DNA from: a virus
Lineage: Duplodnaviria; Caudoviricetes
Strand: one strand, 5' to 3'
IMG/VR virus record: IMGVR_UViG_3300028626_000002
Coordinates: 61,327 to 125,326 of that record
DNA length: 64,000 nt
Of this stretch, positions 1 to 64,000 are shown in pieces; positions within the stretch are counted from its first letter, which is position 1, and the number at the start of each line of letters is the position of its first letter. The position numbers and the translations under genes were made by a program. The notes under the pieces were generated by a model. The model was not told the origin of the DNA and ran no database searches. It was given only the letters and a program-made list of their open reading frames with translations.

Positions 1-41
1 GGCGGGCGGGCCTACCCGCGGGGCCCGAAGCTGGCAACCGG

Positions 42-70
42 TTGACACCTGTGCGGCAACAGGTTACCCT
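42..70 (+). promoter_or_regulatory. sigma70-like promoter of the first homing endonuclease
   Basis: TTGACA-17 nt-TACCCT, followed by GGAGG and the ATG at 89. Confidence 0.55.
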
Positions 71-88
71 CTGGGCGGAGGTGACAAG

Positions 89-577
89 ATGGCCACACCA
101 GAGGAACTTGCGTACTGCGCAGGGGTAATTGACTCGGATGGGTGCATCCGAGTGGGTCGCGGGGTCAAGCGTGACAAGCGAGCGGGCAAACACAGCGCTT
201 ACGCTGACTACCACCCCGCTGTCCACGTCGGCCAGGTGGAACCACAAGCGGTTGACCTGCTGAAGCGGGTATTCGGAGGAAGCATCTACCTGCGCAAGCG
301 CGACAAGAAGGCCCACCGCACCTTGATGGTGTGGCGAGTGAGGGACAACCTTGCGGCGGAATGCGCCAGGCAGTTGCTGCCCTACCTGCGCATCAAGAAG
401 GCGCAGGCACTGAACTGTATTGCCCTGCAGGACTACCGCCACGAGTACGGCAGGCAGTCAAGGGCGGTGAAGGGGAGGGCCGGTACTACATTCCGCACAG
501 CCGACGTGATACAGAGGCTCGAGGAGTTCTACGCGGAGTCGAGGAGGCTCAACGCAGGGAGCACGGAGGAACCATAA
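89..577 (+). CDS. LAGLIDADG homing endonuclease (single motif)
   Basis: LAYCAGVIDSDGCI motif, FGGSIY and LLPYLRIKK are typical of phage LAGLIDADG HEGs; the stop overlaps the next start (TAATG). Confidence 0.85.
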   Translation: MATPEELAYCAGVIDSDGCIRVGRGVKRDKRAGKHSAYADYHPAVHVGQVEPQAVDLLKRVFGGSIYLRKRDKKAHRTLMVWRVRDNLAAECARQLLPYLRIKKAQALNCIALQDYRHEYGRQSRAVKGRAGTTFRTADVIQRLEEFYAESRRLNAGSTEEP

Positions 578-2352
578 TGGCCAACAAGACGCTGTTCAAG
601 TCCACGAGTAGCAAGCGTCCCCCCACGGACACGACCAACGAGGCCGGGGGCCGGGCATACAACAGGGACTCTCGCCTCGCGCTCGCGCAGCTCAGTGCAA
701 CCGGCTGCCTCGGCGGCACGTTCTACACGAGCCCCGAACAGGAGCTGGCGACCATCCTGGACCTCTGTGGCCAGAACTCCCCCGAGTTCGTGGCCAAGGC
801 CGCCGTCTACGCCCGCAAGCGCGGGTTCATGAAGGACGCCCCCGCCCTGATGGTGGCGCACCTGGCGTCGCTGCAGACCGCGGAGGGCCGGAACGCCTTC
901 ACGCAGGCGTTCCCGCTCGTCATGGACAACGCGAAGATGGTCCGGAACTTCGTCCAGATCATCCGTTCCGGGCAGGCCGGCCGCAAGTCGTTCGGTTCCC
1001 GGCCCAAGAAGCTGATCCAGGCGTGGTTCAACAACATCCCGGACCACGCGCTGTTCAACTCCAGCATCGGGCAGGACCCGTCGCTGGGGGACATCATCAA
1101 CCTGGTCCACCCGCTGCCCAAGACGGACTCCCGCCGGGCCTTGTACGGCTACCTGAAGGGCACCGAGGGCATCACCCGGGAGGCGTTCGACCGGCTGCCG
1201 CAGGCCGAGCGGTTCAACCGGCATGGCGACCCGCGCTTCTACTTCTCCGACGACCTGCCGCCCCTGGTGCAGGCCTACGAGCAGCTGAAGCGCGGCGCGT
1301 GGGACGGCGAGCAGCTGCCGCGGGTCAACTTCCAGATGCTGACCTCGCTGAAGCTGTCGAAGGACCAGTGGGCCGAGGTGGCCATGACGATGTCGTGGTA
1401 CGCCCTGCGGATGAACCTGAACACCCTGCTGCGGCATGGCGTGTTCGACATCCCGGGGATGACGCCGAAGATCGTCGCCCGGCTGACGGACCCGGAGGCC
1501 ATCCGCAAGGCCAAGGCCTTCCCGTACCAGCTGCTGACCGCGTACCTCTACGCGGACGACAAGCTGCCGCGCGCGGTCAAGAACGCCCTGCAGGACGCCA
1601 TGGAGGTGGCCTGCGAGAACGTCCCGCTCATCGGGAGCGGCCGCATCCTCATCTGCCCGGACGTGTCCGGGTCGATGCGCGAGCCCATCACCGGCAAGCG
1701 GGACCAGGTGTCGAAGATCAACCGCATCCACGTGGCGGCGCTCATCGCCGCGGCGCTGATGCGGAAGAACCCGGACGCGGACATCCTGCCGTTCGCCAAC
1801 GACGTGCGCGGGGACATCCAGTTCAACCCCCGCGACAGCATCATGACGAACGCCCAGCGCGTCTACGACGCGGCCGCCGGCGGAACCCGCATGGCCGCGC
1901 CGCTGCTCCTGGCCAACCGGGAGCAGCGGAAGTACGAGGCGGTGGTCTTCGTCTCGGACAACGAGTCCTGGATGGACAGCGAGGGTCGGCACTACGGCCC
2001 CTGCGGGAAGCAGCTGTGGTCGAACCCCCTGTTCCAGCACCCGACCACCAAGGACTGGGGGGCGACGCAGACCCTGGAGGAGTGGAACACCTTCTCCCGG
2101 CGCAACCACGGCGCCAAGCTGGTGTGCGTCGACCTGACGCCGGACACCACCGTGCAGTGCATCGACCGGGCGGACATCCTCAACGTCGGCGGCTTCTCCG
2201 ACGCGGTGTTCGACGTCATCGACTCGTTCGCGAAGGGCGACCTGACCCCGGAGCACTGGGTGGGCGAGATCGAGCGCATCAACCTGCACCAGTTCGACCC
2301 GACCCCACACGAGGTGGGCCAGGTCGAGGAATCGGCCGAGCCGCTGGCCTAA
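577..2352 (+). CDS. rsr: Ro60/TROVE-domain RNA-binding protein (Rsr-like) with C-terminal vWA domain
   Basis: TNEAGGRAY, GTFY, ALRMNLNTLLRHGVF, FPYQLLTAY, vWA MIDAS DVSGSM, VSDNESW, VGGFSDAVF; true start MANKTLF at 577. Confidence 0.93.
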   Translation: MANKTLFKSTSSKRPPTDTTNEAGGRAYNRDSRLALAQLSATGCLGGTFYTSPEQELATILDLCGQNSPEFVAKAAVYARKRGFMKDAPALMVAHLASLQTAEGRNAFTQAFPLVMDNAKMVRNFVQIIRSGQAGRKSFGSRPKKLIQAWFNNIPDHALFNSSIGQDPSLGDIINLVHPLPKTDSRRALYGYLKGTEGITREAFDRLPQAERFNRHGDPRFYFSDDLPPLVQAYEQLKRGAWDGEQLPRVNFQMLTSLKLSKDQWAEVAMTMSWYALRMNLNTLLRHGVFDIPGMTPKIVARLTDPEAIRKAKAFPYQLLTAYLYADDKLPRAVKNALQDAMEVACENVPLIGSGRILICPDVSGSMREPITGKRDQVSKINRIHVAALIAAALMRKNPDADILPFANDVRGDIQFNPRDSIMTNAQRVYDAAAGGTRMAAPLLLANREQRKYEAVVFVSDNESWMDSEGRHYGPCGKQLWSNPLFQHPTTKDWGATQTLEEWNTFSRRNHGAKLVCVDLTPDTTVQCIDRADILNVGGFSDAVFDVIDSFAKGDLTPEHWVGEIERINLHQFDPTPHEVGQVEESAEPLA

Positions 2353-2448
2353 CCCACCAGCAGCTCAGTCACCCCGGCCCCGTGGCGCGTGCTCCCGCTC
2401 ACGGGGCCGGGGAGTCCCCTCTCCCCATCCCTTCACCATGAGGACACT

Positions 2449-2961
2449 GTGAGCAGCGACTCGAAGTCCACCTTCGTTCAGGACCTCCGTACGAAGTTCG
2501 GCACGGAGCCGTTCACCGACAGCAAGGACCCCAAGAACGGCAGCATCCTGTACCTCCGGGTCGGCAAGGGCGCCGACACCTGGATCGTGACCGTCAACTA
2601 CCAGCTCTACGCCCCCCGGAAGCCGCAGGGCAGCCACCTCGTCACGTACGGGGTGTCCGTCCGGAACCCCCGCGACTCCTACCACCGCGAGTACGGCCAG
2701 GCTGTGGCGTGGATGCGTCGCAGGGAGGCGGACCGCACTTTCCTCAGCGGCCCCCGGCGGGCGTTCTGGGGCAACATGACCCTCGAGGACGGCGTCGCGG
2801 AGGCCGGCCGCTCGGGCGTCACCAAGGCGGTCATCGCCAGGGTCACCAAGCACCTCTCCACGGACGAGTACGTGCCCATGCCGCTGCGGCTCGCCACGGT
2901 GGCGGCCACGCAGGACTGGGCCAACAGGCAGCAGGAGAAGGAGGAACACGCGCATGCTTGA
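2449..2961 (+). CDS. hypothetical protein
   Basis: ORF with phage-like codon usage; GTG start after AGGA; start uncertain. Confidence 0.6.
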   Translation: MSSDSKSTFVQDLRTKFGTEPFTDSKDPKNGSILYLRVGKGADTWIVTVNYQLYAPRKPQGSHLVTYGVSVRNPRDSYHREYGQAVAWMRRREADRTFLSGPRRAFWGNMTLEDGVAEAGRSGVTKAVIARVTKHLSTDEYVPMPLRLATVAATQDWANRQQEKEEHAHA

Positions 2962-3442
2962 CCAGCTCCAGGAACAGAACCTTCCCGGCACCGGCCCGCA
3001 CTCCGGCGTGGGCAGCTACGAGGTCCGCGAGGCCCCCGTGGTCATCCCCGACCCCGATGGGGGCGAGGGCACCCCCGCCACCGTCCCGTACGTGGCCTTC
3101 CAGCCGGCCGTGGTCGTCACCGCGGGTCCCGCCGAGATCGCCGCCGCCGAGGGCAGGGACCTCGAGGGCACGGGCTCCGGGGTGGTCAGCGCCACGGCCC
3201 TCAGCGCCTCCCGCCCCGACCAGAACGCCGACTGCATCCCGCCCGAGGACCTGTTCAAGGCCGTGACCGAGGGCAATGGCGTGGACATCTACGTGCGCCA
3301 GCGCGGGGTCGTCCTGAAGTACCGGGTCGTCATCGACGAGCTCCCCGACGAGGGCATCACGTTCGGGGCCGTCGAGAACAACGGCACGCTCGACGAGATC
3401 GGCTACGCCAACTACGACGACCACCCCACCTCCATGGGGTAG
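2954..3442 (+). CDS. hypothetical acidic protein
   Basis: GAGGA SD, overlap with the previous gene, high GC3. Confidence 0.65.
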   Translation: MLDQLQEQNLPGTGPHSGVGSYEVREAPVVIPDPDGGEGTPATVPYVAFQPAVVVTAGPAEIAAAEGRDLEGTGSGVVSATALSASRPDQNADCIPPEDLFKAVTEGNGVDIYVRQRGVVLKYRVVIDELPDEGITFGAVENNGTLDEIGYANYDDHPTSMG

Positions 3443-3463
3443 CGGTACAACGCAGGAAGTTGT

Positions 3464-3471
3464 GGTATAAC
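3464..3471 (+). promoter_or_regulatory. putative promoter for the ncRNA cluster
   Basis: TGTGGTATAAC, the same GGTATAA motif found in about 12 other intergenic regions, immediately upstream of Y-RNA unit 0. Confidence 0.5.
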
Positions 3472-3481
3472 AAGCATGGAA

Positions 3482-3537
3482 GGCCGAATGCTCGCCGGGT
3501 CTACAGGCGATGAAGACTCGGCACCAGGTCGTCGGCC
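3482..3537 (+). ncRNA. Y RNA-like unit 0 (minimal, Ro-binding stem only)
   Basis: GGCCGAATG...TCGTCGGCC terminal stem with inner stem GCCGGGTCT/AGACTCGGC; same frame as the eight downstream units. Confidence 0.65.
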
Positions 3538-3614
3538 AGCCCACACGGGGGACAAGAGAGCCCGGAGGAGGAAACTCCTACCGGGACCCCCCGCGGGGCA
3601 AGCTCCTTGACAAT

Positions 3615-3981
3615 GGGGGTGACCCGGTTTCGACAGGGCGAAGCAGACATGCAGCAGCGCGCCGTGGTTGGTCAGCAGGCCACGTAAAAAGCCGACCAGA
3701 GCAAACTGCCAACTTCAACACCTTCACCGAGGACTCGCTCTTCGGTGGCAAGCTGAAGCCCCTGGCCGCGGTCGAGGGATTCGTCCCGACGACCAACGCC
3801 TCGCAGTTCGCCTACGCCTGACGGTTCATCCGCTGGCGGGTTGCTGGACCTGAAAACCAGCTGGGCACGCAGCCCCGAGTAGAGCTGCAGAGTGCCACGT
3901 CCTCACCATGACGTGGCTACGCACGTAGACGCTGTATCAAGCACGTTCTGGACTGGGGTTCGACTCCCCACACCTCCACCA
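3615..3981 (+). ncRNA. ssrA: tmRNA
   Basis: 5' GGGGGTG pairs with 3' CACCTCC-ACCA (G3:U70); T-arm GGGGTTCGACTCCCC; 5' GACCCGGTTTCGAC; internal tag ORF 3708-3821 starting GCC AAC. Confidence 0.95.
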
Positions 3982-4201
3982 TGCCGGTGCCCGTTGGCAG
4001 AACCCCGGGTTTCGCAACCAGGGGGATGGCGGGAAGCGACACCGGCAGCTGCACGCGTCGTTGGCAATGTCTCCGGGGCACCGGGGTTCGCCGCAAGGCC
4101 GACCCCACCGCCCCGGGGCATGCAGCACGACTCTTTACGGCTTGACAGCCGGCAGCAACCGTGGCACCTTCAGCGTGTCACTGGCTCTTTGCAACGTGCC
4201 T

Positions 4202-4259
4202 GGCCGAATGCCTAGCGGGGGTACTACCATTCACGTTCCCTCGCGCCTCATCGTCGGCC
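4202..4259 (+). ncRNA. Y RNA-like unit 1 (minimal)
   Basis: GGCCGAATGCC..GGGGGTAC....TCGTCGGCC. Confidence 0.7.
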
Positions 4260-4271
4260 GGCTTGAATCGT

Positions 4272-4386
4272 TCCGCTGAATGTCGTGAGCGGCTACTGGG
4301 CGGGCCTCAGAAGCGAGGGTCAAGGTCGGTTGGAATCCGACCCCATTCACCCGAAAGGGTTGGCCGGCACCATTATCGTCAGCGGG
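4272..4386 (+). ncRNA. Y RNA-like unit 2
   Basis: CCGCTGAATG...TCGTCAGCGG stem; inner T-arm-like GTCGGTTGGAATCCGAC and a CCCGAAAGGG hairpin. Confidence 0.65.
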
Positions 4387-4417
4387 TCCTCGTTCGTTGA
4401 CAACCAGTCGCAGACGC

Positions 4418-4554
4418 ACCTGACCGAATGCCTGTTGGGGGTACTTCCACTGCTAATGGAGAGGTCGCAGGTTCAAGTCCTGCCGTCCGGCTCGCCGGGC
4501 GTAGCTCAGCTGGGAGAGCGCTTACGTTCCCTCGACGATATTCGTCGGTCAGGT
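4418..4554 (+). ncRNA. YrlA-type Y RNA unit 3 with permuted tRNA-like domain
   Basis: ACCTGACCGAATG...TCGTCGGTCAGGT stem; T-arm GCAGGTTCAAGTCCTGC, closed acceptor-like hairpin, then D-arm TAGCTCAGCTGGGAGAGC. Confidence 0.85.
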
Positions 4555-4565
4555 TCTACTCGCAT

Positions 4566-4702
4566 CGGGTCGAATGCACGTGAGGAGTACATGAGGGCAC
4601 CGCAGGTCGTGGGTTCAAATCCCACCTCCCCGCCTTCGTACGGGGGGTAGCTCAGCCTGGGAGAGCATCGGTATTGAGCTCTTCGCACCCCATCGTCGAC
4701 CC
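4566..4702 (+). ncRNA. YrlA-type Y RNA unit 4
   Basis: CGGGTCGAATG...TCGTCGACCCG; T-arm GTGGGTTCAAATCCCAC, CTCCCCG/CGGGGGG hairpin, D-arm TAGCTCAGCCTGGGAGAGC. Confidence 0.85.
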
Positions 4703-4717
4703 GGTTCTTCTGTCACA

Positions 4718-4880
4718 CGTGCCGAATGCCTGCCGGGGTTACTTCAACAGCGCTACCAGGTCCGAATCCTGGGTCGGCGCCGCAAGGGGCCGTCGAGAGT
4801 GTGGATTGGCAGACACCTCCCGCCTTGCCGCAAGGCGACGGGGGCACCCAAGAAAGTCCCCAGCACCAATGGTCGGCACG
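4718..4880 (+). ncRNA. Y RNA-like unit 5 (large variable domain)
   Basis: CGTGCCGAATGCC...GGTCGGCACG; T-arm variant CCAGGTCCGAATCCTGG and two GCAA-capped hairpins. Confidence 0.7.
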
Positions 4881-4888
4881 GTTCTCGT

Positions 4889-5023
4889 TGACCAGATGCC
4901 CGCTCGGACTACATCACGCGCCGGAGATAGGGGAGCAGCGTCCCCTGCGCCATTCGTGGCGTTCGACCAAAGCAGGTCGCCGGGCCCGCAAGGGCTACCT
5001 CCGAACGAACGAATCGCTGGTCA
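4889..5023 (+). ncRNA. Y RNA-like unit 6
   Basis: TGACCAGATGCC...TCGCTGGTCA, a covarying version of the terminal stem, with a multi-hairpin interior. Confidence 0.65.
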
Positions 5024-5034
5024 TGCGCAACGTC

Positions 5035-5178
5035 ACGAGTCAGATGCCCGTAGGGAGTACACTGAAAATTCTTGGGCCGCAGGTTCAAATCCTGCCCTCT
5101 CCACTCACGGAGAGGTAGCTCAGTTGGTAGAGCAAAGAAGCCGAAAGGCTGCACTCTCTGCACCCTTCGCTGACTCGT
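5035..5178 (+). ncRNA. YrlA-type Y RNA unit 7
   Basis: ACGAGTCAGATG...TCGCTGACTCGT; T-arm GCAGGTTCAAATCCTGC, CCTCTCC/GGAGAGG hairpin, D-arm TAGCTCAGTTGGTAGAGC. Confidence 0.85.
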
Positions 5179-5217
5179 CTACTCGCGGGCTGAGCTAGTC
5201 AGCCCCTCGCTCGTGTC

Positions 5218-5293
5218 CTTGGTCGAATGCCTCGCGGGTGTACATCAGATTCTGGATCTGACCCAAGTCACTCGCACTTCGTCGTCGACCAAG
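5218..5293 (+). ncRNA. Y RNA-like unit 8 (short)
   Basis: CTTGGTCGAATGCC..GCGGGTG...CACTCGC..TCGTCGACCAAG. Confidence 0.7.
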
Positions 5294-5392
5294 CTCAGCT
5301 ACCCGTGTCCCGCGTCTGCGGCAGGTCCACGCGTCACCATCATCGCCGTTCGCCATGGCTGAACCCACCAACATCAACAGGAGCAGGTACAC

Positions 5393-5605
5393 ATGAACGT
5401 CCGCATCTTCCGCCTGGGTGGCTCCGGTGCCCGCCAGATCGAGCTGTCCGCCGGCGCCACCGTCGCCGACGCCGCGCAGGCCGCCGACCTGCCCACCTCC
5501 GGCCACACGATCTCCGTGAACGGCCTGGGCGCCGCCCTGAACACCGCCCTGTCGGACGGGGACACGGTCTCCCTGGTCCCGAAGGTCGAGGCCGGCTCCC
5601 TGTAG
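5393..5605 (+). CDS. ubiquitin-like beta-grasp protein (ThiS/MoaD-like), C-terminus ..VEAG-SL
   Basis: 70 aa; ATVADAA, ISVNG and LSDGDTVSLVPKVEAG are typical of prokaryotic Ubls; AGGAG SD. Confidence 0.85.
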   Translation: MNVRIFRLGGSGARQIELSAGATVADAAQAADLPTSGHTISVNGLGAALNTALSDGDTVSLVPKVEAGSL

Positions 5606-5670
5606 CCGCCGCGCCGCGTCCGTCCCCCTGCCTAGCACAGGGCGGGGGGACGGACGTCAAGGAGACCTGC

Positions 5671-7287
5671 ATGGGCATGTTGCGTAACACCCTGATCAAG
5701 CACCCCGGTCTCAGGGCCCAGATGGAATTTCTGGCGGCTCAGCACGGCATCGACATCGAGTTCGTCACCCACGCGTCCCCCCAGGAAGTCAAGGTCGTTC
5801 GTCCGCCGAAGCACGTCGTCGTTCTGTCGTTCGGCAACGACAGCAGCACCCGCGGGTTTAGCGCACTGTACGACAAGGAGCGGCTGACGTACGTCGGCCC
5901 CTGGAGCGGGTACGGCTCGTACTGCCCCGGGTGCACCTCCGGTATTCCCATCACCGTCCCGGCGGCCGCCGGCGGCACCAAGACCGTCGGTCTCCGGGTG
6001 GGCAACGTCATCTACCTGTACTTCTCCCTCGAGCAGCTGTTCGAGCATGGCACGTCGCTGGCGTGGCAGCCCGAGGACGCAGGCGGGTACGGCCTCGAGT
6101 ACGTCGACGGCCTGGGGTACGGCCGGTGGGTGACTGGGGGCGATTCCGTCGCGCTGGTCCGCAAGCTCTTCAACGACATCTTCGACAAGCACATGCCGGA
6201 AGCGGCGAAGGCCGTCCTGGAGTTCAACTGGGACATCGAGCGGGCGGACTTCGTCACCCGCCAGGCGAGGTTCTTCGCCACCGTGTTCGAGAAGTGGTCG
6301 TCGCGTCTCTCGCAGGTCGAGCAGGAGAAGTGGAACGCCGGCGAGCACCTGCGGACGCTCTGTCGAGAGGAAGCGCATCTGCGGGCATCCTGCGAGGGCT
6401 GGGAGGCCGCCGCGCCCGCCCGGAAGAAGCAGGCGGAGGACGCGTTCGACACGTACATCTCGTACGTCAAGAACGGCGTCATCAGCGACGCCCAGTGGGC
6501 GGGGTCTACGTTCTCGTTCGTGGTCAACCCGCTGAACGTGGGCGGCGACCACGAGTACGCCACGGAGATGGGGCCGTGGAGGGTCTCGCTGGACTTCAAC
6601 ACGTGCGCCTGCAGCATCAGCAAGATGGACCACACCGTCCTGTCGTCGTCGGGCTTCTGGCACCCGCACATCAACCTGAGCGGGCGCCTCTGCATGGGCA
6701 ACGCCGACGCGCTGCTGCACGAGGCCGTGGGTCGCTCGGACCTGGTCGGGGCCATCGCCGTCATCCTCGAGTTCCTGCAGGGGTACAACGAGGACTCCCC
6801 GTACTGCCGTATCGAGCAGTGGAACCCCGACTACTCCGATGACGACGACCACGAGAGCTGCTACGAGAACTCGAGCCCCCATGACTGTGTGTGCTGCTAC
6901 CGGGACTGCGGGTACCGCGATGACGCCGAGTCGCGGTGCTGGGACTACCACGAGGACACTCCCAAGGACTGCATCCGCTGCCGCGACTGCGACTACGTCG
7001 ACACCGCGGAAGAGAACTGTCACCGTGACCAGGTGAATTGCGGGTACGCCTGGAAGTGCGTGGGCGAGTGCGAGCTCAGCCGCTGCGCGTACTACCAGGA
7101 CAGCGACAGCTGCTACGATTCCCACGAAGGCGCCGAATGCACGGACTGCTGCGTGGGCAGCGACTGCAGGCGCTACGTGGACTCCGAGGCCGCCGAGGAG
7201 CCCGAAGAGGCCCCCGTGGAGCAGGCGGCGGAGCAGATGACACCCGTCGGCGAGGCCGTCCCCGAGACGGTGGAGGAGACCGCATGA
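5671..7287 (+). CDS. E2/UBC-like conjugating protein with upstream coiled coil and C-terminal Cys-rich (Zn-binding) region
   Basis: WHPHINLSGRLCMG (HPH-x7-C E2 signature) followed by helices ending in YNEDSPY; more than 20 Cys in the C-terminal 130 aa; operon context. Confidence 0.75.
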   Translation: MGMLRNTLIKHPGLRAQMEFLAAQHGIDIEFVTHASPQEVKVVRPPKHVVVLSFGNDSSTRGFSALYDKERLTYVGPWSGYGSYCPGCTSGIPITVPAAAGGTKTVGLRVGNVIYLYFSLEQLFEHGTSLAWQPEDAGGYGLEYVDGLGYGRWVTGGDSVALVRKLFNDIFDKHMPEAAKAVLEFNWDIERADFVTRQARFFATVFEKWSSRLSQVEQEKWNAGEHLRTLCREEAHLRASCEGWEAAAPARKKQAEDAFDTYISYVKNGVISDAQWAGSTFSFVVNPLNVGGDHEYATEMGPWRVSLDFNTCACSISKMDHTVLSSSGFWHPHINLSGRLCMGNADALLHEAVGRSDLVGAIAVILEFLQGYNEDSPYCRIEQWNPDYSDDDDHESCYENSSPHDCVCCYRDCGYRDDAESRCWDYHEDTPKDCIRCRDCDYVDTAEENCHRDQVNCGYAWKCVGECELSRCAYYQDSDSCYDSHEGAECTDCCVGSDCRRYVDSEAAEEPEEAPVEQAAEQMTPVGEAVPETVEETA

Positions 7288-8393
7288 AGGCCGTCAGCAA
7301 CGGCACTGTCCGGGTGAAGATCCTGGACCGCGAGTACCGCAAGCTCGACGCCTGGGCCCGCCTCGCCACCGGCGAGATTTCGGCCCTGGGCATGGTCGAG
7401 CTGGAGAGCGATGGTCCCCTGATCACCAGCCTCTTCATGCCCCGGCAGGTCTGCACGGGAGCCAGCAGCGACATGAACCAGGAGGACGTGGGCGCCTACC
7501 TCTGCGAGCTGATGGCGCGCGGGGAGGAGGGCAAGCTCCGCGCCTGGGTCCACAGCCACGGTGACCTGGGGGTTTTCTGGTCCGGCACCGACCAGAACAC
7601 CATCAAGGACCTGGGCAGCGATCCGTACCTGGTCTCCGTCGTCGTCAACCGTAAGGGCGAGTACAAGGCCCGCATCGACATCAACAGCCCGTTCAAGGTC
7701 ACGATGGAGGACCTGAGCCTCGTGGTGGTGTACCGGGCGGACAAGGACCTCGAGGACGAGTGCAGGGCGGAGCTGGCCGCGAAGGTCACCTCCCCGGCGC
7801 CCAGCAGCACGCTCGGACGCTTCTCCGACCGGTTCGCCGGCTTCCGGGACCCGCGCATGTCCTTCGGCCAGGGGTGGCCCCGGGACAAGGATGACGACCG
7901 CCCTTTCGCGGGAAGCGCGGCAAGCAGCGACGCGGGGGCCGCGGCCGCGCGGAGCGAGGCGACCCCGGACGTCCATGACGAGGGGGAGGAGTCCTCCCTC
8001 GACTCGTACACGGCCCTGGAGCAGCGCTACGGGTACCTCTACGATCTCGAGGACCTCGTCGAGTTCGCACACCGCGCCGGAGGCGACCTGACCCTGTACA
8101 CCGCGACGGGGTTCAAGGGCGAGGCCGTCACCTTCCGCACCGAGAGCGAGCTGGACAAGGCCCACGAGATCGGCATGATGGACTCCCTGGCCTACGAGGT
8201 GTACTACCGGGCCCTCAACGAGTTCCGCGACCTGACCCTCCGGGGGCTGGAGGAGGCCATCGACGCGGCCTGGACGCGGTACGACATCGACGACCCGAAC
8301 AGCGGCAGGCGGCTGGAGGACGAGGACGAGGACGAGGACGAGGACCCGACGCCCCCCTCGGCGGAGGACCTGCAGGAGGCGTACACGGGATGA
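7284..8393 (+). CDS. JAB/MPN+ metallo-isopeptidase with acidic C-terminal extension
   Basis: GEISALG plus JAMM motif WVHSHGDLGVFWSGTD; ATGA-coupled to the E2 gene. Confidence 0.88.
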   Translation: MKAVSNGTVRVKILDREYRKLDAWARLATGEISALGMVELESDGPLITSLFMPRQVCTGASSDMNQEDVGAYLCELMARGEEGKLRAWVHSHGDLGVFWSGTDQNTIKDLGSDPYLVSVVVNRKGEYKARIDINSPFKVTMEDLSLVVVYRADKDLEDECRAELAAKVTSPAPSSTLGRFSDRFAGFRDPRMSFGQGWPRDKDDDRPFAGSAASSDAGAAAARSEATPDVHDEGEESSLDSYTALEQRYGYLYDLEDLVEFAHRAGGDLTLYTATGFKGEAVTFRTESELDKAHEIGMMDSLAYEVYYRALNEFRDLTLRGLEEAIDAAWTRYDIDDPNSGRRLEDEDEDEDEDPTPPSAEDLQEAYTG

Positions 8394-9067
8394 GTGAGCA
8401 GGCGCAGCAGGTCATCACGCTCCCCAAGGAGGTCTACGTCCGCCAGAGCGGCATCCTGCCGTTCGAGGTCCTGAACAAGTCCACCGTCACGGTCATCGGT
8501 GTCGGGGCCATCGGTTCCTTCACGGCCTTCAGCCTGGCCAAGATGGGCATCGGCACCATCCACGCCTACGATCACGACACCGTGGAGCCCCACAACCTCC
8601 CGGCGCAGTGGTACCGGCTCAAGGACCTCGAGCAGAAGAAGCCCGACGCCCTGGCCAGCCTCCTGGCGGACTTCGGCGGCAACGTCGTGAGCCACCCGGA
8701 GAAGTTCGTGGGGCAGTCGGTCCGCGGCATCGTGGTCTGCGCCGTGGACTCGATGGACGCCCGCCTGGCCATCTGGCGGCACGTCAAGAAGTGCCCCAAG
8801 GTCGACCTGTTCATCGACGGGCGCATGGGCGCCGAGGTCGGCAAGGTCTACGCCATCCGCCCGAAGAACCCCGCGGAGGTGAAGCTGTACGAGGAGGACC
8901 TGTACCCGTCGTCCGAGGCCTTCCAGGCCCCGTGCACGGAGCGCAGCACGATCTACTGCGCCACGGGCCTCAGCGCATTCATGGTCTCCGCCATCGCCGG
9001 CTTCCTGTCGGAGCGGCAGTTCCGGCCGTACATGGTCGTGGACTTCCGCAACGGCGTGATGCTGTAG
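8390..9067 (+). CDS. ThiF/E1-like activating enzyme
   Basis: VIGVGAIGS nucleotide-binding loop, DHDTVEPHNL, CAVDSMDAR, DGRMG, candidate catalytic Cys in APCTERS. Confidence 0.9.
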   Translation: MSEQAQQVITLPKEVYVRQSGILPFEVLNKSTVTVIGVGAIGSFTAFSLAKMGIGTIHAYDHDTVEPHNLPAQWYRLKDLEQKKPDALASLLADFGGNVVSHPEKFVGQSVRGIVVCAVDSMDARLAIWRHVKKCPKVDLFIDGRMGAEVGKVYAIRPKNPAEVKLYEEDLYPSSEAFQAPCTERSTIYCATGLSAFMVSAIAGFLSERQFRPYMVVDFRNGVML

Positions 9068-9076
9068 TCCATCTGA

Positions 9077-9123
9077 GGGCCCCTCGTCACACCCCCCTAT
9101 GGGGGGTGTGGCGGGGGGTCCCC
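9077..9123 (+). terminator. long hairpin ending the Ubl operon
   Basis: GGGCCCCTCGTCACACCCCCC-TAT-GGGGGGTGTGGCGGGGGGTCCC inverted repeat. Confidence 0.6.
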
Positions 9124-9242
9124 AGAAGCGGTTATTTTAGGCCCCGTGTGGGCATAAGAAATACGGCAGGAGGTACTGGTCGGCTGGCCCGCCAGCCCGG
9201 AGCACCAGGAGCCCTGTCGCCACACGATCAAAGAGGAACGCC

Positions 9243-10166
9243 ATGAAGAAGACCCCGAAGACCGCCCCGACCTTGACCCCGTTCCAGCAGTTCGTGGTTG
9301 GCAGCGTCATCGCCCACCTGAGGGTGATGCTGTCCGATGCGTTCGCGTACATGATCCCCCTGGCCCCCGAGGACAAGCGCGAGGGCATCGGCGCCGCCGG
9401 CGCCGGGTGCGTCGACCTCGTCGATGAAATCGCGGGGATCCTGGCCACCACCCCGACGCCGGAGGACGTCCTTCCGGCCCTGATCGCCAACAAGCGCAAG
9501 CTGATGGCGAAGGTCGCGGCCATCGCCAGCCAGTTCTCCGGCGAGCCGGTCAAGGTCGAGGAGCTGGAGGAGTTCTTCGCGGGACTGAGGGCCCTGCGGG
9601 AGGGCGGCGAGCTCGCCGGCGACGGCGCGCGCATCAAGGAGCTGGAGACCGAGCTGACCGCGCGCGACGCGCGCATCACCAGCCTCGAGGCCGAGCTGGC
9701 CGCCGCGCGCGCCGCGGCCCCGGCCGCCCCCGCCGCCGTGACGCCCAGGGCCGCCATGGCGCGGCTGAAGAGCGTGACCGAGAGCCTGACAGGCGCGGTC
9801 GAAGAGCTCGTCATGCAGGGTGAGCTGAGCGACAAGAGCGCGGACCTGCAGGCCGAGGTCCGGGCCTTCGTCCGCGCCGCCGGCGTGGGCGAGATGGAGG
9901 TCGCGCCGGTCGTCCCGGCCGGGATGTCCCTGGAGGACCTCCCGCGCGTCATCGGCGACTTCGCCCACGCCAAGGGCGCGGACCCGCTGCTGAAGAAGGC
10001 GGCCGCGGCCGCCAAGGCCCTGTGCGCGTCGCTCGCGCGCGACGCGGCGGCGGCGGCGCGCGAAGCCGCGAGGGCGGCGAAGGAGGAGGCCGCGGCGCGC
10101 AAGGCCGGGCTCCCCGCGTGGAACGAGCTGCTGGGGTTCACGGCGCCGAAGGCCGCGGCCGCGTAG
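9243..10166 (+). CDS. hypothetical Ala-rich coiled-coil protein
   Basis: GAGGA SD; GGCATAAGAA motif upstream at 9151. Confidence 0.75.
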   Translation: MKKTPKTAPTLTPFQQFVVGSVIAHLRVMLSDAFAYMIPLAPEDKREGIGAAGAGCVDLVDEIAGILATTPTPEDVLPALIANKRKLMAKVAAIASQFSGEPVKVEELEEFFAGLRALREGGELAGDGARIKELETELTARDARITSLEAELAAARAAAPAAPAAVTPRAAMARLKSVTESLTGAVEELVMQGELSDKSADLQAEVRAFVRAAGVGEMEVAPVVPAGMSLEDLPRVIGDFAHAKGADPLLKKAAAAAKALCASLARDAAAAAREAARAAKEEAAARKAGLPAWNELLGFTAPKAAAA

Positions 10167-10242
10167 TCGACCCCCGGGCGGGGGGAGACCGTCAAGGGAC
10201 GGCTCCTCCCGCCCAGCTCGACCATGCAGGAGGTTTACGGCG

Positions 10243-10698
10243 ATGGACAGGGCAATCATCAACCTGACCCCCCACGACATCGTCGTGCGGGGACGCAGAG
10301 GCCCGCCCGCGGTCATCCCGCGGTCGGGTACCACCGCTCGGCTCACGCAGGCCGTGGCGGAGGTCGACACCCTCGTGTACGACGGGGCGAACATCCCCGT
10401 CGTGTCCCGCCTCCCGGGTCAGGTGGTCCTCTGGAGCGAGGCCACCCGGGAGAGCAGCGTTGGTTTGCCGGCGGTCGAGCCCGGCAAGGTCTGGCTCGTG
10501 TCGAGCATCGTGCGCGGCTACATGGAGCAGGCCGCGCTCGAAGCCGAGGTCGTGCGCCTGCGGGCGCTGGTGGTCCAGCTGGGAGGGAGCCCCGGCCCGG
10601 ACGTGTCCCGACGTCGCGACGTTGTGTCCCCGGACTCCGGGGGCGCGGTGCGGAACCGCGACGGGGACGTGGTCTCCATCAGCAGGCTCATCCTGTAG
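10243..10698 (+). CDS. hypothetical phage protein (NLTPH N-terminal motif)
   Basis: IINLTPHDIV...LVSSIV...DVVSPD pattern. Confidence 0.7.
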   Translation: MDRAIINLTPHDIVVRGRRGPPAVIPRSGTTARLTQAVAEVDTLVYDGANIPVVSRLPGQVVLWSEATRESSVGLPAVEPGKVWLVSSIVRGYMEQAALEAEVVRLRALVVQLGGSPGPDVSRRRDVVSPDSGGAVRNRDGDVVSISRLIL

Positions 10699-10709
10699 AG
10701 GAGGTGAAC

Positions 10710-10832
10710 GTGAGGTTCCTGATCGTCCTGGGCGGCGGCGGGGGCGGTGTCGGCGGACCCTCGGACCTCCTGGCCATCCTCGCCGCCCGGGTCGCCACTG
10801 ACCTGGGCGTCTCCATCACCCCGCGCGACTGA
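10710..10832 (+). CDS. small hypothetical protein
   Basis: GGAGG SD with GTG start, 40 aa. Confidence 0.45.
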   Translation: MRFLIVLGGGGGGVGGPSDLLAILAARVATDLGVSITPRD

Positions 10833-10865
10833 TGACCCACCGCCCGTGTCAGGGCAACTGCTCAG

Positions 10866-10897
10866 GAAGAGGGGCCGCAAGGCCCCTTCTTCTTAGC
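10866..10897 (+). terminator. hairpin with TTCTTAGC tail
   Basis: AGGGGCC-GCAA-GGCCCCT TCTTCTTAGC. Confidence 0.7.
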
Positions 10898-10953
10898 TCA
10901 GGCTTGCGGAATGCTCACCAATATCGTACAGTACTCTCGGTAACCGTAGGAGG

Positions 10954-11559
10954 TTGCAGTTGGGCACTCCCAGCGCGTGTGACTTGGCGTGGGCCGCCGG
11001 CTTCTTCGACGGAGAAGGCTCGGTGTCCATTCCGCTGGTCCACCCAAAGACAAGGGGCAAGGCGTACCGTCAGATGCAGCTGCAGGTAACCTGCACCAAC
11101 ACGTATCCGCAGGCCCTCAAGCGATTCCAGGAGTGGTTCGGCGGGCGGGTTACGACGGTTCACCGGGGCGCGAAGGATCACCCCCGTAAGCCCTGCTATA
11201 AATGGGCCATGGAGGCTAACGGGGCCGCCTCCTTCTTGAACGCCGTACGTCCATACCTCAAGGTAAAGCACGAGCAGGCGGACCTGGCGCTGCGATTTCA
11301 GTCCACCATGACATCCAGGAACACCGTTACGCTGGAACAGGTGGCCGAGCGGGCCGGGGTGCACGTTACCACTGCGTGCAACTATCTACGGGGGCTGCGC
11401 AAGGGTAACGCTGCAACCGTGCTGCGTCTTCAGCAGGCGGTGGCTGCCCTTGGGTGGACATCTGCGTCTGCTCACCGGTCAGACGCTACCTGGGAAGAGC
11501 GTCTGCGCATCCGCTCCGAGATCACCAGGTTGAACCAGCAGTCGCACGCGTTGCTGTAG
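10954..11559 (+). CDS. LAGLIDADG homing endonuclease with C-terminal LacI-like HTH
   Basis: LAWAAGFFDGEGSV; VTLEQVAERAGVHVTTACNYL; lower GC3 than its neighbours. Confidence 0.85.
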   Translation: MQLGTPSACDLAWAAGFFDGEGSVSIPLVHPKTRGKAYRQMQLQVTCTNTYPQALKRFQEWFGGRVTTVHRGAKDHPRKPCYKWAMEANGAASFLNAVRPYLKVKHEQADLALRFQSTMTSRNTVTLEQVAERAGVHVTTACNYLRGLRKGNAATVLRLQQAVAALGWTSASAHRSDATWEERLRIRSEITRLNQQSHALL

Positions 11560-11617
11560 GTTGTTCTGCAACCTGCCGGAATGGTACCATCAAGCTCGGT
11601 AGGAGGTGCGTGGGCAA

Positions 11618-14600
11618 ATGGCGATCAGTTATGACGCAAAGGCGACGGTCGACTCCCTGATCAACACGGTTGCCAAGCGCATCGGGGTCATCTTCCCCAT
11701 CGAAGGGCGGCAGCACACGCTCGAGGTGCAGGACGTGCAGGCCTCGGGCGACTGGGACATGAAGGACATCGACGGGTACATGCGTGCCAAGCTCCACGGA
11801 CGCACGTGGGGCCTGCCTATCACCGGCACGCTCGTCGTGCGGGACAAGGCGACGGGCAAGGTGCTCGACCGCAAGCAGAACGCCCGCCTGATGACCCTGC
11901 CCGTGATGACCCGGCACTTCTCGTACATCGTGGACGGCAAGGAGTTCGACGCCACCCGTCAGTGGCGCCTGAAGGCCGGCGTGTACCACCGTGTGAAGGC
12001 GAACGGTCAGCTGGAGGCCCAGTGGAACCTCAGCGAGGGGCGCGGCTTCCACACCGCCTTCGACCCCGCTCGGCACAAGTTCACGATGCAGTACGCGTCG
12101 TCCACCGTGTCGCTGTACCCGGTCCTGCGTGCTCTGGGCACGTCGGATGCCGAGATCAGCCGGGCATGGGGGCCGGACCTGCTCGAGGGCAATGTCGGGT
12201 CTCCCGCGACCAGCGCCAGGGACCTCACGAAGCTCTACAAGGCCATCACCGGCAAGCCCCCGGCGGACGAGAAGGAGATGCTGCTGACCATTCGCGACAC
12301 GTTCGCGAAGACGGCCATGCGCCCCGACGTCAACAAGATCACCCTCGGCCGGCCCGACGACCGGGTCACCCCTGGTGGGCTGCTGCAGTCCTCCAAGCGC
12401 CTGTTGGACATGTCCCGGGGCAAGGGGGAGCCCGATGCCCGCGACAGCGTGGTGTTCAAGGAGCTGCTGGACATCGACGACTTCGTCGACGACCGCCTCG
12501 TGGCGATGACCCGCAAGATCCAGGGCAAGGTGCGCAACCGACTGGACCACGAGAACAAGGTCGACGCCATCTACTCCGCGGACTACATGAACCACCCCGT
12601 CAAGACGTTCTTCACGGGGATGTCGCTGGCGGAGCAGCCGCGGCAGGTGAACCCCGTCGACATGTTCAGCTCCATGACGAAGACCACGGTCATGGGCGAG
12701 GGCGGCATCCAGTCTTCCCACGGTGTGCCCCTCGAGGCACGCATCCTCGACAACAGCCACGTGGGCGTGCTGGACCCCATCCACAGCCCCGAGGGCGGGA
12801 AGGTGGGCATCAACCTGCATCTGGCCCTGGGCGCCGGCAAGCAGGGCAGGGAACCCACGCTCTACGTGCGCGACCCGGCAACCGGCAAGATCGAGACCAA
12901 GACCGTGCAGGACCTGGAGCCCCTGACCCTGGCGTTCCCCGACCAGTTCATCCGCCGGCCGGACGGCAAGATGCAGCCGGTGGCGAAGATGGTCACCGCC
13001 CTGGGGCCGGGCAACGAGATCGTGCGGGTGCCGGCGTCGAAGGTGGACTTCGTCTTGCCGACGCCCAAGGCCATGTTCAGCATCACCGGCAACCTCGTCC
13101 CGTTCCTCCAGAACACCTCCGGCCCGCGCGTGTCCTACGCGATGCACCACATGGAGCAGGCCCTGGCACTGAAGTACCGGGAGCAGCCCCTCATCGCGGT
13201 GGCCTCCGGCGGTGAGCGCGCCCCCACCTTCGAGGACCTCGTCGGCAGGTACTTCACCTCCCGGGCTCCCGTGGACGGCCGCGTCGTGCGCGTCGCCAAG
13301 GACCACATCAGCATCCGGGGGACCGACGGCAAGCTCTACAAGGAGCCGCTGTACGTCGACTACCCGCTGAACGAGAAGTCGGCGTTCATCAACAGCGAGC
13401 CGGTGGTCAAGGCGGGCGACAAGGTCGAGAAGGGACAGGTCGTCGCGGACACGAACCACACCCGGGACGGGCAGCTGGCCCTGGGCGTGAACCTCAAGAC
13501 CGCGTACATGCCCTACCTCTCGAACACCTACGACGACGCCATCGTCATCTCGGAGTCGGCGTCGCAGAAGCTCACGTCGCAGCACCTGTACAAGGAGCGC
13601 CTGGACGTCGACGAGGACATCACCGTCGACAAGGCCAAGTACCGGGCCATGTACCGCGACCGTCTGGACGACCGGCAGGCGAAGCAGCTGGACAACGAGG
13701 GTGTGGTACAGGAGGGCACCGTCGTACAGCCCGGGGACGTGCTGGTGACGGCTCTGCGGAAGCGCAGCCCCACCGAGGAAGAGCTGCTGGTCCGCGGCAT
13801 CGCGAAGAGTCTGGCCCGGCCCTTCGCCGACGTGGCCGTGCGGTGGGAGAGCCAGTACCCGGGCGTGGTCAAGCGTGTGGTGAAGAACGGGGACAACATC
13901 CAGGTTCACGTGGCCAGTGAGGAGCCGGCCGGCGTGGGCGACAAGCTCTGCTTCGACCCCGAGACCGAGTACCTGGTGGAAGGCAAGGGCTGGGTGAAGA
14001 GCCCGCTGCTCACGCCGGACGACCGAGTGCTCACGTACAAGGCCCCCGAGAACCCCAGCCACCGCCGGTCCACCGCGGATGGGTGGCTCGAGTGGCAGTA
14101 CCCGACACGGGTCGTGGAGTTCGACCACGACGGCCAGATGTACCGCGTGCTGACGGCCGAGATCGACCAGTTCGTGACGCCGAACCACAACCTCTACGTG
14201 AAGGTGCTGACGCGTGACCATCAGACCCTCCGGCAGAACCGCTTCCGGCTGGTGCAGGCCAGGAAGGTGCTGGGCAAGCCCGTCGTGCACGCGCAGTACG
14301 GCGCCAACGAGAATGTCCATGAGCCGGCCTCCCTGGAGTTCGGCAAGCGGACGGTGCCCACGCGGTCGTACCTGAAGCTGCTGGCCCACCTGTTCCGTCA
14401 CGGCATCCGCCGGGACCAGCTGGTGTTCTTCCCCGGCAACGGCTACTCGGCGTCCTGCCGGCAGGCCATGGACGAGTGCGGCATCACGTACTCCATCCGC
14501 ACCGTGGACAGCCGCGGCGGGCTGCTGACGAGCGACCCGCTGGTCTGCGACGTGGACTTCGAGAACAGCCTCCCGGCGTTCCTGGACACCCTGCCCACCC

Positions 14601-16192
14601 GGACCCTCAGCGCGTTCCTCCACGACCTGTTCCGCGGCACCCCGATGCTGTCCACCCAGCGCCACGGGGCCGGGTGCACCCGCATCGTGAACCGCAGCAT
14701 GATCGACAGGCTGCAGGAACTGGGCGTCCGCGCCCGGGTGGTGTTCTGCGTGTCCCCCGGCCCGGGGGACAAGTACACGGCGTCCATCACCGTTCTCGGC
14801 AGTCGCGCGGCGGTGGGGAGCCCCGTCAACTTCGAACGGCGCGGGAAGAACGATGGCCTGGTGCAGTACACCGGCAAGGTCTACTGCTGCACGGTCCCGA
14901 ACGGCATCCTGGTGACCCGCCGGAACTTCAAGGTGGTGCTCTCGGGCAACAGCGGCCGGCATGGCAACAAGGGCGTCATCTCGACGGTCCTGCCTGACGA
15001 CCAGATGCCGCGCACCAAGGACGGGCCGGTCGACATCATCCTGAACCCCCTCGGCATCCCGAGCCGCATCAACGTGGGCACGGTCCTCGAGACCAGCCTG
15101 TCGAAGGTGGCGAAGAAGGAGGGGCGGCAGATCGCCGTGTCGAACTTCGAGCCCGACCCCTCGAAGCGCATCGTCCGCAAGACCATTCATGTGGCCCCTC
15201 ACTCCCGTACCATCCAGACGAAGGAGGGCCCCAAGACCGTCCAGGTGGAGGGATACTCCTATGAGCGCGACTACACGGAAGCGGTCGAGGCGGAACTCGC
15301 GAAGGCGGAAATCTCCGAGAAGGAAGAGGTCACGGATCCGGTGTCCGGGAAGAGCGTGGGCAACGTCCTGGTGGGTTACCAGTACACCATCAAGCATGTC
15401 CACCAGGCTGAGAAGAAGCTCGCCGCCCGCTCTGGGGGCCCCGGGTACGACTACGACGCCAACATGGCTCCCAAGTCGTCCGGCCATGCCAGTGGCCAGT
15501 CGATGGGCGAGCTGGGCCTCTACAGCCTGCTGAGCCACGGCGCCCTCAGCCTCATCCGCGAGGGCACCACGTACAAGTCCGATGCCTCCCAGAGCGAGGT
15601 GTGGACCGCGCTCCAGACCGGTGAGCCCCTGCCCCCGCCGAAGCCCAGCTTCGCCTACGGGAAGTTCCTGTCCCTGCTGTCGGCCATGGGCGTGGCCGTG
15701 GATCGCACGGGCAGTCAGCTGAGCCTGCGGCCGACCACCGACGAGGATGTCCTGAAGCGGTCGAATGGCGAGCTGAAGGAGTCCACGCTGACCCTCCGCG
15801 CCAAGGACCTGAAGCCGGAGGAGGGCGGGCTCTTCGACGAGCGCATCACCGGCGGCATCCGGGGGGACCGCTGGTGCTTCGCGCACGACACGCTGGTGCT
15901 GACCGAGTGGGGTCCCATGCGCATCGGGACTCTCGTCGAGCACCGCATCCAGGTTCGAGTGTGGTCCTACGACTTCCAGGCGAAGGAGTTCGTGCTGCGA
16001 CCCATCACCGAGTGGCACCGGAACGAGACCGACCCGTCTGTCGAGCCGGTGGGCACGCTGGTCTACCACACGCCGTACGGTGTCCTGGAGGCCCTGCACG
16101 GCACCTTCAAGCACGAGCTGATGACCGAGGATGGCGGGCGGCGGCCCATGGGTGAATCCGAGGCGCTCCTCTACGTGGACCAGGACGCATGA
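11618..16192 (+). CDS. rpoB: phage RNA polymerase beta subunit fused to the beta' N-terminus; contains a cis intein and ends in a split-intein N-half
   Basis: DPIHSPEGGKVG, QLALGVNL, YDDAIVISES, GDKL|SGRHGNKGVIS, DIILNPLGIPSRIN, GQSMGELG; then beta'-like KPEEGGLFDERITG. Confidence 0.93.
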   Translation: MAISYDAKATVDSLINTVAKRIGVIFPIEGRQHTLEVQDVQASGDWDMKDIDGYMRAKLHGRTWGLPITGTLVVRDKATGKVLDRKQNARLMTLPVMTRHFSYIVDGKEFDATRQWRLKAGVYHRVKANGQLEAQWNLSEGRGFHTAFDPARHKFTMQYASSTVSLYPVLRALGTSDAEISRAWGPDLLEGNVGSPATSARDLTKLYKAITGKPPADEKEMLLTIRDTFAKTAMRPDVNKITLGRPDDRVTPGGLLQSSKRLLDMSRGKGEPDARDSVVFKELLDIDDFVDDRLVAMTRKIQGKVRNRLDHENKVDAIYSADYMNHPVKTFFTGMSLAEQPRQVNPVDMFSSMTKTTVMGEGGIQSSHGVPLEARILDNSHVGVLDPIHSPEGGKVGINLHLALGAGKQGREPTLYVRDPATGKIETKTVQDLEPLTLAFPDQFIRRPDGKMQPVAKMVTALGPGNEIVRVPASKVDFVLPTPKAMFSITGNLVPFLQNTSGPRVSYAMHHMEQALALKYREQPLIAVASGGERAPTFEDLVGRYFTSRAPVDGRVVRVAKDHISIRGTDGKLYKEPLYVDYPLNEKSAFINSEPVVKAGDKVEKGQVVADTNHTRDGQLALGVNLKTAYMPYLSNTYDDAIVISESASQKLTSQHLYKERLDVDEDITVDKAKYRAMYRDRLDDRQAKQLDNEGVVQEGTVVQPGDVLVTALRKRSPTEEELLVRGIAKSLARPFADVAVRWESQYPGVVKRVVKNGDNIQVHVASEEPAGVGDKLCFDPETEYLVEGKGWVKSPLLTPDDRVLTYKAPENPSHRRSTADGWLEWQYPTRVVEFDHDGQMYRVLTAEIDQFVTPNHNLYVKVLTRDHQTLRQNRFRLVQARKVLGKPVVHAQYGANENVHEPASLEFGKRTVPTRSYLKLLAHLFRHGIRRDQLVFFPGNGYSASCRQAMDECGITYSIRTVDSRGGLLTSDPLVCDVDFENSLPAFLDTLPTRTLSAFLHDLFRGTPMLSTQRHGAGCTRIVNRSMIDRLQELGVRARVVFCVSPGPGDKYTASITVLGSRAAVGSPVNFERRGKNDGLVQYTGKVYCCTVPNGILVTRRNFKVVLSGNSGRHGNKGVISTVLPDDQMPRTKDGPVDIILNPLGIPSRINVGTVLETSLSKVAKKEGRQIAVSNFEPDPSKRIVRKTIHVAPHSRTIQTKEGPKTVQVEGYSYERDYTEAVEAELAKAEISEKEEVTDPVSGKSVGNVLVGYQYTIKHVHQAEKKLAARSGGPGYDYDANMAPKSSGHASGQSMGELGLYSLLSHGALSLIREGTTYKSDASQSEVWTALQTGEPLPPPKPSFAYGKFLSLLSAMGVAVDRTGSQLSLRPTTDEDVLKRSNGELKESTLTLRAKDLKPEEGGLFDERITGGIRGDRWCFAHDTLVLTEWGPMRIGTLVEHRIQVRVWSYDFQAKEFVLRPITEWHRNETDPSVEPVGTLVYHTPYGVLEALHGTFKHELMTEDGGRRPMGESEALLYVDQDA
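13949..14950 (+). mobile_element. cis intein (334 aa) with degenerate endonuclease region
   Basis: starts CFDPETE, block B VTPNHNL, ends YCCTVPNG...VLSGN|S; inserted in the conserved GDKL/SGRHGNKG motif. Confidence 0.92.
15875..16189 (+). mobile_element. split intein N-half (105 aa)
   Basis: CFAHDTLVLTEWGPMRIG...GTFKHELMT, then a stop codon with no C-terminal intein motifs. Confidence 0.88.
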
Positions 16193-16821
16193 ACAGGACG
16201 CTCACCAGGGACCAGATGCTCGAGCTCCAGCACAAGCACGCACCCGACGTGCAGCTGGTGGCCGAGCCGAAGCACTGGATCGGCAGCTTCTACATGCCGA
16301 AGTCCCGGGTGGCGAAGGCGCTGTACGGCGACTACCCCGAGAGCATCGTGGCCCCCGGCAAGTCCCCCGGCGTGTTCCTGCATGAGTTGGGGCATGCCAC
16401 TCCGAGCAAGCTCCGCTCGGCGCTGCACCCCTTCTACTCCGTCGGCGGGGCCGGGTCGGCCATGATGCTGTTCGCCCCCGGCAAGGCCCGGCTGGCCGGC
16501 GCTGCGCTCTACGCTCCGACCGTGGCCGAAGAGGTCCGGGCCTGGGTGGCGGCCAAGAAGTACGCCAAGGAGCACGGCATCCACATCGACGCGAAGTACC
16601 CGGCGTTGGGACTGGGCAGCTACATGCTGCCACCGGTCTACGCCGCGGTGCACGCGCTGAAGCGAAAGGGCATGCGCCCGCTGACGGCGAAGGGCCGCAA
16701 GATCGCCTGGGCCACCACCGGCGCCGTCATCGGGGTGCAGGAGGCTCTGGACTACCTGCAGGGGCGGAAGGCTGTCAGGGCGCTGCGCCGGGCGCAGGAG
16801 AACGGGGGGCAGTTCCGATGA
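16189..16821 (+). CDS. putative membrane-associated HExxH zinc peptidase-like protein
   Basis: FLHELGHA...EEVRAW, hydrophobic segments. Confidence 0.5.
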   Translation: MNRTLTRDQMLELQHKHAPDVQLVAEPKHWIGSFYMPKSRVAKALYGDYPESIVAPGKSPGVFLHELGHATPSKLRSALHPFYSVGGAGSAMMLFAPGKARLAGAALYAPTVAEEVRAWVAAKKYAKEHGIHIDAKYPALGLGSYMLPPVYAAVHALKRKGMRPLTAKGRKIAWATTGAVIGVQEALDYLQGRKAVRALRRAQENGGQFR

Positions 16822-17363
16822 GGGGTGCTGACTCCATCCAGTACCTGCGAGGCCTGGGCGTCTTCCCCGGCCGTGGACGCCGGACCATCATCAGTCGCCT
16901 CTACAAGCACCACATCGGGGGCTACGACAGCGGGAAGTGGATCCAGAAGCAGGCAGCCTGTGACCCTCGCCTCAAGCTCCTCGGTTGCGTGGCCGGCATC
17001 AGGGTCTTCCAGGTGGACGGCGAGGCGGTGCGCCTGCACTACCTCGCCGACTTCGTCCAGGGAGGCAACCACGAGGTCTACCCGTGGGTCCCGGAGAACG
17101 AGGTCTGGGTCGAGGACAACCTCTCCCGCCCCAAGGCCCTACTCATCGCCCTGCACGAGCTCGTCGAGCGGGCATGGATGAAGCGCGGCCGCAAGTACCC
17201 AGTGGCCCACGTGTACGCCTTGTCGGTGGAGCGCTACTGCAGGCAGCACCCCGCCGCCATTCACACCCTGCTCACCGCGGCGGCCCACGGCGTCCTCTTG
17301 GCCATGCCCGAGGAGCGCAAGGTCATCGAGCGGCAGAACGCTCGCGCGCGCAGCGAGGGCTGA
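16818..17363 (+). CDS. hypothetical protein (HELVE..AH metal-binding-like motif)
   Basis: ATGA coupling; ALHELVERAWM...AHVYAL. Confidence 0.6.
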   Translation: MRGADSIQYLRGLGVFPGRGRRTIISRLYKHHIGGYDSGKWIQKQAACDPRLKLLGCVAGIRVFQVDGEAVRLHYLADFVQGGNHEVYPWVPENEVWVEDNLSRPKALLIALHELVERAWMKRGRKYPVAHVYALSVERYCRQHPAAIHTLLTAAAHGVLLAMPEERKVIERQNARARSEG

Positions 17364-17395
17364 CGCCCGGCAAGAACGTGATTTCTCAGGTATAA

Positions 17396-18037
17396 GTGCC
17401 TTGCACCCCGAACCATAGGAGGTCTACGTTGGGAGCCCCTCGTCGTCCGCCGGAAGTGAAGGCAGAGGAGGCCACGCCGCACCAGAAGTACTGGCTGGCC
17501 AACGGCATGGAGGTCCGGCCGTTCCGGTGGGACCCCAGCACCGAGAGCGTCATGTGCAGCCGGGAGATCAGCCCGGGGCACCGCAAGCGCGACTACCCCG
17601 TCAAGTTCGGCACTACTCTCTTTACCACCCCGCCGCTGAAGGTCGAGAAGCCGGCGGCGGGGGAGGAGCAGTTCGACACGTCCGCAGCCAGGACCGTCCG
17701 CCTGGATTGCACCAAGCCCAACCTCAGCGGTCCGCTCAGCCCGGAGTTCCGGGAAGAACTCCAGGTGCCGACGGCAGGCGCAGCGCTCCCGCCGGTCCAG
17801 GCCAACGCGGCGCCTGACGACGCCATGGGTCGCATGATGGCGCTCCACGCTCTTCGAGAGGCCATGACGGCGGCTCTGAGCGAGAACACCAGCCGGAAGT
17901 GGCAGTACTTCCTCATCGCCTGCCGCCTCAACCCGCAGCTGCGGGCCACGAAGTCCATCCTGGTTCAGGCCGAACTGGACGCCCGGGCGGTGGACGCCCA
18001 GTCGACGGAAATCATGAACGCTGCCAAGAAGCTCTAG
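17396..18037 (+). CDS. hypothetical protein
   Basis: ORF downstream of the GGTATAAG motif; start uncertain. Confidence 0.6.
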   Translation: MPCTPNHRRSTLGAPRRPPEVKAEEATPHQKYWLANGMEVRPFRWDPSTESVMCSREISPGHRKRDYPVKFGTTLFTTPPLKVEKPAAGEEQFDTSAARTVRLDCTKPNLSGPLSPEFREELQVPTAGAALPPVQANAAPDDAMGRMMALHALREAMTAALSENTSRKWQYFLIACRLNPQLRATKSILVQAELDARAVDAQSTEIMNAAKKL

Positions 18038-18044
18038 GAGAGGA

Positions 18045-18533
18045 ATGACCATGCCCACCAAGAAGAAGGCCGAGCCCGCGAAGAAGGCCACCGGTCCGAA
18101 GTCCGTCGTCAAGGACGTCACCGCCCCGCCGCTGCTGGTCACCGTGAAGGGCCACAAGTACGGCCTGGACGTGGAGACGGAGGAGGGGAAGCCCTCCGTC
18201 AAGTGCGACTTCGTGGCCGGCGCGCCCAAGCACTACGACCTGGGGGACGGCTACCTGATGATGTCGGGCGAGCTGCAGCTCGCCAACGGCCAGACCGCCT
18301 ACGCCGTGCTCGAGATCAGCCTCGAGGACGGCGGCGAGCACTGCGGCACCGGCTTCATGATCCCGGCCTACGACGGGCAGCCGCAGGCCATCGTCTTCCA
18401 GGGCGAGAGCAACTTCCTGCCGCAGATGCGGCGGTTCGGGCTCTCGTCCAAGGACATCTTCCCGTACCGCTACAACTACCACGAGCACCTCGAGCGTGAC
18501 CACCACGTGGGCGACGACGGCTGGAGCCTCTGA
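18045..18533 (+). CDS. hypothetical protein
   Basis: SD, high GC3. Confidence 0.7.
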   Translation: MTMPTKKKAEPAKKATGPKSVVKDVTAPPLLVTVKGHKYGLDVETEEGKPSVKCDFVAGAPKHYDLGDGYLMMSGELQLANGQTAYAVLEISLEDGGEHCGTGFMIPAYDGQPQAIVFQGESNFLPQMRRFGLSSKDIFPYRYNYHEHLERDHHVGDDGWSL

Positions 18534-18775
18534 TGGGCAAGTCCAGCATCACCATGGACACGCTGCTGGACTTCATCGACGCCCTCGAGGGGGACGTGCT
18601 GGACCGGGTTACCGAGTTCCTCGACGAGCACGTCTGCGACGGGAAGGCGGCGGAGGCGTCCGAGATCAACAACTGCGGTCCCCTGACGCAGCTGGAGTAC
18701 ATCCTGGGCGACCCGAGTCCGTCGGAAGAGGCGCTGCAGGACATGCTGTCTGGCCTCAAGTACGCGGCGGAGTAG
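18533..18775 (+). CDS. hypothetical protein
   Basis: TGATG coupling. Confidence 0.65.
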   Translation: MGKSSITMDTLLDFIDALEGDVLDRVTEFLDEHVCDGKAAEASEINNCGPLTQLEYILGDPSPSEEALQDMLSGLKYAAE

Positions 18776-18815
18776 GGTGCTTGGCTCCGGGCGGAAGTCG
18801 TCGTAGAATCACCCG

Positions 18816-19046
18816 TTGAACCGGAGAGCTGACATGCTGAGGGTCGGGAGCCTGGCGTACACCGTCGAGGTGCTGCGGGACAAGATGGGCGGCAGCAAGC
18901 CCCTCATCGTGCCCGTGCGCATCCAGGAGATGCCGAACGAGGCCGGGGAGTACCTGGTGACCTACGTTGCCAGCCCCGTCGAGCGCAAGCCCTTCCGCTG
19001 CAAGAAGGTGTTCGAGACCAAGTCCGAAGCACTGAGGGCACCGTGA
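18816..19046 (+). CDS. hypothetical protein
   Basis: short ORF with phage codon usage; start uncertain. Confidence 0.55.
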   Translation: MNRRADMLRVGSLAYTVEVLRDKMGGSKPLIVPVRIQEMPNEAGEYLVTYVASPVERKPFRCKKVFETKSEALRAP

Positions 19047-19267
19047 AACTGCAGGTCTACAAGGTCCGCGCGTACATCGAAGTCGAGGCGCCGCCGAAGT
19101 TCGAGGGCATCCTCGCGGAGATGACCGACGACATGCTGAAGAGCATGCTGCCGGCCGACGACATCACCACCCCGGACGGCACGGTTGTGCGCTTCGTCGG
19201 CTCGATGGTCACCGAGGTCGAGACCACTACCATGACCGTCGACTACGAGCCCCCCGAGGCAGCGTAG
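19043..19267 (+). CDS. hypothetical protein
   Basis: GTGA coupling. Confidence 0.6.
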   Translation: MKLQVYKVRAYIEVEAPPKFEGILAEMTDDMLKSMLPADDITTPDGTVVRFVGSMVTEVETTTMTVDYEPPEAA

Positions 19268-19270
19268 GGG

Positions 19271-19302
19271 ACAAGGGGGCGTAAGCCCCCTTGTTTCTTA
19301 GC
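19271..19302 (+). terminator. hairpin with TTCTTAGC tail
   Basis: ACAAGGGGGC-GTAA-GCCCCCTTGT TTCTTAGC. Confidence 0.75.
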
Positions 19303-19448
19303 TGACAGGCGGTATTTCATCCTCCGATTGTGGGATAAGAAGTACGGAAGAGGAGGACTGCTTCGTTTGGGGTGGAGCACCCCCGGAAGACGAAGCAGCC
19401 CCCAAGGCGAGCGCCCCCTGCGCGGGGCCATGCAAAGGAGGTTCCCTC

Positions 19449-19787
19449 ATGTGCAACCGGCTGCTGGTCGTGACGATGGACGGGAAGGGCAACGCGAGGA
19501 TCGTGAACAACGAGCTGATGATGGACGCGCCGGCCGCGACCAGGCGGACCGTCGAGGTGCTGAAGGGCCTGACCGACGAGGGCGTCGCCGCGGTCGTGGT
19601 CGAGACGGACTTCAAGGGGTACTTCCTGGGCCTGCGCGCGGACCTGGCGGTCATCGCGGCGAAGCCGGACCCCCTGACCGAGGCGGTCCAGGGCATCCTC
19701 GAGGTGCTGAAGGCGCGGCTCCCGGCCGCGACCCCGATCCCGACCCCGGTGCCGGAGCCCACGCCCGACGTGCCCCCCGCGGCCTGA
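19449..19787 (+). CDS. hypothetical protein, Pro-rich tail
   Basis: AAGGAGG SD. Confidence 0.7.
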   Translation: MCNRLLVVTMDGKGNARIVNNELMMDAPAATRRTVEVLKGLTDEGVAAVVVETDFKGYFLGLRADLAVIAAKPDPLTEAVQGILEVLKARLPAATPIPTPVPEPTPDVPPAA

Positions 19788-19840
19788 CCCCGGCCGCCCG
19801 CGCGACGCGGGCATGAACCGCCGGACTTCCCCGTGTGCGA

Positions 19841-19868
19841 GAGAAGGGCGAAAGCCCTTCTTCTTAGC
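19841..19868 (+). terminator. hairpin with TTCTTAGC tail
   Basis: GAAGGGC-GAAA-GCCCTTC TTCTTAGC. Confidence 0.7.
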
Positions 19869-19970
19869 CCGGATCTGCACACCTTCAAGTGGGCATAAGA
19901 ACTGCGGAAAGGGCGTGCCTGGTCGGCTCGCCCTCATGTCGTCGCCCTCGGGCGAATGCAGGAGCAAAAG

Positions 19971-20375
19971 ATGAAGACGGCGCTGATCACGGGCATCACG
20001 GGGCAGGACGGCAGCTACCTGGCAGAGCTGCTCCTCGGGAAGGGTTACCGGGTGGTGGGGCTGATGCCCCGCCGGTCCAACCCGGACGTGCAGACCGCCA
20101 AGCTGGCCCCGGTCATACCCAGCCCCGACTTCATCCTGGAGTCGGGCGACCTCACCGACGGCGGGTCGCTGGCCCGCCTCGTCCGCCTGGCGCAGCCGGA
20201 CGAGGTGTACAACAGCGAGGTCCGGGGGGAGATCCGCGCCACGGCCGCGGACCTCGGCTTCCCCATCACCCCCGACCAGGTTGAGTGGGTCAAGGTCGCC
20301 ATCATCCCCCGCGTTCGGAGCGTCCGCGCCCTGGAGGTGGCCGTCAAGGCGGCGTTCTCCCCGGGAGGCTCCTGA
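19971..20375 (+). CDS. truncated or chimeric GDP-mannose 4,6-dehydratase (N-terminal ~80 aa only)
   Basis: MKTALITGITGQDGSYLAELLLGKGYRV...GDLTD...QPDEVYN followed by unrelated sequence; no YxxxK catalytic motif. Confidence 0.75.
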   Translation: MKTALITGITGQDGSYLAELLLGKGYRVVGLMPRRSNPDVQTAKLAPVIPSPDFILESGDLTDGGSLARLVRLAQPDEVYNSEVRGEIRATAADLGFPITPDQVEWVKVAIIPRVRSVRALEVAVKAAFSPGGS

Positions 20376-20432
20376 AGCGTCCCCACGCGCGCCAGGTAGG
20401 CGCGCAAGCCCCGGCAGCTCGCCGGACCCCAG

Positions 20433-20460
20433 AAGAACAGGCGCAAGCCTGTTTCTTAGC
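20433..20460 (+). terminator. hairpin with TTCTTAGC tail
   Basis: AACAGGC-GCAA-GCCTGTT TCTTAGC. Confidence 0.65.
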
Positions 20461-20507
20461 CCCTCGACTCTGCTACAATTTAACCCAGGACCTTGAGGCA
20501 AGCCTGC

Positions 20508-20630
20508 ATGAAACTGGTCAGCGCACCCTGCAAGTGGCACCCGTCCCAGACCAACGAGCGGCAGGTCCTCTACAACATCGGTGTCGACGACACCCACAAC
20601 TACATCGCCGGCGGCGTGCTGGTGGGCAAC
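20508..20630 (+). mobile_element. split intein C-half (41 aa)
   Basis: VLYNIGVDDTHNYIAGGVLVGN|S (blocks F and G); the +1 residue is Ser. Confidence 0.88.
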
Positions 20631-23618
20631 TCCCACTTCAAGCTGGCCGAGCCGATGCCCAACCCGGTCTACGAGCGCGCCATTCGTGCTCTCACCGGGC
20701 TCAGCTCGGAGCAGTACCACGGCATCCTGGAGGGCAAGCTGGCCCTCTCCCCGGACGGCACACTGGTGCCCGACGATGACCAGGAAGGGGTCCTGCGGGG
20801 CGGCTACGCCTTCGAGAAGCTGCTCTCGTCCATCGACCGGGACAAGGAGCTGGATGGCCTCCTGTCGTCCGCCGCGACCGCCAGAGGGCAGAAGCTCGAC
20901 GACATCGTGAAGAAGGCGAAGATCCTTCGCGGGCTGAAGAAGGCCAACCTCCAGCCCACGGTGTACCTGCAGCGCGTCATGCCCGTGCTGCCCCCGCAGC
21001 TCCGACCCATCACCATCACCGGCAGCGGGGACATCTCCTACGACGACCTGAACGGCGTCTACAAGGCCATCGCCCTGGACAACAAGCAGCTGACGGACTT
21101 CCCGAAGGGTCTGCCGGAGACCGAGAAGGGGCACGTCCGGGCGGAGCTGTACGACGGCATGAAGTCTCTGGCCGGTCTCGACGGCGCGCTGAACCGGGAG
21201 CAGGAGATCAAGGGCATCCTCGACCTCATCCACGGCAGCGAGCTGAAACACGGCTTCTTCCAGAAGAACCTGATGAAGCGGCGCCAGGACATGACCGCGC
21301 GCGGTGTCGTCATCCCCGACATGAACGTCGGCATGGACGAGCTGGGCATCCCGAAGACCGTGGCCAAGACGCTCTACGAGCCCTTCGTCGTGAAGGAGCT
21401 GACGCAGCCGCCCTACTCGATGAACGTCGCCGACGCCAAGCAGGCGCTGAAGGACGAACGCGAGGCGGCCATGCGCATCCTCGACACGCAGCTGGAGAAG
21501 CGCCCCCTGGCGATGAAGCGCGACCCCGCCCTCCACCGCCACAGCGTCCAGGGGTTCTACCCGAAGATCGTGTCCGGGAACGCCATCCGCGTGAGCCCCC
21601 TCGTCGTGGCCGGGTACAACATGGACTTCGACGGCGACCAGGTCAGCCTGTACGTGCCCGTGACGAACGAGGCGGCCGAGGACGTCAAGCGCATGACCCC
21701 CAGCAACATTCTGAAGAGCCCCACCAGCCACGAGATCATGTACTTCCCCCGGCTGGAGGCGCAGCTGGGGCTGTTCATGATGACCAAGCCCGGAGAGCGC
21801 AAGGCCACGGCCTACAGCAGCGAGTCCGCCCTGCTGAAGGACTACGTCGACGGCAAGCTCGAGCAGACGGACATCGTGCGGCTCAACGGGAAGGACACCA
21901 CGCCGGGCCGGGCTATCGTGGCCGGTGCGCTGCCCGCCGGCGAGACCCGGGAGAAGGTGCTGCATGACCTCGACTTCGACCTCACTGGCAAGAACACCCG
22001 GCGCATCATCGGAGCACACGCGTCGGAGCCCAACGTCTACAAGGGCATCGTGCAGAAGCTGAACCAGATCGGCTTCACCCAGGCCACCGCCATGGGGTAC
22101 AGCGTGGGGCTGAAGGACTTCCGTACGCTCAAGGTCATCCGGGACGCGGCGTTGAAGAAGGCCGACATCGCGGCGTCGCACCTCCCCGAGCACGCCCCCG
22201 ACCGCAACGAGCGGCTGGTGAAAATCTACATGGACGCGTCGGAGGAGATCCGGGAGGGGGCCGAGAAGAAGTTCGGCAAGGAGTTCAACGCGCTGATGAC
22301 CATGTGGAAGGCAGGGGCCAAGGGCGACTGGCTGAACATCCGCCAGATCCTGTCCACCCCCATGATCGTCGACAGCCCCACGGGCCCCGTGCCGCTGCCC
22401 ATCCGCCACTCGTACAGCGAGGGCCTGGACTCGGCGGAGTACTGGATCGCCGGGCACGGCGCCCGCAAGGGCATGTACGACCGCGTCATGGAGGCCAGCC
22501 TGCCCGGGTCCATCAACAAGCAGCTGACCAACGTGGCGATGGGCATGTCCATCACCGAGCCCGACTGTGGGGTGAAGGCGGGGATCAGCCGCCCCGTCGA
22601 CTCCCCCGACATCATCGACCGCTACACCGCGGAGCCCGTGAAGATCGGCAGCAGGACCCTGCCCAAGAACACGCTCATCACGTCGCAGATCGTGGACAGC
22701 CTGAAGAAGGCCAAGAAGACCTCAGTGGTGATCCGCAGCCCGCTGCGATGCTCCGCCCACAAGGGCATGTGCTCGAAGTGCTACGGCCTGGGCCCGGACG
22801 GCAAGCCGGCCAGCGTGGGGACCAACGTCGGCGTCATCGCCGCGCAGGCCCTCGGCGAGCGCGGCACCCAGCTGGCCCTGCGGAGCTTCCACTCCGCCGG
22901 CGCCACCTCGACGAAGAAGTCGGTCATCAACAGCATCGGGCGCGTGCGGCAGCTGGTGGCCATGCCCGAGATCCTGCCGGGCAGCGCCACGCTTTCCACC
23001 GAGGGCGGAACCGTCTCGAGGGTCGAGAAGGACCCGGCCGGCGGCTTCCGGGTGTGGGTGGGCGACACCGACCACTACGTGCCGTTTGGCATGGACCTCA
23101 TCAAGAAGCGCGGCGACAAGGTGAAGAGGGGCGAGGCCCTGTCGAAGGGCGTCGTGAACCCCCACGAGCTGCTGCCGCTGGCCGGCGTCAACGCGGTGCA
23201 GAGCTACCTGGCCGACGAACTGGACGGGCTGTACTCGCGAGAGGGTGTGCGGCGGGTGCACGACGAGGTGCTCGTCCGCGCCGTCACGAACCTGGGCACC
23301 GTCGTGGACCCCGGGGACCATCCCGACCTTCTGCCGTCGGACACCACCAGCGTGCAGTCCATCGAGGCCTGGAACGCGGAGCACCGCGGCGAGAAGCCGG
23401 TGAAGTACGAGACGGTGCTGAAGGGCGTGGACGTGCTGCCCCTCGAGCAGACCGAAGACTGGCTTACAAGGCTGGCGTACAGGCGACCTGCTGAGACCAT
23501 TACCCGGGGGGCCGTGGAGGGCTGGACGAGCCACCTGCATGGAAACTCCCCTGTTCCCGGGGTGGTCTACGGTGCCGAGTTTGGCCTTCCCCCGAAGGGC
23601 AGCAAAACCCCCTATTGA
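20508..23618 (+). CDS. rpoC: split-intein C-half plus the remainder of the RNA polymerase beta' subunit
   Basis: PVLPPQLRP, KRDPALHRHS, catalytic YNMDFDGDQ, GARKG, Zn site RSPLRCSAHKGMCSKCYG, AAQALGERGTQLALRSFH. Confidence 0.93.
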   Translation: MKLVSAPCKWHPSQTNERQVLYNIGVDDTHNYIAGGVLVGNSHFKLAEPMPNPVYERAIRALTGLSSEQYHGILEGKLALSPDGTLVPDDDQEGVLRGGYAFEKLLSSIDRDKELDGLLSSAATARGQKLDDIVKKAKILRGLKKANLQPTVYLQRVMPVLPPQLRPITITGSGDISYDDLNGVYKAIALDNKQLTDFPKGLPETEKGHVRAELYDGMKSLAGLDGALNREQEIKGILDLIHGSELKHGFFQKNLMKRRQDMTARGVVIPDMNVGMDELGIPKTVAKTLYEPFVVKELTQPPYSMNVADAKQALKDEREAAMRILDTQLEKRPLAMKRDPALHRHSVQGFYPKIVSGNAIRVSPLVVAGYNMDFDGDQVSLYVPVTNEAAEDVKRMTPSNILKSPTSHEIMYFPRLEAQLGLFMMTKPGERKATAYSSESALLKDYVDGKLEQTDIVRLNGKDTTPGRAIVAGALPAGETREKVLHDLDFDLTGKNTRRIIGAHASEPNVYKGIVQKLNQIGFTQATAMGYSVGLKDFRTLKVIRDAALKKADIAASHLPEHAPDRNERLVKIYMDASEEIREGAEKKFGKEFNALMTMWKAGAKGDWLNIRQILSTPMIVDSPTGPVPLPIRHSYSEGLDSAEYWIAGHGARKGMYDRVMEASLPGSINKQLTNVAMGMSITEPDCGVKAGISRPVDSPDIIDRYTAEPVKIGSRTLPKNTLITSQIVDSLKKAKKTSVVIRSPLRCSAHKGMCSKCYGLGPDGKPASVGTNVGVIAAQALGERGTQLALRSFHSAGATSTKKSVINSIGRVRQLVAMPEILPGSATLSTEGGTVSRVEKDPAGGFRVWVGDTDHYVPFGMDLIKKRGDKVKRGEALSKGVVNPHELLPLAGVNAVQSYLADELDGLYSREGVRRVHDEVLVRAVTNLGTVVDPGDHPDLLPSDTTSVQSIEAWNAEHRGEKPVKYETVLKGVDVLPLEQTEDWLTRLAYRRPAETITRGAVEGWTSHLHGNSPVPGVVYGAEFGLPPKGSKTPY

Positions 23619-23662
23619 CGGGCTAGAGCAGACCGGCGTACACTTCCAGGCGGGAGGTCGCG

Positions 23663-24457
23663 ATGAAGCGGGTCTCGGCCGAGGTGCGGCGTCAAGCTCT
23701 TGCCATGTACGCAGCGATGGTCCCCACGGCGACCATCGCGAAGGTGTTGTCGCTGTACCCCAGCACCGTGTCCCACTGGGCGCGCGCCGCGGGCGTGACC
23801 AGGCCCCGCTCGGAGTCCTGTCGCAAGTACACGCTGGACACGAAGTTTTTCGCCAGCATCGACTCGGAGGCCAAGGCGTACTGGCTGGGATTTCTCTACG
23901 CCGACGGTTGCGTGTACCGGCAGACCGTGCGCGTTCTGCTCTCCTCGACTGACGAGGGGCACCTGCAGCGGCTGCTGAACTGCGTTGGCAGCGACCAACC
24001 CATTCGGAGTGTGCGCTGCGGGAAGCACCCGGGGGCGCTGCTGGTTGTGCGGAGCTGCGACTGGGTGATGGACCTGAGTCGGCACGGCGTATGCCCACGC
24101 AAGACCTACACCGGTCAGCACCCCACTAATGTACCGGCAGCGCTGGTGCGGCATTTCGTACGGGGGGTGTTCGACGGGGATGGCTGCGTCTCGTACTCTC
24201 GCAACCAGGCCGCCGTTGATTGGACAGGCGGGGAGGCGTTTCTTCGGTGGCTGGCGGTGCAGATCACCACAGAGGTGGGGTTGTCGGGGCACTCCCCGCG
24301 CAAGACGGCCAGCAAACATGCCTGGCGTTTGCAGTACGCCGGCAACCGCCAAGCCGCAGCACTTCGTGACTGGATGTACCGAGATGCAACGGTGTGGTTG
24401 CCGCGTAAGCGCGAACGGTTTGATCAGCCGCCGACGAGCAGCAAGACCCCGTATTGA
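23663..24457 (+). CDS. double-motif LAGLIDADG homing endonuclease with N-terminal HTH
   Basis: AYWLGFLYADG and FVRGVFDGDG; own TTGACG-18-TACACT promoter. Confidence 0.88.
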   Translation: MKRVSAEVRRQALAMYAAMVPTATIAKVLSLYPSTVSHWARAAGVTRPRSESCRKYTLDTKFFASIDSEAKAYWLGFLYADGCVYRQTVRVLLSSTDEGHLQRLLNCVGSDQPIRSVRCGKHPGALLVVRSCDWVMDLSRHGVCPRKTYTGQHPTNVPAALVRHFVRGVFDGDGCVSYSRNQAAVDWTGGEAFLRWLAVQITTEVGLSGHSPRKTASKHAWRLQYAGNRQAAALRDWMYRDATVWLPRKRERFDQPPTSSKTPY

Positions 24458-24466
24458 GAGGCAGCC

Positions 24467-24574
24467 ATGCGGTACATGCGGTGGGCCTGCGCGATGCTCT
24501 TCACCCTCTCCATCTCCCCTGCCATTTTCCTCATCTGCTGCGTGAAGGCCGTGTTCGGCATCTCCGCCGAGTAG
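24467..24574 (+). CDS. small hydrophobic peptide
   Basis: GAGG SD, 35 aa with one TM-like stretch. Confidence 0.4.
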   Translation: MRYMRWACAMLFTLSISPAIFLICCVKAVFGISAE

Positions 24575-24681
24575 CGGTTGAAACCGCGCGCCCGTAGGTA
24601 TAAGGACTACAGAAGGGTACCGCCTCGGCTCAGGCCGAGGTTCCTGACGTTTTTACACGCCCGCAGCGGAGGAGGAGACCA

Positions 24682-26880
24682 GTGGACGGACCGGGGACGG
24701 TACGGGCTCGGGTCACGAGGTTCAGGCACAAGAACAGCGACACCGGATTCGTCATCGCCATGGTGCGGAACCTCGACGCGCTCGACCAGGCAGAGGTCAG
24801 CGTCAAGGGCACCATGGACATCGACATCGGGTGCATGTACGAGTTCGAGGGCCGCTGGGAGACCCATCCCAAGTACGGCCCTGGCATGATCGTCAGGTCG
24901 TACCGATCCGTTGCGCCGACGACGTCGGACGGCATCGAGGCGTACCTGTCGAACTCCGACCTGTTCCCGAACATCGGCCCTGCGCGCGCGGCGCAGCTGG
25001 TCGACAAGTTCGGCGACAAGACGCTGGAGGTCATCGAGAAGGAGCCCGCACGCCTTCGCGAAGTCTCCGGCCTCACCGAGGAGCGCGTCGCCGCCATCGT
25101 AGCTTGCTACGTGGCCAACCGTGACAAGCACAAGCTCTTCACGGACCTCTACGCGCACGGTTTGACCCCGTTCCAGGTGAGCAAGCTGTTCGCCAAGTAC
25201 GGGTCGCGGGCCGTCGAGGTGCTGCAGAACGACCCCTACGCCGTCACGGAGATCGACGGCTTCGGGTTCACCACGGCGGACAACCTGGCCATGCGCTTCG
25301 GGATGTCCAAGACCAGCGAGAAGCGCGCCCTGGCGGCGGTCTGCTACCTGCTCGACCAGCTGAGCAGCGAAGGACACACTCGGGTCACGGCGGCCATGCT
25401 GACCGCCAAAGCCGGGGAGCTGCAGCTGCAGATCCCGGACGAGAGGCTGGGCAAGGCCGTCCACAGCCTCGTGACGGACCCGGGCCTGGCCTACAAGGGC
25501 GTCGGGTTCTCCGGTGACAGCCTCCACCTCGTGCAGCTCTACAATTGCGAGCTGACGGTCGCGGCCAAGCTGAAGTCCCTCTACACCACGCCGCTCGACC
25601 GGGGGCTGGATTTCGACTTCGCGCCGTTCGGGCTGAACGAGAAGCAGCGGGAGATCGTGAAGGCCAGCCAGCTCTCCCGTGTCCTGGTGGTCACCGGCGG
25701 GCCGGGCACCGGCAAGAGCCACACGCTGGCCGCGCTGCGGTCCTCCTGGCTCTACCACCGGTTGCGCGTCGGCTACGCGGCCCCCACGGGCAAGGCGGCC
25801 CAGCGGATGGCCGAGATGATGGGGCACCAGGAGCAGACGTTCACCATCCACCGGTTGCTGGGGTTCAACCCGGTCATGGGGTGGGAGTACGACGAGCTGA
25901 ACCAGCTGCCGTACGACGTGGTGGTCGTCGACGAGGTCTCCATGCTCGACATCGAGCTGGCGGCCGCGCTCCTGCGCGCCATCGACCATGAGCACACCCA
26001 GCTGGTGCTCATTGGCGACGTCGACCAGCTGCCGTCCGTGGGCCCGGGCGCCGTGCTCAAGGACGTCATCGAGTCGAGCAAGGTGCCCGTCGTCCGCCTG
26101 ACCGAAATCATGCGGCAGGAGGCCACGTCGAAGATTGTCACCGCGGCGCACGCCATCAACCGCGGCGAGAGCTTCGAGTTCGACAACAAGGTCGACGACC
26201 TTCGGGTCTACTTCTTCCCCGACGAGGCAAGCCAGGAGTCCATCGCCGCCGGGGTCGTAGGCATGATCACCAACAAGCTGCGGGAGGAGGGCTGGGACGC
26301 GGTGAACGACGTCCAGGTCCTCACCCCCATGCGCTCCCACGGCGCCCTGGCCGCGGACAACCTGGGCGTCATCCTCCAGAAGACGTTCAACCCCGCGGTG
26401 GAGGGTCGCCCCGAGCTGAAGCTGTGGGGCAAGGGCGAAGAGGCCACGCTCGTGCGCCTGGGCGACAAGGTCATCCAGACGAAGAACGACTACGAGCTGG
26501 GCGTGTTCAACGGGGAAATCGGCACGGTGGTCGACATCGGCCCGGTGCCCGGCGGTAAGGGGAACGCCCAGCAGATGCGGGTGGACTACGCCGGCGGGCG
26601 GCCGCCCGTCGTCTACGCCAAGGCGGACAAGTGGGCGCACCTGCGGCTGGCCTACGCCCTGACCATCCACAAGGCGCAGGGCAGCGAGTTCCCCGTCGTC
26701 ATCGTTCCGCTGCACCGGGCGCAGTACAGGCTGCTGAACCGGCAGCTGCTCTACACCGCGGTGACCAGGGCGCGCAAGCTCTGCATCATCCTCTGCACCC
26801 GCAAGGCAATCTCCCAGGCCATCACGTGCAACGACCAGGCGCAGAGGCTCACGAGGCTGAAGGCCATGCTGGTAACCTGA
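24682..26880 (+). CDS. recD2: RecD2-like SF1B helicase
   Basis: HhH PNIGPARA and GFGFTTAD, Walker A GGPGTGKS, DEVSM, GDVDQLPSVGPG, AYALTIHKAQGSEF, LYTAVTRAR. Confidence 0.95.
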   Translation: MDGPGTVRARVTRFRHKNSDTGFVIAMVRNLDALDQAEVSVKGTMDIDIGCMYEFEGRWETHPKYGPGMIVRSYRSVAPTTSDGIEAYLSNSDLFPNIGPARAAQLVDKFGDKTLEVIEKEPARLREVSGLTEERVAAIVACYVANRDKHKLFTDLYAHGLTPFQVSKLFAKYGSRAVEVLQNDPYAVTEIDGFGFTTADNLAMRFGMSKTSEKRALAAVCYLLDQLSSEGHTRVTAAMLTAKAGELQLQIPDERLGKAVHSLVTDPGLAYKGVGFSGDSLHLVQLYNCELTVAAKLKSLYTTPLDRGLDFDFAPFGLNEKQREIVKASQLSRVLVVTGGPGTGKSHTLAALRSSWLYHRLRVGYAAPTGKAAQRMAEMMGHQEQTFTIHRLLGFNPVMGWEYDELNQLPYDVVVVDEVSMLDIELAAALLRAIDHEHTQLVLIGDVDQLPSVGPGAVLKDVIESSKVPVVRLTEIMRQEATSKIVTAAHAINRGESFEFDNKVDDLRVYFFPDEASQESIAAGVVGMITNKLREEGWDAVNDVQVLTPMRSHGALAADNLGVILQKTFNPAVEGRPELKLWGKGEEATLVRLGDKVIQTKNDYELGVFNGEIGTVVDIGPVPGGKGNAQQMRVDYAGGRPPVVYAKADKWAHLRLAYALTIHKAQGSEFPVVIVPLHRAQYRLLNRQLLYTAVTRARKLCIILCTRKAISQAITCNDQAQRLTRLKAMLVT

Positions 26881-26896
26881 GAAGGAGGAAAGTGCC

Positions 26897-27265
26897 ATGG
26901 AGGACACCCCGCTGGACCGCTTCTACGACTGGTTGCGCCAGCAGGAGAGCCCCTCGAAGTACCTCGTCGACCTGGTGCGGCGACTCGTCGCCGAAGACCT
27001 TCTGAGCGGGTACCTCGTCGCCACCACGATGCTCGACGAGAGAGTCCACGCGGCCGTTCGAGCGAGCAACCGCAAGGGGGCCATCAAGATGGTCATGAAG
27101 CTGCTGCCCCAGGTCGTGAAGAACGACGCCATGCGGCAGCTCATCGAGATGCTGATGTCGGACAGCACTGCAGTCCTCGACTGCAGCAAGTGCAACGAGC
27201 GGGAGCGCTGCCCGTTCCTCAAGCACCACCAGCCCACTACCATCAAGCCGGAGGAGATGAACTGA
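26897..27265 (+). CDS. hypothetical protein with C-terminal CxxC..C
   Basis: AGGAGG SD. Confidence 0.65.
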   Translation: MEDTPLDRFYDWLRQQESPSKYLVDLVRRLVAEDLLSGYLVATTMLDERVHAAVRASNRKGAIKMVMKLLPQVVKNDAMRQLIEMLMSDSTAVLDCSKCNERERCPFLKHHQPTTIKPEEMN

Positions 27266-27609
27266 TGACGAACTTCGAAATCGCGGCCGCCCTGACGGAC
27301 ACCGTCGGGCGCATCCCCCACCTGACCGGCCTGTACTTCCGGCCCCTGCCCAGCGAGTCGGAGACGCAGGAGTCGGTCATGCTGCACGCGCTGTACATCG
27401 TGCCCGACGCGGACAAGGTGTACGGCGAGGAAGGCAGCCAGCAGGAGCAGGAGGCGGTGGCCATCGAGGACGAGCAGGAGATGGCCTTCGCCACGCGCAC
27501 GGGCTACGTCCTCGCGGTCATCGACGTCCGGAAGGACGTCCTCGACGGCATGGACGCTCGCAAGGGCATGGTCTTCGAGAAGGTCCCCCTCTACTCGGGG
27601 GTGGTGTGA
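27265..27609 (+). CDS. hypothetical protein
   Basis: TGATG coupling. Confidence 0.65.
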   Translation: MTNFEIAAALTDTVGRIPHLTGLYFRPLPSESETQESVMLHALYIVPDADKVYGEEGSQQEQEAVAIEDEQEMAFATRTGYVLAVIDVRKDVLDGMDARKGMVFEKVPLYSGVV

Positions 27610-27908
27610 TGCCCGAGCTGCCCGACCCCAAGCGCCCGGACAACTGGAAGGAGGAGGTGGCCGAGGTCCACCACCGGCTGGCCGTGGGGCTCAACCCGTA
27701 CCTGAGGTACATCTGGGAGTACGCCACCCCGGAGAACGTGGCCCTGTTCGCAGTCGAGATCCAGATGACCCCCAAGAGCACGCCCGTCAAGACCGAGTTC
27801 ACCGCCACGCCCCTGCAGGCGTACGACCTGCTGCTCCAGCAGCTCAGCGGCCCGGCCACCAGCGTCAAGCCGACGACGTCGGCCGCAGCTGCAGTCCCCC
27901 CGGCGTAG
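27609..27908 (+). CDS. hypothetical protein
   Basis: TGATG coupling. Confidence 0.6.
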   Translation: MPELPDPKRPDNWKEEVAEVHHRLAVGLNPYLRYIWEYATPENVALFAVEIQMTPKSTPVKTEFTATPLQAYDLLLQQLSGPATSVKPTTSAAAAVPPA

Positions 27909-27972
27909 CCGGACAAGCTCGCAAGTACTCGGTATAACAGCTCTGACCGCCACCTTCACCGTAGGAGAAACC

Positions 27973-28782
27973 ATGGACCCGAACGGCATCCTGATCTGGG
28001 GCTTGAGCCACTCGTCGAACCGCCGCCGCCATGCGCGCGCGGGGGAGGAGCTAATGCTCCCGATCACCTCCGCCAACGAGAACCTGCCGAGCCACCTGCA
28101 CCTGCCGAGGAAGACGCCGGACCAGTTCTTCGACTACTACGGCCGGCAGTGGCCGTGGTCCCAGCTGCCGAAGGACATCCAGAACAGCTGGTCCGTCGAC
28201 GAGGTCATCGGTGGCGGACTCGGCGTCCGGCCCAACGGCCGCAACACCCGGTACGCGCACGTCCTGACGTGGGTCGACGACAAGCTCATCATCGAGGAGG
28301 GCACCAAGGCCCCGACCTCGGACGAGCGCACGGTCCTGAACCTGCTCTCCGCCGCGTTCATGCGGCGCTGCGAGCTGGTCTTCCGCGGCGAGCTGGAGAC
28401 CTGGGTCAAGGACCACATCGAGCGGGCGGACGCGACGCCGCTGTCGACCGAGCCCTACGCCCAGTCCTGGTACATCCTGCCCCAGTTCGCGGACGACTTC
28501 ATGGCGATGGCCAAGGCGCTGGACGGCGAGGGCATCCTCATGTACGCCAAGCTGGCCGACGTCCAGGGCAGCGGCGTTCGGCACGAGGTCGAGGCCTACC
28601 TCAAGACCAGGATGGACACGATCACCCCGACGCTCCTCAAGAACCCCACCGAGGAGGACCGGCAGAAGGCCGTGCGGCTGCTGACCGTCGTCATCCCGGC
28701 GTACGACGAGGTCTTCGGTGTCAAGTCCCTGCCGACGGTGGCGCGCGGCATGGCCCTGATGCACGCCATCCTGGGGGTGTGA
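27973..28782 (+). CDS. hypothetical protein
   Basis: AGGAG SD; alternative start at 28054. Confidence 0.7.
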   Translation: MDPNGILIWGLSHSSNRRRHARAGEELMLPITSANENLPSHLHLPRKTPDQFFDYYGRQWPWSQLPKDIQNSWSVDEVIGGGLGVRPNGRNTRYAHVLTWVDDKLIIEEGTKAPTSDERTVLNLLSAAFMRRCELVFRGELETWVKDHIERADATPLSTEPYAQSWYILPQFADDFMAMAKALDGEGILMYAKLADVQGSGVRHEVEAYLKTRMDTITPTLLKNPTEEDRQKAVRLLTVVIPAYDEVFGVKSLPTVARGMALMHAILGV

Positions 28783-28783
28783 C

Positions 28784-30109
28784 ATGGGACTCGACGTCTA
28801 CTTGTGGTACAGCGGCATGGGTGAAAAGGAGCAGCGGCGCTGGGAGAAGCGCGCCGACGAGATCCTGGGCCCCGTCCTGGAGAAGTACACGACCGAGGAG
28901 GTCACTCGGAAGGTGCCGATGCTCTTCGACGGTACGGAGGAGACGCGCACCTACAAGCGGATCCCCGAGGACCAGAAGAAGGCCTGGGCCGACGAGGCGG
29001 AGGCCGCGCTGAGGGCCGAGGGCTTCGTCATCGACCGCATCGGCAACGACTGGGTGCGGGGCAAGCCGCCGCTCGAGGTGGGTGGCCACTTCCAGCAGAA
29101 CTCGGCCATCCACCCCGACCACCTGTTCAAGGTCGGGTACCTCCGCTCGTCGTACAACAGCGGGGGCATCAACAGCATCACCCGTGAGCTGATCGGGATG
29201 GACCTGTACGACGTCTTCGACCCCAAGGACCGGTACAGCTTCGCCCCGGCGTGGGTGGCGGCCCGGGGGCGTGCCGTGCACGTCCAGGAGAAGCTGAAGC
29301 AGAAGGCGGAGGAGCTGGGGGGCCTGTCGGCGGAGGAGATCCCCATCTACCTCAACTCCCACCCGAACACCGAGAAGGAGCGGCCGCACAACTCCCAGGA
29401 GGCCATGGCGGTCTTCCGCAGGCAGTACGAGGGCCAGGTCGGCTTCACCTTGTATTCCAGTGGCCTGGGGCTGTTCATGCTGAAGCACCCCATGCGTACG
29501 GTGGCGCTCATCCGCGGCGCCAACCACGTCCTGGGCACCCGCCCCTCGATGTTCGCGGTGACCCGCCCCTACAACAAGGGCCTCGTGCCGCTCGGCACCC
29601 CGGGCGTCGCCCCGGACGACGTCCAGGTGTACAAGGTCCAGATCACCAACTCGGGGGACAACCCCCTGGGGCTGCCCAGCGACCGGGGGCAGGTCCTGCA
29701 CGCGTACGAGGTGACGCGTTCGCTGGAGCCCCGCGTCGAGTGGCGGAACCCCTGGGACCTCATCCGTGTCGAGAACCCCAGCGAGCAGGTCTACCAGGAC
29801 ATGAAGGACGCCCCCCTCGAGCAGGCCCTCTCGTACGAGGGGCACCAGCGGCTCGTCGTGGCGTACCCGGGCATGTGGTACCCGGGCGGGTTCCTGATGT
29901 ACGCCTTCATCGTGGGCCTCGACGAGGAGACCGGGGTGCCGGTGGGGTACGTCATCGGCCGGCCGTGCGCCGCCGAGGACAAGCTGCAGGACGAGTCCAA
30001 CCTGCAGTGGTACATCAACGCCTACGACGTCGTGATCGAGACCATCGACTTCGTGCTGGCGAAGCCGCCGGCGGAGCGCCGCAAGTGGCGCCTCCACTGG
30101 AGCAGCTGA
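28784..30109 (+). CDS. hypothetical phage protein (MGLD..YLRSSYN type)
   Basis: long ORF with high GC3. Confidence 0.75.
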   Translation: MGLDVYLWYSGMGEKEQRRWEKRADEILGPVLEKYTTEEVTRKVPMLFDGTEETRTYKRIPEDQKKAWADEAEAALRAEGFVIDRIGNDWVRGKPPLEVGGHFQQNSAIHPDHLFKVGYLRSSYNSGGINSITRELIGMDLYDVFDPKDRYSFAPAWVAARGRAVHVQEKLKQKAEELGGLSAEEIPIYLNSHPNTEKERPHNSQEAMAVFRRQYEGQVGFTLYSSGLGLFMLKHPMRTVALIRGANHVLGTRPSMFAVTRPYNKGLVPLGTPGVAPDDVQVYKVQITNSGDNPLGLPSDRGQVLHAYEVTRSLEPRVEWRNPWDLIRVENPSEQVYQDMKDAPLEQALSYEGHQRLVVAYPGMWYPGGFLMYAFIVGLDEETGVPVGYVIGRPCAAEDKLQDESNLQWYINAYDVVIETIDFVLAKPPAERRKWRLHWSS

Positions 30110-30173
30110 CATCGGGTCATGTGGGCCTGCCCTTCTCCCGCAAAGGGGGGAGGGGCAGGCCCTGTTCTCTAGC

Positions 30174-30581
30174 TTGGAGGCGACATTGAGCAAGGTGGAT
30201 CTGCGAGAGGCCCTGGATGCGCAGCACAAGGACGACGTGATCGTCATCGTCCGACGGCCCTACTCGGCGAACCCCGCCGACAGCTACCTGGAGGTGGTGC
30301 TCGCGTTCCGCGGGGACGAGCCCATGATGCCCTGGGTCACCTGGACCTACAACAAGCAGTCCGGTGGCTACGGCGAGGGCCACTACTTCAGCGACATCGT
30401 CAAGGCCGCGAATGACTTCGAGGTCCGCGGCACCAAGAAGCAGCAGGAGACGGTCAAGGTCGCCGTTTTGCAGGAGCAGCTGGCACGGGCCGCCGACCTG
30501 CTGGAGGTCCTGAAGAACGGCGGGGATGACAGCGTGTGGACCGAGGTGGACGAACTCATCGAGGAGGTCAGGGAAGGATGA
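30174..30581 (+). CDS. hypothetical protein
   Basis: ORF; start uncertain. Confidence 0.6.
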   Translation: MEATLSKVDLREALDAQHKDDVIVIVRRPYSANPADSYLEVVLAFRGDEPMMPWVTWTYNKQSGGYGEGHYFSDIVKAANDFEVRGTKKQQETVKVAVLQEQLARAADLLEVLKNGGDDSVWTEVDELIEEVREG

Positions 30582-31171
30582 AGGACGACAGCAAGGTGTG
30601 CGAGTGCGAGTGCGAGTGCGAGTGCGAGTGCGAGGACATGCACAAGGAGAAGGACCCCAACGACACGCGGGTCCACCTGAACGAGGAGAACGAGAAGTTC
30701 CAGAAGGAGATCGTCCCGCAGTGGGAGAAGGAGCTGGATGGGCTGAAGACCCCCGAGGACCTGGCGAAGTTCGTCCACCACCTGATGGACGACTACGTGC
30801 ACGACTACGGGACCGTCTGCTACGCCCTGGGCTACGCGGCGCTGGCCGGCGCCAGGGTGGCCGACCGCCACCCCGGGCAGGGTGGCATCACGGGCTTCCA
30901 GGCGGGGGCCGTGATGTGGACCTTCATCCAGAAGTGGACCCTCGAGAAGGGGCCCATGAAGCTGGTGCGGTTCAGCAACATGCTCTACCCCCAGTACGAC
31001 TACCGGTTCGCCCGCACCATCACGAAGGACACGTGGGGGTGGCTGAAGGCCGAGGCCAAGCGCCTGCTGCAGGAGAGCAGCGACGCCGCCGCTGAGCGCG
31101 TCGTCGAGCACTGGAAGTCCATCGTGGCCGGCGTGGTCCCCTTCGGCTACGCCGTCGCGGACGACGACTGA
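30578..31171 (+). CDS. hypothetical protein with N-terminal (CE)6 repeat
   Basis: ATGA coupling; (TGCGAG)6 at 30599-30634. Confidence 0.7.
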   Translation: MKDDSKVCECECECECECEDMHKEKDPNDTRVHLNEENEKFQKEIVPQWEKELDGLKTPEDLAKFVHHLMDDYVHDYGTVCYALGYAALAGARVADRHPGQGGITGFQAGAVMWTFIQKWTLEKGPMKLVRFSNMLYPQYDYRFARTITKDTWGWLKAEAKRLLQESSDAAAERVVEHWKSIVAGVVPFGYAVADDD

Positions 31172-32004
31172 TGGACGAGAACCGCTGGAACTTCGACGAG
31201 ATCGACTGGCCCACCACCAGCTTCAACCTGCGCTCCCACCTCGTCCTCGCCGCCCGCCGGGGCAGCGAGGCCCACGGCACGTACATCCCGCCCGAGGACG
31301 CCACCGGCGTCGACGACCGGGATGTGCTGGGCATCGTCGTGTCGCCCCTCGACCACTACATGGGGGTCAGGAACGACTGGTCGAAGGCGGAGGCCCAGAG
31401 CATCAAGGGTCCGTGGGACGTCGTGCTCTACGACGCCCGCAAGTACGTACGTCTGCTCATGGCACAGAACCCCAACATCCTGATGAGCCTCTGGTGCGAG
31501 CCCGAGGACTACCTGTACATCTCGGAGTTCGGCAGGGCCCTCCTGGGCATGCGCGAGCACTTCAAGGGCCGCCACGCGTTCCACGACGCGTGCGTCGGCT
31601 ACGCCCGGGGGCAGCTCTACAAGATGACCCACGGCAGCCTCGGCACGGGGTACATGGGCGAGAAGCGCAAGGCCCTGGTCGAGCAGTTCGGCTACGACTG
31701 CAAGAACGCGGCGCACCTCCTCCGCCTCCTGTACATGGGCGCCGAGTTCCACAAAGAGGGTGTGCTGCACGTCCGCCGCACGTGGGACCGTGAGCGGCTC
31801 ATCGACATCAAGCGGGGCAAGCACACGCTGCAGGAGGTCTCCAAGATGGCGGAGGACGCCTTCCGTGAGGCGAACGCCGCGTACGCGGAGAGCGTGCTGC
31901 CGGAGAAGGTGGACACCGACCTCATCAACAAGGTGTTCACGGAGATGATGACGGGCTGGTTCTTCAGGCTGCAGCTGAAGACCCTGCGGCTGCAGGAGGG
32001 CTGA
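31171..32004 (+). CDS. Pol-beta superfamily nucleotidyltransferase (RlaP/YcgL-like)
   Basis: GSEAHGT..DDRDVLG, NPNILMSLW, GYDCKNAAHLLRLL. Confidence 0.8.
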   Translation: MDENRWNFDEIDWPTTSFNLRSHLVLAARRGSEAHGTYIPPEDATGVDDRDVLGIVVSPLDHYMGVRNDWSKAEAQSIKGPWDVVLYDARKYVRLLMAQNPNILMSLWCEPEDYLYISEFGRALLGMREHFKGRHAFHDACVGYARGQLYKMTHGSLGTGYMGEKRKALVEQFGYDCKNAAHLLRLLYMGAEFHKEGVLHVRRTWDRERLIDIKRGKHTLQEVSKMAEDAFREANAAYAESVLPEKVDTDLINKVFTEMMTGWFFRLQLKTLRLQEG

Positions 32005-32049
32005 CTTGACTGACGGCCTCCCAGTGTTAGAATGGCCAGGGAGGTGGGC

Positions 32050-32823
32050 GTGAAGAAGCTCAGCGATGACGACCTATTGCTTGCCGTGGACGCGTACGAG
32101 AACGGCGTGTCGGCCGTGCTACTGGGGCAGCAGTACGGGGTAACTCCAGAGTGCCTGTACCAACGGTTCCGAGCACTTGGCGTCACTCCGCGCCCTCGAG
32201 ACGCCGCTCGCAGAGAGTACGATCTCGATGAGGGCGCGTTCGACGTCCTTACGCCGGAGTCGCGCTACTGGCTGGGGTTCTTGATGGCTGACGGGTGCGT
32301 CTGCGGTACCGCGCTGACCGTGGCACTGCGGCGGCAGGACGAGGGTCATCTGGCAGCCCTTGCCCGGTTCCTGGGAACCAGCCGACCTGTGAGGTACGTG
32401 TCGCAGAACGGCTCCGCGTATCTGAGGGTCAGGTCGGCCCGACTGGTGGCAGCACTCGCCGCATACGGGGTAACCCCGCGGAAAAGCCTGCACGCCAAGG
32501 CCCTGCTGGGGGTAGACCACCACTCCGAGTTCTGGTTGGGTGCACTGGACGGCGACGGCTGGGTGGGCAGCTACCGAGGGATCCTACAGGTCGGCTACTG
32601 CGGCTCCGCTGAGCTGATGGAACAGTGTGCAGACTTCGTTGCCGGCACCACCACAGGGCACAAGGGAGACCGCAGGCCTAGCGTCCAGCGGCGGCACGAT
32701 CAGAACGTCAGCCTGGTCACGGTATATGGGAAGCGAGCACGACAACTGCTCGAGCAGCTGCACTCCGCCAGCCCCGTTTGCCTGGGGAGGAAGTTGCGTA
32801 GATGGGAGGAGGTGCGAGGCTGA
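32050..32823 (+). CDS. double-motif LAGLIDADG homing endonuclease with N-terminal HTH
   Basis: YWLGFLMADG and FWLGALDGDG; TTGACT-16-TAGAAT promoter; paralogous to 23663-24457. Confidence 0.87.
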   Translation: MKKLSDDDLLLAVDAYENGVSAVLLGQQYGVTPECLYQRFRALGVTPRPRDAARREYDLDEGAFDVLTPESRYWLGFLMADGCVCGTALTVALRRQDEGHLAALARFLGTSRPVRYVSQNGSAYLRVRSARLVAALAAYGVTPRKSLHAKALLGVDHHSEFWLGALDGDGWVGSYRGILQVGYCGSAELMEQCADFVAGTTTGHKGDRRPSVQRRHDQNVSLVTVYGKRARQLLEQLHSASPVCLGRKLRRWEEVRG

Positions 32824-32943
32824 TGGTACATTTGTGCAAGGACCCCTGCCCGGGGGACCGGGGGAAGCACGAGCAGACGTACGGCCTGCGGCCGTCGGAG
32901 AAGCTGTCCCCCAAGCTCAACGAGAAGTACACGGAGGACACGT

Positions 32944-33438
32944 ATGGGCGCTGACCTTCTCGTCGCCATGACCGAGATCAAGCGAGGGCGTCAGCCCGAC
33001 TGGGCCGCGGCCGAGGCTCACCTGGAGAAGCTCTCGACCGTCGACTGCTACCGCATCATCGAGCAGGTGCAGCAGCTCGGAGTCGAGGTTCCCTCCGAGG
33101 AGGAACTCGCCAGGGTGCGCCAGAAGGAGCAGGAGGGCGCCGACCTGACGAACGACGAGGACATCTTCCTCAGTGCGCTGGATGACCTGGGGGATGACCC
33201 CAAGGGGCGCCTCAAGAGCGCCCTGGCCAGCTGCAAGGTCGGCTGGGAGGGCGGGCTCCGCATGATGACCGCCATGCGCGGCCACTACACCGACATCCTG
33301 CTGGCTGGCGGGGTGTCGTGGGGCGATTCCATCGAGGAGTGCGAGGACCTCCAGTACTTCGTGGAGTCCGGCTGCGCCAAGGCGGCCGGCTTCCTCGACA
33401 GGTCCTCCCTCAACTTCACGAGCATCCGTGTCGGGTGA
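32944..33438 (+). CDS. hypothetical protein
   Basis: GGAGG SD. Confidence 0.7.
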   Translation: MGADLLVAMTEIKRGRQPDWAAAEAHLEKLSTVDCYRIIEQVQQLGVEVPSEEELARVRQKEQEGADLTNDEDIFLSALDDLGDDPKGRLKSALASCKVGWEGGLRMMTAMRGHYTDILLAGGVSWGDSIEECEDLQYFVESGCAKAAGFLDRSSLNFTSIRVG

Positions 33439-33483
33439 TCTTCCCGCAAGGGTCGCACCCTTCTCATTCAACAGGGAGACAGC

Positions 33484-33918
33484 ATGATGCAGTTCAAGGT
33501 CGGAGACCGCGTGTGGTTCGGCCGCCCGAACGGCGAGCAGACGCTCGGCGAGGTCATCAAGGTCAACCTCCGGACGTACAAGATCCGGCAGCTCGAGGAA
33601 CGCCTCGGCGACGGGTCGAAGCGGCGGCCCGTCGGCACGGTCTGGACGGTGCCCAGCGAGTTCGTGGTGGCCGCCACGGGCGCCGAGGGCAAGCAGCTGC
33701 CCAGGCCGCTCCCCGGCATGCGCCCCAGCCTCCCGGCGGACCGCGCCCACTTCGGGCAGGCGCAGTTCCGGGTCGGTGACAGCATCCAGTTCAAGGGCAA
33801 GGGCCAGGTCGTGAAGGGCATCATCTCGAAGGTCAACCGGAGCACCTACAGCGTGGTGGTGCCCGGGGAGCCCCGCGGGTGGAAGGTGCCCTTCGAGATG
33901 GCCTCGGCCGCGGCCTGA
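33484..33918 (+). CDS. small protein with two tandem SH3/KOW-like beta-barrels
   Basis: QFKVGDRVWF..GEVIKVN and QFRVGDSIQF..GIISKVN repeats. Confidence 0.6.
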   Translation: MMQFKVGDRVWFGRPNGEQTLGEVIKVNLRTYKIRQLEERLGDGSKRRPVGTVWTVPSEFVVAATGAEGKQLPRPLPGMRPSLPADRAHFGQAQFRVGDSIQFKGKGQVVKGIISKVNRSTYSVVVPGEPRGWKVPFEMASAAA

Positions 33919-33925
33919 TCCCACT

Positions 33926-33967
33926 CCCACCCCCCGGCCTCTGGCCGGGGGGTGGGGGCCGACTTTC
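33926..33967 (+). terminator. hairpin terminator
   Basis: CCCACCCCCCGGCC-TCT-GGCCGGGGGGTGGG. Confidence 0.6.
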
Positions 33968-34107
33968 TGCAATGAAATCTAGCTATAAGAAAGATGAGCC
34001 CCATCTGGTGCGACCGCCGTCGGTCGCCAACATGCCTCACCCCCTTGGCGTGTTGGCGACCGACGGCGAGCGCCGTAGACCCGTTGTAGCTCTTGCACGG
34101 AGGTGAC

Positions 34108-34299
34108 ATGCTCACGCGCCTTGTCCACTGCCGCTGCGGACGGTCAGTGGAGTGCCACGACATCCGCAACACCTGCACCTGCGGCCGGGAGTACAATCTC
34201 TCTGGTCGACGCGTGGACGCCGACAGGCACCTGGAGACCGAGAACTGGCTGCTCCTGTCGGGATGGACTGGACCCTTCAATGAGGAGGTACTGGGGTGA
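34108..34299 (+). CDS. small Zn-ribbon protein
   Basis: CRCG..CTCG; GGAGG SD. Confidence 0.55.
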   Translation: MLTRLVHCRCGRSVECHDIRNTCTCGREYNLSGRRVDADRHLETENWLLLSGWTGPFNEEVLG

Positions 34300-34730
34300 G
34301 CAACGAGAAGCGCGAGTGGGTCGTGGAGCAGACGTTCGAGCAGGACGGGCTCGCGGTCGAGGTCTCCTCCTCCGTCGGGGGGACCGGGCGCAAGTTCTAC
34401 TCCATGCGCACGGGGCGCGTGGATAAGGAGAAGGTGGTGCCGGCGTTCCACCCGGGCGTCGGCATCTTCACCGAGCGCACGGAGGACCACAGCATCAAGC
34501 TGAAGGTCAACTACGCGGCGGTGTTCTCCACCCTCCTGCTCCGGGCCCAGGGCTGGGTCACCCAGCGGCTGGAGGAGGAGCGGGCGGCCTACGTCGCCAG
34601 CCAGCCGCGCGCGCCGCGCCCCACCGGTGGTGACCGCCGGGACGGCCCGCCCCGCGGAGGGCGCACCATGCGCCCGGGCAAGACCGCCCGGGACCGCGAG
34701 AAGCAGCGGGTCAAGGGGCCGCAGGCGTAA
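34296..34730 (+). CDS. hypothetical protein
   Basis: GTGA coupling. Confidence 0.65.
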   Translation: MSNEKREWVVEQTFEQDGLAVEVSSSVGGTGRKFYSMRTGRVDKEKVVPAFHPGVGIFTERTEDHSIKLKVNYAAVFSTLLLRAQGWVTQRLEEERAAYVASQPRAPRPTGGDRRDGPPRGGRTMRPGKTARDREKQRVKGPQA

Positions 34731-34873
34731 TGAAGATCGTGGAGCCCGACTACGGGCGGTGGCACATTCGCACCGCCCGTAGTCGGTCCCATGTGAACCC
34801 AGTCAGGGCGTGGCCGGCGCCGCCGGACCTCACGGCCTATCTACAACCACATCGAGGGAAACGGAGGTTCCGC

Positions 34874-36421
34874 ATGAACGTAGTCGTCGTAGGGGGCGAG
34901 TGGGCCATTCTCCAGCGAGGGCTAGGGCCCAAGCTGGAGGACCTGGGGCTCCACATCGTTCACCATCACTCGTGGGATGAACGAGGTCCGATGACGACCT
35001 TCCCGAGAGACGCCGAGGGTGTCATCATCCTGAAGTCGGTCATTAGTCACTCAGTGTCCATCGACACCATGAAGGCAGCGTCGGCGAAGGGGCTCAAGGT
35101 GGCCGTCGTGGACCACAAGCTCAGCTTCGCCCTGCCAGTCCTGAAGGCGCAGGGCTTCCTCTCGGGCAACAGCATCGTCCCTGTGGAGGAGCAGGTCCTC
35201 AAGTCGGCCAGGGAGTACATCGAGGAGGTGCGCTCCACCGACGCCGGTAGGGCCCCTGGGTACGACGAAGTCGTCGAGAAGGTGGCCGAGGGCCTGGGCA
35301 TCCCGGACGTTCAGGCGGTGTACGGCCGCAAGCAGTACGGCAAGGACATCGCCGAGACGACCCCGGTGCTGGTGCAGGTTCCCGCAGAGCCACCCCCCGA
35401 GCCGGCCCCGGCCGCCCCGCCGGGGCCCAGCAAGCAGGACGTCGTCGATACCGTCGCCATGTACCTCGACGACGAGCCGATTCGTGCCACCCACGCAACC
35501 GCGGAGATTGCCTCGGCGGTGCAGTCGCTGGTCGGCACGACCTTGGACATCTCTGCGTGGGTCGATGACGGCATCACCGGGTGGAAGGCCAAGTGGCGGA
35601 AGGTGCCGGCCAAGGGACCCGAGCGGGTGGCCTTCTCCGAGCTGAAGCAGCGGTTCGCAGAGCAGCTCATGACGGAGGCAGCCAAGGACCCGGCGCTCAA
35701 GACACCGTCGGCCCTGGCCCGGCACACTGGTGACGTGCTCATCGCAGTGTTCGGCTCCTCCGTGAACACGGGCTTCCTGCAGAAGATGGCGGTGGACGCC
35801 CGGGCGGGGACGCCACCGGTGCCGGCGGTGCCGAAGAGCATGGCCGAGCAGCTGATGGACCTCGCCGCCTTCGTGGAGGAGGCGCAGCAGCTCAAGTCCC
35901 GCGTCGACGGTGTCTTCGACATCTTCGACAGCCTCGAGACCAGGGTCGAGGAACTGGCCGGCAAGCAGCCGGACCTGACCGAGGTTCGCGGGTGGGTGCA
36001 GGGGCAGCTGGCCGCGGCCGAGTCGGCCAGGCAGACGCTCGTCACGCGCGTCGAGAGCATCGGCAAGCAGCTGGGGGAGCTGCTGGCCGCCCAGCGTGTC
36101 GAGAGCACCCTCGCCAAGAAGGTGGAGGCGTTGCAGACCCAGATCAGGCACCACGCCGCCAACGTCGAGACCCTACAGAAGGCGGTCGACGCCAAGAACC
36201 GCAAGACGCAGGAGCTGATCGACGGGGCCACGCGCGCGGCGGCCGCCAGCTACGCGCAGGAAGCCGAGTACCAGCGTGCGCTGGAGCAGATGCAGGCGGC
36301 CTCCGACGTAATCGTGGAGGGGGTCAGGGTCGCCCTGCGGGATGAGGTTCGTGCGATGGTGCGGGAGATGATGGGCGGCGTGGCCTTCGTGCTGCGCCCG
36401 GAGTTCAAGGAGGGAACGTGA
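34874..36421 (+). CDS. DUF2325-like N-terminal domain plus coiled-coil protein
   Basis: VVVVGG...IILKSVISHS...KGLKVAVV; heptad-rich C-terminus. Confidence 0.55.
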   Translation: MNVVVVGGEWAILQRGLGPKLEDLGLHIVHHHSWDERGPMTTFPRDAEGVIILKSVISHSVSIDTMKAASAKGLKVAVVDHKLSFALPVLKAQGFLSGNSIVPVEEQVLKSAREYIEEVRSTDAGRAPGYDEVVEKVAEGLGIPDVQAVYGRKQYGKDIAETTPVLVQVPAEPPPEPAPAAPPGPSKQDVVDTVAMYLDDEPIRATHATAEIASAVQSLVGTTLDISAWVDDGITGWKAKWRKVPAKGPERVAFSELKQRFAEQLMTEAAKDPALKTPSALARHTGDVLIAVFGSSVNTGFLQKMAVDARAGTPPVPAVPKSMAEQLMDLAAFVEEAQQLKSRVDGVFDIFDSLETRVEELAGKQPDLTEVRGWVQGQLAAAESARQTLVTRVESIGKQLGELLAAQRVESTLAKKVEALQTQIRHHAANVETLQKAVDAKNRKTQELIDGATRAAAASYAQEAEYQRALEQMQAASDVIVEGVRVALRDEVRAMVREMMGGVAFVLRPEFKEGT

Positions 36422-36446
36422 AGCGGGCGAAGTCCAAGCCAGGGGG

Positions 36447-36824
36447 GTGGAGATGAAACGAGTCGTCATCGTCGACTGGACGGAGTACGAGAGGGGCTGG
36501 GGCTGCCGGCCCGACGGCGTGAGCGTCCACCTGAGCGTCGAGGACGCGAGGGCGTACGCGGAGGCGTACAACCAGACCTACAACAACGCCCCGAGCGCCC
36601 CGGACGAGTACAGCATGCCCGAGATCGAGAGCATGGGCATCGCGGAGGTTTCCGACGAGCTGTGGGAGGAGCTGCGTGACCTGCGCTCCCGCACACTGGA
36701 GGGCCTCCGCGAGCTGTGGGAGGAGAAGGAACCCCAGGAGTGGAGGAAGTTCGGCCGGCACCTGTTCGGCAAGGACATCCCCCAGCGCATCAAGGTCTCG
36801 CTGAACGAGCTGGTCAGCCGCTAG
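36447..36824 (+). CDS. hypothetical phage protein
   Basis: WTEYERGWGCRPDGVS..PDEYS. Confidence 0.7.
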   Translation: MEMKRVVIVDWTEYERGWGCRPDGVSVHLSVEDARAYAEAYNQTYNNAPSAPDEYSMPEIESMGIAEVSDELWEELRDLRSRTLEGLRELWEEKEPQEWRKFGRHLFGKDIPQRIKVSLNELVSR

Positions 36825-36951
36825 AGCAAGGTTCCCGGCCACACCCTCCCACGACGGGCGGGTGTGGCCGGGAACATTCCGTATTCGCTGTTATAAGTGC
36901 TACGTAAGGCACCAGGAGACACCCCTCATGAACCACGGGAGGTACAGGCCC

Positions 36952-37791
36952 ATGCACACGGAACTCGACACTCGCATGAAGGAGAAGGAGGTCTTCTCCC
37001 AGCTCAAGCTGGGGGAGGACCGCTACACCGTGGTGCGCTGCGACGGCCGCGCCTTCCACACGTTCGTCGAGGACGCGTTCCTCCGGCGTCCGTTCGACGA
37101 GCGCTTCGCCAAGGCCATGGCCTACGGCGCCAGCATGATGATGGAGGAGCTGCGCGGCGTCTTCGCGTACACCCAGAGCGACGAGGTCAGCATCCTGCTC
37201 AGCAAGAAGGCTGCCCTGTACGACGGGCGCGCCGAGAAGCTGGCGTCGGTCGGCGCCTCCATCATGGCCGTGAACTTCAACATCGCGTTTCGGGACCTGT
37301 GGAAGCCGCCGGCCATGCGCCCTGACGAGCCCACGTGGGTGCCGCCGAACCACCCGCCGCCCGCGTACTTCGACGGCCGCACCGTGGTTCTCGACGACCC
37401 GCAGGACGTGGCCGAGTACTTCCGGTGGCGCCAGCTGGACGCCAGGCGCAACGCCGTGAACAGCCAGGTCTACTGGATGCTGCGGGAGGAGGGCAAGTCC
37501 CCGAAGGCCGCGCACTCCATCATGGTCAACAAGAGCTCCGAGGAGCTGATCAGCCTGCTGCCCCGCGACTACGACGGCGCGCCCCTCGCCGGTGGTCCCG
37601 TCTGGGCGGTCAACGGCATCGGCGTACGCCGGGAGGTCGTGCGGAGGACCGGCCACAACCCCATCACCAACGAGGACGTCGAGGTCGAGCGCCGGCGCAT
37701 CGTCACCAACTGGCAGCAGGGCGACGTGGTGCCGACGGTGCTCAAGGCCATCGAGGAGGAGGAGCAGGCCCTCAGCAAGGAGACGAAGTAG
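36952..37791 (+). CDS. thg1: Thg1-like tRNA(His) guanylyltransferase / 3'-5' RNA polymerase
   Basis: VRCDGRAFHTF, YTQSDEVS, DGRAEKLAS, FDGR, YFRWRQLDARRN. Confidence 0.92.
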   Translation: MHTELDTRMKEKEVFSQLKLGEDRYTVVRCDGRAFHTFVEDAFLRRPFDERFAKAMAYGASMMMEELRGVFAYTQSDEVSILLSKKAALYDGRAEKLASVGASIMAVNFNIAFRDLWKPPAMRPDEPTWVPPNHPPPAYFDGRTVVLDDPQDVAEYFRWRQLDARRNAVNSQVYWMLREEGKSPKAAHSIMVNKSSEELISLLPRDYDGAPLAGGPVWAVNGIGVRREVVRRTGHNPITNEDVEVERRRIVTNWQQGDVVPTVLKAIEEEEQALSKETK

Positions 37792-38136
37792 ATGGGCAAG
37801 AAGCCGCGCACGGACACCTACACCCTGTGCAAGCACTGCGACCACTTCGTCGAGGAGAACCCCTCCCGCGAGGGGGACCCCAACCTCGCGAAGTACATCC
37901 ACCTGGACGACGGCGACTCCGAGTACACCCACAACGCCGAGCCCTCCGGCGACACCCGCAGCATCGACCGGTGGAAGAAGGAGCGGCCGGACCTGTTCAT
38001 GTCGGACGAGGACGGCGTGGTCGGCCCCAACAGCCTGAGCCACGTGCACCTCGGCCCGGGCTGGACGCTGCGGGTCTTCGGCGACGCCCACGGCCGGCCC
38101 AAGTTCAAGGCCATCCAGCAGGAGCGCACGAAGTGA
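37792..38136 (+). CDS. hypothetical protein
   Basis: adjacent to thg1; CxxC. Confidence 0.6.
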   Translation: MGKKPRTDTYTLCKHCDHFVEENPSREGDPNLAKYIHLDDGDSEYTHNAEPSGDTRSIDRWKKERPDLFMSDEDGVVGPNSLSHVHLGPGWTLRVFGDAHGRPKFKAIQQERTK

Positions 38137-38891
38137 GCGTCAGCAGGTTCTTCGAGTACCTGCGCGAGGAGCGCCACATCCATCTCGTCAGCGCCGACAC
38201 CGGCGCCATCGTCGGCCCGGTCGAGCAGCTCTACAAGGACTACACCGCCTGGCGGAAGACCCAGCGGAAGCCCCCCAAGGAGAAGGTGCGTGGGTTCGTC
38301 CTCAGCCCCATCGGCGAGGCCTTCCTCGGGGACAGGCAGATCACCGGGAACTGGAACGTCGCGCAGGTCGCCAAGAAGCTGGGACACGAGCCCACGCAGG
38401 CGGACTTCGACCGCATGTACCACGAGGAGGCCAAGTCGGCCCTCACCGAGGAGCAGTACCAGGTCTTCTGCAAGACCGAGAAGGCGCAGGTGATGACCGA
38501 CAAGTCGCGGGCCCCGTGGAACGCCTGGGGCGCGTGCAACGACTACCTGGTCTCGGAGGCGCCGGCGGTGTTCCTGGCCACGGAGTTCTACGACGTCGTG
38601 GACAGCCCGCTCTGGGCCAAGGTCGAGGAGTTCATCCGCGTCCTGCACGAGAAGACCGGCCTGCCGGTGCACCACGGGTGCCTGGACGAGGAGCGCGTCG
38701 AATCGGAGCACAGCTACCGCGTGGACAAGGCCGGCAAGAAGATCCCCGGCAGCGACATGTACGGGGCCATGCACGGCAAGACCGTGAGGCAGCTGGAGGT
38801 CGTCGTCAACCTCTGGGAGTGCCCGGAGGAGAAGTACAAGGACATCCTCAAGACGGCGTGGGACCTGGCCAAGAAGATGGACCTCAACTGA
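38133..38891 (+). CDS. hypothetical protein
   Basis: GTGA coupling. Confidence 0.7.
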   Translation: MSVSRFFEYLREERHIHLVSADTGAIVGPVEQLYKDYTAWRKTQRKPPKEKVRGFVLSPIGEAFLGDRQITGNWNVAQVAKKLGHEPTQADFDRMYHEEAKSALTEEQYQVFCKTEKAQVMTDKSRAPWNAWGACNDYLVSEAPAVFLATEFYDVVDSPLWAKVEEFIRVLHEKTGLPVHHGCLDEERVESEHSYRVDKAGKKIPGSDMYGAMHGKTVRQLEVVVNLWECPEEKYKDILKTAWDLAKKMDLN

Positions 38892-38903
38892 CAGGAGCAA
38901 CAG

Positions 38904-39494
38904 ATGGGATACACGACGGATTTCAGCGGCGAGTTCGCGGTCACCCCGCCCCTCACGAAGGAGCAGGTGGCCTACATCCAGGCGTTCAACGGCTCCAGGC
39001 GCATGAAGCGCAACCCCGAGGTCACGGCCACGCTGCCGGACCCGAAGCGCCTCGCGGTGGGCCTGCCCATCGGCGAACCCGACGCTGCGTACTACGTGGG
39101 TTCCGCGGACGACGGCAACTTCGGGCAGGGCACGATGGGGGGCGGGGACGACTCCATCATCGAGTACAACACGCCGCCCGGCGGTGCGAGATACTCGCTC
39201 AGCGCCGACCAGGGCCACGACCACGCCAAGGCACAGCCCGGCCTCTGGTGCCAGTGGACGTGCAGCGACGACGGCACCACCCTCCACTGGGACGGCGGCG
39301 AGAAGTTCTATAGCTACGTGGAGTGGCTGAAGTACCTCATCGAGCACTTCTTCGACCCGTGGGGCCGCAAGCTCAACGGCGAGGTCGAGTGGGAGGGCGA
39401 GGACAGCAGCGACTTCGGCAAGATCAAGGCCAAGAACAGCAAGGTCTTCGTCCACGTCGGCCGCAAGTCCTACGGGCAGCCGAGGAAGGTCTGA
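38904..39494 (+). CDS. hypothetical phage protein
   Basis: MGYTTDFSGEF..PGLWCQW..WDGGEKFY. Confidence 0.75.
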   Translation: MGYTTDFSGEFAVTPPLTKEQVAYIQAFNGSRRMKRNPEVTATLPDPKRLAVGLPIGEPDAAYYVGSADDGNFGQGTMGGGDDSIIEYNTPPGGARYSLSADQGHDHAKAQPGLWCQWTCSDDGTTLHWDGGEKFYSYVEWLKYLIEHFFDPWGRKLNGEVEWEGEDSSDFGKIKAKNSKVFVHVGRKSYGQPRKV

Positions 39495-39763
39495 TGCCCA
39501 CCTGGCGTCCCCGCACCACCCCGCCAGCCACGGCGCCGTGGAAGCCCAGCTACTGCCGGAAGGAAGTCGAGGGCTGCTACTGCGCCGTGGGCTGGCCCTA
39601 CGAGCTGCAGTGCCCCAAGTGCAGGGACTCCGAGCACGCGGACCCCTACAGCTACTGCGCGTGCCCACCACCCCATCACCCTGACAACCCGCTGCCCCAC
39701 AAGCACAAGTGGAGGGTTATCTACCCGGAGGAGTGGCGGAGCAACAAGGACACGGAGGACTGA
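39494..39763 (+). CDS. small Cys-rich protein
   Basis: TGATG coupling. Confidence 0.55.
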   Translation: MPTWRPRTTPPATAPWKPSYCRKEVEGCYCAVGWPYELQCPKCRDSEHADPYSYCACPPPHHPDNPLPHKHKWRVIYPEEWRSNKDTED

Positions 39764-39792
39764 ACTCTCACTGCAACCAAGAGGAGGACCTG

Positions 39793-40551
39793 ATGACCAC
39801 CCTGACCAGCACCGACCTGCAGTTCGTGGCGATGCGCATCCCCAGCGACGTCCGCGCCCTGATGAAGAGGCACAACCTGTTCCTGGCCGGCGGGTTCATC
39901 CGCGCCACCATCGCGGGGGAAAAACCCGCCGACATCGACCTGTTCGGCAAGGACGAGGCCACGCTGAAGCTGGCCGCGGCCGAGCTGTCGGGGGAGCGCA
40001 AGGGTCGTGTGCACACCACGCAGAACGCCCTCACGGTGCTCACGCCGATGCGCGTGCCCGTGCAGTTCATCACGCGCTGGCTGTTCGACAACGCGTACAC
40101 CCTCTCGAAGTCCTTCGACTTCACGGTCGCCCAGGCCGTCATCTACTGGGAGCCGGAGTGCCAGCCGCAGGCCCCCAACGAGAAGTTCGTGCCTGCGCAC
40201 TGGGCCAGCGCCTGCCACCCCGAGTTCTACGCGGACCTCGCCGCCAGGCGCCTGGTCTACACCAGCCCCGCGCGCAACGAGGACGCCGGCGGCAGCCTGC
40301 TGCGCGTCCGCAAGTTCCTGGCCAAGGGCTACAACATCCAGGCTCCGAGCCTGGCCGCGGTCATCGCCCGCCTGATGGAGGGCGTGGACATGCAGAAGGT
40401 GGCCGAGAAGCTGACGACGGCCACGCACACCCACGAGCAGGCCCTGGCCGCGGTCATCGAGGCCAAGCTGCGCGAGGTCGACCCGCTCGTCATCCTCGAC
40501 GGCATGCAGATCGTGGACGAGCACGAGCCTCTCACCGAGGGGGTGGGCTGA
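39793..40551 (+). CDS. nucleotidyltransferase, poly(A) polymerase/CCA-head-like
   Basis: LAGGFIRA..PADIDLF and SFDFTVAQ (compare GGxVRD..DxD, RDFT). Confidence 0.65.
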   Translation: MTTLTSTDLQFVAMRIPSDVRALMKRHNLFLAGGFIRATIAGEKPADIDLFGKDEATLKLAAAELSGERKGRVHTTQNALTVLTPMRVPVQFITRWLFDNAYTLSKSFDFTVAQAVIYWEPECQPQAPNEKFVPAHWASACHPEFYADLAARRLVYTSPARNEDAGGSLLRVRKFLAKGYNIQAPSLAAVIARLMEGVDMQKVAEKLTTATHTHEQALAAVIEAKLREVDPLVILDGMQIVDEHEPLTEGVG

Positions 40552-40820
40552 TGGCAGAGATCCAGCCGCCCCTGCGGGGGCGTCGTGTGGGCCGCCGGCC
40601 CATCCTGGGCAGCCTGGTCGTCACCTGGCTGCTGACCCTGGCCCTGGGTGGCGCGTGGTACTTCTGGGTGTACAAGATCATGTCCAGGATGGAGAGCGTG
40701 GTCGCGGCGCTGCCCGTGCCCACGCGCGAGTGCCCGCCGTGCCAGTGCCCGGCCTGCACGAAGATGCCCGGCGACGCGGCGTGTCCGCCATGCCAGTGCA
40801 CGTGCAACTGCGGGAAGTAG
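40551..40820 (+). CDS. small membrane protein with Cys/Pro-rich tail
   Basis: TM segment followed by CPPCQC twice. Confidence 0.55.
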   Translation: MAEIQPPLRGRRVGRRPILGSLVVTWLLTLALGGAWYFWVYKIMSRMESVVAALPVPTRECPPCQCPACTKMPGDAACPPCQCTCNCGK

Positions 40821-40829
40821 GAGGTGCCC

Positions 40830-41756
40830 ATGCCGCCCGTCCCCAAGTCCGCCCAGTCCACGGTCACCACCGAGCAGAAGCGTAGCGTGCGGTGGCTGGA
40901 CATCGGCTACGGCTTCGCCGCGTACGAGCTGGGGGTCGACACGCGTACCACCGTGCAGCGTGCCCCGCGAGCCAGGCCGGTGTCCAAGGACAGCTTCCAC
41001 CCGTCCGAGGGTGTCACCACCCTCAAGAGCCTCACCGCGTTCACGACCACGGCCTCTGCCGGGCTGGGCAACTGCACGTTCAAGTCGGGGGCGGCCACCG
41101 TGGTGGTGCAGGCCGTGAGGCCGGCCTACCTCGACCTCCTGCGGGACGTGGGGTGGACGAGCCCCTCCTCCACGGTGGACAGCGCGAAGTACGAAAGCGC
41201 GGTCTGCAACAAGCCGTTCACCGCCCTGATGAACGGCGAGGACGTGCTGTTCATCGGCACCAGCTACTACAACAACAGCGTGCAGCTCCTCGACGGCACG
41301 CCGGTGCCTGTCTGCCACGTGTTCGAGTACATCGGCGCGCGCATCAACAACGCGGCGTACGACCTCGACAGGCTGGTGGCCATCCTCCGGAAGCGCAAGG
41401 ACATCGCGCTGGAGAAGAGCGCCTACGGCAAGGACCAGTACACCTTCCCCATCCCCGGGTACAACGTGTCGCGCTACTCCAACATGCAGGCGCAGTTCCG
41501 GTGGCGCCCCGAGGCGGAGGACTGGCTGAAGGTCATCGCCAAGGCCAGGACGTACACCAGCAGGCTGGGAGCCGCCTCGAAGGAGGGTGCCCCGAAGCCG
41601 TTGGGGGAGGTGGGCTCCGAGGACATCTACCGGGCGTGCTTCGACCTGGACATCTTCGGGCTGCGCGCCGGCGGGGCCGCGCTCTACGACGACTTCTACG
41701 GATCCCGGGAGTACGACAAGTCCCCGGACCACTCCAGCGACGAGGAGGACGATTGA
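40830..41756 (+). CDS. hypothetical protein
   Basis: GGAGG SD. Confidence 0.7.
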   Translation: MPPVPKSAQSTVTTEQKRSVRWLDIGYGFAAYELGVDTRTTVQRAPRARPVSKDSFHPSEGVTTLKSLTAFTTTASAGLGNCTFKSGAATVVVQAVRPAYLDLLRDVGWTSPSSTVDSAKYESAVCNKPFTALMNGEDVLFIGTSYYNNSVQLLDGTPVPVCHVFEYIGARINNAAYDLDRLVAILRKRKDIALEKSAYGKDQYTFPIPGYNVSRYSNMQAQFRWRPEAEDWLKVIAKARTYTSRLGAASKEGAPKPLGEVGSEDIYRACFDLDIFGLRAGGAALYDDFYGSREYDKSPDHSSDEEDD

Positions 41757-42232
41757 TGGCCACCAGCGCACGCAAGTTCTACCGCACCGTCATCGAGGTC
41801 GAGGTGCTCTCGGAGGAGCCCTTCGAGTACGACACCCTCTACCAGGTGCACTGCTCCATCACGGAAGGTCACTGCTCGGGCACCGTGACCCCGAAGGTCA
41901 AGAACGAGGAGGTCGACGGCCCGGCCATGGCCAAGCTCCTCATCGCGCAGCGGAGCGACCCCGAGTTCTTCGGGCTCACCGACGACGGCGAGGACACCCT
42001 GGACTACGCCACCGACGACGAGCTGCGTGAGGGCGACCCGTGCCCCGAGTGCAAGGTCGCCCTCGTCAGCGTCGTGGAGGAGGATGGGCCGCACATCCAG
42101 TGCCCGGGCTGCGGCCTGTACTGGGACAGCCCGTGCGATAACTGCACCGGGGACGGCTGCAACGTGTGCTTCTCGGCGGACTCGACGGGGGAGCCCGAGC
42201 ACGGCGCGCCCACCAGCACGGAGGAGGCCTGA
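41756..42232 (+). CDS. hypothetical protein with Zn-ribbon
   Basis: CPEC..CPGC. Confidence 0.65.
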   Translation: MATSARKFYRTVIEVEVLSEEPFEYDTLYQVHCSITEGHCSGTVTPKVKNEEVDGPAMAKLLIAQRSDPEFFGLTDDGEDTLDYATDDELREGDPCPECKVALVSVVEEDGPHIQCPGCGLYWDSPCDNCTGDGCNVCFSADSTGEPEHGAPTSTEEA

Positions 42233-42726
42233 TGCACTACGTCTGGAGCAAGCAGCCCGACGGCACCATGAGCGTCGTGCTGGCCCGCAGCTACGCCACC
42301 GCCCGGTCCGATGGCACGGCGGACGTCTACGTCAAGGACATGCAGACGGGCGTCGGCAGCCTGGTCTGGTCCCAGCACTTCGCCAACCAGGCCGTGGCCA
42401 TGCGCCGTGGGGACGACCACTTGCACGAGATCGAGCAGCTGCTCCACCATCTCGGGCGCGCGCCGGCCGCCCCCCACAAGTCGCACAAGCCGAAGTTCAG
42501 GGTCCACGTGACGTACACCCAGCAGAACCTGGGCGAGGTCGTGGTGCGTGCCGACACCGCGGACGCTGCGGATTCCTACGTCAACAGCCTCTACGATGAC
42601 GGTGACCTCGACACCGACAACTTCGAGATCAACGACCAGTGGATCGAGGTCACGGCCGTCGAGGAACTCGATGAGAGCGAAGACGCGACCGTGGACTACC
42701 CCGACAACGACGAGGAGGAGACCTGA
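42232..42726 (+). CDS. hypothetical acidic protein
   Basis: TGATG coupling. Confidence 0.65.
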   Translation: MHYVWSKQPDGTMSVVLARSYATARSDGTADVYVKDMQTGVGSLVWSQHFANQAVAMRRGDDHLHEIEQLLHHLGRAPAAPHKSHKPKFRVHVTYTQQNLGEVVVRADTADAADSYVNSLYDDGDLDTDNFEINDQWIEVTAVEELDESEDATVDYPDNDEEET

Positions 42727-43427
42727 TGGCACTGCGAGACCTGCTGATCGGCATGAGCGTCGCCAAGTTCAGCGTGAGCGTGGACAGCGGTCAGGCCGGG
42801 TTCATCCCGGCCGTGCCGGAACTGGCCAACGACACCTGGTGCGCGGGCTCCCTGCCCGTGAAGCCGGGCACGGTGTTCCACGCGTGGGTCCTGCGCCAGG
42901 GCAAGGCCGGCGTCCTGGCCGAGGCCCTGCACATGGTGCACTACGCCAACAAGCACGGAAGCGGCAAGAAGGACTACATCCTGGACCTCAAGAAGGATAT
43001 CGAGGCGATCCGCAAGAGCTCGAACCAGAACGTCGGCTGGGTGACCCTGCTGCTGGTCACCACGAAGCCGAACTTCTTCAACCGGGCCCGGGTCCCGCGG
43101 GCAATCTACATGGGCGACTTCACGTGCCCGACCGAGAACATCCTGGTCACCGACCCGTGCTACCCCGAGCATGCGGACGGCAAGAACGACTACGGCGAGG
43201 GCGGGTTCTACGACCGGGCGTGCGACGCCACGCTGAACGAGATGGACCCGAACCACCCGGGCGCCGGCATCTTTGACGTGAACGGCGACGGGCAGGTGTA
43301 CGGCGTGGCCTCCCGCAGCGGCTGGGGGGATGGCGGCTACAGCTGCTACTACGTGGCCGGCGAGGACGGCAACGTCACGACCGCGGTCATCGACTACGGG
43401 CTCGAGCAGCTGCGGAGGCCAAAGTGA
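42726..43427 (+). CDS. hypothetical protein (DUF4241-like)
   Basis: LVTDPCY..SGWGDGGYSCY. Confidence 0.55.
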   Translation: MALRDLLIGMSVAKFSVSVDSGQAGFIPAVPELANDTWCAGSLPVKPGTVFHAWVLRQGKAGVLAEALHMVHYANKHGSGKKDYILDLKKDIEAIRKSSNQNVGWVTLLLVTTKPNFFNRARVPRAIYMGDFTCPTENILVTDPCYPEHADGKNDYGEGGFYDRACDATLNEMDPNHPGAGIFDVNGDGQVYGVASRSGWGDGGYSCYYVAGEDGNVTTAVIDYGLEQLRRPK

Positions 43428-43909
43428 AGTACACGGTGGTCAACGCCGGGAACCTCGTCTTCGTGTGCGAGGGCGGCAAGCCCAAGCGCGAGGTCAGCGA
43501 GGAGGACGTCAAGGGCGCCGTTTACAAGGCGTTGGAGGAGTACCCCCGCGCCGACGACAGCGCCATCGTCGGCACCGTGCTCCTGCGGGGCGAGGACGGG
43601 ACGTACTGCCAGGTGCAGCTCGAGCCCGTCCTCGTGCCCATCGAGCACAGCCACGCGAAGACCCTCATCGGCCACAACAACAACGGCTGCGAGGAGTGCA
43701 AGGGCACGGGCATCCGCGACCCCTCCAACCCCAGCTGCATCGTCGTCGTCCCCGAGGGCTGGCACGTCATCGAGCGCTGCGACGCCTGCGAGTGGTACGA
43801 CGACGACTTCGATGCCGCGAGGGCCTACTACGAGGACAACTCCGTCATGGAGGTCTACTGCACGGACGGAGGCAGCCACGTGGCCGTCCAGCCGGCCGGG
43901 AGGCGCTGA
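43424..43909 (+). CDS. hypothetical protein with CxxC pairs
   Basis: GTGA coupling. Confidence 0.65.
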   Translation: MKYTVVNAGNLVFVCEGGKPKREVSEEDVKGAVYKALEEYPRADDSAIVGTVLLRGEDGTYCQVQLEPVLVPIEHSHAKTLIGHNNNGCEECKGTGIRDPSNPSCIVVVPEGWHVIERCDACEWYDDDFDAARAYYEDNSVMEVYCTDGGSHVAVQPAGRR

Positions 43910-44349
43910 TGCCCATCACCCCCATCAAGCCCACGAGCCGCGGCTTTCTCCGCGCCGAGTTCGAGGACCGCTACCACAACAAGTGCAGCATCCAGGAGAG
44001 CAACCTCGCCAGCGAGGACGCCATCTGGCTGGGCGTGGACACCACCCACGACGGCAGGGAGGTGCTCACTCGCATGCACCTGACGAAGGACCAGGTAAAG
44101 GCGCTGCTGCCGCTCCTGCAGTTCTTCGCGATGACCGGCGGCCTGAATGTTCCTGGGGTCGCCACTGCCGAGCCCGGGCCCAAGCCCGAGGGCGAGGAGA
44201 AGCACATCATCTGCTGCGGCAGCCTGTCGGAGGGCTACACATTCCACGGCCCCTACGACTCGTTCGACGCGGCGTGCCTGGCGGACGTCGACCTGTCCGA
44301 CAGCAAGTCGTGGATCGCCACGCTCTACCCGCCGAGGAGGGGCACGTGA
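43909..44349 (+). CDS. hypothetical phage protein
   Basis: FEDRY..CSIQES..AIWLG..RMHL. Confidence 0.7.
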   Translation: MPITPIKPTSRGFLRAEFEDRYHNKCSIQESNLASEDAIWLGVDTTHDGREVLTRMHLTKDQVKALLPLLQFFAMTGGLNVPGVATAEPGPKPEGEEKHIICCGSLSEGYTFHGPYDSFDAACLADVDLSDSKSWIATLYPPRRGT

Positions 44350-44777
44350 AGACGACACCCAAGACCCAGACGTCCGCCTGGGACAGGAAGGCCGTGGACC
44401 CGAGGTATCTCACTCTGCGCGGGAAGATCCTCTACTACGGACGCCCCGTGCTGCAGCCGCTGCTCACCCTCACGCTGCAATTGATGGGGGTCACCGACGT
44501 GGTCGGCGACCTGCTGAAGGAGAACGAGGAGATGCGCATCCAGCGGGACCGGCTGCAGGAGTTCTGCATGGCCGTCATCAGCGTCCCCGTCGAGAGCATC
44601 CTGGCCGCGCCCGCGGAGGCGAAGCACATGGCGAAGGCCCAGCCCTTCGCGGCGAACAGCGCCAGGGCTCACGGCTGGGAGCGCGGGTACCTGAGCGGCA
44701 TGCAGCGCATGTCCGAGCTCGTCGTGAGCTCCTACGAGAGGCATGTGCTGCAGCAGGGGCAGGAGAAGAAGGTATGA
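44346..44777 (+). CDS. hypothetical protein
   Basis: GTGA coupling. Confidence 0.6.
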   Translation: MKTTPKTQTSAWDRKAVDPRYLTLRGKILYYGRPVLQPLLTLTLQLMGVTDVVGDLLKENEEMRIQRDRLQEFCMAVISVPVESILAAPAEAKHMAKAQPFAANSARAHGWERGYLSGMQRMSELVVSSYERHVLQQGQEKKV

Positions 44778-45193
44778 CCGAGACCGAGGCCTACGAGATG
44801 CTGGGGCTGTCGCCCCCGCTGGAGTACGCGGTGAAGGCCCATGTCTACTGGGCCAACGACAAGGGCGGGAGCAAGAAGCACCACACGCCCGAGCAGTGGG
44901 AGGAGCTCAAGTACCGGCAGTTGGGCTCCACCACGCGCATGGCGGTGAATGCCGCGCTCCGGGTGATGGCCGGCCACACCGTGGTCATCGCCGCCGTGTC
45001 CCAGGTGGTGGCCAACCACATCGCGCACATCGTCCAGGACTTCGCCAAGAAGCTGTCGGGCGAGCACTACGCCCTGGGCGGGCTCACGTCGGACGCGCGC
45101 ATCAAGTACATGTCCGACGTCGGCCTCTACCACGACAACGAGTGGGCCGAGCGCACGAAGGACGAGGTCAACGCAGAGGTCTACCACCCATGA
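44774..45193 (+). CDS. hypothetical protein
   Basis: ATGA coupling. Confidence 0.6.
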   Translation: MTETEAYEMLGLSPPLEYAVKAHVYWANDKGGSKKHHTPEQWEELKYRQLGSTTRMAVNAALRVMAGHTVVIAAVSQVVANHIAHIVQDFAKKLSGEHYALGGLTSDARIKYMSDVGLYHDNEWAERTKDEVNAEVYHP

Positions 45194-45738
45194 GCCAGCC
45201 CGAGGACTGCCTGCCTACGTATACGTTCAAGCTGGCGCTGCGCACGGGAGGCCTGCAGGAGGACCCGGGGTGGCACCTGCAGGACTTCCGGGTGGTTGAG
45301 GCCCCGAACCTCCGGGTGGCGAAGGCCGAGTGGGCCCACATCACTGGGGAGGACCGGCGCAAGGAGTGGAACCCGGACACCCAGACCGTGTGGGGCTGGG
45401 AGATCGTCGAGGTCGACGACACGACGATCAAGGCGCTGCAGCTCCACGACCCCCGGCTGCCCAGGGTGCCCGAGTATCCCGAGCACGAGAAGCTCAAGGC
45501 GGTGCAGGCCGAGTCCCAGGCCATCGGCGAGTTCATGGACTGGGCGATGAACGCCAGGACGCCGCCCATCCTCCTGCGCGAGGCCGTGTACGACGAGTAC
45601 GACAGGCCGTTGGGCAAGCTCATCACCATCAGCGACCTGCTGGCCGAGTACTTCGAGATCGACCAGAACAAGCTGGAGACCGAGAAGCGGAAGATGCTCG
45701 AGGAGCTGCGCAAGCAGCAGGAGAGGCCCGATGGCTGA
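45190..45738 (+). CDS. hypothetical protein
   Basis: ATGA coupling. Confidence 0.65.
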   Translation: MSQPEDCLPTYTFKLALRTGGLQEDPGWHLQDFRVVEAPNLRVAKAEWAHITGEDRRKEWNPDTQTVWGWEIVEVDDTTIKALQLHDPRLPRVPEYPEHEKLKAVQAESQAIGEFMDWAMNARTPPILLREAVYDEYDRPLGKLITISDLLAEYFEIDQNKLETEKRKMLEELRKQQERPDG

Positions 45739-45949
45739 CCTCTTCCTCGAGGGGCAGAAGCGGATGCAGGAGCGCGCGCTGCAGGTGCTGCGGCGCTCGG
45801 TCGAGTTCTGGGCCAGGTACAAGTCCGTCTACCCTCCCACGAGCAACGAGTTCCAGGAGGCCCAGGCGAGGGAGACCGAGTGCTACTACCGGGCGCTCGA
45901 CATCGAGCGGCTCGAGCCGGAGGAGAAGCCTGATGCCCAAGCACCCTGA
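45731..45949 (+). CDS. hypothetical protein
   Basis: short coupled ORF. Confidence 0.55.
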   Translation: MADLFLEGQKRMQERALQVLRRSVEFWARYKSVYPPTSNEFQEAQARETECYYRALDIERLEPEEKPDAQAP

Positions 45950-46532
45950 GACCCCTGCGGTCGTTCTCGTCAACCCCAAGTACAGCTACAACGTCGGCGG
46001 CGTGCTCCGCATGTGCTCGTGCTTCGGCGTGAAGAGCCTGCTGTGGACCGGCCACAGGGTCACGCTGGACTCCTCCAAGGGCCAGAGGCTGCCCCGCGAG
46101 GAGAGGATGAAGGGGTACGCGGACGTGAGGGTATTCGCGAATACCGAACGCCCACTCGACGGCATGCCCGAGGGTCGCACTCCCGTGGTGGTGGAGCTGG
46201 TGCCGGGCACGCAGCTGCTGCCCCACTTCACCCACCCCAAGAACCCCGTCTACATCTTCGGCCCGGAGGACGGCAACGTCCCCCAGGTCTATCGTGCGTT
46301 CGCGCATCACTTCGTGGCCATCCCCACCGCCCACTGCCTCAACTTGAGCAACGCCGTCGGCCTCGTGCTGTACGACCGCCTGCTCAAGCAGATGCAGTCG
46401 GGCGAGGTGCAGGGCTGGACCATGGACGAGTTCCTGAAGGAGCAGCGCGGATGGTTCGACCCGGGCAACGCGAACTCCCCGGGCATCGAGGGCCTCACCG
46501 GCGTCGAGAGCGCCGCACTCTGCGAGAGGTGA
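45933..46532 (+). CDS. SpoU/TrmH-family SPOUT RNA 2'-O-methyltransferase
   Basis: LVNPKYSYNVGGVLRMCSCFG, IFGPEDG, VAIP...CLNLSNAVGLVLYD. Confidence 0.88.
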   Translation: MPKHPETPAVVLVNPKYSYNVGGVLRMCSCFGVKSLLWTGHRVTLDSSKGQRLPREERMKGYADVRVFANTERPLDGMPEGRTPVVVELVPGTQLLPHFTHPKNPVYIFGPEDGNVPQVYRAFAHHFVAIPTAHCLNLSNAVGLVLYDRLLKQMQSGEVQGWTMDEFLKEQRGWFDPGNANSPGIEGLTGVESAALCER

Positions 46533-46534
46533 TT

Positions 46535-46822
46535 ATGGTGGGCGTGAAGATCGAGGGCGTCGAGGTGGTCACCCGCGAGTCGCTGCCGGCGCTCACGGGC
46601 GTGCCCCCCATCGACCGAGTGCTCGATGAGCTGCTGAACCTGCGGGGGGCCATGTACGACACGGAGACGCGGTTCAGGATCGCCTCCCTGCTGATGTCCC
46701 TCGAGCAGGCCATCAAGGCAGCGTGGGTGCACGACCGCAGGGCCTTCCAGTACACGTGGACCTGCAGCCCCATCGACGCGAGCTTCCACATCGAGATCAC
46801 GGAGGAGGTGAAGAAGAGATGA
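46535..46822 (+). CDS. hypothetical protein
   Basis: GAGG SD. Confidence 0.55.
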   Translation: MVGVKIEGVEVVTRESLPALTGVPPIDRVLDELLNLRGAMYDTETRFRIASLLMSLEQAIKAAWVHDRRAFQYTWTCSPIDASFHIEITEEVKKR

Positions 46823-47013
46823 CGAAGCGCGAGGCGTACTGCATCGCCCTGGGCGAGGTGGCGAAGGCTGCGACGAACCTCGCCCAGGTCGCGCGCTCGT
46901 GTTCCCCTCACGCCAGGGAGACGGCCGACTACGAGCGGCTGTTCGAAGCACACGAGCGCGTGGCGGAGTTCCTCATGAACAAGGCCTACCGGATGGGGGG
47001 GAAGAAGCCGTGA
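46819..47013 (+). CDS. hypothetical protein
   Basis: ATGA coupling. Confidence 0.55.
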   Translation: MTKREAYCIALGEVAKAATNLAQVARSCSPHARETADYERLFEAHERVAEFLMNKAYRMGGKKP

Positions 47014-47453
47014 GCGGCGGGCACTACAACTACAGCTACAGGCACACCAGCGACATGGCGCAGGAGTTGGGGGAGAGCGCGGACCCTCTCCGCAAGCGCT
47101 TCGCCCAGCACCTGCGTCTCGTCGCGAACGCCATGCACGACATCGAGTGGGTGGATTCGGGCGACTACCCCCACGGCGGCGAGTACGAGGCCATCCGCAA
47201 GGTCATCGGCGAGGGCGCGCTGGCCGAGATGACCGAGGTCCTCCATCGACTGCGCGTGACGTCTGACGAGCTGCGGACCCTGCTGAAGGACGTCGACGTG
47301 GACCCCGACACCGTGGCCATGAAGATGAAGTACCGGCTCGAGCGCGTGAAGACCATCCTCAGCGACCCGAGGCCGGACCCGCCCCACACGGCGGACGACT
47401 GCTACTGCCGCGTCTGCAGGGCCCTGAGCGCCTGCGAAGGAGAATACGAATGA
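47010..47453 (+). CDS. hypothetical phage protein (MSGGHYNY..HDIEW..SGD)
   Basis: GTGA coupling. Confidence 0.65.
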   Translation: MSGGHYNYSYRHTSDMAQELGESADPLRKRFAQHLRLVANAMHDIEWVDSGDYPHGGEYEAIRKVIGEGALAEMTEVLHRLRVTSDELRTLLKDVDVDPDTVAMKMKYRLERVKTILSDPRPDPPHTADDCYCRVCRALSACEGEYE

Positions 47454-47845
47454 CCGACGAGCAGACGCCCGTGAACTTCCTGGGCGAGGACGTCATCGAC
47501 GAGGGCCGCATCCCCCTGCGCGAGTGCGACCACGCGAACATCCCCGTCAACATCTACGTGGTTCCCATCGACCCCCGGTACGGGCGCGATGGTTCGTACG
47601 CGGAGCGCGGATACAAGTGGATGCTCTACGCGGACAACTACATGCCGCGCAGGGCTCGGAGCGACACCGAGATGTACCGCGTGTACGCGAGGACCCGCGA
47701 GAGCATCATCGCGTACATGCACAAGTACATCACGCCGTGGTACGAGGCCGCGGCGAAGCACATGCGCGAGGCCATGCCCGACAGCACCGACGACGGCGGC
47801 TTCAGTCTCTACTACTGGCCCGACCCCCCGAAGGAGCCGGCATGA
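47450..47845 (+). CDS. hypothetical protein
   Basis: ATGA coupling. Confidence 0.65.
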   Translation: MTDEQTPVNFLGEDVIDEGRIPLRECDHANIPVNIYVVPIDPRYGRDGSYAERGYKWMLYADNYMPRRARSDTEMYRVYARTRESIIAYMHKYITPWYEAAAKHMREAMPDSTDDGGFSLYYWPDPPKEPA

Positions 47846-48072
47846 ACCTGAAGGAGTTTCGCCAGGGCATCGACATCCTGGCCAAGTACTACGACAAGCC
47901 CGACGGCCATCACATCGGCGCCGAGCACGACGTCATCTACGTGTACGACACGGACCACCCGGTGTCGCCCGAGGACTGCGCGCAGCTGTGGGCCCTGGGC
48001 TGGGGGCAGGAGGGCTGCGACAACGAGAAGGGCGAGTACGACCCCGAAGTGGGGTGGTACGCCTTCGTGTAG
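47842..48072 (+). CDS. hypothetical phage protein (AEHDVIY)
   Basis: ATGA coupling. Confidence 0.65.
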   Translation: MNLKEFRQGIDILAKYYDKPDGHHIGAEHDVIYVYDTDHPVSPEDCAQLWALGWGQEGCDNEKGEYDPEVGWYAFV

Positions 48073-48080
48073 GAGCAACG

Positions 48081-48398
48081 ATGAAGCTCACGGCCATCAT
48101 CGACGTCGGCGAGCTCTACGCCATCGTCGCCTTCGGCCAGCGCTCCTACCCCAAGGTCTACGTCGGCAGCCTGGAGGACCTCCGTCCCCGGCTGTACAAG
48201 CTGCTGATGGAGTGGTCCGCCACGCACATGTACACCAAGCAGCTCAACGCTGCCTGCCAGCGCGTGCAGGACAAGCTCCTCCACGAGTCCCCCGAGCTCG
48301 CGTACGACGAGTACACGTGCGTGTTCCAGTCGGGCGAGCATCCGCCCATCTCGCAGACCCTCTGGTTCGAGGGCGTCTCCGAGAACTCCGACGAGTGA
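48081..48398 (+). CDS. hypothetical protein
   Basis: AGGAG SD. Confidence 0.6.
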   Translation: MKLTAIIDVGELYAIVAFGQRSYPKVYVGSLEDLRPRLYKLLMEWSATHMYTKQLNAACQRVQDKLLHESPELAYDEYTCVFQSGEHPPISQTLWFEGVSENSDE

Positions 48399-48538
48399 CT
48401 CCTCGCTGCCCCACCTAGTCCCCCTCCACTACGTGGAGGGTGGACTGGTGGAGCGGTTGAACGTGACACGAAGCGGTACAAGAGGTACGTCGGGGTTTCC
48501 CCCAGTCCGTTTCGTTCATCCGGCCTGAAAAGCTGTGT

Positions 48539-49406
48539 GGAACCGCAGGGTTAGGTACGGATAGGCACGGGTAGGCGTGTCGAGTCGTGGGTCGAAGCAG
48601 CACTGGCAAGGCAAGCTGGGGCATCGGGCAGGCTTGGTCAGGTGCGGCATGTCGTGGGTCAAAGCAGCCGGGGGAAGGCCCGGCCCGGCGGGGCAAGTCG
48701 GGGTCTGGTAAGTCCGGGGCTGGAGAGGCTAGGCGTGGGTCAAACGTCGTGTGGAGGCTGGGCCAGGTGCGGTGAGGCGCGGCTTGGTGCGGCGGGGCGC
48801 GGTATGGGTCAAACGTCGTGTAGAGGCTGGGCGCGGCTCGGCTCGGCATGCCACTGCACGGGACGGTTCGGCAAGGCGAGGGTCCAAGTCATCAACGGCC
48901 GGGGTAGGGTTGGCCGGGTGGGGCTTGGCGAGTGAAGGCAAGTCGGGGCATCGGCACGGCGTGGGTCGAATCACCTGGTGGCCAGGCACGCGATGGCGCG
49001 TTGGGCCAGGGCGGGTGGTGGTGCGGAAAGGCAGGGCAGGGGTCGAACACCTACGAAAGGCCTGGCGGGGCACGTCCTGGCTAGGCTCGGGTGGGCGTGG
49101 ATGGGTCGGGCAAGGGTCAAAGCACCCCCGGGGCCAGGCTGGGCGACCGATGGGACGGCTGGTCGAGGGGAGGCATGGGTCGAAACCACCGGCGGCAGGT
49201 CTAGGGTCGGTCGGGCACGCCACGGGTTGGAATGGCTGGGCATGGGTCGAAACGTCTCCAGGCTAGGCTCGTGAGGGCTGGGCTTGGGCTGGCGTGGAAG
49301 TGCTTGGCGTGGGTCGAATCCTGTGGCGGCATGACAAGGCCGGGGCAGGTAAGCCGTCGGTGTGGGTTGGGCTGGCTGGGCCCGGAGTGGTCGGGCATGG
49401 GTCAAA
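48539..49406 (+). repeat. array of 12 units of GG(Y)-NN pentamers, each closed by GGGTCRAA; candidate guide-RNA array (VIPR-like)
   Basis: GGGTC(G/A/C)AA at 48589, 48656, 48737, 48806, 48880, 48963, 49040, 49114, 49177, 49244, 49311 and 49399; 9-14 in-register pentamers precede each. Confidence 0.85.
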
Positions 49407-49584
49407 CGAGTACTCAAGTCATTCCAGAGCGAACGTCTACTACCTACGGTAGTAGAGCCAGGGACCAAAGGAGTAGAACCGCCCGTCCGCAGCGGCTGCA
49501 TGCACACGCGCAGGTGCCCTCAGGCACGAGTCGCAAGGGTGCACACGCAGGCACGACGGAGGGCGCACGGAGGATCGTGACGAG

Positions 49585-50571
49585 ATGGAAGAGAAGGATT
49601 TCCTGCCCCAGGTCAAGGGTTCGCTCGAGTCGCTCATCGGGTCGGTTGACCTGTACGTCCAGCGGGAGCGGCCCACGGCCACCGAGTACGACGAGATGCA
49701 CAACGGCCTGCAGTACCTGATCAACCTGGTCGACACACGCCTGACCACCGCGGCGCGCGCGCAGGAGGTCTCCACCCTTAGCGCCCAGGCGCGCATGGCC
49801 ATCGCAGAGGGCAGGTTCACGGAGGCCAACCGCATCACCCAGCGCCTGATGGAGCTGACCGGCGAAGTGGACGAGGTCGTGGTCACCCCCGAACCGGTTC
49901 CGGCGCCCCCGGCGCTCAACGACACCTCGATGGGGTCCTCGAGGCCCCTGCCGCCCACCCCCGTCCCCACGTCGGTCACGCCCAATCCCTTCCCCAGGCC
50001 GGACGCGCCGGGCATCCCGCCCGAGACGGTCCGGGCCTGGTCCACGGCGGTCGCCATCCCGCTCTTCAACTGCAGCCCCCACGTCATGCGGCGCCTGATC
50101 AAGCGGTGCGACCTCCGCGTGGGGACGGACTACGGAAGGAAGGGCTCGGCGCTGTTCTTCACCGAGAGCGGCCTGCGCAAGGCGTGGGCCACGTCGTCCT
50201 ACGCCACCCGGGACAACCTCGAGTTCCCCGAGAACGTGCTGAAGAACCTCAAGGGGTGCCTGAAGTTCCAGGTGGCCGGCAACATCGTCATGGACGCGTG
50301 GCTGCCGCTGGAGCCCTTCGAGCACCACCCGACCACGAAGATGCCGGAGGGCTACCTCCCCGCGGCCAAGGTCCTGGGCGGGCGGTTCAAGACCTGGGAC
50401 TCCTACCTGCCCCTGGTGATGGACACCAAGGTCTTCCACACCTGCAACTACAAGGGCTACTCCGGCAAGATGGTCATCATGCGGCCCGAGGACGCCGACC
50501 TCGTGGTCAAGCTGTTCACCCAGCGCATGACCAAGCTGAACAACGGCAAGCGGGAGGTCTTCCCCCGGTAG
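49585..50571 (+). CDS. hypothetical protein (helical N-terminus, Pro-rich linker, C-terminal domain)
   Basis: GGAGG SD, high GC3; first gene after the array. Confidence 0.75.
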   Translation: MEEKDFLPQVKGSLESLIGSVDLYVQRERPTATEYDEMHNGLQYLINLVDTRLTTAARAQEVSTLSAQARMAIAEGRFTEANRITQRLMELTGEVDEVVVTPEPVPAPPALNDTSMGSSRPLPPTPVPTSVTPNPFPRPDAPGIPPETVRAWSTAVAIPLFNCSPHVMRRLIKRCDLRVGTDYGRKGSALFFTESGLRKAWATSSYATRDNLEFPENVLKNLKGCLKFQVAGNIVMDAWLPLEPFEHHPTTKMPEGYLPAAKVLGGRFKTWDSYLPLVMDTKVFHTCNYKGYSGKMVIMRPEDADLVVKLFTQRMTKLNNGKREVFPR

Positions 50572-50697
50572 AAACATCCTTGTAGGGGGTATAAGAAGTT
50601 CGGAGGTGAACGCGTCGTCCCCCACATCCAGCAGCTCACGCTGTAGGGTGTGGGGGACGCCGTTCACTCCTAGACTTTTCGTTTTCAGAGGAGGGCC

Positions 50698-50895
50698 ATG
50701 CGCATGAGCAAGAAGATCCACCCGGGGCAGCTGTCGCTGCAGCTCGTGGTGGGCACGAGACCCTCGGTGACTGTCGAGTCTCCCACTCCCCCTAAAGGGG
50801 GAGGGGAGAAGCACTCGTTCACGGAGCGCATGCTCACCGCCGTCCTCCAGGAGGTGCGAGCCATGCGCAAGGAGCTGAGAGGGAAGGCGGCATGA
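50698..50895 (+). CDS. hypothetical protein
   Basis: short ORF after the GGTATAAGAA motif. Confidence 0.45.
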   Translation: MRMSKKIHPGQLSLQLVVGTRPSVTVESPTPPKGGGEKHSFTERMLTAVLQEVRAMRKELRGKAA

Positions 50896-51602
50896 AGGAG
50901 AGCTGGCAGTACCAGTACGACCCCGGGATGCAACGCGTCTTCAAGAAGCTCACGACGGAGGGAGGGCGCATCCACCCCGGGTGGTTCGCCTCAGAGGTGG
51001 ATGCACTACATGCCGCGATGGACTACTGCGAGGAGCAGCGGCTGGAGGCGGCGGAGCGGTACCGTCGCATGAATCGACACCTCGCGCAGCTGCTGGCTGA
51101 AGCCTCCCCACCTGTCTGGGCATGGGACCACCCCGGCATCATGGACGTGCTGCTGCTCGAGGGGCTGGAGCTGCGTGCGGAGACGTTCACCCCGCAGGGG
51201 CATCTCACGAGGCTCGAGCTGCGAGGCCATATCACAGCGAAGCGGTCGGCGGAGGCGGAGCGCATGGAGTCCCGATGCCCCGCGTGCAACCTCCACTACC
51301 GGCCCATCCGCCCGCGCAGGGCGGGCCCTCAGCGGGAGAACGCCCCGAGCGCCGGGCTGTACTTCACCGCGGCATGCCGCCCGTGCGACGACGGGTGCTG
51401 CAAGGGGGATAGGGCCAGCGCGCACATCCAGACCATGCGCATGCTTCTGGGTGCACGAACTGGGCAGCTCATCGAGTGGAGCATGTACCAGAAGGTCCTG
51501 CGGTGGAAGCTGATGCCGGAGGAGCTGATCCGGCAGTTCTCGTGCCTCCCGCCAACCGAGGCGGAGCTGCGGGAGTACGCGAGGAAGGAGGGGCTGGCAT
51601 GA
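50892..51602 (+). CDS. hypothetical protein with CxxC motifs
   Basis: ATGA coupling. Confidence 0.6.
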   Translation: MKESWQYQYDPGMQRVFKKLTTEGGRIHPGWFASEVDALHAAMDYCEEQRLEAAERYRRMNRHLAQLLAEASPPVWAWDHPGIMDVLLLEGLELRAETFTPQGHLTRLELRGHITAKRSAEAERMESRCPACNLHYRPIRPRRAGPQRENAPSAGLYFTAACRPCDDGCCKGDRASAHIQTMRMLLGARTGQLIEWSMYQKVLRWKLMPEELIRQFSCLPPTEAELREYARKEGLA

Positions 51603-51796
51603 GGCGGCTGTTCATCGCGCTGTTCTCGGGCTTCCGCTGGGCCCGCCGCCTCGTGGGCGGGAAGTGGGAGCTCTGGTGGGTGGATGCGCCGGTCTGCGCT
51701 GAGGTGTGGCACGATGTGGAGGAGTGGTCGTCGCGGACCGGCCGTCGGCCCACGTGCTTGTGCAGGGGCACCCCCCGCTGCGAGGAGTACGCATGA
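51599..51796 (+). CDS. hypothetical protein
   Basis: ATGA coupling. Confidence 0.5.
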   Translation: MRRLFIALFSGFRWARRLVGGKWELWWVDAPVCAEVWHDVEEWSSRTGRRPTCLCRGTPRCEEYA

Positions 51797-52098
51797 AGAT
51801 GATCCCGGAGTCCATCAACCACGTGCTCAACAGCGCCGGTGAGCACGTGGCGTACACCGTCAACGTCCACCCCGCGGTGGTGGGCCGTGCCGTCTACGAC
51901 GCGGCCAGCCAGCCGGGAGATGGCGTTGGCCAGCAGGCGTTGTTCTTCTGGGGGCTGTTCGACCAGATGCACCGGCGCCACCCGGACATGGCCCGTCAGA
52001 ACGTCTGGATGAGCAGTCTGGCCGAGAGGCTCGACCTGCCGGCTCGGCAGGCGCTGATCACGCTGGCCGGCCAGATCAAGAAGCTGGAGGACAAGTAG
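51793..52098 (+). CDS. hypothetical protein
   Basis: ATGA coupling. Confidence 0.55.
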   Translation: MKMIPESINHVLNSAGEHVAYTVNVHPAVVGRAVYDAASQPGDGVGQQALFFWGLFDQMHRRHPDMARQNVWMSSLAERLDLPARQALITLAGQIKKLEDK

Positions 52099-52446
52099 AT
52101 GGAGCAGGCCCCGAAGATCGAACCGCAGGCGGACAAACACGGGGTGCCGTGGTGCCCCCGCACCACTACCCGTTGCCAGGGTTGCCCCCACCATCTGCCC
52201 CGCGCAGGTGCGTTGTGCGAGGCCGCCGTCCGCGAGATGGCTCAAGAGAACGCCCAGCTGAACCACGCGGTCAAGTCCTGGAAGGCGGAAGAGGCGGACT
52301 GGAAGGAGACGGAGGCACAGCTGACCCGAGATAGGGACGAGGCCCGGTGTGTGGCAAGGGTGCTGGCGATGTTGCGTACCGGGCAGTGCGTCTCTGATGC
52401 GGACTGGGCGCACGCAATCGCCACCGTCGATTCGTGGGAGGAGTGA
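52099..52446 (+). CDS. hypothetical protein
   Basis: GGAGG SD. Confidence 0.55.
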   Translation: MEQAPKIEPQADKHGVPWCPRTTTRCQGCPHHLPRAGALCEAAVREMAQENAQLNHAVKSWKAEEADWKETEAQLTRDRDEARCVARVLAMLRTGQCVSDADWAHAIATVDSWEE

Positions 52447-52640
52447 TGAAACACCGCGCGCCAGCGCTGCCGTCATGCTACCAGCTGCGCCCTACCCCGT
52501 TCTGGAATCCCGTGGAGCGCACCCGTGGATGTCGGGACTGCCCCTTCAGGATGTCATGCAAGAACCCGGAAAACACGGGGATTGACGCGCAGCGGACCAT
52601 GGCAGACGTGAACGACTACGACCCATAGGAGGACAAGTAG

Positions 52641-53381
52641 ATGCGCATCCACCCGATGTCCGACACCCACTTCGAGCGTCTGTCCGACCACGGCAAGAAC
52701 TTCATCGACAGCCTGGACCCCACGGGCGTCGACGTCCTCGCCCTGGCCGGCGACATCGGGTGCAAGGTCAACAAGCTGGTCGACGGCCTCGAGCCCAGCC
52801 TGCGCATGCTCTGCGCCAAGTACCCCGAGGTCGTGTACGTGACCGGCAACCACGAGTTCTACTTCCACGGGCGGGCCAGCCTCGCCAAGGCGCTGCGCAA
52901 GGTGGCGAAGGACTGCCCGAACTTCCACCCGCTCGACAACGGCGTCTGGGAGCACAAGGGCGTGCGCTTCCTCGGCACCACGCTGTGGTTCCCGGACGAC
53001 CCCAACGCGGCAGCGCTGCGCGCCAGCTGACCCGACTTCCAGTACGTCCCCGACCTGCGGGACTGGGTGTACAACGTCAACCGTGAGTCGACGGCATGGC
53101 TCTACGCGACGATGCTGCCCGGGGACGTGGTCATCACCCACCACCTGCCCAGCTGGCAGTGCGTGGACCGGAAGTACCTGGGCGATCCCAGGAACGCGTT
53201 CTACGTGACCAACCTGCCGGCCCTGATCGCAGCGGCCCGGCCGGCCGTGTGGATTCACGGGCGTGCCCACACCCACTTCGACAAGCTGCTGGGGGACACC
53301 CGAATCGTGCGCAACCCGTTCGGCTACCTGGACCTGGGCGAGCAGAGCGGGTACAAGAAGGACATGTTCATCGACCTGTAG
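52641..53381 (+). CDS. calcineurin-like metallophosphoesterase interrupted by an in-frame TGA (53028-53030): readthrough gene or pseudogene
   Basis: MSDTHFE, LAGDIG, VTGNHEFY, GTTLW before the stop; PDF, VITHHLPS, WIHGRAH, NPFGY after it in the same frame. Confidence 0.8.
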
Positions 53382-53389
53382 GAGGAGCT

Positions 53390-53662
53390 GTGGACATCAA
53401 GGCCGAGTACCTGAAGTGCCTGCGTCGGCTGCACCTGGTCAGCCTGGGTATCTACCCGTTCTACGAGTTCGGGACGTGGTCCGTGAAGTACGTCGACCTG
53501 GCCGAGTACATCCCCGAGGGCTACACCAGGCTGACGCTCGAGAACTGGTGGGACCAGTGCCGCCCCACCATGGAGGAGATGCTCGACGACACCTGGAAGC
53601 TGCTCGAGGGGGCGGGCTACGTGCACGACAAGCCCGAGTGGCTCGAGGCGGTCAAGGGCTGA
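53390..53662 (+). CDS. hypothetical protein
   Basis: GGAGGAG SD with GTG start. Confidence 0.6.
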   Translation: MDIKAEYLKCLRRLHLVSLGIYPFYEFGTWSVKYVDLAEYIPEGYTRLTLENWWDQCRPTMEEMLDDTWKLLEGAGYVHDKPEWLEAVKG

Positions 53663-53669
53663 CCGTCAT

Positions 53670-53744
53670 CCTCCCGTAGCTCAACCAGGTTAGAGCAGCG
53701 GTCTTCAAAACCGCCGGTTGCGGGTTCAACTCCCGCCGGGGGGA
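53670..53744 (+). tRNA. tRNA with UCA anticodon (opal suppressor, tRNA-Trp-like); CCA not encoded
   Basis: acceptor CCTCCCG/CGGGGGG, D-arm GCTC/GAGC, anticodon arm GCGGT-CTTCAAA-ACCGC, 5-nt variable loop, T-arm GCGGG-TTCAACT-CCCGC, ends A-CCT. Confidence 0.9.
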
Positions 53745-53769
53745 CCTACTCTCCACTGCGAGGTACCTC

Positions 53770-54162
53770 GTGAAGATCCACTTCTCCTTGCACTGCACGT
53801 GCGGCGCGCACTGGAGCGGCAACACGAAGCCGTCGGTGTTTCAGGTCTTCCAGGACAGCTGGCGCAGGAGGCACGCTGGTCCGGGGCACAGGGTGTACTG
53901 CCCCTGGAAAACGTGGGACAAGAAGGACGGGCACGCGGAACCCACCCCCGCCGCCGAGCCGCCCCTCAGCGGGGTCGTGGTGTACGTGACCCGGTCCAAC
54001 GACTGGGGCGTGGCCGCCATGGCCTACGACTTCGACGGCCGTCACGGCTACACGGGCCTGGCGTTCCACGGAGGCAGGGACCTGGTCGTCCAGCTGACCT
54101 GCGAGCTGGCCGAGGAGGCCTTCAAGCTCGCCACCAACAACTGCAAGGAGGAGACCCCGTGA
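53770..54162 (+). CDS. hypothetical protein
   Basis: GAGG SD. Confidence 0.55.
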   Translation: MKIHFSLHCTCGAHWSGNTKPSVFQVFQDSWRRRHAGPGHRVYCPWKTWDKKDGHAEPTPAAEPPLSGVVVYVTRSNDWGVAAMAYDFDGRHGYTGLAFHGGRDLVVQLTCELAEEAFKLATNNCKEETP

Positions 54163-54656
54163 GCAAGCCGCTGATCCCCCCGGACTACGACTGCTGCCAG
54201 GCCGAAAAGCCGGCCGGTCACAGCTTCATGACGCTGGGCGGCGTCGTCGGCGCCATGGTGCGCTGCACGAACAAGCCGGCGTTCATCGTCTCCGAGGTCA
54301 AGCCCGGCAAGGACGGGCAGTGCGGGTCCATGTCGCTCTGCACCAAGTGCCTGGAGGTCTTCAAGAAGCAGGTCGGCGGCGAGGCCTACATGGCGGAGTA
54401 CCGCGTCACCGAGGCCATCAAGCCGCTCACCACGGCCGAGCTGCTGGAGGCCATGGAGGCCGCGTCCAGCTCGCTGTTCCAGGCCGGCAGCGTTCACACG
54501 GCCGATCTCCTCCGCAACGCCCGGGCCCTGCTGGAGCGCTACGAGAAGGCGCGCGCGGACCTGAGCGTCATGGTCGACGGCACCTCGAGCCCCGACAAGC
54601 CCTGGGGCTACACCCTGGCGGACGCGGTCAAGGCGTTCCTGGCGAGGACGGCATGA
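54159..54656 (+). CDS. hypothetical Cys-containing protein
   Basis: GTGA coupling. Confidence 0.6.
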   Translation: MSKPLIPPDYDCCQAEKPAGHSFMTLGGVVGAMVRCTNKPAFIVSEVKPGKDGQCGSMSLCTKCLEVFKKQVGGEAYMAEYRVTEAIKPLTTAELLEAMEAASSSLFQAGSVHTADLLRNARALLERYEKARADLSVMVDGTSSPDKPWGYTLADAVKAFLARTA

Positions 54657-55267
54657 GCCACGCGCTGTGCGTGTTCAAGGTCACGGGCGCCACGAGCTGG
54701 AAGGAGGCCCGCGAGATCGTCAACGGGGCCTGCGAGGAGGCGGGGGACGAGAACAACTGGTTCACCATCCTCGAGACCCACGACTTCAAGGCGGGCCGCG
54801 TCTACGGCCCCAAGCGCGAGAAGGGCGAGGAGCCCCGTGAGTACCACGACGAGGCCTGGTGGGACCACTTCGCCACCAGGCTGACGGTCTTCGAGTTGCT
54901 GTCCGCGGCCCCCAAGGACGCCGGCGGCATCAGCGCGTACTTCACCCCCGAGGACCACCATAAGCGTGTGGAGGAGCTGACCGACAAGGTCGTGGAGGAC
55001 AAGGACCTCTTCTACCAGACGGCCGTCGACGTCGGCAAGGCCATCCTGAACGAGGGGCCCGACAAGACGATCCCCTCCGCGCCTTACAGCATGGTGGGCT
55101 ACCGCCTGGAGAAGGTCGCGCGCGCCCTCGGCATGTACCCGGACAGCTTCCCCTGGAAGGAGGGCGCCTACTCGGGCGACTTCTACAACTACCGCACGTT
55201 CCGCCTGGAAGGCGACGGCTGCGAGGGGGAGAAGACGTTCGTGGTCACGGCCGACGTCCATAGTTAG
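54653..55267 (+). CDS. hypothetical protein
   Basis: ATGA coupling. Confidence 0.65.
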   Translation: MSHALCVFKVTGATSWKEAREIVNGACEEAGDENNWFTILETHDFKAGRVYGPKREKGEEPREYHDEAWWDHFATRLTVFELLSAAPKDAGGISAYFTPEDHHKRVEELTDKVVEDKDLFYQTAVDVGKAILNEGPDKTIPSAPYSMVGYRLEKVARALGMYPDSFPWKEGAYSGDFYNYRTFRLEGDGCEGEKTFVVTADVHS

Positions 55268-55317
55268 GTGTTGTTCACCTCCCGTGCCACATGATACACT
55301 GCAGCTGGAGGTGAGTG

Positions 55318-55830
55318 ATGACCAGCGCCTGCAACATCTGCAAGAAGAGCCCAGCGACGGAAGGCAGGAAGACCTGTGCGCCTTGCCGTGACAAGCGCAA
55401 TGAGTACATGCGGAAGTACGCTGCGGAGCGCCCTGACCTGCAGGCCGCCAACCGCCGCCGGCTCGACGCATGGGGGGCCAACCCAGAGAACAAGAAGCGG
55501 TGGAAGAAGAAGCGGTACGAGCAGCGGACCGCCCTGCGCCAGGAGGCCATGCAGGCGTATGGGGGAGGGCGGTGCAAGTGTTGCGGCTGCGCCGAGCCGG
55601 AGTGGCTCACCCTGCGTCATGTGAACAACGACGGCAAGGAGCACCGCCTGGAGGTCTGCGGCCCCAACCAGGAGACGGGGTGGGCGTTCTACCGCAAGCT
55701 GAAGAAGCTGGGGTGGCCGAAGGACCGTCACATTGAGGTCTGGTGCTACAACTGCCACTTCGCCAAGGAGAAATTCGGGCGCTGCCCGCACGAACACGAC
55801 CGAGAGTACGAAGGGTACCTAAACACGTGA
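55318..55830 (+). CDS. HNH-type (Zn-finger) homing endonuclease-like protein
   Basis: CNIC..CAPC, CKCCG..LTLRHVNNDG..WCYNCH; own TACACT -10 element. Confidence 0.7.
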   Translation: MTSACNICKKSPATEGRKTCAPCRDKRNEYMRKYAAERPDLQAANRRRLDAWGANPENKKRWKKKRYEQRTALRQEAMQAYGGGRCKCCGCAEPEWLTLRHVNNDGKEHRLEVCGPNQETGWAFYRKLKKLGWPKDRHIEVWCYNCHFAKEKFGRCPHEHDREYEGYLNT

Positions 55831-55966
55831 GGAGCATCATGAGCAGGCCCAACGACATCATCGACGCCCTGGTGCTGCAGGTCATCGGCGAAGGCTGCAA
55901 CGAGGCCAGCACGCTGGAGGCCCGCCTGCAGTGGGCAGCCGAACACCCCGAAGGAGGAGAGACGAC

Positions 55967-56362
55967 ATGAGGGCCATCACCGAGATCCGTACCACCATCC
56001 CGAAGGCCGCGCTGCTGTCGAAGCTGCACGAGAACCGCATCAACCACCGGCGCATCGTCGAGGAGGCCCGCGACGGCTACCTCAAGCGCGCCCAGACCGC
56101 CCTCGAGGCCCGCATGAAGCAGCTGGCCAGCGGCGAGATCGTCGCCCTGCACTTCGACCTGCAGCTGCCGCAGGACTACACGAAGGAGTACGACACCGTC
56201 ATCGGCATGCTCGAGATGGGCACCGACACGGAGATCACGCTGTCGGCCTCCGAGTACCGCACCCTCGTCGAGGACGAGTGGGACTGGCTGCACTCGTTCC
56301 TGGCGTCGAACGCCGGCTACTCGATGACCGCAGTCAAGACGGCCAAGGCGAAGGGCTGGTAG
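55967..56362 (+). CDS. hypothetical phage protein
   Basis: EYDTVIGMLEM..DEWDW. Confidence 0.7.
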   Translation: MRAITEIRTTIPKAALLSKLHENRINHRRIVEEARDGYLKRAQTALEARMKQLASGEIVALHFDLQLPQDYTKEYDTVIGMLEMGTDTEITLSASEYRTLVEDEWDWLHSFLASNAGYSMTAVKTAKAKGW

Positions 56363-56758
56363 CCGCCGTGAAGCGGCACATGAGCAGCCACCCCGGCCGC
56401 AAGCAGCCCGTGGAGAAGCGCTACACCACGCCGAACGAGCGCAAGACCCCCAAGTCAACCAAGTGCTTCTGGTGCGGCAAGGAGGTCGGCCTGAAGCGCG
56501 GCCGCTACCAGCCGCATCTCACCGCCGGCGGAGTCCAGTGCGTGGGCAACGGCATGGAGTGGCACGCCTGGCACCAGAAGAAGGAGCCCACGGCTTGACA
56601 CCCGCCCAGGAGGAGTTACAGTACTACCATGAACACGCACCCACAGTTCTGGTGAATCCCCCCAGCACGCGGACCTCCGCTGCGAGCTGAAGACCCCCTA
56701 CGCACTCCGGGAGCAGGTGCTCCCGGAGGTGTCCTTCAACTCGTGACTGGAGCTCCAC

Positions 56759-57247
56759 ATGTACCGCGATGCCATTTTCAAGATCCGCTTCGAGACCAAG
56801 GCCGTCGTCAGCAGCATCCGCTCCCACAGGGCGGAGTTCAGCCGGGCGAAGACCGCCGCCTCCGAGGCGAGGTCCCAGCTGAAGACGTACAAGGTCAAGG
56901 CCATGTCGTTCGCCGTGCCGGAGTACGGGCCCGAGCGTACCCGGCTGGAGAAGATGCTGCGTGACGAGATGTCCGCCATGGTCAACGCCAGGTCGAGCAA
57001 GCTCGATTTGCGCTGGATCGCCAGGTACCTGCACCTGGCCCTGGCCTACACCCGGGGCAAGCGCTACGACACCTGCGAGCAGAAGTGCAAGACCCAGGTG
57101 GACCCCACCATCCTCGAGCGCACTCTGCGCAACGCGGGCGTGTCCAACGAGCACGCCTGTGTGAGCAACATCAGGCTCTGGCTGAAGGGCGAGTTCATCC
57201 TGGCCCGGCCCGAGAAGCAGCCCGAGCCCGTCGCCGCGGTGGCGTAG
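56759..57247 (+). CDS. hypothetical phage protein
   Basis: RYLHLALAYTRGKRY..CE. Confidence 0.65.
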   Translation: MYRDAIFKIRFETKAVVSSIRSHRAEFSRAKTAASEARSQLKTYKVKAMSFAVPEYGPERTRLEKMLRDEMSAMVNARSSKLDLRWIARYLHLALAYTRGKRYDTCEQKCKTQVDPTILERTLRNAGVSNEHACVSNIRLWLKGEFILARPEKQPEPVAAVA

Positions 57248-57279
57248 GGCTCCGTCACCCCCGCATTGAGGAGTACGCC

Positions 57280-57582
57280 GTGCCCGCGAAGAAGAAGCCC
57301 GTGATCCCCGAGACCGTGAAGGTCCGCGTGGCCGTCATGGTCGACAAGAGCGGTGCCTGGGCCTGCTGGCCGGTCGAGGACCCGAACGGAGACTACGACC
57401 AGGCGACGCGCGACGCCGACGCGTTCAACGACTGCAGCTACGACATCAGCGACCCCGACAGCGCCGCAAGGTACGTCGTGACCGCCGAGCTGGCGGTGCC
57501 GAAGGGGACGCTGGAGGTCCCGGGTTCCGCCGAGAAGCCGGCGGAGCCGGAGCCCAAGCCCGCCAAGAAGGGCAAGAAGTAG
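57280..57582 (+). CDS. hypothetical protein
   Basis: GAGGAG SD with GTG start. Confidence 0.6.
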   Translation: MPAKKKPVIPETVKVRVAVMVDKSGAWACWPVEDPNGDYDQATRDADAFNDCSYDISDPDSAARYVVTAELAVPKGTLEVPGSAEKPAEPEPKPAKKGKK

Positions 57583-57742
57583 CCCGTCTGCCCGCCGTCG
57601 GTGTCTCCCACGTGGAGGCGCCGACGGCGGGCAGTTCCCGGTTTCTCTCCACTGTAACATGGCATAAGAACTAAGGAAAGGAGAGACGCTCGTCGGCACG
57701 GTGTCGGCAGGCCCAGCTCTCCTTGCAGCGCAGGAGTACACC

Positions 57743-57958
57743 ATGACCCAGACGCAGCTGATCGAGTCCCTGGAGCGGCAGCTCCAGGATGCCCGGCGCA
57801 CCGGCGACCGGGTGGACGCCGAGGACCTGCAGGCCCGCCTCCACGAGGTGCGGACCTGCAGGCCCGAGGACTTCTGTGAGGTCTGCGGGGACACCCGCGG
57901 CCTCGTGGATGACGTCCCGGGGATGTGGCCCCACTGCCCGGGCTGCATGACGGTGTAG
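57743..57958 (+). CDS. small Zn-finger protein
   Basis: CEVC..CPGC; AGGAG SD. Confidence 0.6.
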   Translation: MTQTQLIESLERQLQDARRTGDRVDAEDLQARLHEVRTCRPEDFCEVCGDTRGLVDDVPGMWPHCPGCMTV

Positions 57959-57967
57959 GAGGTGGCG

Positions 57968-59167
57968 ATGAAGACCAACCTGACGCCCGAGCTGATGGAG
58001 AGGGGCAACGCCCCTCTCTTAACGCGGCTGCTGAACACGGACCCCGCCCTCGGTCCGCTGGCGGGCGTGCCCGCCGGCACCGGCAAGCACGCCGAGGGCG
58101 AGAGCACGCTGCAGCACGTCCACCGTGTGCTGCAGCGTGCTCTCCGGCACACTTGGGGCCTGCCGGAGCGGCTCTACGCGATGATCGCGGCCGCGGCGCT
58201 GTTCCACGACATCGGCAAGCTCTTCACCCCCCAGGAGAAGTGGCCCAAGCACGTGGGCCATGACAGCCTGGGGGCCGCGGCCCTGCCCGGCATCCTGGAG
58301 GGGTGGCCGGAGGACCTGGTGCAGGCCGCGGTGTTCGTCGCCAGCTTCCACATGCGGCTGGCCAACTGGGGCGACACCAAGGTCGCGGGTCGGCTGAAGC
58401 TGGTCCGCGACATGGTGGGCGCCGGCGGGAACAGCACCCTGCTCAAGGTGTTGGCCATCGTCACGAGCGCCGACTCCCCCGCGAAGGTGCCCGACTGGCA
58501 GACCCTCCTGGCGGAGCTGGGGGACTACCAGAAGGCCCTGGCCCTGCCCGCCGCGTCCCTCGTGCACCCCTCCCGTCTCGAGGGGAAGTCCCCCGAGGCC
58601 ATCGCCAACATCCTCTGGGAGGAGAGGCTGGAGTGGGTGACGCAGGAAGCGGCCATGCGCGCGGCGCGGCGGTCGATGATCGCGGTGTTCTCCACCTCGG
58701 ACATCTACGAGTGGCGGCCCACCAAGGGCCTGACCGCCGAGGACGAGCCCAAGATCCGGTGGCAGAACGCCGACGGCGCATCCATCACCACGGGCAAGCT
58801 CGAGCAGGCGCTGGTCGAGGGTCGCACAGTCTTCGTCGCCACCACGAAGACCAAGTGGCTCGAGCACGAGGAGTGGTGGATGAAGCTCCTGGGGGTCAGC
58901 CCCCAGGAGGGGCGGGCGGTCAGCCCCGTGGTCGGGGTGCTGGCGAGCCCGGAGTACGGTCACGCCGTGTTCCTGTCGGACGACCGGCCGATCAGCGACG
59001 ACGCACGCTGGACCACGGGCTGGTCCAGGCTGTTCGCCTACCTCAACGTGTCCTGGCCGACGCGGGGCGGGCGGGAGGAGTTCTGGACCAGCGCGCAGAC
59101 GATGCTCCTGCGGCGCCTGAAGAACGGCGACAGGCTGACGGACCCCTGGCCGGAGGAGGAGGAGTGA
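57968..59167 (+). CDS. HD-domain phosphohydrolase (resembles the HD domain of CCA-adding enzymes) plus an unknown C-terminal domain
   Basis: HAEGESTLQH..AALFHDIGK..WPKHVGHD..FHM. Confidence 0.75.
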   Translation: MKTNLTPELMERGNAPLLTRLLNTDPALGPLAGVPAGTGKHAEGESTLQHVHRVLQRALRHTWGLPERLYAMIAAAALFHDIGKLFTPQEKWPKHVGHDSLGAAALPGILEGWPEDLVQAAVFVASFHMRLANWGDTKVAGRLKLVRDMVGAGGNSTLLKVLAIVTSADSPAKVPDWQTLLAELGDYQKALALPAASLVHPSRLEGKSPEAIANILWEERLEWVTQEAAMRAARRSMIAVFSTSDIYEWRPTKGLTAEDEPKIRWQNADGASITTGKLEQALVEGRTVFVATTKTKWLEHEEWWMKLLGVSPQEGRAVSPVVGVLASPEYGHAVFLSDDRPISDDARWTTGWSRLFAYLNVSWPTRGGREEFWTSAQTMLLRRLKNGDRLTDPWPEEEE

Positions 59168-59637
59168 TGCGAGACCCCATCGAACCCGAGAACCCCGGAT
59201 TGTGGGGCATCGTCGGACACGACCCGCCCGATGGCTCCTTCCCGGTGCTTCGGTTCTACATCGCCCGGCACCCGGGCATGACCGCCTGGCCGTGGTGCTA
59301 CTTCCACGGCCAGATCGAGAGCTGGGTGCGGGAGAAGTGGGCGGAGGCCTGGGCGGCCATCCCCGCCGGGGAGAAGGAGCCCGACGATGACGGGTGGTGC
59401 GCTCCGGACCTCCTGTCCTCCGACATCCCCGTGAAGGACCTCGCGGACGGCATCTGGGAGTGCGAGGTCTACGGCAAGAAGTCCGTGGCCTACGTGTGGA
59501 CGGCCATCTCTGGCCAGTACCACCCGCACAGCAGCAGCATCGTCACCCGGCGCCACGCGTACGTCGTGGATCCGGAGAGCCTCGAGGACGTGAAGCACGC
59601 CGAGGGCAAGTACTTCGCCCACGCCGACATGCTGTAG
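59167..59637 (+). CDS. hypothetical protein
   Basis: TGATG coupling. Confidence 0.6.
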   Translation: MRDPIEPENPGLWGIVGHDPPDGSFPVLRFYIARHPGMTAWPWCYFHGQIESWVREKWAEAWAAIPAGEKEPDDDGWCAPDLLSSDIPVKDLADGIWECEVYGKKSVAYVWTAISGQYHPHSSSIVTRRHAYVVDPESLEDVKHAEGKYFAHADML

Positions 59638-59647
59638 GAGGAACACC

Positions 59648-59860
59648 ATGGAGTGGTACCTGACCAAAGCCCAGGTCCTGGTGTTGGCCAGAAAGCTGCA
59701 CTGGACGATGCTCCCCACCAAGGACTTCTCCCCCATCGTGGAAGGGAGCGGGGCGCGCATCTCGCTGCGCCGGCAGGGCGCCGTGCAGCGGTTCATCCTG
59801 CAGGGGTACGCCCACGACGGGCGTGACGTCATGACCGCCCTGCGCCTCCTGGACTCGTAG
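59648..59860 (+). CDS. hypothetical protein
   Basis: GGAGG SD. Confidence 0.6.
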   Translation: MEWYLTKAQVLVLARKLHWTMLPTKDFSPIVEGSGARISLRRQGAVQRFILQGYAHDGRDVMTALRLLDS

Positions 59861-59924
59861 ACGTTCTGCGCACCCCGCCACCGCAATGGTGGCCCCCATC
59901 TGGGGACAAGGGGTGCGCGTTCCT

Positions 59925-62177
59925 TTAGCCGGAGATGGCCAGCTCGAGGTTGGTGCAGGTGACGGTGTTGCCGGCGTTGCCGGAACCCCACTGCGCCGTG
60001 ACCTCGACCAGCTGGGGCGCGGTGGTGTTCAGGTTCGTGCCCACCGGTGCGGTGCCCACGGTCGTGGGGGTGATCGAGGTGCTGTAGGACATACACCCCT
60101 GCGCGATGACCTTCGCCACGCCGGCCCCGCCCGCGGTGCGGCAGGTGATCAACGTGGGCGGAAGCTGCCACCCGATGTTCGTTCCCACGGGCGGCGTGAA
60201 CGTGAACGACAGCACCGTGTCGCCGCCGATCTTGACGCGGATTGTCAGCGTGGTGTTGACACCACGCGTGAGGAACCCGGCGGCCGTGATGCGAACGGAC
60301 TTTCCGGCTGCCAGCGTGTTGGCTGGCAGGGTCATGCTGCCGACACCAGTGCCGACAACCGACACCTGGTTGGCCGTGCCGTCGTTGGCCACGCCGTTGG
60401 CCGTGGCCACGAACTTCACCGGCGCCACCATGCGCGGGTCGCCGTCCGTCACGTACGGGTTGCCCGCCCCGGGTGTGCCCGACGTTCCTGCCAGTGCCGC
60501 CTTCTCACCGCTCGTCGGCAGGTTGCCGTGCGCGTAGGCCCACTCATGCACCCCCACGGCCGAAGCCGCGGCACCCGCGGCTTCAAACGCCGCGGGGAGC
60601 TGCCCTCCCACCGTGTCTGCGTCACCGCCGGCGGCCGTGCGTGCATCGCTCAGCCGAGGATCACCGTCCGTCACGAACGGGTTGTCAGCGGCCGGCGTAC
60701 CGCTTGTGCCCGCCAGTGCGTCCGTCTGGTCCTCCGTCGGGATGCGGGTGTGGTCGAATCCCAGCTCATGCGCACCCACGGCCGAAGCCGCAGTGCCCGC
60801 GACCTCGAACGCCGACGGAAGCTGTCCTCCCACCGTATCAGCATCGCCACCGTTCGCGGTTCGGGCGTCGGTCATACGAGTGTCGTCGTTCGTCACGTAC
60901 GGGTTGGCCGCAGACGGCGTACCAGAGGTGCCGGCCGCCGCGTCGTGCTGGTCCTCGTTCATGTGGTAGGCGCCCGTGGGTCCGGCACCCAGCCGGCTCG
61001 TCAGGCTCTCGTGGTCGGTAGCCGCGCTGCCCAGGAACGCCAGGTCGAACACGCTCTCCACCGACTCCGGGGTGTCGGACGTCGGGGAGATGATGATGCG
61101 GCCCACCAGCCACCCGAAGCCGGCCACGTGGGCCGGGACATCCCCAGGCGGAGCTGCGTTCTGCGCCTCCTCCAGCGTGTAGTCGCCCTGCCCGATGATG
61201 ATGGCCAGCGTGTCTTCGTCGTCCTGCACCAGACGGTAGGCCCAGTTCACGGCGTAGTGCGCGCCGTCAGCCGTGACGTGCGCCAGCGTTCCCGTGCCAT
61301 CGTCGTAGTGCTCTCGGTCGTACTGGTTGGGATGCGTCTCGTTCCATTCGCCAGGCGTCACCTTGCGCCAGTAGAAGTCGATCTTGCCGTTGCCGCCGGG
61401 ATCCGTGCTCGGCGGGTACAGCTGGTTGAGGTCGGTGTGCGAGATGCCCTTCCATACGACACCGCCCTCGAGCCGCACACGGCCACCGTTCGTCGGGGTG
61501 ATCGGGTCGAACGCCGTCGCGGAGAGCCCGAACCCCGACTCGCGGGTGTAGCTCGTGGTCATCAGGAAGCGCTGGCGGATGTGGTCGACGGCGGCCTTGC
61601 CCGTGTCCCCCCACCAGAAGTAGTGAATGCCGGTGTTTCCCACCAGCACCGTGAAGACGCGGCATTTCGTGATGTTGTTGATCTCGCCGACGTCGGTGGT
61701 GGTTCGCTGGATGGGGTCGCCATCGTTGTAGTCGACGATCACGTAGCCCAGCCACTGGCTCGGCAAACCAGTGTACGTCTTGGCAGGAATCGTGAACTGC
61801 TCGGGGTGCCCGTCGTACTCAGGGTTCGTGTAGACGATCACGTCGAAGGCCCCGACCGTGAACGTCCCGTTGTGGTGGTCGGTGAGCACCGGTCTTTCGA
61901 TCATGCCGACCGACAGCACCATGTCCCGGGCGTCGGCCTCCGCCTTCGTGTACGCGTCCACGTGGGGGGCGTCCACCAGGTGGTTGGCGACCAGTTCGGC
62001 GGCGACACCCGTGTCCTCCTTCCCCGTCTCGAGGTTCGCCACATCCTCGAGGGTGGAGATGAAAGTGGGCTTCATCGTGTCGTACCACTCGATGAGCCTC
62101 GTGAGCGGCCACTTCAGGGCCGGCGGAAACACGATCCACTGCTTCATGAAGTCGGAGCGAAGCTCGTCACCAGCCAT
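59925..62177 (-). CDS. probable virion structural / tail-fibre-like protein with ~74-aa internal repeats
   Basis: the only substantial minus-strand gene; Gly/Thr/Ala-rich; AGTSGTP..NPYVT.GDPR three times; beta-rich C-terminus; GGGAGG SD. Confidence 0.7.
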   Translation of the reverse strand: MAGDELRSDFMKQWIVFPPALKWPLTRLIEWYDTMKPTFISTLEDVANLETGKEDTGVAAELVANHLVDAPHVDAYTKAEADARDMVLSVGMIERPVLTDHHNGTFTVGAFDVIVYTNPEYDGHPEQFTIPAKTYTGLPSQWLGYVIVDYNDGDPIQRTTTDVGEINNITKCRVFTVLVGNTGIHYFWWGDTGKAAVDHIRQRFLMTTSYTRESGFGLSATAFDPITPTNGGRVRLEGGVVWKGISHTDLNQLYPPSTDPGGNGKIDFYWRKVTPGEWNETHPNQYDREHYDDGTGTLAHVTADGAHYAVNWAYRLVQDDEDTLAIIIGQGDYTLEEAQNAAPPGDVPAHVAGFGWLVGRIIISPTSDTPESVESVFDLAFLGSAATDHESLTSRLGAGPTGAYHMNEDQHDAAAGTSGTPSAANPYVTNDDTRMTDARTANGGDADTVGGQLPSAFEVAGTAASAVGAHELGFDHTRIPTEDQTDALAGTSGTPAADNPFVTDGDPRLSDARTAAGGDADTVGGQLPAAFEAAGAAASAVGVHEWAYAHGNLPTSGEKAALAGTSGTPGAGNPYVTDGDPRMVAPVKFVATANGVANDGTANQVSVVGTGVGSMTLPANTLAAGKSVRITAAGFLTRGVNTTLTIRVKIGGDTVLSFTFTPPVGTNIGWQLPPTLITCRTAGGAGVAKVIAQGCMSYSTSITPTTVGTAPVGTNLNTTAPQLVEVTAQWGSGNAGNTVTCTNLELAISG

Positions 62178-62346
62178 CTGACCCTCCCGGCAGAACGCCT
62201 GCCCCGATTGTAGCTGAGGTACTCGGCGGACCGGAAATCACGCAACCCCGCGCGGTATAAGAAATACGGCAAGGGGCAAGCTGCGCGTAAAGGTGCACGC
62301 AGCCGCCGGCCCTGAGTCGCCACACCATCAAAGGAGCACTGGAACC

Positions 62347-63219
62347 ATGCAGACCATCACCATCGTGCAGTCCCTGTCCGCGCGCGCCCTGGCAGGGTTC
62401 CTGTCCGGCAAGTCTTCGGCGACCGTCGAGGCCGAGTACGGCGACACCTGCGTGGAGGGCAGCGTCCTCACGCTGGCCCACCACGGGGCCCGCTCCGCGA
62501 ACCCCGCCCCCTGCCTCCGCGGGAACGACCCCGTCGACGTCGAGGTCATCGGCGTGTCCCACGTCGACCTCGATGCTCTCGGGGGCATCCTGTCCGTCCT
62601 CGGCCGCAAGCCCGAGGTCGAGGGGTTCTGGGAGCTGGCCGGCTTCGTGGATACCCACGGGCCGCACCACCTCAGGGACTCCGGCGCGACGCCGGAGAAC
62701 GTCCGACGGCTCAACGCCGTGTGGGCGTGGAACGCCAACAACCGCGTGGACGGCGAGCGGCTCGGCCCCGAGGAAGTGCGGGACGTCACCGACAGGGTGC
62801 TGCAGCGCGCCGAGGCGCTGACCCGCATCCTGGCTGACGACCCCGAGCTCCTGGCGGCCGGCGACGCCTGGGCGAAGGACAACTCGCGGAAGAACCGCGA
62901 GTCCTTCGTTGAGATGGAGGACGGGGTGGCCGTCCGCGTCGCAGCCTGGTTCGTGAACGCGGACTACGAGTCGCCCCTGGACGGCTCGATGGCCGTGGCG
63001 AACGTCGGGTACAACCCGACGTTCGGGTCGATCACCATCGGCTTCGCGGACCCCATCCCCGGGGTCTCGGCCCGCGACATCGTCCAGGGCCTGTGGGGCT
63101 CCGAGGCCGGCGGTCACGTCGGCATCGCGGGGTCGCCGCGCAACAGGCGGATGACCCTGGGGGACCTGGTGGACGCGTGGCACGCCACGCGCGCCGCCGT
63201 CCTCGCCGCGCGGCCCTGA
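62347..63219 (+). CDS. divergent DHH-like phosphoesterase
   Basis: LAHHG, SHVDLDALGG, C-terminal AGGHVGIAGSPR (DHHA1-like). Confidence 0.45.
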   Translation: MQTITIVQSLSARALAGFLSGKSSATVEAEYGDTCVEGSVLTLAHHGARSANPAPCLRGNDPVDVEVIGVSHVDLDALGGILSVLGRKPEVEGFWELAGFVDTHGPHHLRDSGATPENVRRLNAVWAWNANNRVDGERLGPEEVRDVTDRVLQRAEALTRILADDPELLAAGDAWAKDNSRKNRESFVEMEDGVAVRVAAWFVNADYESPLDGSMAVANVGYNPTFGSITIGFADPIPGVSARDIVQGLWGSEAGGHVGIAGSPRNRRMTLGDLVDAWHATRAAVLAARP

Positions 63220-63505
63220 CGTCCGGCCGCCCGCCCTCTCCCCGCGATGGGGCGAGGGCGGGCGGACCCTCTCTCTCACGGAGGCCCCGATGAACTGGGC
63301 GAAGATCAAGCACTGGGCCAGGGTCGCCTACACGTGGCAGCCGGAGGACCCCCGGCTCGCCAACACGATCCTGGCGGCGTTCGTCACGCTCGTGACGTTC
63401 GCCATGGTGTGGGCCGCGCTGTAGGCGGGCAGGGCTGCCTGGGTGGGGTTAGCGCCCCGGTGGCCCATGAATCACGGGTAGTTCACAGCCAAGGAGCACA
63501 AGACC

Positions 63506-64000
63506 ATGCCCAAGAAGAAAGTTCCGTCCCGCGCGCGCTCGGTGAAGAGGCCGCCGCCCTCCCTGGCGGACGTGATCGCACCGCCGGGGACCCCCATCCC
63601 CGAGGTCAGCATGATCCCCATGCTGATCGACGACATCGAACTGCTGGGGCCGGTCACCAACATCCGCACGATGTCGCTGTGGGACTTCATCAACCTCCCC
63701 GTTCACCCGAACAACCGGGACACCAACGACCACGCGGCGGACATCGACTGGTTCATGTCCGCCCCCACCAAGGAGAAGAAGCCGCTGGCCCCGCTGGCCC
63801 TGGCGGGCTTCGCCGTCATCGAACTGGCGCCCGATCAGGTCCTGACCGACGCCGATGGACACCCCATCCCGCACCGCGTGTTCCTGGTGAACGGCGCTAC
63901 GCGGGCCAGCCTCCTGCGCGCGCGGTTCACCGAGCACGTTCTGCGGATGAGGCAGGTGGCCGTGGAGGTGTTCGTGCCGCGCGACCAGGAGGAGGCGGAG
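63506..64000 (+). CDS. partial hypothetical protein (possibly ParB-like), runs off the window
   Basis: AAGGAG SD; open to the window end; FLVNGATR resembles the ParB-like DGxxR motif. Confidence 0.45.
   Translation, partial: MPKKKVPSRARSVKRPPPSLADVIAPPGTPIPEVSMIPMLIDDIELLGPVTNIRTMSLWDFINLPVHPNNRDTNDHAADIDWFMSAPTKEKKPLAPLALAGFAVIELAPDQVLTDADGHPIPHRVFLVNGATRASLLRARFTEHVLRMRQVAVEVFVPRDQEEAE

What the first reader, a model, noticed from the sequence alone, without database searches (positions are those of the whole stretch)
3482..5293. Tandem array of nine Y RNAs with a common Ro-binding stem and swappable inner domains
Seen: nine units (3482, 4202, 4272, 4418, 4566, 4718, 4889, 5035, 5218) share the frame 5' GNCGAATGCC..GGG.TAC ... 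CCC..CAC..TCGTCGNC 3', with compensatory changes in the terminal stem (for example GACCAGATG/TCGCTGGTC). Three units hold a circularly permuted tRNA module (T-arm, closed acceptor hairpin, then D-arm). Three hold other multi-hairpin domains. Three are minimal (56-76 nt). Known: bacterial YrlA Y RNAs have this GNCGAA stem with a permuted tRNA-like domain and lie next to Ro60, usually as one or two copies. Inference: this phage encodes a modular library of Ro60 adaptors that tether different partners or act as decoys for host anticodon nucleases or tRNA-sensing defences.
Basis: partly seen in the sequence, partly recalled or inferred. Interest (0 to 1): 0.85.

Follow-up and report, generated by a model that had tools for sequence, protein, structure and literature searches.

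The report
Nine Y-RNA genes beside phage Ro60
A large uncultured phage carries, just downstream of its Ro60 RNA-binding protein gene, a transfer-messenger RNA gene and nine small RNA genes that share the known Ro60-docking stem but have different interiors; this is a known kind of RNA in an unusually large, tRNA-free array.

Summary
All nine units exist at the stated places on the + strand. The core RATGY-N10-TAC occurs 9 times in 1.8 kb, against 1.7 expected in the whole 64-kb window. Each unit is closed by a perfect 6-10 bp terminal stem with compensatory changes.

Covariance models make six units robust (u1, u2, u4, u5, u8, u9). Two are weak (u6, u7). One (u3) rests only on the motif and its stem.

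u4, u5 and u8 are YrlA-type: T arm, closed 7-bp acceptor hairpin and D arm. Their Rfam YrlA E-values are 1e-8 to 8e-7, below the gathering score.

The array is not strictly tandem. A tmRNA gene (3615-3981) and 220 nt of structured RNA separate u1 from u2-u9.

The same handle recurs beside Ro60 in about 100 related phage contigs, always on the Ro60 strand, with strong covariation. Most have 1-4 units and two have 8. There the units usually sit exactly between tRNA genes. This contig has only one tRNA.

Best reading: genes for Ro60-binding Y RNAs with diverse effector modules. The adaptor-library or decoy function is untested.

I found no paper describing phage arrays this large. This scan has noted similar handle-sharing RNA arrays beside Ro60-like genes on other phage DNA.

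The parts
577..2352 (+). Ro60 (TROVE + vWA) gene, 591 aa
   Evidence: Pfam vWA_Ro60 1.8e-15 and TROVE 3.8e-8. PHROG 850 RNA-binding protein 3e-35. PDB 2NVO Rsr 1e-19 and phage phiLo Ro60 9KOP 1e-14. 41.6% identical to the Myxococcus phage Mx1 protein.
3463..3471 (+). Extended -10-like box TGGTATAAC, 10 nt before u1 (candidate promoter; inference only)
   Evidence: Only match in the window, 0.07 expected. The generic sigma-70 scan found no promoter or terminator in 2300-5600.
3482..3537 (+). u1: minimal Y-like RNA, 56 nt (S1 GGCCGA/TCGGCC, S2 8 bp)
   Evidence: R1 32.1 bits, not in R1's training set. R2 50.2 bits, in R2's training set. Weak Rfam YrlB match, 18 bits. Fold z -3.0.
3538..3600 (+). 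Structured hairpin of unknown role between u1 and the tmRNA
   Evidence: MFE -39.9 kcal/mol, z -4.6, 0 of 200 shuffles as stable. No Rfam match.
3615..3981 (+). tmRNA gene embedded in the array; G3:U70 acceptor, encoded CCA, 37-aa tag
   Evidence: Rfam RF00023 108.7 bits (gathering score 47), full length. Tag reading frame 3708-3821.
3982..4198 (+). Structured RNA of unknown identity (two long hairpin domains); carries AAUGU..CCGGGG, possibly a decayed unit
   Evidence: MFE -109.5 kcal/mol, z -3.0. No hit with R1, R2 or Rfam. No similarity in relatives.
4200..4261 (+). u2: minimal Y-like RNA, 62 nt
   Evidence: R1 30.8 bits. R2 61.2 bits, in R2's training set. S1 8 bp, S2 7 bp. Fold z -3.5.
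4272..4386 (+). u3: divergent unit. Handle variant GCUGAAUGU, S1 8 bp, interrupted S2. Interior has a T-arm-like hairpin (GUCGG-UUGGAAU-CCGAC) and a GAAA-tetraloop hairpin.
   Evidence: Motif hit and perfect S1. The MFE keeps S1 and S2. R2 only 6.5 bits, E 0.5 within the region. This is the weakest member.
4418..4554 (+). u4: YrlA-type unit. Handle, V-arm/anticodon-like hairpin (UUCCA-CUGCUAA-UGGAG), T arm, closed 7-bp acceptor hairpin, UA, D arm.
   Evidence: Rfam YrlA 46.4 bits, E 1.2e-8. R2 42.2 bits, independent of R2's training set. ARAGORN miscalls 4424-4491 as tRNA-Ser(gct). 82% identical over 76 nt to a YrlA-type unit of a Mycobacterium prophage.
4564..4705 (+). u5: YrlA-type unit (T arm, 7-bp acceptor hairpin with an 8-nt loop, D arm, 4-bp anticodon-stem analogue)
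   Evidence: Rfam YrlA 40.1 bits, E 7.6e-7. R2 35.5 bits. RNAalifold consensus.
4718..4881 (+). u6: divergent unit, 164 nt. Handle with bulged S2. Interior has a T-arm-like hairpin (CCAGG-UCCGAAU-CCUGG) and several hairpins, two with GCAA loops.
   Evidence: R1 31.6 bits full length. R2 12.2 bits using an alternative 3' closure at 4774-4780. The MFE keeps S1 and S2.
4889..5023 (+). u7: divergent unit. Handle variant CCAGAUGC/UCGCUGG. Interior of four hairpins, no T arm.
   Evidence: Motif and S1 of 7 bp. R2 11.3 bits, E 0.028 within the region. The MFE does not form S2.
5035..5178 (+). u8: YrlA-type unit. Handle variant UCAGAUGC, T arm, 7-bp acceptor hairpin, D arm, 5-bp UUCUU/AAGAA stem, extra GAAA hairpin.
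   Evidence: Rfam YrlA 40.7 bits, E 5.4e-7. R2 27.1 bits. Fold z -3.9.
5185..5207 (+). Short hairpin GGGCUGA-GCUAG-UCAGCCC that resembles an S1 stem alone (possible collapsed unit or processing hairpin)
   Evidence: R2 local match 8 bits, E 0.2. Read directly from the sequence.
5218..5293 (+). u9: minimal Y-like RNA, 76 nt, with a small apical hairpin
   Evidence: R1 34.8 bits. R2 62.8 bits, in R2's training set. Fold z -3.6.

Best explanation
The 1.9-kb non-coding stretch downstream of the phage Ro60 gene encodes a tmRNA and nine members of the YrlA-like Y RNA family.

Each RNA pairs its own 5' and 3' ends into a two-helix handle. The handle consists of stem S1, an asymmetric loop carrying CGAAUGC on the 5' side and UCG on the 3' side, stem S2 with a conserved G.U pair, and then UAC. 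By analogy with bacterial and phage Y RNAs, this handle is the docking site for the ring protein Ro60.

The interior differs from unit to unit:
- Three are bare hairpins, likely acting only as gates or occupants of Ro60.
- Three are circularly permuted tRNA mimics (T arm, sealed 7-bp acceptor stem, D arm). These could engage tRNA-recognising enzymes such as RNase P, TruB or the CCA-adding enzyme.
- Three are lineage-specific multi-hairpin domains. Two of them keep a T-arm-like hairpin.

The RNAs are probably made from one or a few long precursors and cut apart. The resulting set of Ro60-Y RNPs would differ in which partner (for example host PNPase) or substrate they bring to Ro60 during infection.

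Shown here: the existence of the units, the shared and covarying structure, family membership by sequence and structure, linkage to Ro60, and conservation of the handle in about 100 related phage loci.

Inferred: transcription, processing, Ro60 binding and any partner recruitment.
For: 1. Clustering: 9 motif hits in 1.8 kb on one strand, against 1.67 expected in 128 kb of both strands.
2. Within the window: perfect S1 in all nine units, with two-sided compensatory changes at each of the six innermost pairs.
3. Rfam YrlA matches u4, u5 and u8 full length at E 1e-8 to 8e-7. Their RNAalifold consensus has S1, S2, T arm, acceptor and D arm, with 16 of 34 pairs compensatory.
4. Model R1, built from u4, u5 and u8, finds u9, u1, u6 and u2 (31-35 bits). 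Model R2, built from minimal units, finds u4, u5 and u8 (27-42 bits). Only one other marginal hit appears in the 64 kb on both strands.
5. Family-wide covariation: 56 units from 23 loci are 95.3% paired. The covariation score is 0.711 against at most 0.131 for slid controls, and 0 of 500 shuffles reach it. 14 of 15 pairs show two-sided changes, and the S2 G.U is present in 46 of 56. The R1-based alignment gives 0.435 against at most 0.083.
6. Linkage to Ro60: in 80 metagenome loci chosen only for a Ro60 relative, R2 finds 123 units. All are on the Ro60 strand, and most begin within about 200 nt of its stop codon.
7. The handle carries the published GNCGAA(N0-1)G motif of YrlA and lies within 4 kb of Ro60 on the same strand, which were the criteria of Chen et al. 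2014 (PMC4201824).
8. Ro60 is a full-length open frame that aligns with its relatives from residue 1.
9. Precedent: a phage Ro60 binds two phage-encoded Y-like RNAs and host PNPase in vitro (PMC12135203).
Against:
- The three YrlA-type units score below Rfam's gathering threshold (40-46 against 69 bits).
- u3, u6 and u7 are weak or undetectable with the frame model, and u7's minimum-energy fold does not form S2.
- No sigma-70 promoter or intrinsic terminator was found.
- The covariation alignments are model-fitted, which inflates pairing somewhat.
- Two complete phage genomes carry the same kind of unit with no detectable Ro60, so the handle need not always work with a phage-encoded Ro60.
- The contig shows no RNA-repair or tRNA-maturation enzymes (RtcB, CCA-adding enzyme, SmpB) that would point to a pathway.
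Confidence: 0.72

Rival explanations
1. Decoy or sponge. The RNAs are made in bulk to soak up host factors rather than to equip the phage Ro60 with partners. Candidate targets are host Rsr/Ro60, tRNA-binding enzymes, anticodon nucleases and tRNA-sensing defence proteins.
For: - In relatives the units sit inside phage tRNA arrays. Authors cited in PMC12803027 regard such arrays as putative anti-defence devices.
- u4 and units in L018, L031 and a Mycobacterium prophage keep a hairpin with an anticodon-like 7-nt loop, CUGYUAA or CUUGUAA.
- Some complete phages have units but no detectable Ro60.
- High copy number fits titration.
Against: - The only invariant part is the Ro60-type handle, not the tRNA-like part.
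- Six of the nine units have no complete tRNA mimic.
- Units lie on the same strand as phage Ro60 and mostly just downstream of it in 123 of 123 cases.
- The hairpin in question corresponds to the 'V arm' already described for YrlA, so it need not be an anticodon mimic.
Confidence: 0.13
2. Structured spacers. The units are processing or stability elements of a polycistronic tRNA/tmRNA precursor, such as nuclease entry sites or insulators. They were inherited from a tRNA operon and have no Ro60 binding.
For: - In L014/L074 and L044 the units abut tRNA genes with 0-8 nt spacers and alternate with them.
- Here the array contains a tmRNA.
- Two phages have units without a detectable Ro60.
Against: - In this contig there are no tRNAs to process around the units.
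- The handle matches the published Ro60-binding motif.
- The tight, strand-specific association with Ro60 across 80 loci is not expected of generic spacers.
- Most relatives have units directly after Ro60 rather than between tRNAs.
Confidence: 0.08
3. Decaying remnants of a tRNA gene array, or dimeric-tRNA false positives, with no present function.
For: - Relatives have 20-34 tRNA genes around Ro60, whereas this contig has one.
- Dimeric tRNAs do score with YrlA-type models. Several R1 hits in L013, L014, L015 and L024 overlap tRNA pairs, a caveat also raised in PMC4201824.
Against: - Minimal units have no tRNA features yet keep the handle.
- There are compensatory changes with no broken S1 pair.
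- The handle is conserved across phages whose Ro60 proteins are only 40-47% identical.
- No unit overlaps a real tRNA. The best tRNA score is 24.9 bits, below the cut-off of 29.
Confidence: 0.03

Closest known systems
YrlA (Rfam RF02553; Chen et al. 2014, PMC4201824): the tRNA-mimicking Y RNA of Salmonella, Mycobacterium smegmatis and mycobacteriophages
   Same: - The GNCGAA(N0-1)G handle formed by the 5' and 3' ends.
- A CUAC/UAC element after the second helix and UYGUCG on the 3' strand.
- A permuted tRNA-like domain in the order (V arm)-T arm-closed acceptor-D arm, seen in u4, u5 and u8.
- Location within 4 kb of Ro60 on the same strand.
- A 7-bp acceptor stem, as in the M. smegmatis RNA that RNase P cleaves.
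   Different: - Scores fall below Rfam's gathering threshold (40-46 against 69 bits).
- There are nine handle-bearing genes instead of the usual one to three.
- Six of the nine lack the tRNA-like domain.
- The handle variant CAGAUGC/UCGCUG occurs in two units.
- A tmRNA gene lies inside the array.
YrlB (Rfam RF02565) and other short second Y RNAs (M. smegmatis YrlB, D. radiodurans Yrn2)
   Same: A short Ro60-bound RNA encoded next to YrlA, consisting essentially of the stem plus a small interior. u1, u2 and u9 play this structural role.
   Different: There is no real sequence match (18 bits against a gathering score of 97). The minimal 62-86-nt class found here is conserved across many phage contigs and carries its own consensus.
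Thermus phage phiLo Ro60 with Yrl1 and Yrl2 (PMC12135203; PDB 9KOP, 9L5Y)
   Same: A phage-encoded Ro60 with phage-encoded Y-like RNAs carrying a CGAA motif next to the gene. In vitro these form a ternary complex with host PNPase. The Ro60 proteins are homologous (E 1e-14).
   Different: - phiLo has two RNAs upstream of Ro60; here there are nine downstream.
- No tRNA-like module is mentioned in the passages of that paper I read.
- Nothing has been tested biochemically for this phage.
Y-like units interleaved with tRNA genes in related uncultured phages
   Same: The same handle consensus, the same bimodal sizes (about 65-85 nt and about 125-157 nt), the same linkage to Ro60, and arrays of 5-8 units.
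   Different: In those contigs the units sit exactly between tRNA genes inside 20-34-gene tRNA arrays. Here no tRNA gene lies in or near the array, and the 125-kb contig has a single tRNA.

Membership tests
YrlA (Rfam RF02553 / Chen et al. 2014) | GNCGAA(N0-1)G motif on the 5' strand of the terminal stem | tested here: met
   Exact in u1, u2, u5, u6 and u9 (GCCGAAUG or GUCGAAUG). Variants are ACCGAAUG (u4), GCUGAAUG (u3, with a compensating A on the 3' strand) and CAGAUG (u7, u8, with a compensating 3' CUG).
YrlA (Rfam RF02553 / Chen et al. 2014) | Encoded within 4 kb of a Ro60/TROVE gene, on the same strand | tested here: met
   Ro60 lies at 577-2352 (+) and the units at 3482-5293 (+). In 80 related loci, 123 of 123 units are on the Ro60 strand.
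YrlA (Rfam RF02553 / Chen et al. 2014) | tRNA-like domain: T arm, closed acceptor-like stem-loop and D arm, in that permuted order | tested here: met
   Met for u4, u5 and u8 only. u3 and u6 have only a T-arm-like hairpin. u7, u1, u2 and u9 have none.
YrlA (Rfam RF02553 / Chen et al. 2014) | Score at or above Rfam's gathering threshold (69 bits) | tested here: not met
   46.4, 40.7 and 40.1 bits, with E 1.2e-8 to 7.6e-7 in a 2.2-kb search. The own-genome search gave E 1.6e-10 to 1e-8.
YrlA (Rfam RF02553 / Chen et al. 2014) | Bound by Ro60/Rsr in vivo; carries tRNA-type modifications or is cut by RNase P | not testable with these tools
Y RNA in the broad sense | 5' and 3' ends pair into a conserved stem with an internal loop or bulge, supported by covariation, plus a variable effector module | tested here: met
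   S1 and S2 are 95.3% paired in 56 sequences. 14 of 15 pairs show two-sided changes. The covariation score is 0.711 against at most 0.131 for slid controls.
YrlB (Rfam RF02565) | Match to the family model at the gathering score (97 bits) | tested here: not met
   Only u1 matches, at 18 bits and E 3.6.
tRNA (Rfam RF00005) | Canonical cloverleaf at or above 29 bits | tested here: not met
   The best score in the array is 24.9 bits at 4420-4491 (u4). ARAGORN's tRNA-Ser(gct) call there uses handle nucleotides as an acceptor stem.
tmRNA (Rfam RF00023), for 3615-3981 | Full-length match above 47 bits, a tRNA-Ala-like acceptor with G3:U70 and CCA, and a tag reading frame | tested here: met
   108.7 bits over model positions 1-374. 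The acceptor GGGGGUG/CACCUCC-ACCA is read. The tag is 37 aa ending in YA and a stop codon. ARAGORN did not call it.

The most novel reading that the evidence does not exclude
Large phages of this clade use Ro60 as a common chassis and a genome-encoded library of handle-tagged RNAs (here nine) as interchangeable adaptors or decoys. Each would direct the RNP to a different host RNA or enzyme, or blunt a tRNA-targeting defence. In this phage the library would have displaced the tRNA array in which it normally nests. The abutting arrangement in relatives would further mean that Y RNA ends are set by the tRNA-processing enzymes RNase P and RNase Z.
Probability: 0.2. Interest if true: 0.85.

Novelty: new variant of a known kind. 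Interest (0 to 1): 0.6.

Why it matters
Ro60-Y RNA particles are known from animals, bacteria and a few phages, but what the RNA's variable half does is still poorly understood, especially in viruses.

A phage that keeps one Ro60 gene and nine RNAs with the same docking handle but different interiors is a natural experiment in modularity. It gives nine defined RNAs to test for Ro60 binding, gating and partner recruitment.

The comparative result is broader than this window:
- The handle recurs beside Ro60 in about 100 uncultured phage contigs.
- The units fall into two size classes.
- They are often wedged exactly between tRNA genes.

This links Y RNA biogenesis to tRNA processing and places Ro60 in the phage tRNA/tmRNA toolkit. 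It also shows that current Rfam thresholds and tRNA finders miss or mis-annotate these genes. One example is the 'tRNA-Thr' annotation in a Mycobacterium prophage.

Tried and rejected
- Nucleotide searches of 3400-5400 against GenBank phages. Megablast found nothing. Blastn found only a 76-nt match to two Mycobacterium prophages.
- Generic sigma-70 promoter and terminator scan of 2300-5600 found none.
- Searches of the 125-kb contig for RtcB, a CCA-adding/PolyA_pol enzyme and SmpB found none. The contig is only about 68% complete.
- tblastn of the neighbouring ORFs (2389-2961, 2954-3442, the HNH gene, the ThiS-like gene and 5605-7287) against 210 related loci gave no hits. Only Ro60 and the RNAs are shared.
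- BLAST of the interiors of u3, u6 and u7, and of the two structured spacers, against related loci gave no hits. Pairwise identity of the interiors is at shuffle level except among u4, u5 and u8.
- An exact-pattern scan of IMG/VR with GNCGAATGC-N5-GGG-N2-TAC returned more than 117 stretches. By my own estimate, a pattern with 14 specified bases yields hundreds of chance hits in a collection that size. Only about 17 of the 80 loci fetched held real units by R2.
- A split-Ro60 idea for contig L062 (a 326-aa ORF plus a vWA-only ORF flanking two units) was rejected, because neither ORF resembles Ro60.
- Reading the u4 hairpin as a true anticodon arm was set aside. It occupies the 'V arm' position of the published YrlA model, so anticodon mimicry is only a possibility.
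- MAFFT alignments of whole units misalign the 3' strand of S2. S2 was therefore assessed by anchored pairing and by model-based alignments.
Full report
**What is in the sequence**

The window is the last 64 kb of a 125-kb IMG/VR viral contig, about 68% complete. Positions 577-2352 (+) encode a 591-aa Ro60. It has the Pfam vWA_Ro60 and TROVE domains and matches PHROG 850. It is homologous to D. radiodurans Rsr (2NVO), Thermus phage phiLo Ro60 (9KOP) and Xenopus Ro60 (1YVP). It is 41.6% identical to the Ro60 of Myxococcus phage Mx1.

Two unknown ORFs follow. After them comes a 1.9-kb stretch that holds only RNA-like elements.

**Checking the observation**

A deliberately loose core pattern, RATGY-N10-TAC, matches 12 times in the window. 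Nine of those matches lie on the + strand between 3487 and 5243. The chance expectation is 1.67 for both strands, and 0 of 100 shuffles reached 12. The other 61 kb of the contig adds one match, which I did not examine further.

Anchoring on that motif shows that each unit pairs the 6-10 nt before AUG with a downstream segment without a single mismatch. This is stem S1. Each of its six innermost positions shows a two-sided compensatory change among the nine copies, for example GA/UC becoming AG/CU in u7 and u8.

The ten nucleotides before UAC form a second helix, S2:
- It has 7-9 pairs in u1, u2, u4, u5, u8 and u9.
- It is interrupted in u3 and u6.
- It competes with another pairing in u7.

All nine minimum-energy folds close the terminal stem, with z-scores from -1.6 to -3.9.

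**The three classes**

- u4, u5 and u8 are YrlA-type. Rfam's YrlA model matches them end to end at 46.4, 40.1 and 40.7 bits (E 1.2e-8 to 7.6e-7), which is below the gathering score of 69. Their RNAalifold consensus contains S1, S2, a 5-bp T arm with a UUCAAAU-type loop, a sealed 7-bp acceptor hairpin, UA, and a GCUC...GAGC D arm. Compensatory changes occur at 16 of 34 pairs.
- u4 has an extra hairpin, UUCCA-CUGCUAA-UGGAG. This explains why ARAGORN calls a false tRNA-Ser there. The hairpin sits where Chen et al. place the 'V arm' of YrlA.
- u1, u2 and u9 (56-76 nt) are little more than the handle.
- u3 and u6 carry a T-arm-like hairpin plus GNRA-capped hairpins.
- u7 carries four hairpins and no T arm.

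The interiors of u3, u6 and u7 resemble nothing in the related loci I fetched. They resemble each other no more than shuffled sequence does.

**Strength of support, unit by unit**

A covariance model built from u4, u5 and u8 (R1) finds u9, u1, u6 and u2 at 31-35 bits. A handle-only model built from nine minimal units of this and four related contigs (R2) was run without filters over the whole window. It finds u4, u5 and u8 at 42.2, 35.5 and 27.1 bits. Only one unrelated marginal hit appears in the 64 kb on both strands.

Restricted to 3300-5500, R2 gives:
- u6: 12.2 bits, E 0.016
- u7: 11.3 bits, E 0.028
- u3: 6.5 bits, E 0.5

So six units are robust, two are weak, and u3 rests on the motif, a perfect 8-bp S1 and its position in the array.

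**The array is not purely tandem**

Between u1 and u2 lie three elements:
- a stable hairpin (z -4.6);
- a full-length tmRNA at 3615-3981 (108.7 bits), with a G3:U70 acceptor and a 37-aa tag frame;
- 220 nt of structured RNA of unknown identity (z -3.0).

Spacers between u2 and u9 are 5-39 nt. No sigma-70 promoter or terminator was detected. A single extended -10-like box, TGGTATAAC, lies 10 nt before u1 (0.07 expected per window). This is a lead, not a finding.

**Relatives**

Twelve IMG/VR contigs and 315 metagenome contigs encode Ro60 proteins 37-48% identical to this one. None is closer.

The same handle recurs there: S1, CGAAUGC, S2 ending in GGGA, then NUACAU; on the 3' side, UCUC, then 5-7 nt, then UUGUCG and S1'. 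It comes in two size classes, about 62-86 nt and about 125-157 nt.

Fifty-six units from 23 loci were aligned to R2:
- 95.3% of cells are paired.
- The covariation score is 0.711, against at most 0.131 when partners are slid.
- 14 of 15 pairs show two-sided changes.
- A G.U pair in S2 is kept in 46 of 56.

The R1-based alignment agrees. Both alignments are model-fitted, so the pairing percentages are somewhat optimistic, but the margin over the controls is large.

In 80 metagenome loci picked only for their Ro60 gene, R2 finds 123 units. Every one is on the Ro60 strand, and most start within about 200 nt of the stop codon. Typical loci have 1-4.

Larger arrays exist: 8 units in IMGVR 3300036985_002246, 8 in 3300034782_000062, and 5 within 4.2 kb of 3300027917_000034. 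A Mycobacterium prophage has three tandem YrlA-type units upstream of its Ro-like gene. One of them is annotated as tRNA-Thr.

Nine is therefore the top of the observed range rather than a unique case.

**An unexpected contrast**

In many of the relatives examined, Ro60 sits in a 16-34-gene tRNA array, in two of them with a tmRNA. The Y-like units occupy the gaps between tRNA genes with 0-8 nt to spare, in places alternating tRNA-Y-tRNA-Y.

In this contig the array contains the tmRNA but not a single tRNA. The whole 125 kb has one tRNA, with anticodon UCA. Either the tRNA genes lie in the missing third of the genome, or this lineage lost them and expanded the Y RNAs.

The abutting arrangement in relatives suggests that tRNA-processing enzymes set the Y RNA ends there. 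How the ends are made here is unknown.

**How it most likely works**

Published work establishes the following:
- Bacterial Y RNAs dock on Ro60 through the stem formed by their ends, with the GNCGAA motif.
- They can tether Ro60 to PNPase.
- YrlA's other half mimics tRNA well enough to be modified by TruB and DusA. In M. smegmatis, which also has a 7-bp acceptor stem, it is cut by RNase P and receives CCA (PMC4201824).
- A phage Ro60 binds two phage Y-like RNAs and host PNPase in vitro (PMC12135203).

By analogy, the nine RNAs here should all dock on the phage Ro60 through the common handle and differ in what their interiors present. That the handle is the selected part is shown here. Binding, processing and partner choice are inferred.

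I rate this reading at about 0.72. Rival readings are:
- decoys or sponges for host factors (0.13);
- structured spacers of a former tRNA operon (0.08);
- decaying tRNA remnants (0.03).

Two complete phage genomes carry units but no detectable Ro60. This keeps the first two rivals alive.

**Novelty**

Y RNAs, YrlA and phage-encoded Y RNAs are known. The papers I found report one to four per locus, and none describes arrays of this size or interleaving with tRNA genes. The review articles on bacterial Y RNAs were not available to read.

Notes from this scan report similar handle-sharing RNA arrays of 4-10 copies beside Ro60-like genes in other phages. Those notes are unverified leads, but they fit what I measured in the relatives here.

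I therefore class this as a new variant of a known kind. What distinguishes this example is the canonical YrlA-type handle, the largest copy number seen here, an embedded tmRNA and the absence of tRNA genes.

Noticed in passing
window 3615-3981 (tag frame 3708-3821): The phage tmRNA encodes a 37-aa tag, ANFNTFTEDSLFGGKLKPLAAVEGFVPTTNASQFAYA. The tmRNAs of two related contigs (L013, L015) encode 13-aa tags ending in AA. ARAGORN failed to call this gene, while Rfam scores it at 108.7 bits. No SmpB gene was found in the contig.
   Followed up: partly
window 53670-53746: The only bona fide tRNA in the 125-kb contig has anticodon UCA (loop CUUCAAA), so it would read UGA. ARAGORN labels it tRNA-SeC. 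It may be an opal suppressor, which would hint at stop-codon recoding.
   Followed up: no
window 3982-4198 and 3538-3600: Two strongly structured non-coding segments flank the tmRNA (z -3.0 and -4.6). They match no Rfam family and nothing in relatives. The first contains AAUGU...CCGGGG, reminiscent of a decayed handle.
   Followed up: partly
L014/L074 (IMGVR_UViG_3300036985_002246) 150-2490; L044 (IMGVR_UViG_3300027917_000034) 1275-4126: In related phages the Y-like units fill the gaps between tRNA genes with 0-8 nt spacers, in places alternating tRNA-Y-tRNA-Y. This implies that RNase P and 3' tRNA processing set the Y RNA ends.
   Followed up: partly
L062 11730-11939 (69.9-kb contig with terminal repeats) and L029 8139-8205 (58.6-kb contig with terminal repeats): Two apparently complete phage genomes carry good handle units (55, 31 and 45 bits) with no detectable Ro60/TROVE gene. 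In L062 a stand-alone vWA-domain ORF follows the units. In L029 the unit lies just upstream of the portal gene. These units may work with the host's Ro60.
   Followed up: partly
L222 (MW584167.1, Mycobacterium phage prophiGD43A-5) 374-840: The feature annotated 'tRNA-Thr (tgt)' overlaps a YrlA-type unit (R1 63.7 bits). Two more tandem units follow, upstream of the Ro-like gene. This is a probable mis-annotation caused by an anticodon-like V-arm loop, CUUGUAA.
   Followed up: yes
window 5393-9067: Directly after the array lies an operon with a ThiS-like small protein (5393-5605), an unknown 560-aa protein, a weak JAB-like protein and a ThiF/E1-like protein (8390-9067). This looks like a ubiquitin-like conjugation cassette. 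Further downstream are a LAGLIDADG ORF and an RNA polymerase beta-like gene (11606-16192).
   Followed up: partly
window 89-577: An ORF matching PHROG HNH endonuclease (1.4e-17) ends in TAATG, overlapping the Ro60 start codon. It is probably a mobile endonuclease inserted just upstream of Ro60.
   Followed up: no
window 4717-4782 versus 4718-4881: u6 has two possible 3' closures for its S1 stem, UCGGCGC at 4774-4780 and UCGGCACG at 4874-4881. It could therefore fold as a 62-nt or a 164-nt RNA.
   Followed up: partly
window 5185-5207: The hairpin GGGCUGA-GCUAG-UCAGCCC between u8 and u9 looks like an S1 stem with everything else deleted. The spacers after u4 and u8 share CUACUCGC, and several spacers begin with UUCU.
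   Followed up: no

Follow-up and report, generated by a model that had tools for sequence, protein, structure and literature searches.

The locus described here raises the question of how an RNA polymerase (RNAP) that is encoded in two separate genes could become one enzyme, and whether a naturally split intein rejoins its parts. The window, by which we mean the whole 64-kb stretch of viral DNA that was analysed, carries a first gene (ORF 11606/11618-16192; this and all other features located below lie on the + strand) that runs from the β subunit into the N-terminus of β′ and ends ...GGLFDERITGGIRGDRW|CFAHDT..., and a second gene (ORF 20493/20508-23618) that opens with an intein C-half and continues as β′. 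The N-extein is in two parts: residues 1-777 of β, ending ...GDKL (11618..13948; Pfam Rpb2_3 and Rpb2_6; dN/dS 0.09 against a related contig, L011), and the C-terminal third of β together with the first ~40 residues of β′ (GGLFDERITGGIRGDRW; 14951..15874), which is collinear with single-chain proteins such as P0035, P0036 and others. Between them lies a cis intein of 334 aa (13949..14950; GDKL|C...SGN|SGRHGNKG; dN/dS 0.11). The N-half of the split intein, IntN, occupies 15875..16192 with its stop codon (coding 15875-16189; stop 16190-16192) and measures 105 aa from Cys1, at nt 15875, to the stop. The C-half, IntC, begins at an ATG at 20508 preceded by a GAGG ribosome-binding site and covers 41 aa (20508..20630), with block F ...VDDTHNY... 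and block G VLVGN; Ser+1, at nt 20631, opens the SHFKLAEP sequence of the C-extein, the remaining 995 aa of β′ (20631..23618 with stop; start SHFKLAEPMPNP; Pfam Rpb1_1, Rpb1_2, Rpb1_4 and Rpb1_5). Both ORFs are intact, and each bears a matching intein half with proper stop or start codons and a ribosome-binding site. The initial annotation had placed a 105-aa N-half at the end of a β ORF extended into β′ and a 41-aa C-half ending ...VLVGN|SHFKLAEP at the start of the β′ ORF, and both descriptions, with their coordinates, were borne out.

The two exteins sum to 2080 aa (1085 + 995), which is the predicted size of the spliced product and agrees with the single-chain β-β′ of about 2080 aa proposed earlier; more than 100 intein-free relatives are uninterrupted single-chain β-β′ proteins of 2035-2131 aa. 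Alignment with such relatives had been suggested as a check, and all of these are contiguous across the predicted junction, as expected if W|SH is restored in GDRW-SHFKLAEP; the single-chain proteins read ...GG..G..W|SH..L..PNP at this position, and a more distant intein-free relative (P0008) reads KFW|SHVTLAE. The β and β′ genes are separate in an outgroup phage, so the covalent join may not be strictly needed for activity. The strongly supported reading of the directly observed anatomy, homology, catalytic-residue conservation and exact junction fit is that of a natural split intein whose predicted trans-splicing would yield a single-chain enzyme of about 2080 aa.

The half-genes are 4315 nt apart (16193-20507), with nine co-directional ORFs between them. 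Seven of these, g1-g7 (16189-16821, 16818-17363, 17396-18037, 18045-18533, 18533-18775, 18816-19046 and 19043-19267), are tightly packed, the ATG of g1 overlaps the IntN stop codon (ATGA), and no terminator-like site was found in g1-g7 before 19274, which argues that β-IntN and g1-g7 are probably co-transcribed as one operon. The end of this unit coincides with a terminator-like GNRA-loop hairpin followed by TTCTTAGC (19274..19302), a sequence found four times in the window where 0.33 occurrences are expected. Further hairpins with TTCTTAGC lie at ~19840-19868 and ~20434-20460, and ATAAGAA occurs at 19335 and 19895; by these positions only g8 (112 aa; 19449..19787) and g9 (139 aa; 19956..20375), each with ATAAGAA before it and a hairpin after it, are set off as cassettes. 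The earlier statement that nine unrelated genes with their own promoters and terminators separate the halves thus holds for the genes, and for the control elements of g8 and g9 but not of g1-g7. No match to g1-g7 was found in Pfam or PHROGs, although g1-g5 are kept in L011 with dN/dS values of 0.20-0.50; the first ~86 residues of g9 are an N-terminal fragment of GDP-mannose 4,6-dehydratase (PF16363, E 6.8e-19, profile positions 1-81 of 332; phrog_540). The product of g1 has a HELGH motif, with only weak leads to zinc peptidases. The reported absence of an endonuclease gene was confirmed, in that none of the nine ORFs matched a nuclease family in Pfam or PHROGs, and no remnant turned up in the gap when the endonuclease cores from homologous cis inteins served as tblastn queries. 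Free-standing LAGLIDADG genes immediately flank the RNAP genes; none lies between the halves. The 4.3-kb gap is not a defining trait, its size being lineage-specific: 500 bp in one relative (L026), 4.3 kb in the window and in L011, and about 47 kb in another relative.

A promoter-like extended -10 element, TGGTACCAT (11582..11590), lies 28 nt before the β start codon, and a second, TGCTACAAT (20471..20479), lies 29 nt before the IntC start codon. These are the only two TGNTAYMAT sites in the 64-kb window, where 0.66 matches are expected, and relatives carry TGGTATCAT or TGCTACCAT before their β genes and TGCTACAAT, GATACAAT, TGCCACAAT or TGTCAGAAT at the place of the IntC element. The shared element suggests co-expression of the halves within one regulatory class. 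These data bear on the proposal, raised in the initial annotation, that trans-splicing may gate RNAP assembly. In such a scheme the two halves would be produced at separate times or in differing conditions, and active RNAP would arise only when both are present. The halves do lie in separate transcription units, with a terminator-like hairpin directly before the IntC promoter, and they are separated by up to 47 kb in the clade, as a gate might require; however, both are preceded by a rare promoter-like element of one type, with similar elements in relatives, which favours co-expression over temporal gating, and the single-chain relatives do without any gate. We therefore consider gating of RNAP assembly unsupported and unlikely.

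The signatures of the two halves are those of an intein. IntN begins with Cys directly after GDRW, and Cys1 is present in all seven N-half carriers; its block B is T77-F-K-H80, with the His in all seven carriers and the Thr in six. IntC ends ...VDDTHNYIAGGVLVGN|S, and the terminal Asn and Ser+1 are both found in five of five C-half carriers. The penultimate residue is Gly here and Ser in relatives, the usual His being absent. IntC scored 24.5 bits against TIGR01443 (27.4 bits in the genome scan; cut-off 15.6), and PF14890 matched the C-half alone (E 0.008, 16.4 bits against a cut-off of 35.8). IntN matched NCBIfam PRK09532, a DnaE model, at positions 775-853 of 876 (E 4.7e-5), and TIGR01445 with E 1.3e-3 and 19.6 bits, under the 24.5-bit cut-off. 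Among PDB entries, IntN matched the N fragment of the Npu DnaE split intein (4lx3, 4qfq) at 1e-5 as a single sequence and at 1.3e-7 as a profile, and the IntC profile matched the Spl DnaX mini-intein at its C-terminal end (1.8e-6) and the Npu DnaE C fragment (0.03). For IntN alone, AF2 gave a weak model (pLDDT 60); its best Foldseek matches were chains of the Npu DnaE split intein (E 3e-5, TM just 0.45), and nearly all of the top 30 were inteins or intein-like domains. A scan of the whole record found a single N-terminal intein match and a single C-terminal one, which makes the halves each other's sole partners.

IntN is under purifying selection (dN/dS 0.28 against L011), with non-synonymous change about three times faster than in the exteins in the same comparison. 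Such relaxed constraint, together with the missing penultimate His and the outgroup phage whose RNAP works with separate β and β′ genes, would fit a splicing-dead split intein that only docks, as a non-covalent dimerisation module holding β-β′N and β′C together; a precedent from the literature is a fragmented ribonucleotide reductase assembled via interaction domains of mobile-element origin (PMC3045599). Against this, no carrier departs from Cys1, the block-B His, the terminal Asn or Ser+1 even though IntN identity is only 33-70%, and a pure docking module needs none of these residues. The penultimate His is missing from active DnaE split inteins as well, and its absence here is a feature shared with them. 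We regard docking alone as quite unlikely, and comparative support for a split intein that acts by trans-splicing is strong; from it we infer that the halves associate and splice.

Seven N-half and five C-half carriers were found. A clade with 100% support unites the split carriers with one single-chain protein, and the split carriers could not be rejected as monophyletic (AU p = 0.38). L011, an independent NCBI metagenome contig at a dS of about 0.55, has the same layout of β-IntN and g1-g5, and the extein dN/dS of about 0.09-0.10 in this comparison indicates strong purifying selection. In a related phage each split protein was recovered on 17 contigs from ENA and Logan assemblies, and an ENA scaffold bears both. 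An artefact or decay, whether misassembly, frameshift or a dying RNAP gene, might be suspected in a metagenome-derived viral contig estimated to be 68% complete, but is almost certainly not the explanation, given the intact ORFs, the constrained exteins and the split carriers in several independent assemblies; misassembly in particular, named earlier as grounds for rejecting the split, is ruled out by these assemblies and by the layout that the diverged L011 shares.

The locus thus very probably holds a real and functional natural split intein of class 1 that divides an ancestrally single-chain β-β′ RNAP gene into two. By this trans-splicing reading, the product of the first gene would consist of β, the cis intein, the β′ N-terminus and IntN, and that of the second gene of IntC and the remaining β′. 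The same promoter type would drive both halves, so that they would be made together, and the 105-aa IntN and 41-aa IntC would associate after translation into one Hint domain. Cys1 is predicted to attack the peptide bond at Trp(-1), Ser+1 to accept the N-extein and the terminal Asn to cyclise, ligating the exteins as ...GDRW-SHFKLAEP.... Ligation and excision of the 334-aa cis intein would then give a 2080-aa single-chain RNAP like those of the >100 intein-free relatives.

The position of the break is indicated by cis inteins of other phage RNAPs. IntN residues 1-103 align to the N-terminal parts of these inteins (E 1e-15 to 5e-20) and IntC residues 1-41 to their C-terminal ends (E about 1e-6), leaving ~295 aa of the ~450-aa cis inteins between the two aligned regions. 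Because each half can be aligned end to end with one end of the cis inteins, the break corresponds to the endonuclease insertion point, and the half lengths of 105 and 41 aa fit a split at the endonuclease loop (about 100 aa and about 35-40 aa). The homologous cis inteins of single-chain phage RNAPs (such as P0240, P0168 and P0154) share the RNAP family and the β′ loop with the split intein, end ...VSN|S, and differ from it in being contiguous, in their size of ~450 aa and in their LAGLIDADG-like middle; they are inserted at TGG..G|S.W, three residues upstream of the W|SH site of the window. The site of the 334-aa cis intein in β is likewise occupied by an intein in four other single-chain relatives, and the β cis intein is present too in P0029, P0030, P0031 and P0034; this intein had no match in Pfam or NCBIfam, and its AF2 model was too poor for use (pLDDT 44). 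With at least nine intein insertion sites, the single-chain β-β′ RNAP of these ~180-kb phages, a large family that is apparently uncultured, is an exceptional hot spot for inteins.

The split intein may have originated from a LAGLIDADG-bearing family of inteins, common in these RNAPs, through a break at the endonuclease insertion point. L026 would retain the compact state, with IntN, one small free-standing ORF and IntC, and the gap would have grown later, reaching 4.3 kb in the window and about 47 kb in another relative, since trans-splicing frees the two parts from contiguity. The single ORF in the 500-bp gap of L026 (127 aa) is homologous to g4 of the window (18045..18533), and a g4 counterpart also lies directly upstream of IntC-β′ in L025 (tblastn 4e-11 and 1.7e-10). 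The g4 family is small, comprises 18 clusters of 117-166 aa and occurs as a free-standing gene in an unrelated phage context too; it had no Pfam or PDB match and no recognisable nuclease domain. One could envisage, as a rather doubtful possibility, that g4 represents a novel type of mobile or homing gene that created the split when it inserted at the endonuclease site of a resident RNAP intein, after which the parts could scatter over up to 47 kb. If that were true, the clade would record the stepwise birth of a split intein and the dispersal of a core gene.

Natural split inteins are few; each has proved its worth as a tool for protein ligation and in revealing how selfish elements remodel essential genes. 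The present one resides in a multisubunit-type RNA polymerase, a class for which we found no published split intein, and combines a Cys1/Ser+1 pair with Gly-Asn or Ser-Asn ends. Its relatives form a natural series of intein-free single chains, full-size cis inteins at a site three residues off, a compact layout of the fractured type, and 4.3-kb and 47-kb layouts, which makes the birth of a split intein and its consequences directly testable.

Among known systems, the cyanobacterial DnaE split intein (Ssp/Npu; PDB 4lx3, 4qfq, 1zd7) is the best solved-structure match of IntN. It has the same split point (the Npu DnaE halves are about 102 and 36 aa), Cys1 and a penultimate residue other than His, and its halves are also far apart, with unrelated genes and no endonuclease between them. 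The intein of the window differs in being phage-borne, in its RNAP host rather than DNA polymerase III α, in having Ser rather than Cys at +1, in an identity of only about 25-30%, and in a separation that varies between close lineages from 0.5 to 47 kb. Its halves, with net charges of -8 (IntN) and 0 (IntC), also lack the acidic-N/basic-C complementarity described for DnaE split inteins; given these charges and the RNAP β-β′ host, membership of the DnaE type was rejected, and DnaE is a structural and sequence relative only.

Fused rpoB-rpoC genes encode a single-chain β-β′ in Helicobacter and Wolbachia; unlike the gene in the window, these fusions are not known to be broken up further by an intein. 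Archaeal and chloroplast RNAP subunits carry cis inteins (PMC4760082), which have RNAP large subunits as hosts, as here, but are contiguous. A parallel in layout is found in the 'fractured genes' of metagenomic phage-like DNA described by Dassa et al. (2009; PMC2677866), with the gp41-1, NrdJ-1 and IMPDH-1 split inteins: these are likewise of phage or environmental origin, break a conserved enzyme gene with a split intein, have Ser at +1 and carry control elements ahead of the second half. The three-part layout of L026, in which one small free-standing ORF lies between the IntN and IntC genes, is that of a fractured gene; fractured genes have a free-standing homing endonuclease between the halves, whereas the window has nine ORFs there instead. 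Our search of the published literature found no split intein in any RNA polymerase, and the split intein of the window thus belongs to a known kind, the natural split inteins, in an RNAP host that is new in the literature searched.

The RNAP locus lies in a 125-kb IMG/VR virus record of 67% GC, for which CheckV estimates 68% completeness; the same proteins were also found on a record from a 184,783-bp contig. The beta ORF (11618-16192, plus strand) encodes an RpoB-like protein with the Pfam domains Rpb2_3 and Rpb2_6, and contains a 334-aa cis intein (13949-14950, plus strand; GDKL|C...SGN|SGRHGNKG). The rest of beta is fused without a break, on the same strand, to the first ~40 residues of beta' (GGLFDERITGGIRGDRW), and the ORF ends in a 105-aa tail with Cys as its first residue (IntN; 15875-16189, plus strand), followed by the stop codon. 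The beta' ORF (20508-23618, plus strand) opens with 41 aa ending in VLVGN (IntC) and continues with SHFKLAEPMPNP... into an RpoC-like protein bearing Rpb1_1, Rpb1_2, Rpb1_4 and Rpb1_5. The span assigned to the split intein in the initial annotation, 15875-20630, runs exactly from Cys1 to the terminal Asn. Megablast with the 12-kb locus returned no match among GenBank phages and all relatives detected there by tblastn were less than 30% identical, so that no cultured close relative can be named; an IMG/VR pattern scan with the beta' N-terminus returned distant, intein-free single-chain relatives alone.

IntC scored 24.5 bits against TIGR01443 (27.4 in the genome scan), which passes the curated cut-off of 15.6. 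IntN matched positions 775-853 of the 876 in the NCBIfam model PRK09532 (DnaE; E 4.7e-5) and TIGR01445 with a score under that model's cut-off; the cut-offs of some curated models were not attained. The best PDB matches of IntN were chains of the Npu and Ssp DnaE split inteins (1e-5 for the single sequence, 1.3e-7 for a profile of four sequences), and the IntC profile matched the extreme C-terminus of the Spl DnaX mini-intein (1.8e-6) and those of a PolB intein, gp41-1, NrdJ-1 and the Npu DnaE C fragment. An AF2 model of IntN alone, weakly informative at pLDDT 60, matched almost nothing but inteins in structure, the Npu DnaE split intein ranking first. The sequence contains Cys1 of block A, the block-B motif T77-x-x-H80, block F, the terminal Asn and Ser+1; the penultimate His is absent from IntC, and the net charges of IntN and IntC (-8 and 0) lack DnaE-like complementarity. 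Scanning the whole record gave a single N-terminal and a single C-terminal intein match, so that IntN and IntC have no partner other than each other.

When the C-terminal 413 residues of the beta-IntN ORF were used as the query, thousands of relatives were matched, and the best 120 of these were mostly single-chain beta-beta' proteins of 2035-2131 aa, many of them on phage-sized contigs of about 150-195 kb. Alignment with these proteins, a check suggested earlier, showed them to be contiguous across the W-SH junction (e.g. ...GGLFDE.ITGG.GG..W-SH(I/F).L.E..PNP), and KFW-SHVTLAE is likewise read in a more distant relative whose beta and beta' genes are separate and overlap. The window exteins add up to 777 + 308 + 995 = 2080 aa, as had been predicted for the joined enzyme (1085+995), and this sum matches the size of the single-chain relatives, so that a fused single-chain RNAP gene is the ancestral state. 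In the window, such a gene has two interruptions, one cis intein and one split intein.

An exhaustive phmmer search with IntN yielded 103 proteins, several of which are single-chain RNAPs of the same family with a contiguous ~450-aa intein in the same beta' loop (P0240, P0168 and P0154, for example, read ...TGG..G|CFHPS ... ANGILVSN|S(R/N)W(S/N)H...). These cis inteins carry a LAGLIDADG-like middle, with roughly 295 residues of endonuclease domain between the IntN- and IntC-like parts. Residues 1-103 of IntN align with the N-terminal portions of these inteins (E 1e-15 to 5e-20) and residues 1-41 of IntC with the C-terminal portions (about 1e-6), which puts the natural break at the canonical endonuclease insertion point. 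The cis-intein site, G|S.W, is three residues upstream of the split site, W|SH, and Ser +1 is available at both; a cis intein at W|SH was seen in none of 111 aligned single-chain relatives. Cis inteins occupy eight other sites in these 111 proteins, one of them the GDKL|SGRHGNKG of the window's cis intein, and the list of sites includes TPEG|, GDKL|, GVPGR|, LTYK|SD, NADFDGD and FH|TGG; the split site and the G|S site come in addition. This single-chain beta-beta' RNAP family, encoded by uncultured phages of ~180 kb, is an intein hot spot, and our literature searches found no paper on the family. The site of the window's 334-aa cis intein is occupied in several relatives; this intein had no Pfam or NCBIfam match, showed no LAGLIDADG motif by eye, and gave an unusable AF2 model (pLDDT 44), yet purifying selection on it is strong (dN/dS 0.11). 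Free-standing LAGLIDADG + HTH genes adjoin beta directly upstream (10954-11559; PF00961) and beta' directly downstream (23663-24457; PF14528), so that homing-endonuclease-like genes flank the RNAP locus, and none lies between the intein halves.

Two further observations concern inteins elsewhere among the homologues. P0005 (contig L002, 10001-14752), P0098 and P0143 have inteins within the catalytic NADFDGD motif, with odd ends (...DFDGN|C ... (Y/W)D|T); on a conventional reading, either Asn replaces the third catalytic Asp or the intein ends in Asp. In P0155 (1204 aa), from another RNAP lineage, an intein N-part begins at ...GAVDSK|CFHRS, about 126 residues before the end of the protein, an arrangement that may represent an independent split at the neighbouring G|S site or a truncated contig.

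Split carriers were recovered from JGI, ENA, NCBI and Logan assemblies: seven beta-IntN proteins (P0028-P0034) and five of the IntC-beta' type (P0003-P0007). Cys1 and the block-B His are invariant (7/7 each), as are the terminal Asn and Ser+1 (5/5 each); elsewhere in the intein, identity has fallen to 33-70%. In the N-extein tree the seven beta-IntN carriers form a clade with 100% support together with a long-branched single-chain protein, P0089. With the seven constrained to monophyly, the tree lost 1.6 log-likelihood units (AU p = 0.38); the data are thus compatible with a single origin of the split but do not prove it. Between the window and an independent NCBI metagenome contig, L011 (dS about 0.55), dN/dS was 0.09-0.10 for the exteins, 0.11 for the 334-aa cis intein, 0.28 for IntN and 0.20-0.50 for the first five genes of the gap (g1-g5). 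The split layout is accordingly real, inherited and subject to selection. Contig misassembly, named in the initial annotation as grounds for discarding the split, is rejected, as are a pseudogene, an intron and a frameshift, since L011 shares the layout and purifying selection is evident.

The halves are 4315 nt apart in the window, and the nine ORFs reported between them (g1-g9), with no endonuclease gene, were confirmed and are co-directional; a search of this interval for a degenerate endonuclease remnant detected none. No Pfam or PHROGs match was obtained for g1-g8, and PDB profile and Atlas searches with g1-g8 and the g4 family gave no function. The first ~86 of the 139 residues of g9 (19956-20375, plus strand) are the Rossmann N-terminus of GDP-mannose 4,6-dehydratase (PF16363 profile positions 1-81 of 332) and the rest is unrelated sequence; g9 may be a captured host gene fragment. 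An HELGH motif occurs in g1 (16189-16821) and an LHELVE motif in g2 (16818-17363), and Atlas structure and feature matches hint weakly, as leads only, at zinc metallopeptidases (Zn_peptidase_2, M48, M78). Synteny of the gap genes with relatives is mostly absent, only g2 having a homologue, downstream of beta' in contig L005.

Gap size, calculated in the relatives from locus coordinates, varies among split carriers. In contig L026, a gap of 500 bp with a single 127-aa ORF separates the end of IntN (4535) from the start of IntC-beta' (5036); the beta-IntN protein of this contig, P0034, does not belong to the 93%-supported group formed by the other six carriers. In ENA scaffold_39 the two genes share a strand, with the end of beta-IntN at record position 123114 and the start of IntC-beta' at 76136, and the halves are therefore about 47 kb apart; 17 contigs were read for each of the two split proteins. 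The partner half was absent from the readable 1.8-10 kb on the relevant side in L024, L005, L009 and L012. The 127-aa ORF of L026 (4621-5004) is homologous to g4 of the window (18045-18533; 4e-11), to its L011 counterpart (7257-7757) and to the ORF abutting IntC-beta' in L025 (3-413), which associates this family with the split-intein gap. The g4 family (18 clusters, 117-166 aa) has the motifs FxAGG, EIDE..SGEH.GTG, FPYKY and DHHVGDDGWS, showed no relative in Pfam or PDB, and is also present as a free-standing gene in an unrelated phage context. In the simplest history, a compact state resembling that of fractured genes came first, and insertion and rearrangement followed once contiguity was unneeded.

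The ATG of g1 overlaps the IntN stop codon (ATGA), and g1-g7 are closely packed with no terminator-like site before a hairpin at 19274-19292, so that g1-g7 probably ride on the beta-IntN transcript. Hairpins followed by TTCTTAGC number four in the window (10890, 19295, 19861, 20453) against 0.33 expected. Seven copies of the motif ATAAGAA, set in the context gg(g/c)ATAAGAAnTnCGG, are present in this 67% GC DNA (9154, 19335, 19895, 33985, 50591, 57664, 62257), always on the plus strand and usually shortly before an RBS; the motif probably represents a class of phage promoter other than the TGNTAYMAT elements that precede the RNAP genes. Both signals border g8 and g9, framing them as small cassettes; the proposal that the gap genes have their own promoters and terminators thus seems to hold for these two and not for g1-g7. 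A generic sigma-70/terminator scan of the window was uninformative at this GC content. Within the 64 kb, TGNTAYMAT is confined to two sites: TGGTACCAT, located 28 nt upstream of the beta ATG and palindromic, hence counted on both strands, and TGCTACAAT, 29 nt upstream of the IntC ATG (count 3 versus 0.66 expected; 2 of 100 shuffles reach 3). Relatives have TGGTATCAT or TGCTACCAT before beta and TGCTACAAT, GATACAAT, TGCCACAAT or TGTCAGAAT before IntC. We read these elements as putative extended -10 promoters of one class. Because that class precedes both halves, they would be made together, which weakens the idea that the split gates RNAP assembly.

The anatomy and homology of the halves, their conserved catalytic residues, the exact extein fit and their inheritance under purifying selection are established. 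It is very likely that IntN and IntC associate and run the standard class-1 pathway, in which an N-S acyl shift at Trp-Cys1 would be followed by transesterification to Ser+1 and Asn cyclisation, and an O-N shift would complete the joining of the exteins, leaving a 2080-aa single chain after removal of the cis intein as well. Caveats are the missing penultimate His, the lack of DnaE-like charge complementarity, the curated models whose cut-offs were not attained, and the fact that an outgroup has beta and beta' as separate chains, able to function so. The eight enzyme types listed by Dassa et al. (2009) are of DNA metabolism and include no RNAP, the RNAP inteins listed in an intein survey (PMC4760082) are contiguous only, the host protein of the split intein of jumbo phage MIJ3 is DNA polymerase B, and full-text searches found no literature on RNAP split inteins. 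The comparative series of intein-free, cis, compact split and dispersed split forms adds to the interest of the system, as does the unnamed inter-half gene family (g4). The window intein would work in the manner of the DnaE split intein and of those found in fractured genes, yet it belongs to neither group.

What the first reader, a model, noticed from the sequence alone, without database searches (positions are those of the whole stretch)
48539..49406. Twelve-unit GG(Y)-NN pentamer array: candidate non-contiguous guide-RNA (VIPR-like) system
Seen: an 870-nt non-coding, strongly G-skewed block made of 12 units spaced 63-88 nt apart. Each unit has a short linker (about 8-11 nt), then 9-14 pentamers in strict 5-nt register, then the terminal motif GGGTCRAA. 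In each pentamer the first three bases are mostly GGC/GGT (sometimes GGG, GGA or GTC) and the last two vary freely. Example 48756-48805: GGC-TG GGC-CA GGT-GC GGT-GA GGC-GC GGC-TT GGT-GC GGC-GG GGC-GC GGT-AT. Example 48672-48736 gives NN = AA CC CC GG AA GG CT AA CG CT GA TA GT. Every unit has a different NN string while the scaffold is kept, which is not what simple slippage produces. A hairpin at about 48422-48440 and a promoter-like GGTACAAG at 48475 precede the array. Inference: one transcript is cut at GGGTCRAA into 12 small RNAs; the constant GGY triplets bind a repeating protein subunit and the NN dinucleotides spell a gapped target, like a CRISPR array with repeat and spacer interleaved. 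From memory and unverified, this matches phage 'VIPR' RNAs, which pair with a Cas7/RAMP-like protein and target competing phages. I see no RAMP-like gene (Gly-rich GxGxxR..GRF loop) in this window, so the array is an orphan acting in trans or uses a different effector.
Basis: partly seen in the sequence, partly recalled or inferred. Interest (0 to 1): 0.95.

Follow-up and report, generated by a model that had tools for sequence, protein, structure and literature searches.

The report
Phage VIPR guide-RNA array, split locus
The five-base rhythm is a real array of twelve guide-RNA genes of the recently described phage VIPR system, and it is not an orphan: the matching Cas7-like Vipr protein gene lies 48.7 kb upstream in the same phage genome, just outside the window.

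Summary
Window 48539-49406 is a non-coding, G-rich block of 12 units spaced 63-88 nt apart. Each unit is a run of GGY-NN pentamers that ends in GGYRT-GGGTC-RAA.

VIPR (Vipr protein plus GGY/NN vrRNAs) is a real system, described in four 2026 bioRxiv preprints. This array fits its definition.

The 125-kb phage record encodes a 222-aa Vipr homologue at G000 60542-61207, which ends about 117 nt before the window starts. A family profile hits PDB 36pp, "SUSP1 Vipr protein", at E 1e-13. All six residues named in the SUSP1 structure paper are conserved. The AlphaFold model matches Csm3/Cas7.

In 75 of 80 related viral loci the pentamer arrays directly flank vipr. Here the only array lies 48.7 kb away, and its units have a short, unstructured delimiter instead of a pseudoknot tail or ribozyme.

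I could not identify targets. Searches under the one-base-skip rule gave only chance-level hits; the best was 23/24 in an unrelated 107-kb phage. Transcription and processing are not shown.

Verdict: a new member of a known kind, with a split-locus layout. This scan has noted VIPR arrays 430 times in at least 304 other genomes. Interest is modest.

The parts
48408..48454 (+). Upstream hairpin. The arms are 22 nt and imperfect, with a perfect 8-bp core at 48422-48440 and a TAC loop. It probably ends the upstream operon or forms the 5' boundary of the array transcript.
   Evidence: This is one of only two perfect TAC-loop hairpins (stem of 7 bp or more) in the 125-kb genome. The other lies just after the array.
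48475..48482 (+). GGTACAAG, a one-base variant of the genome's intergenic GGTATAAS word. Candidate promoter element for the array (inferred).
   Evidence: GGTATAA[CG] occurs 8 times, all on the + strand and all intergenic upstream of + strand genes, including 60 nt upstream of the vipr start codon. No sigma-70-type promoter is found here.
48539..49406 (+). VIPR vrRNA array of 12 guide units. Its partner gene vipr lies outside the window at G000 60542-61207 (+), which corresponds to window coordinates -784 to -119.
   Evidence: for the array. for vipr.
48549..48596 (+). Unit 1: 9 in-register pentamers plus GAA. NN string: TA AC TA AC TA GT GA GT TC.
48597..48663 (+). Unit 2: 4 + 7 pentamers, with a 1-nt slip after GGCAT at 48625.
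48664..48744 (+). Unit 3: 14 pentamers.
48745..48813 (+). Unit 4: 12 pentamers. NN string: GA TG CA GC GA GC TT GC GG GC AT TC. It shares its first ~20 nt with unit 5.
   Evidence: Its best external match is 23/24 in L083.
48814..48887 (+). Unit 5: 13 pentamers, two of them degenerate. The delimiter is GGGTCCAA.
48888..48970 (+). Unit 6: 11 + 3 pentamers, with a 1-nt slip after GGCAT at 48952.
48971..49047 (+). Unit 7: 13 pentamers. The register is partly ambiguous.
49048..49121 (+). Unit 8: 12 pentamers.
49122..49184 (+). Unit 9: 10 pentamers.
49185..49251 (+). Unit 10: 11 pentamers.
49252..49318 (+). Unit 11: 11 pentamers.
49319..49406 (+). Unit 12: 12 pentamers after a longer leader.
49436..49456 (+). 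Downstream hairpin with a perfect 9-bp stem and a TAC loop. Candidate 3' boundary or terminator of the array transcript; it has no U tract.
   Evidence: No intrinsic terminator by consensus.

Best explanation
The block is the guide-RNA (vrRNA) array of a VIPR system. The system's protein gene, vipr, sits 48.7 kb upstream in the same phage genome.

Shown: the anatomy of the array and the identity of the Vipr protein.

Inferred by analogy with the SUSP1 system:
- The + strand is transcribed, possibly from the GGTACAAG element and bounded by the two TAC-loop hairpins.
- Vipr protomers polymerise one per pentamer on each GGY-NN run. They hold the GGY bases and present the NN bases.
- The unprotected, GG-free linkers (CRAA plus 8-12 nt) are removed, most likely by host RNases, since no ribozyme or structured tail is present. 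This would yield 12 RNAs of about 50-75 nt that end near GGYRT-GGGTC.
- Each filament binds double-stranded DNA that carries the NN string with one skipped base between dinucleotides, and silences transcription there.
- The likely targets are genes of competing phages, satellites or prophages in the same activated-sludge host. They could not be identified.
For: **Array**
- The pentamer composition and information profile fit GGY/NN, with 9-14 pentamers per unit. The published range is 9-16.
- All 12 units keep the 3' end GGYRT-GGGTC-RAA. SUSP1 vrRNAs end their repeat tract with the same GGTRT-GGGT.
- The block is non-coding and unique in the genome.

**Protein**
- tblastn with SUSP1 Vipr hits G000 60647-61180 at E 1.2e-9.
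- A 37-sequence family profile hits PDB 36pp "SUSP1 Vipr protein" at E 1.1e-13.
- The AlphaFold model (pLDDT 79.8) matches Csm3/Cas7 chains at probability 1.00.
- SUSP1 residues H17, K33, R138, D177, W178 and R179 align with H49, K65, R161, D202, F203 and R204. All except F203 (an aromatic substitution) are invariant or nearly invariant in the family.

**Family link between protein and arrays**
- 75 of 80 IMG/VR loci with Vipr relatives carry runs of 8 or more pentamers within 1 kb of vipr, on the same strand.

**Other points**
- The array has the same orientation as vipr and the flanking genes.
- There is no self-target above the shuffled-guide null, as the authors also report for natural systems.
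Against: - No expression or processing data exist. The only holders labelled RNA-Seq are Logan contigs whose RNA nature is a guess.
- The array is not next to vipr, unlike in 75 of 80 relatives. Partnership is therefore inferred from both lying in one genome.
- Position 3 is a purine in 30% of pentamers, and several pentamers are degenerate.
- No vap accessory gene was found.
- No target was found above chance.
- The one-base skip rule was shown for type II VIPR only and is assumed here.
Confidence: 0.85

Rival explanations
1. The array works as a set of solo or decoy vrRNAs. It is aimed at loading the Vipr proteins of other, co-infecting phages and redirecting them, as described for satellites and VIPR-null SUSP1-like phages, rather than serving the phage's own Vipr.
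For: - The array is 48.7 kb from vipr, and solo vrRNAs are documented.
- Its delimiter differs from the continuous arrays of relatives.
Against: - The genome does encode an intact Vipr with all contact residues, so it is not VIPR-null.
- The GGY scaffold and the GGYRT-GGGT end are generic.
- No guide matches vipr genes or arrays in the 80 related loci above the null.
Confidence: 0.07
2. The array is a decaying relic. It was separated from vipr by rearrangement and is no longer functional.
For: - Register slips, degenerate pentamers and 30% purine at position 3.
- No adjacent effector gene.
- No targets found.
Against: - All 12 units keep the 8-nt end motif and the preceding GGY-RT.
- Units 4 and 5 share a duplicated leader, which suggests recent unit turnover.
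- Wastewater contigs carry near-identical and variant versions of the units.
- The VIPR authors call internal degeneracy of vrRNAs frequent.
Confidence: 0.05
3. The block is a DNA-level element, such as a G-quadruplex-forming region, a replication origin or a recombination site. It would not be an RNA gene.
For: - 46% G on one strand.
- 54 tracts of three or more G.
- Four overlapping canonical G4 matches at two sites.
Against: - G4 or origin function does not predict strict 5-nt phasing of GG with free NN, nor a conserved unit end. VIPR does.
- The same pentamer arrays flank vipr genes across the family.
- The genome encodes the reader protein.
Confidence: 0.03

Closest known systems
VIPR systems (Vipr + vrRNA). 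Experimental exemplar: the type II system of Escherichia phage SUSP1 (bioRxiv 10.64898/2026.04.26.720920 and .720927; PDB 36pp).
   Same: - A small stand-alone RAMP protein with conserved H, K, thumb R and a G-loop D-aromatic-R.
- RNAs made of 9-14 GGY-NN pentamers.
- A repeat tract that ends in GGYRT-GGGT.
- Phage-encoded, with no self-targets.
   Different: - The Vipr proteins are only 27% identical.
- The array is 48.7 kb from vipr instead of flanking it.
- It has 12 units against 4.
- There is no pseudoknot or hairpin tail, only CRAA plus an 8-12 nt unstructured linker.
- No vap1 homologue was found.
The Vipr clade found in IMG/VR loci L003-L082 (41-50% identical to this Vipr). These loci have long continuous pentamer arrays. 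They are possibly the "staggered arrays" of fig. S18 of the first VIPR preprint, but I could not see the figure.
   Same: - The closest Vipr sequences.
- High-GC GGC/GGT pentamers on the same strand as vipr.
- No conserved accessory gene.
   Different: - Their arrays abut vipr (75 of 80) and run for up to 47 pentamers without a recognisable delimiter.
- Here the units are separated by GGGTCRAA plus a linker, and the locus is split.
Solo (orphan) vrRNAs of F5 satellites and VIPR-null SUSP1-like phages (bioRxiv 10.64898/2026.10.15.759431).
   Same: vrRNA genes that stand without an adjacent vipr.
   Different: - Those genomes lack vipr and carry 1-2 vrRNAs at the old vipr site.
- This genome keeps vipr and has 12 units at a distant site.
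Class 1 CRISPR crRNA arrays with Cas7 backbones.
   Same: - A RAMP filament on a guide RNA.
- An array of units with a constant part and a variable part.
   Different: - There is no long repeat-spacer alternation.
- There are no cas1/cas2 or other cas genes.
- Constant and variable bases are interleaved every 5 nt.

Membership tests
VIPR system | A Vipr protein: a minimal RAMP with an RRM core, thumb and glycine-rich loop, related to SUSP1 Vipr. | tested here: met
   - Gene at G000 60542-61207.
- tblastn E 1.2e-9.
- Family profile against PDB 36pp, E 1.1e-13.
- Foldseek top hits are Csm3/Cas7.
- Contact residues conserved.
VIPR system | vrRNAs made of 9-16 tandem GGY/NN (YNNGG) pentamers. | tested here: met
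   - 9-14 pentamers per unit.
- Position 1 is G in 97%, position 2 is G in 84%, position 3 is C or T in 70%.
VIPR system | NN positions hypervariable while GGY is conserved. | tested here: met
   - Across the 12 units, NN columns carry 0-0.5 bits and GG columns 1.2-2 bits. NN usage is near uniform.
- Between related phages there is only weak support: three differences in unit 4 of a variant contig fall at positions 3, 4 and 5.
VIPR system | An invariable 3' tail after the repeat tract, structured in type II. | tested here: inconclusive
   - A conserved GGYRT-GGGTC-RAA end is present in all units.
- No conserved structure was found: fold z-scores run from -2.0 to +1.6.
- No Rfam ribozyme was found.
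VIPR system | vrRNA genes in the intergenic regions that flank vipr. | tested here: not met
   - There is no pentamer run near vipr. The only array is 48.7 kb downstream.
- This is the typical layout, not a mechanistic requirement; solo vrRNAs are published.
VIPR system | An accessory vap gene beside vipr (type-dependent). | tested here: not met
   - No SUSP1 vap1 homologue in the genome.
- The genes flanking vipr and the array have no homologues in the 80 related loci.
- Those loci have no widely shared neighbour gene either.
VIPR system | vrRNAs are expressed, processed to under 100 nt and bound by Vipr. | not testable with these tools
   Only Logan contigs of runs labelled RNA-Seq were available, and their RNA nature is a guess.
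VIPR system | Natural DNA targets that match the NN string with a one-base skip. | tested here: inconclusive
   - Own genome and 1.2 Mb of related loci: nothing above the shuffled-guide null.
- Collection scans: hits at about the number expected by chance.
Solo/orphan vrRNA of a VIPR-null element | The carrying genome lacks vipr. | tested here: not met
   An intact vipr is present in the same record.
CRISPR array | Direct repeats of about 23-50 nt alternating with spacers, and cas genes. | tested here: not met
   - The only recurring word is 8 nt long.
- Tandem Repeats Finder sees only 5-15 nt periods.
- The only RAMP is the lone Vipr.

The most novel reading that the evidence does not exclude
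This phage may run VIPR as a split system. A Vipr gene with its own GGTATAAC element sits directly upstream of a Ro60/Y-RNA module. A distant, separately bounded bank of 12 guides has units delimited only by a short unstructured GGGTCRAA-plus-linker. On this reading, guide maturation would work by host RNase trimming of Vipr-protected filaments, with no ribozyme, pseudoknot or staggered overlap. That would be a processing mode and locus logic not described in the preprint text I read.
Probability: 0.3. Interest if true: 0.45.

Novelty: new member of a known kind. Interest (0 to 1): 0.3.

Why it matters
This finding joins two separate "orphan" notes of this scan into one system: a lone RAMP gene at the end of the previous window and a lone pentamer array in this one. 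It shows that VIPR guides can lie tens of kilobases from their protein gene. Surveys that look only in 20-kb windows around vipr, or only for arrays beside a Vipr fold, will therefore miscount both solo arrays and array-less vipr genes.

It also adds a 12-guide, high-GC example from an activated-sludge phage that carries its own RNA polymerase and a Ro60/Y-RNA module. Its minimal unit delimiter could be useful for studying how vrRNAs are matured.

It does not change the picture of what VIPR is.

Tried and rejected
- **Close phage relatives.** megablast and blastn of the locus against 50,697 phage records gave no match. A large window protein also found nothing by tblastn.
- **Rfam.** No family fits; in particular there is no hammerhead between units.
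- **Pfam and PHROGs on flanking ORFs.** Nothing. The 328-aa ORF 49585-50571 has no homologue but itself among 5.8 billion proteins. Its only lead is a weak HTH-like one from the ESM Atlas (scores 0.75-0.80, TM under 0.25 by query). It is not called a vap.
- **The search for related loci with the single Vipr sequence.** Nothing. It worked with the alignment.
- **The look-up of encoding contigs.** The 2986-bp contig of the 92%-identical Vipr (P0002) and the 184,783-bp contig that holds the 328-aa protein could not be read.
- **Target search.**
  - U4 (10 NN, 20 fixed bases) gave 1 hit in IMG/VR, 2 in JGI metagenomes (one is the same contig) and 3 in GTDB genomes.
  - The hits lie in unrelated genes: a 283-aa gene next to terL, an oxidoreductase-like ORF, a Peptidase_M78 gene, a glycosyltransferase-like ORF and a topoisomerase-like ORF.
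  - The best hit, 23/24 in the complete 107-kb phage G001 (46.8% GC), is not backed by any other guide or by shared genes with this phage. I treat it as probably chance.
  - U3, U8, U10 and U11 gave 0 hits in IMG/VR. U8 gave 0 and U3 gave 1 (22/28, poor extension) in GTDB.
- **Same-delimiter arrays elsewhere.** A scan for three spaced GGGTCRAA words returned about 240 loci, and none of them has pentamers before the motif. I did not inspect what these loci are.
- **Expression.** No RNA holder is listed on record. Runs labelled RNA-Seq hold only short contigs, and their RNA nature is a guess.
- **Protein-coding reading of the long ORFs across the array.** Rejected on the flat codon-position GC.

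Full report
**Observation**

Window 48539-49406 is a 46%-G, non-coding block. It holds twelve + strand delimiters. Eleven read GGGTC[A/G]AA and one reads GGGTCCAA. They lie 63-88 nt apart.

Read backwards from each delimiter, the sequence falls into pentamers. Over 142 pentamers, position 1 is G in 97%, position 2 is G in 84%, and position 3 is C or T in 70%. Positions 4 and 5 are near uniform, although the genome is 67% GC. When the units are aligned on the delimiter, the GG columns carry 1.2-2.0 bits and the NN columns 0-0.5 bits.

The 5-nt phasing of GG is 47%, against 21 ± 3% in shuffles. GC is flat over the codon positions (0.67/0.70/0.71), while the flanking genes have GC3 of 0.96. The long ORFs listed across the block are therefore not genes. 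Nothing comparable exists elsewhere in the 125,326-bp genome record.

Some details differ from the first description:
- GGGTC is itself an in-register pentamer, and a conserved GGY-RT pentamer precedes it.
- Units 2 and 6 each have a one-base slip at a GGCATC hexamer.
- Several pentamers are degenerate.

**What is known**

VIPR is real and was published in 2026. The first preprint describes Vipr, a roughly 20-kDa RAMP protein, together with vrRNAs of 9-16 GGY/NN repeats followed by an invariable tail. It also describes DNA recognition in which one target base is skipped between dinucleotides, seven types, and array variants that are staggered, ribozyme-interspersed or single (10.64898/2026.04.26.720920). 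The structure preprint names the contact residues H17, K33, R138, D177, W178 and R179 of SUSP1 Vipr (10.64898/2026.04.26.720927). A third preprint describes solo vrRNAs on satellites and on phages that have lost vipr (10.64898/2026.10.15.759431). A fourth recovers 99 VIPR-like array clusters from intergenic DNA (10.64898/2026.10.21.760802).

**The effector gene**

I located the SUSP1 locus in KT454805.2 from its pentamer arrays and searched this genome with its 195-aa Vipr. One hit stands out: G000 60647-61180 on the + strand, E 1.2e-9. The gene runs from 60542 to 61207, encodes 222 aa and has a ribosome-binding site.

- It belongs to a family of at least 400 proteins with no Pfam domain.
- A 37-sequence profile of that family hits exactly one PDB sequence, 36pp "SUSP1 Vipr protein", at E 1.1e-13.
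- The AlphaFold model (pLDDT 79.8, pTM 0.74) matches Csm3/Cas7 chains of type III and type VII complexes at probability 1.00.
- In the pairwise alignment, the six named SUSP1 residues align with H49, K65, R161, D202, F203 and R204. I corrected the numbering by one, because my reference dropped the start codon. All except F203 (an aromatic substitution) are invariant or nearly invariant in the family.

The two orphans belong together.

**Family context**

Eighty IMG/VR loci encode relatives that are 41-50% identical. Seventy-five of them have runs of at least 8 GG-phased pentamers within 1 kb of vipr, on the same strand: 50 upstream and 68 downstream. These arrays are long and continuous, up to 47 pentamers, and have no GGGTCRAA delimiter. 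No accessory gene is widely shared among them. None of the genes flanking vipr or the array in this phage has a homologue there.

This phage differs in two ways. Its only array is 48.7 kb from vipr. Its units are separated by a short conserved end plus an 8-12 nt linker that lacks GG phasing. Single-unit folds show no conserved structure (z from -2.0 to +1.6) and Rfam finds no ribozyme. The end of the repeat tract, GGYRT-GGGT, is shared with the SUSP1 vrRNAs.

**Transcription signals (inferred)**

No sigma-70 promoter or intrinsic terminator is found by consensus. According to earlier notes of this scan, the phage encodes its own RNA polymerase; a PHROG match to RNA polymerase beta subunit agrees.

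The word GGTATAA[CG] occurs 8 times. All copies are on the + strand and in intergenic DNA upstream of genes, including one 60 nt before the vipr start codon. The array has the one-base variant GGTACAAG 64 nt before its first unit. The only two perfect TAC-loop hairpins in the genome bracket the array, at 48422-48440 and 49436-49456.

Wastewater runs labelled RNA-Seq hold short contigs identical to parts of the array, together with variants that have different unit content. Their RNA nature is only a guess, so I do not count this as evidence of expression.

**Targets**

Under the one-base-skip rule, no guide matches the phage's own genome or 1.2 Mb of related loci better than shuffled guides do.

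Exact 10-dinucleotide patterns (20 fixed bases) gave the following:

| Guide | IMG/VR | JGI metagenomes | GTDB genomes |
|---|---|---|---|
| U4 | 1 hit | 2 hits (one is the same contig as the IMG/VR hit) | 3 hits |
| U3 | 0 | not scanned | 1 hit (22/28) |
| U8 | 0 | not scanned | 0 |
| U10 | 0 | not scanned | not scanned |
| U11 | 0 | not scanned | not scanned |

The U4 hit in IMG/VR extends to 23 of 24 positions. The dinucleotides fall on codon positions 1-2 of a 283-aa gene next to terL, in a complete 107-kb phage. Several points weigh against it:
- That phage is 46.8% GC.
- It shares no genes with this one.
- No other guide hits it.
- The other U4 hits lie in unrelated genes.
- The hit counts are about what a 20-base pattern should give by chance in databases of this size.

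I conclude that the targets are unknown.

**Verdict**

This is a genuine VIPR vrRNA array that most likely serves the phage's own distant Vipr (about 85%). Rival readings are a decoy or solo function, a relic, or a DNA-level element; together they get about 15%. It is a new member of a known kind with a split-locus, short-delimiter layout. This scan already holds 430 VIPR notes in at least 304 genomes.

Noticed in passing
G000 60482, 64790, 46060, 78715, 85923, 89257, 111914, 123580 (window -844, 3464, -15266, 17389, 24597, 27931, 50588, 62254): GGTATAA[CG] occurs 8 times, always on the + strand and always in intergenic DNA 40-110 nt upstream of a gene or of the Y-RNA tract. It never occurs on the - strand. 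This makes it a candidate promoter element of the phage's own RNA polymerase.
   Followed up: partly
window 48422-48440 and 49436-49456: The only two perfect hairpins with a TAC loop (stem of 7 bp or more) in the 125-kb genome bracket the vrRNA array.
   Followed up: partly
window 49501-49556: Two 9-nt words (TGCACACGC and CAGGCACGA) are each repeated twice. They lie just upstream of the 328-aa ORFan, whose middle part has a weak HTH-like lead. This is a possible operator for that protein.
   Followed up: no
window 49585-50571: In the 5.8-billion-protein collection, the 328-aa protein is recorded on a contig of 184,783 bp, which is longer than this 125,326-bp record. The phage genome may be larger than the record searched here.
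   Followed up: no
window 48745-48764 and 48814-48833: Units 4 and 5 share almost the same first 20 nt (CGTCGTGTRGAGGCTGGGC) and then diverge. This looks like a recent unit duplication followed by change of the guide part.
   Followed up: no
window 48620-48625 and 48947-48952: Both one-base register slips in the array occur at the same hexamer, GGCATC, in units 2 and 6. What a six-base unit does to a Vipr filament is unknown.
   Followed up: no
L002:6258-6920 (G000 61257-61919; window 1-593): Directly after vipr comes a 37-codon remnant of the Ro60/TROVE N-terminus. A LAGLIDADG-type ORF follows, and then the complete TROVE gene (PHROG RNA-binding protein, E 3e-35). Before the endonuclease insertion, vipr was therefore the immediate upstream neighbour of Ro60. 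Earlier notes of this scan describe the same arrangement.
   Followed up: partly
L086:4142-4177 (alphaproteobacterial MAG CAIRMX010000155.1): Guide U4 matches 22 of 24 positions here, over the sequence EWQADALAGAIL. That stretch lies in the C-terminal part of a Peptidase_M78 (IrrE/ImmA-like) protein, downstream of its HELAH motif. ImmA-type proteases control prophage induction, so this is an untested lead. The total hit count is at chance level.
   Followed up: partly
window 48743-48918 and 48869-48965 (contigs of runs X3, X2): Wastewater contigs carry variants of units 4-6. In one, the degenerate pentamer TGCAC at 48855 reads GGCAC. In another, a different run of pentamers precedes 48869. This suggests that unit content varies among related phages.
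   Followed up: partly
G000 31902-32660: A 252-aa gene of this phage shows weak similarity (30% over 81 aa, pairwise E 3e-4) to the 283-aa gene next to terL in phage G001 that guide U4 matches. The phage's own copy differs at the matched site.
   Followed up: partly
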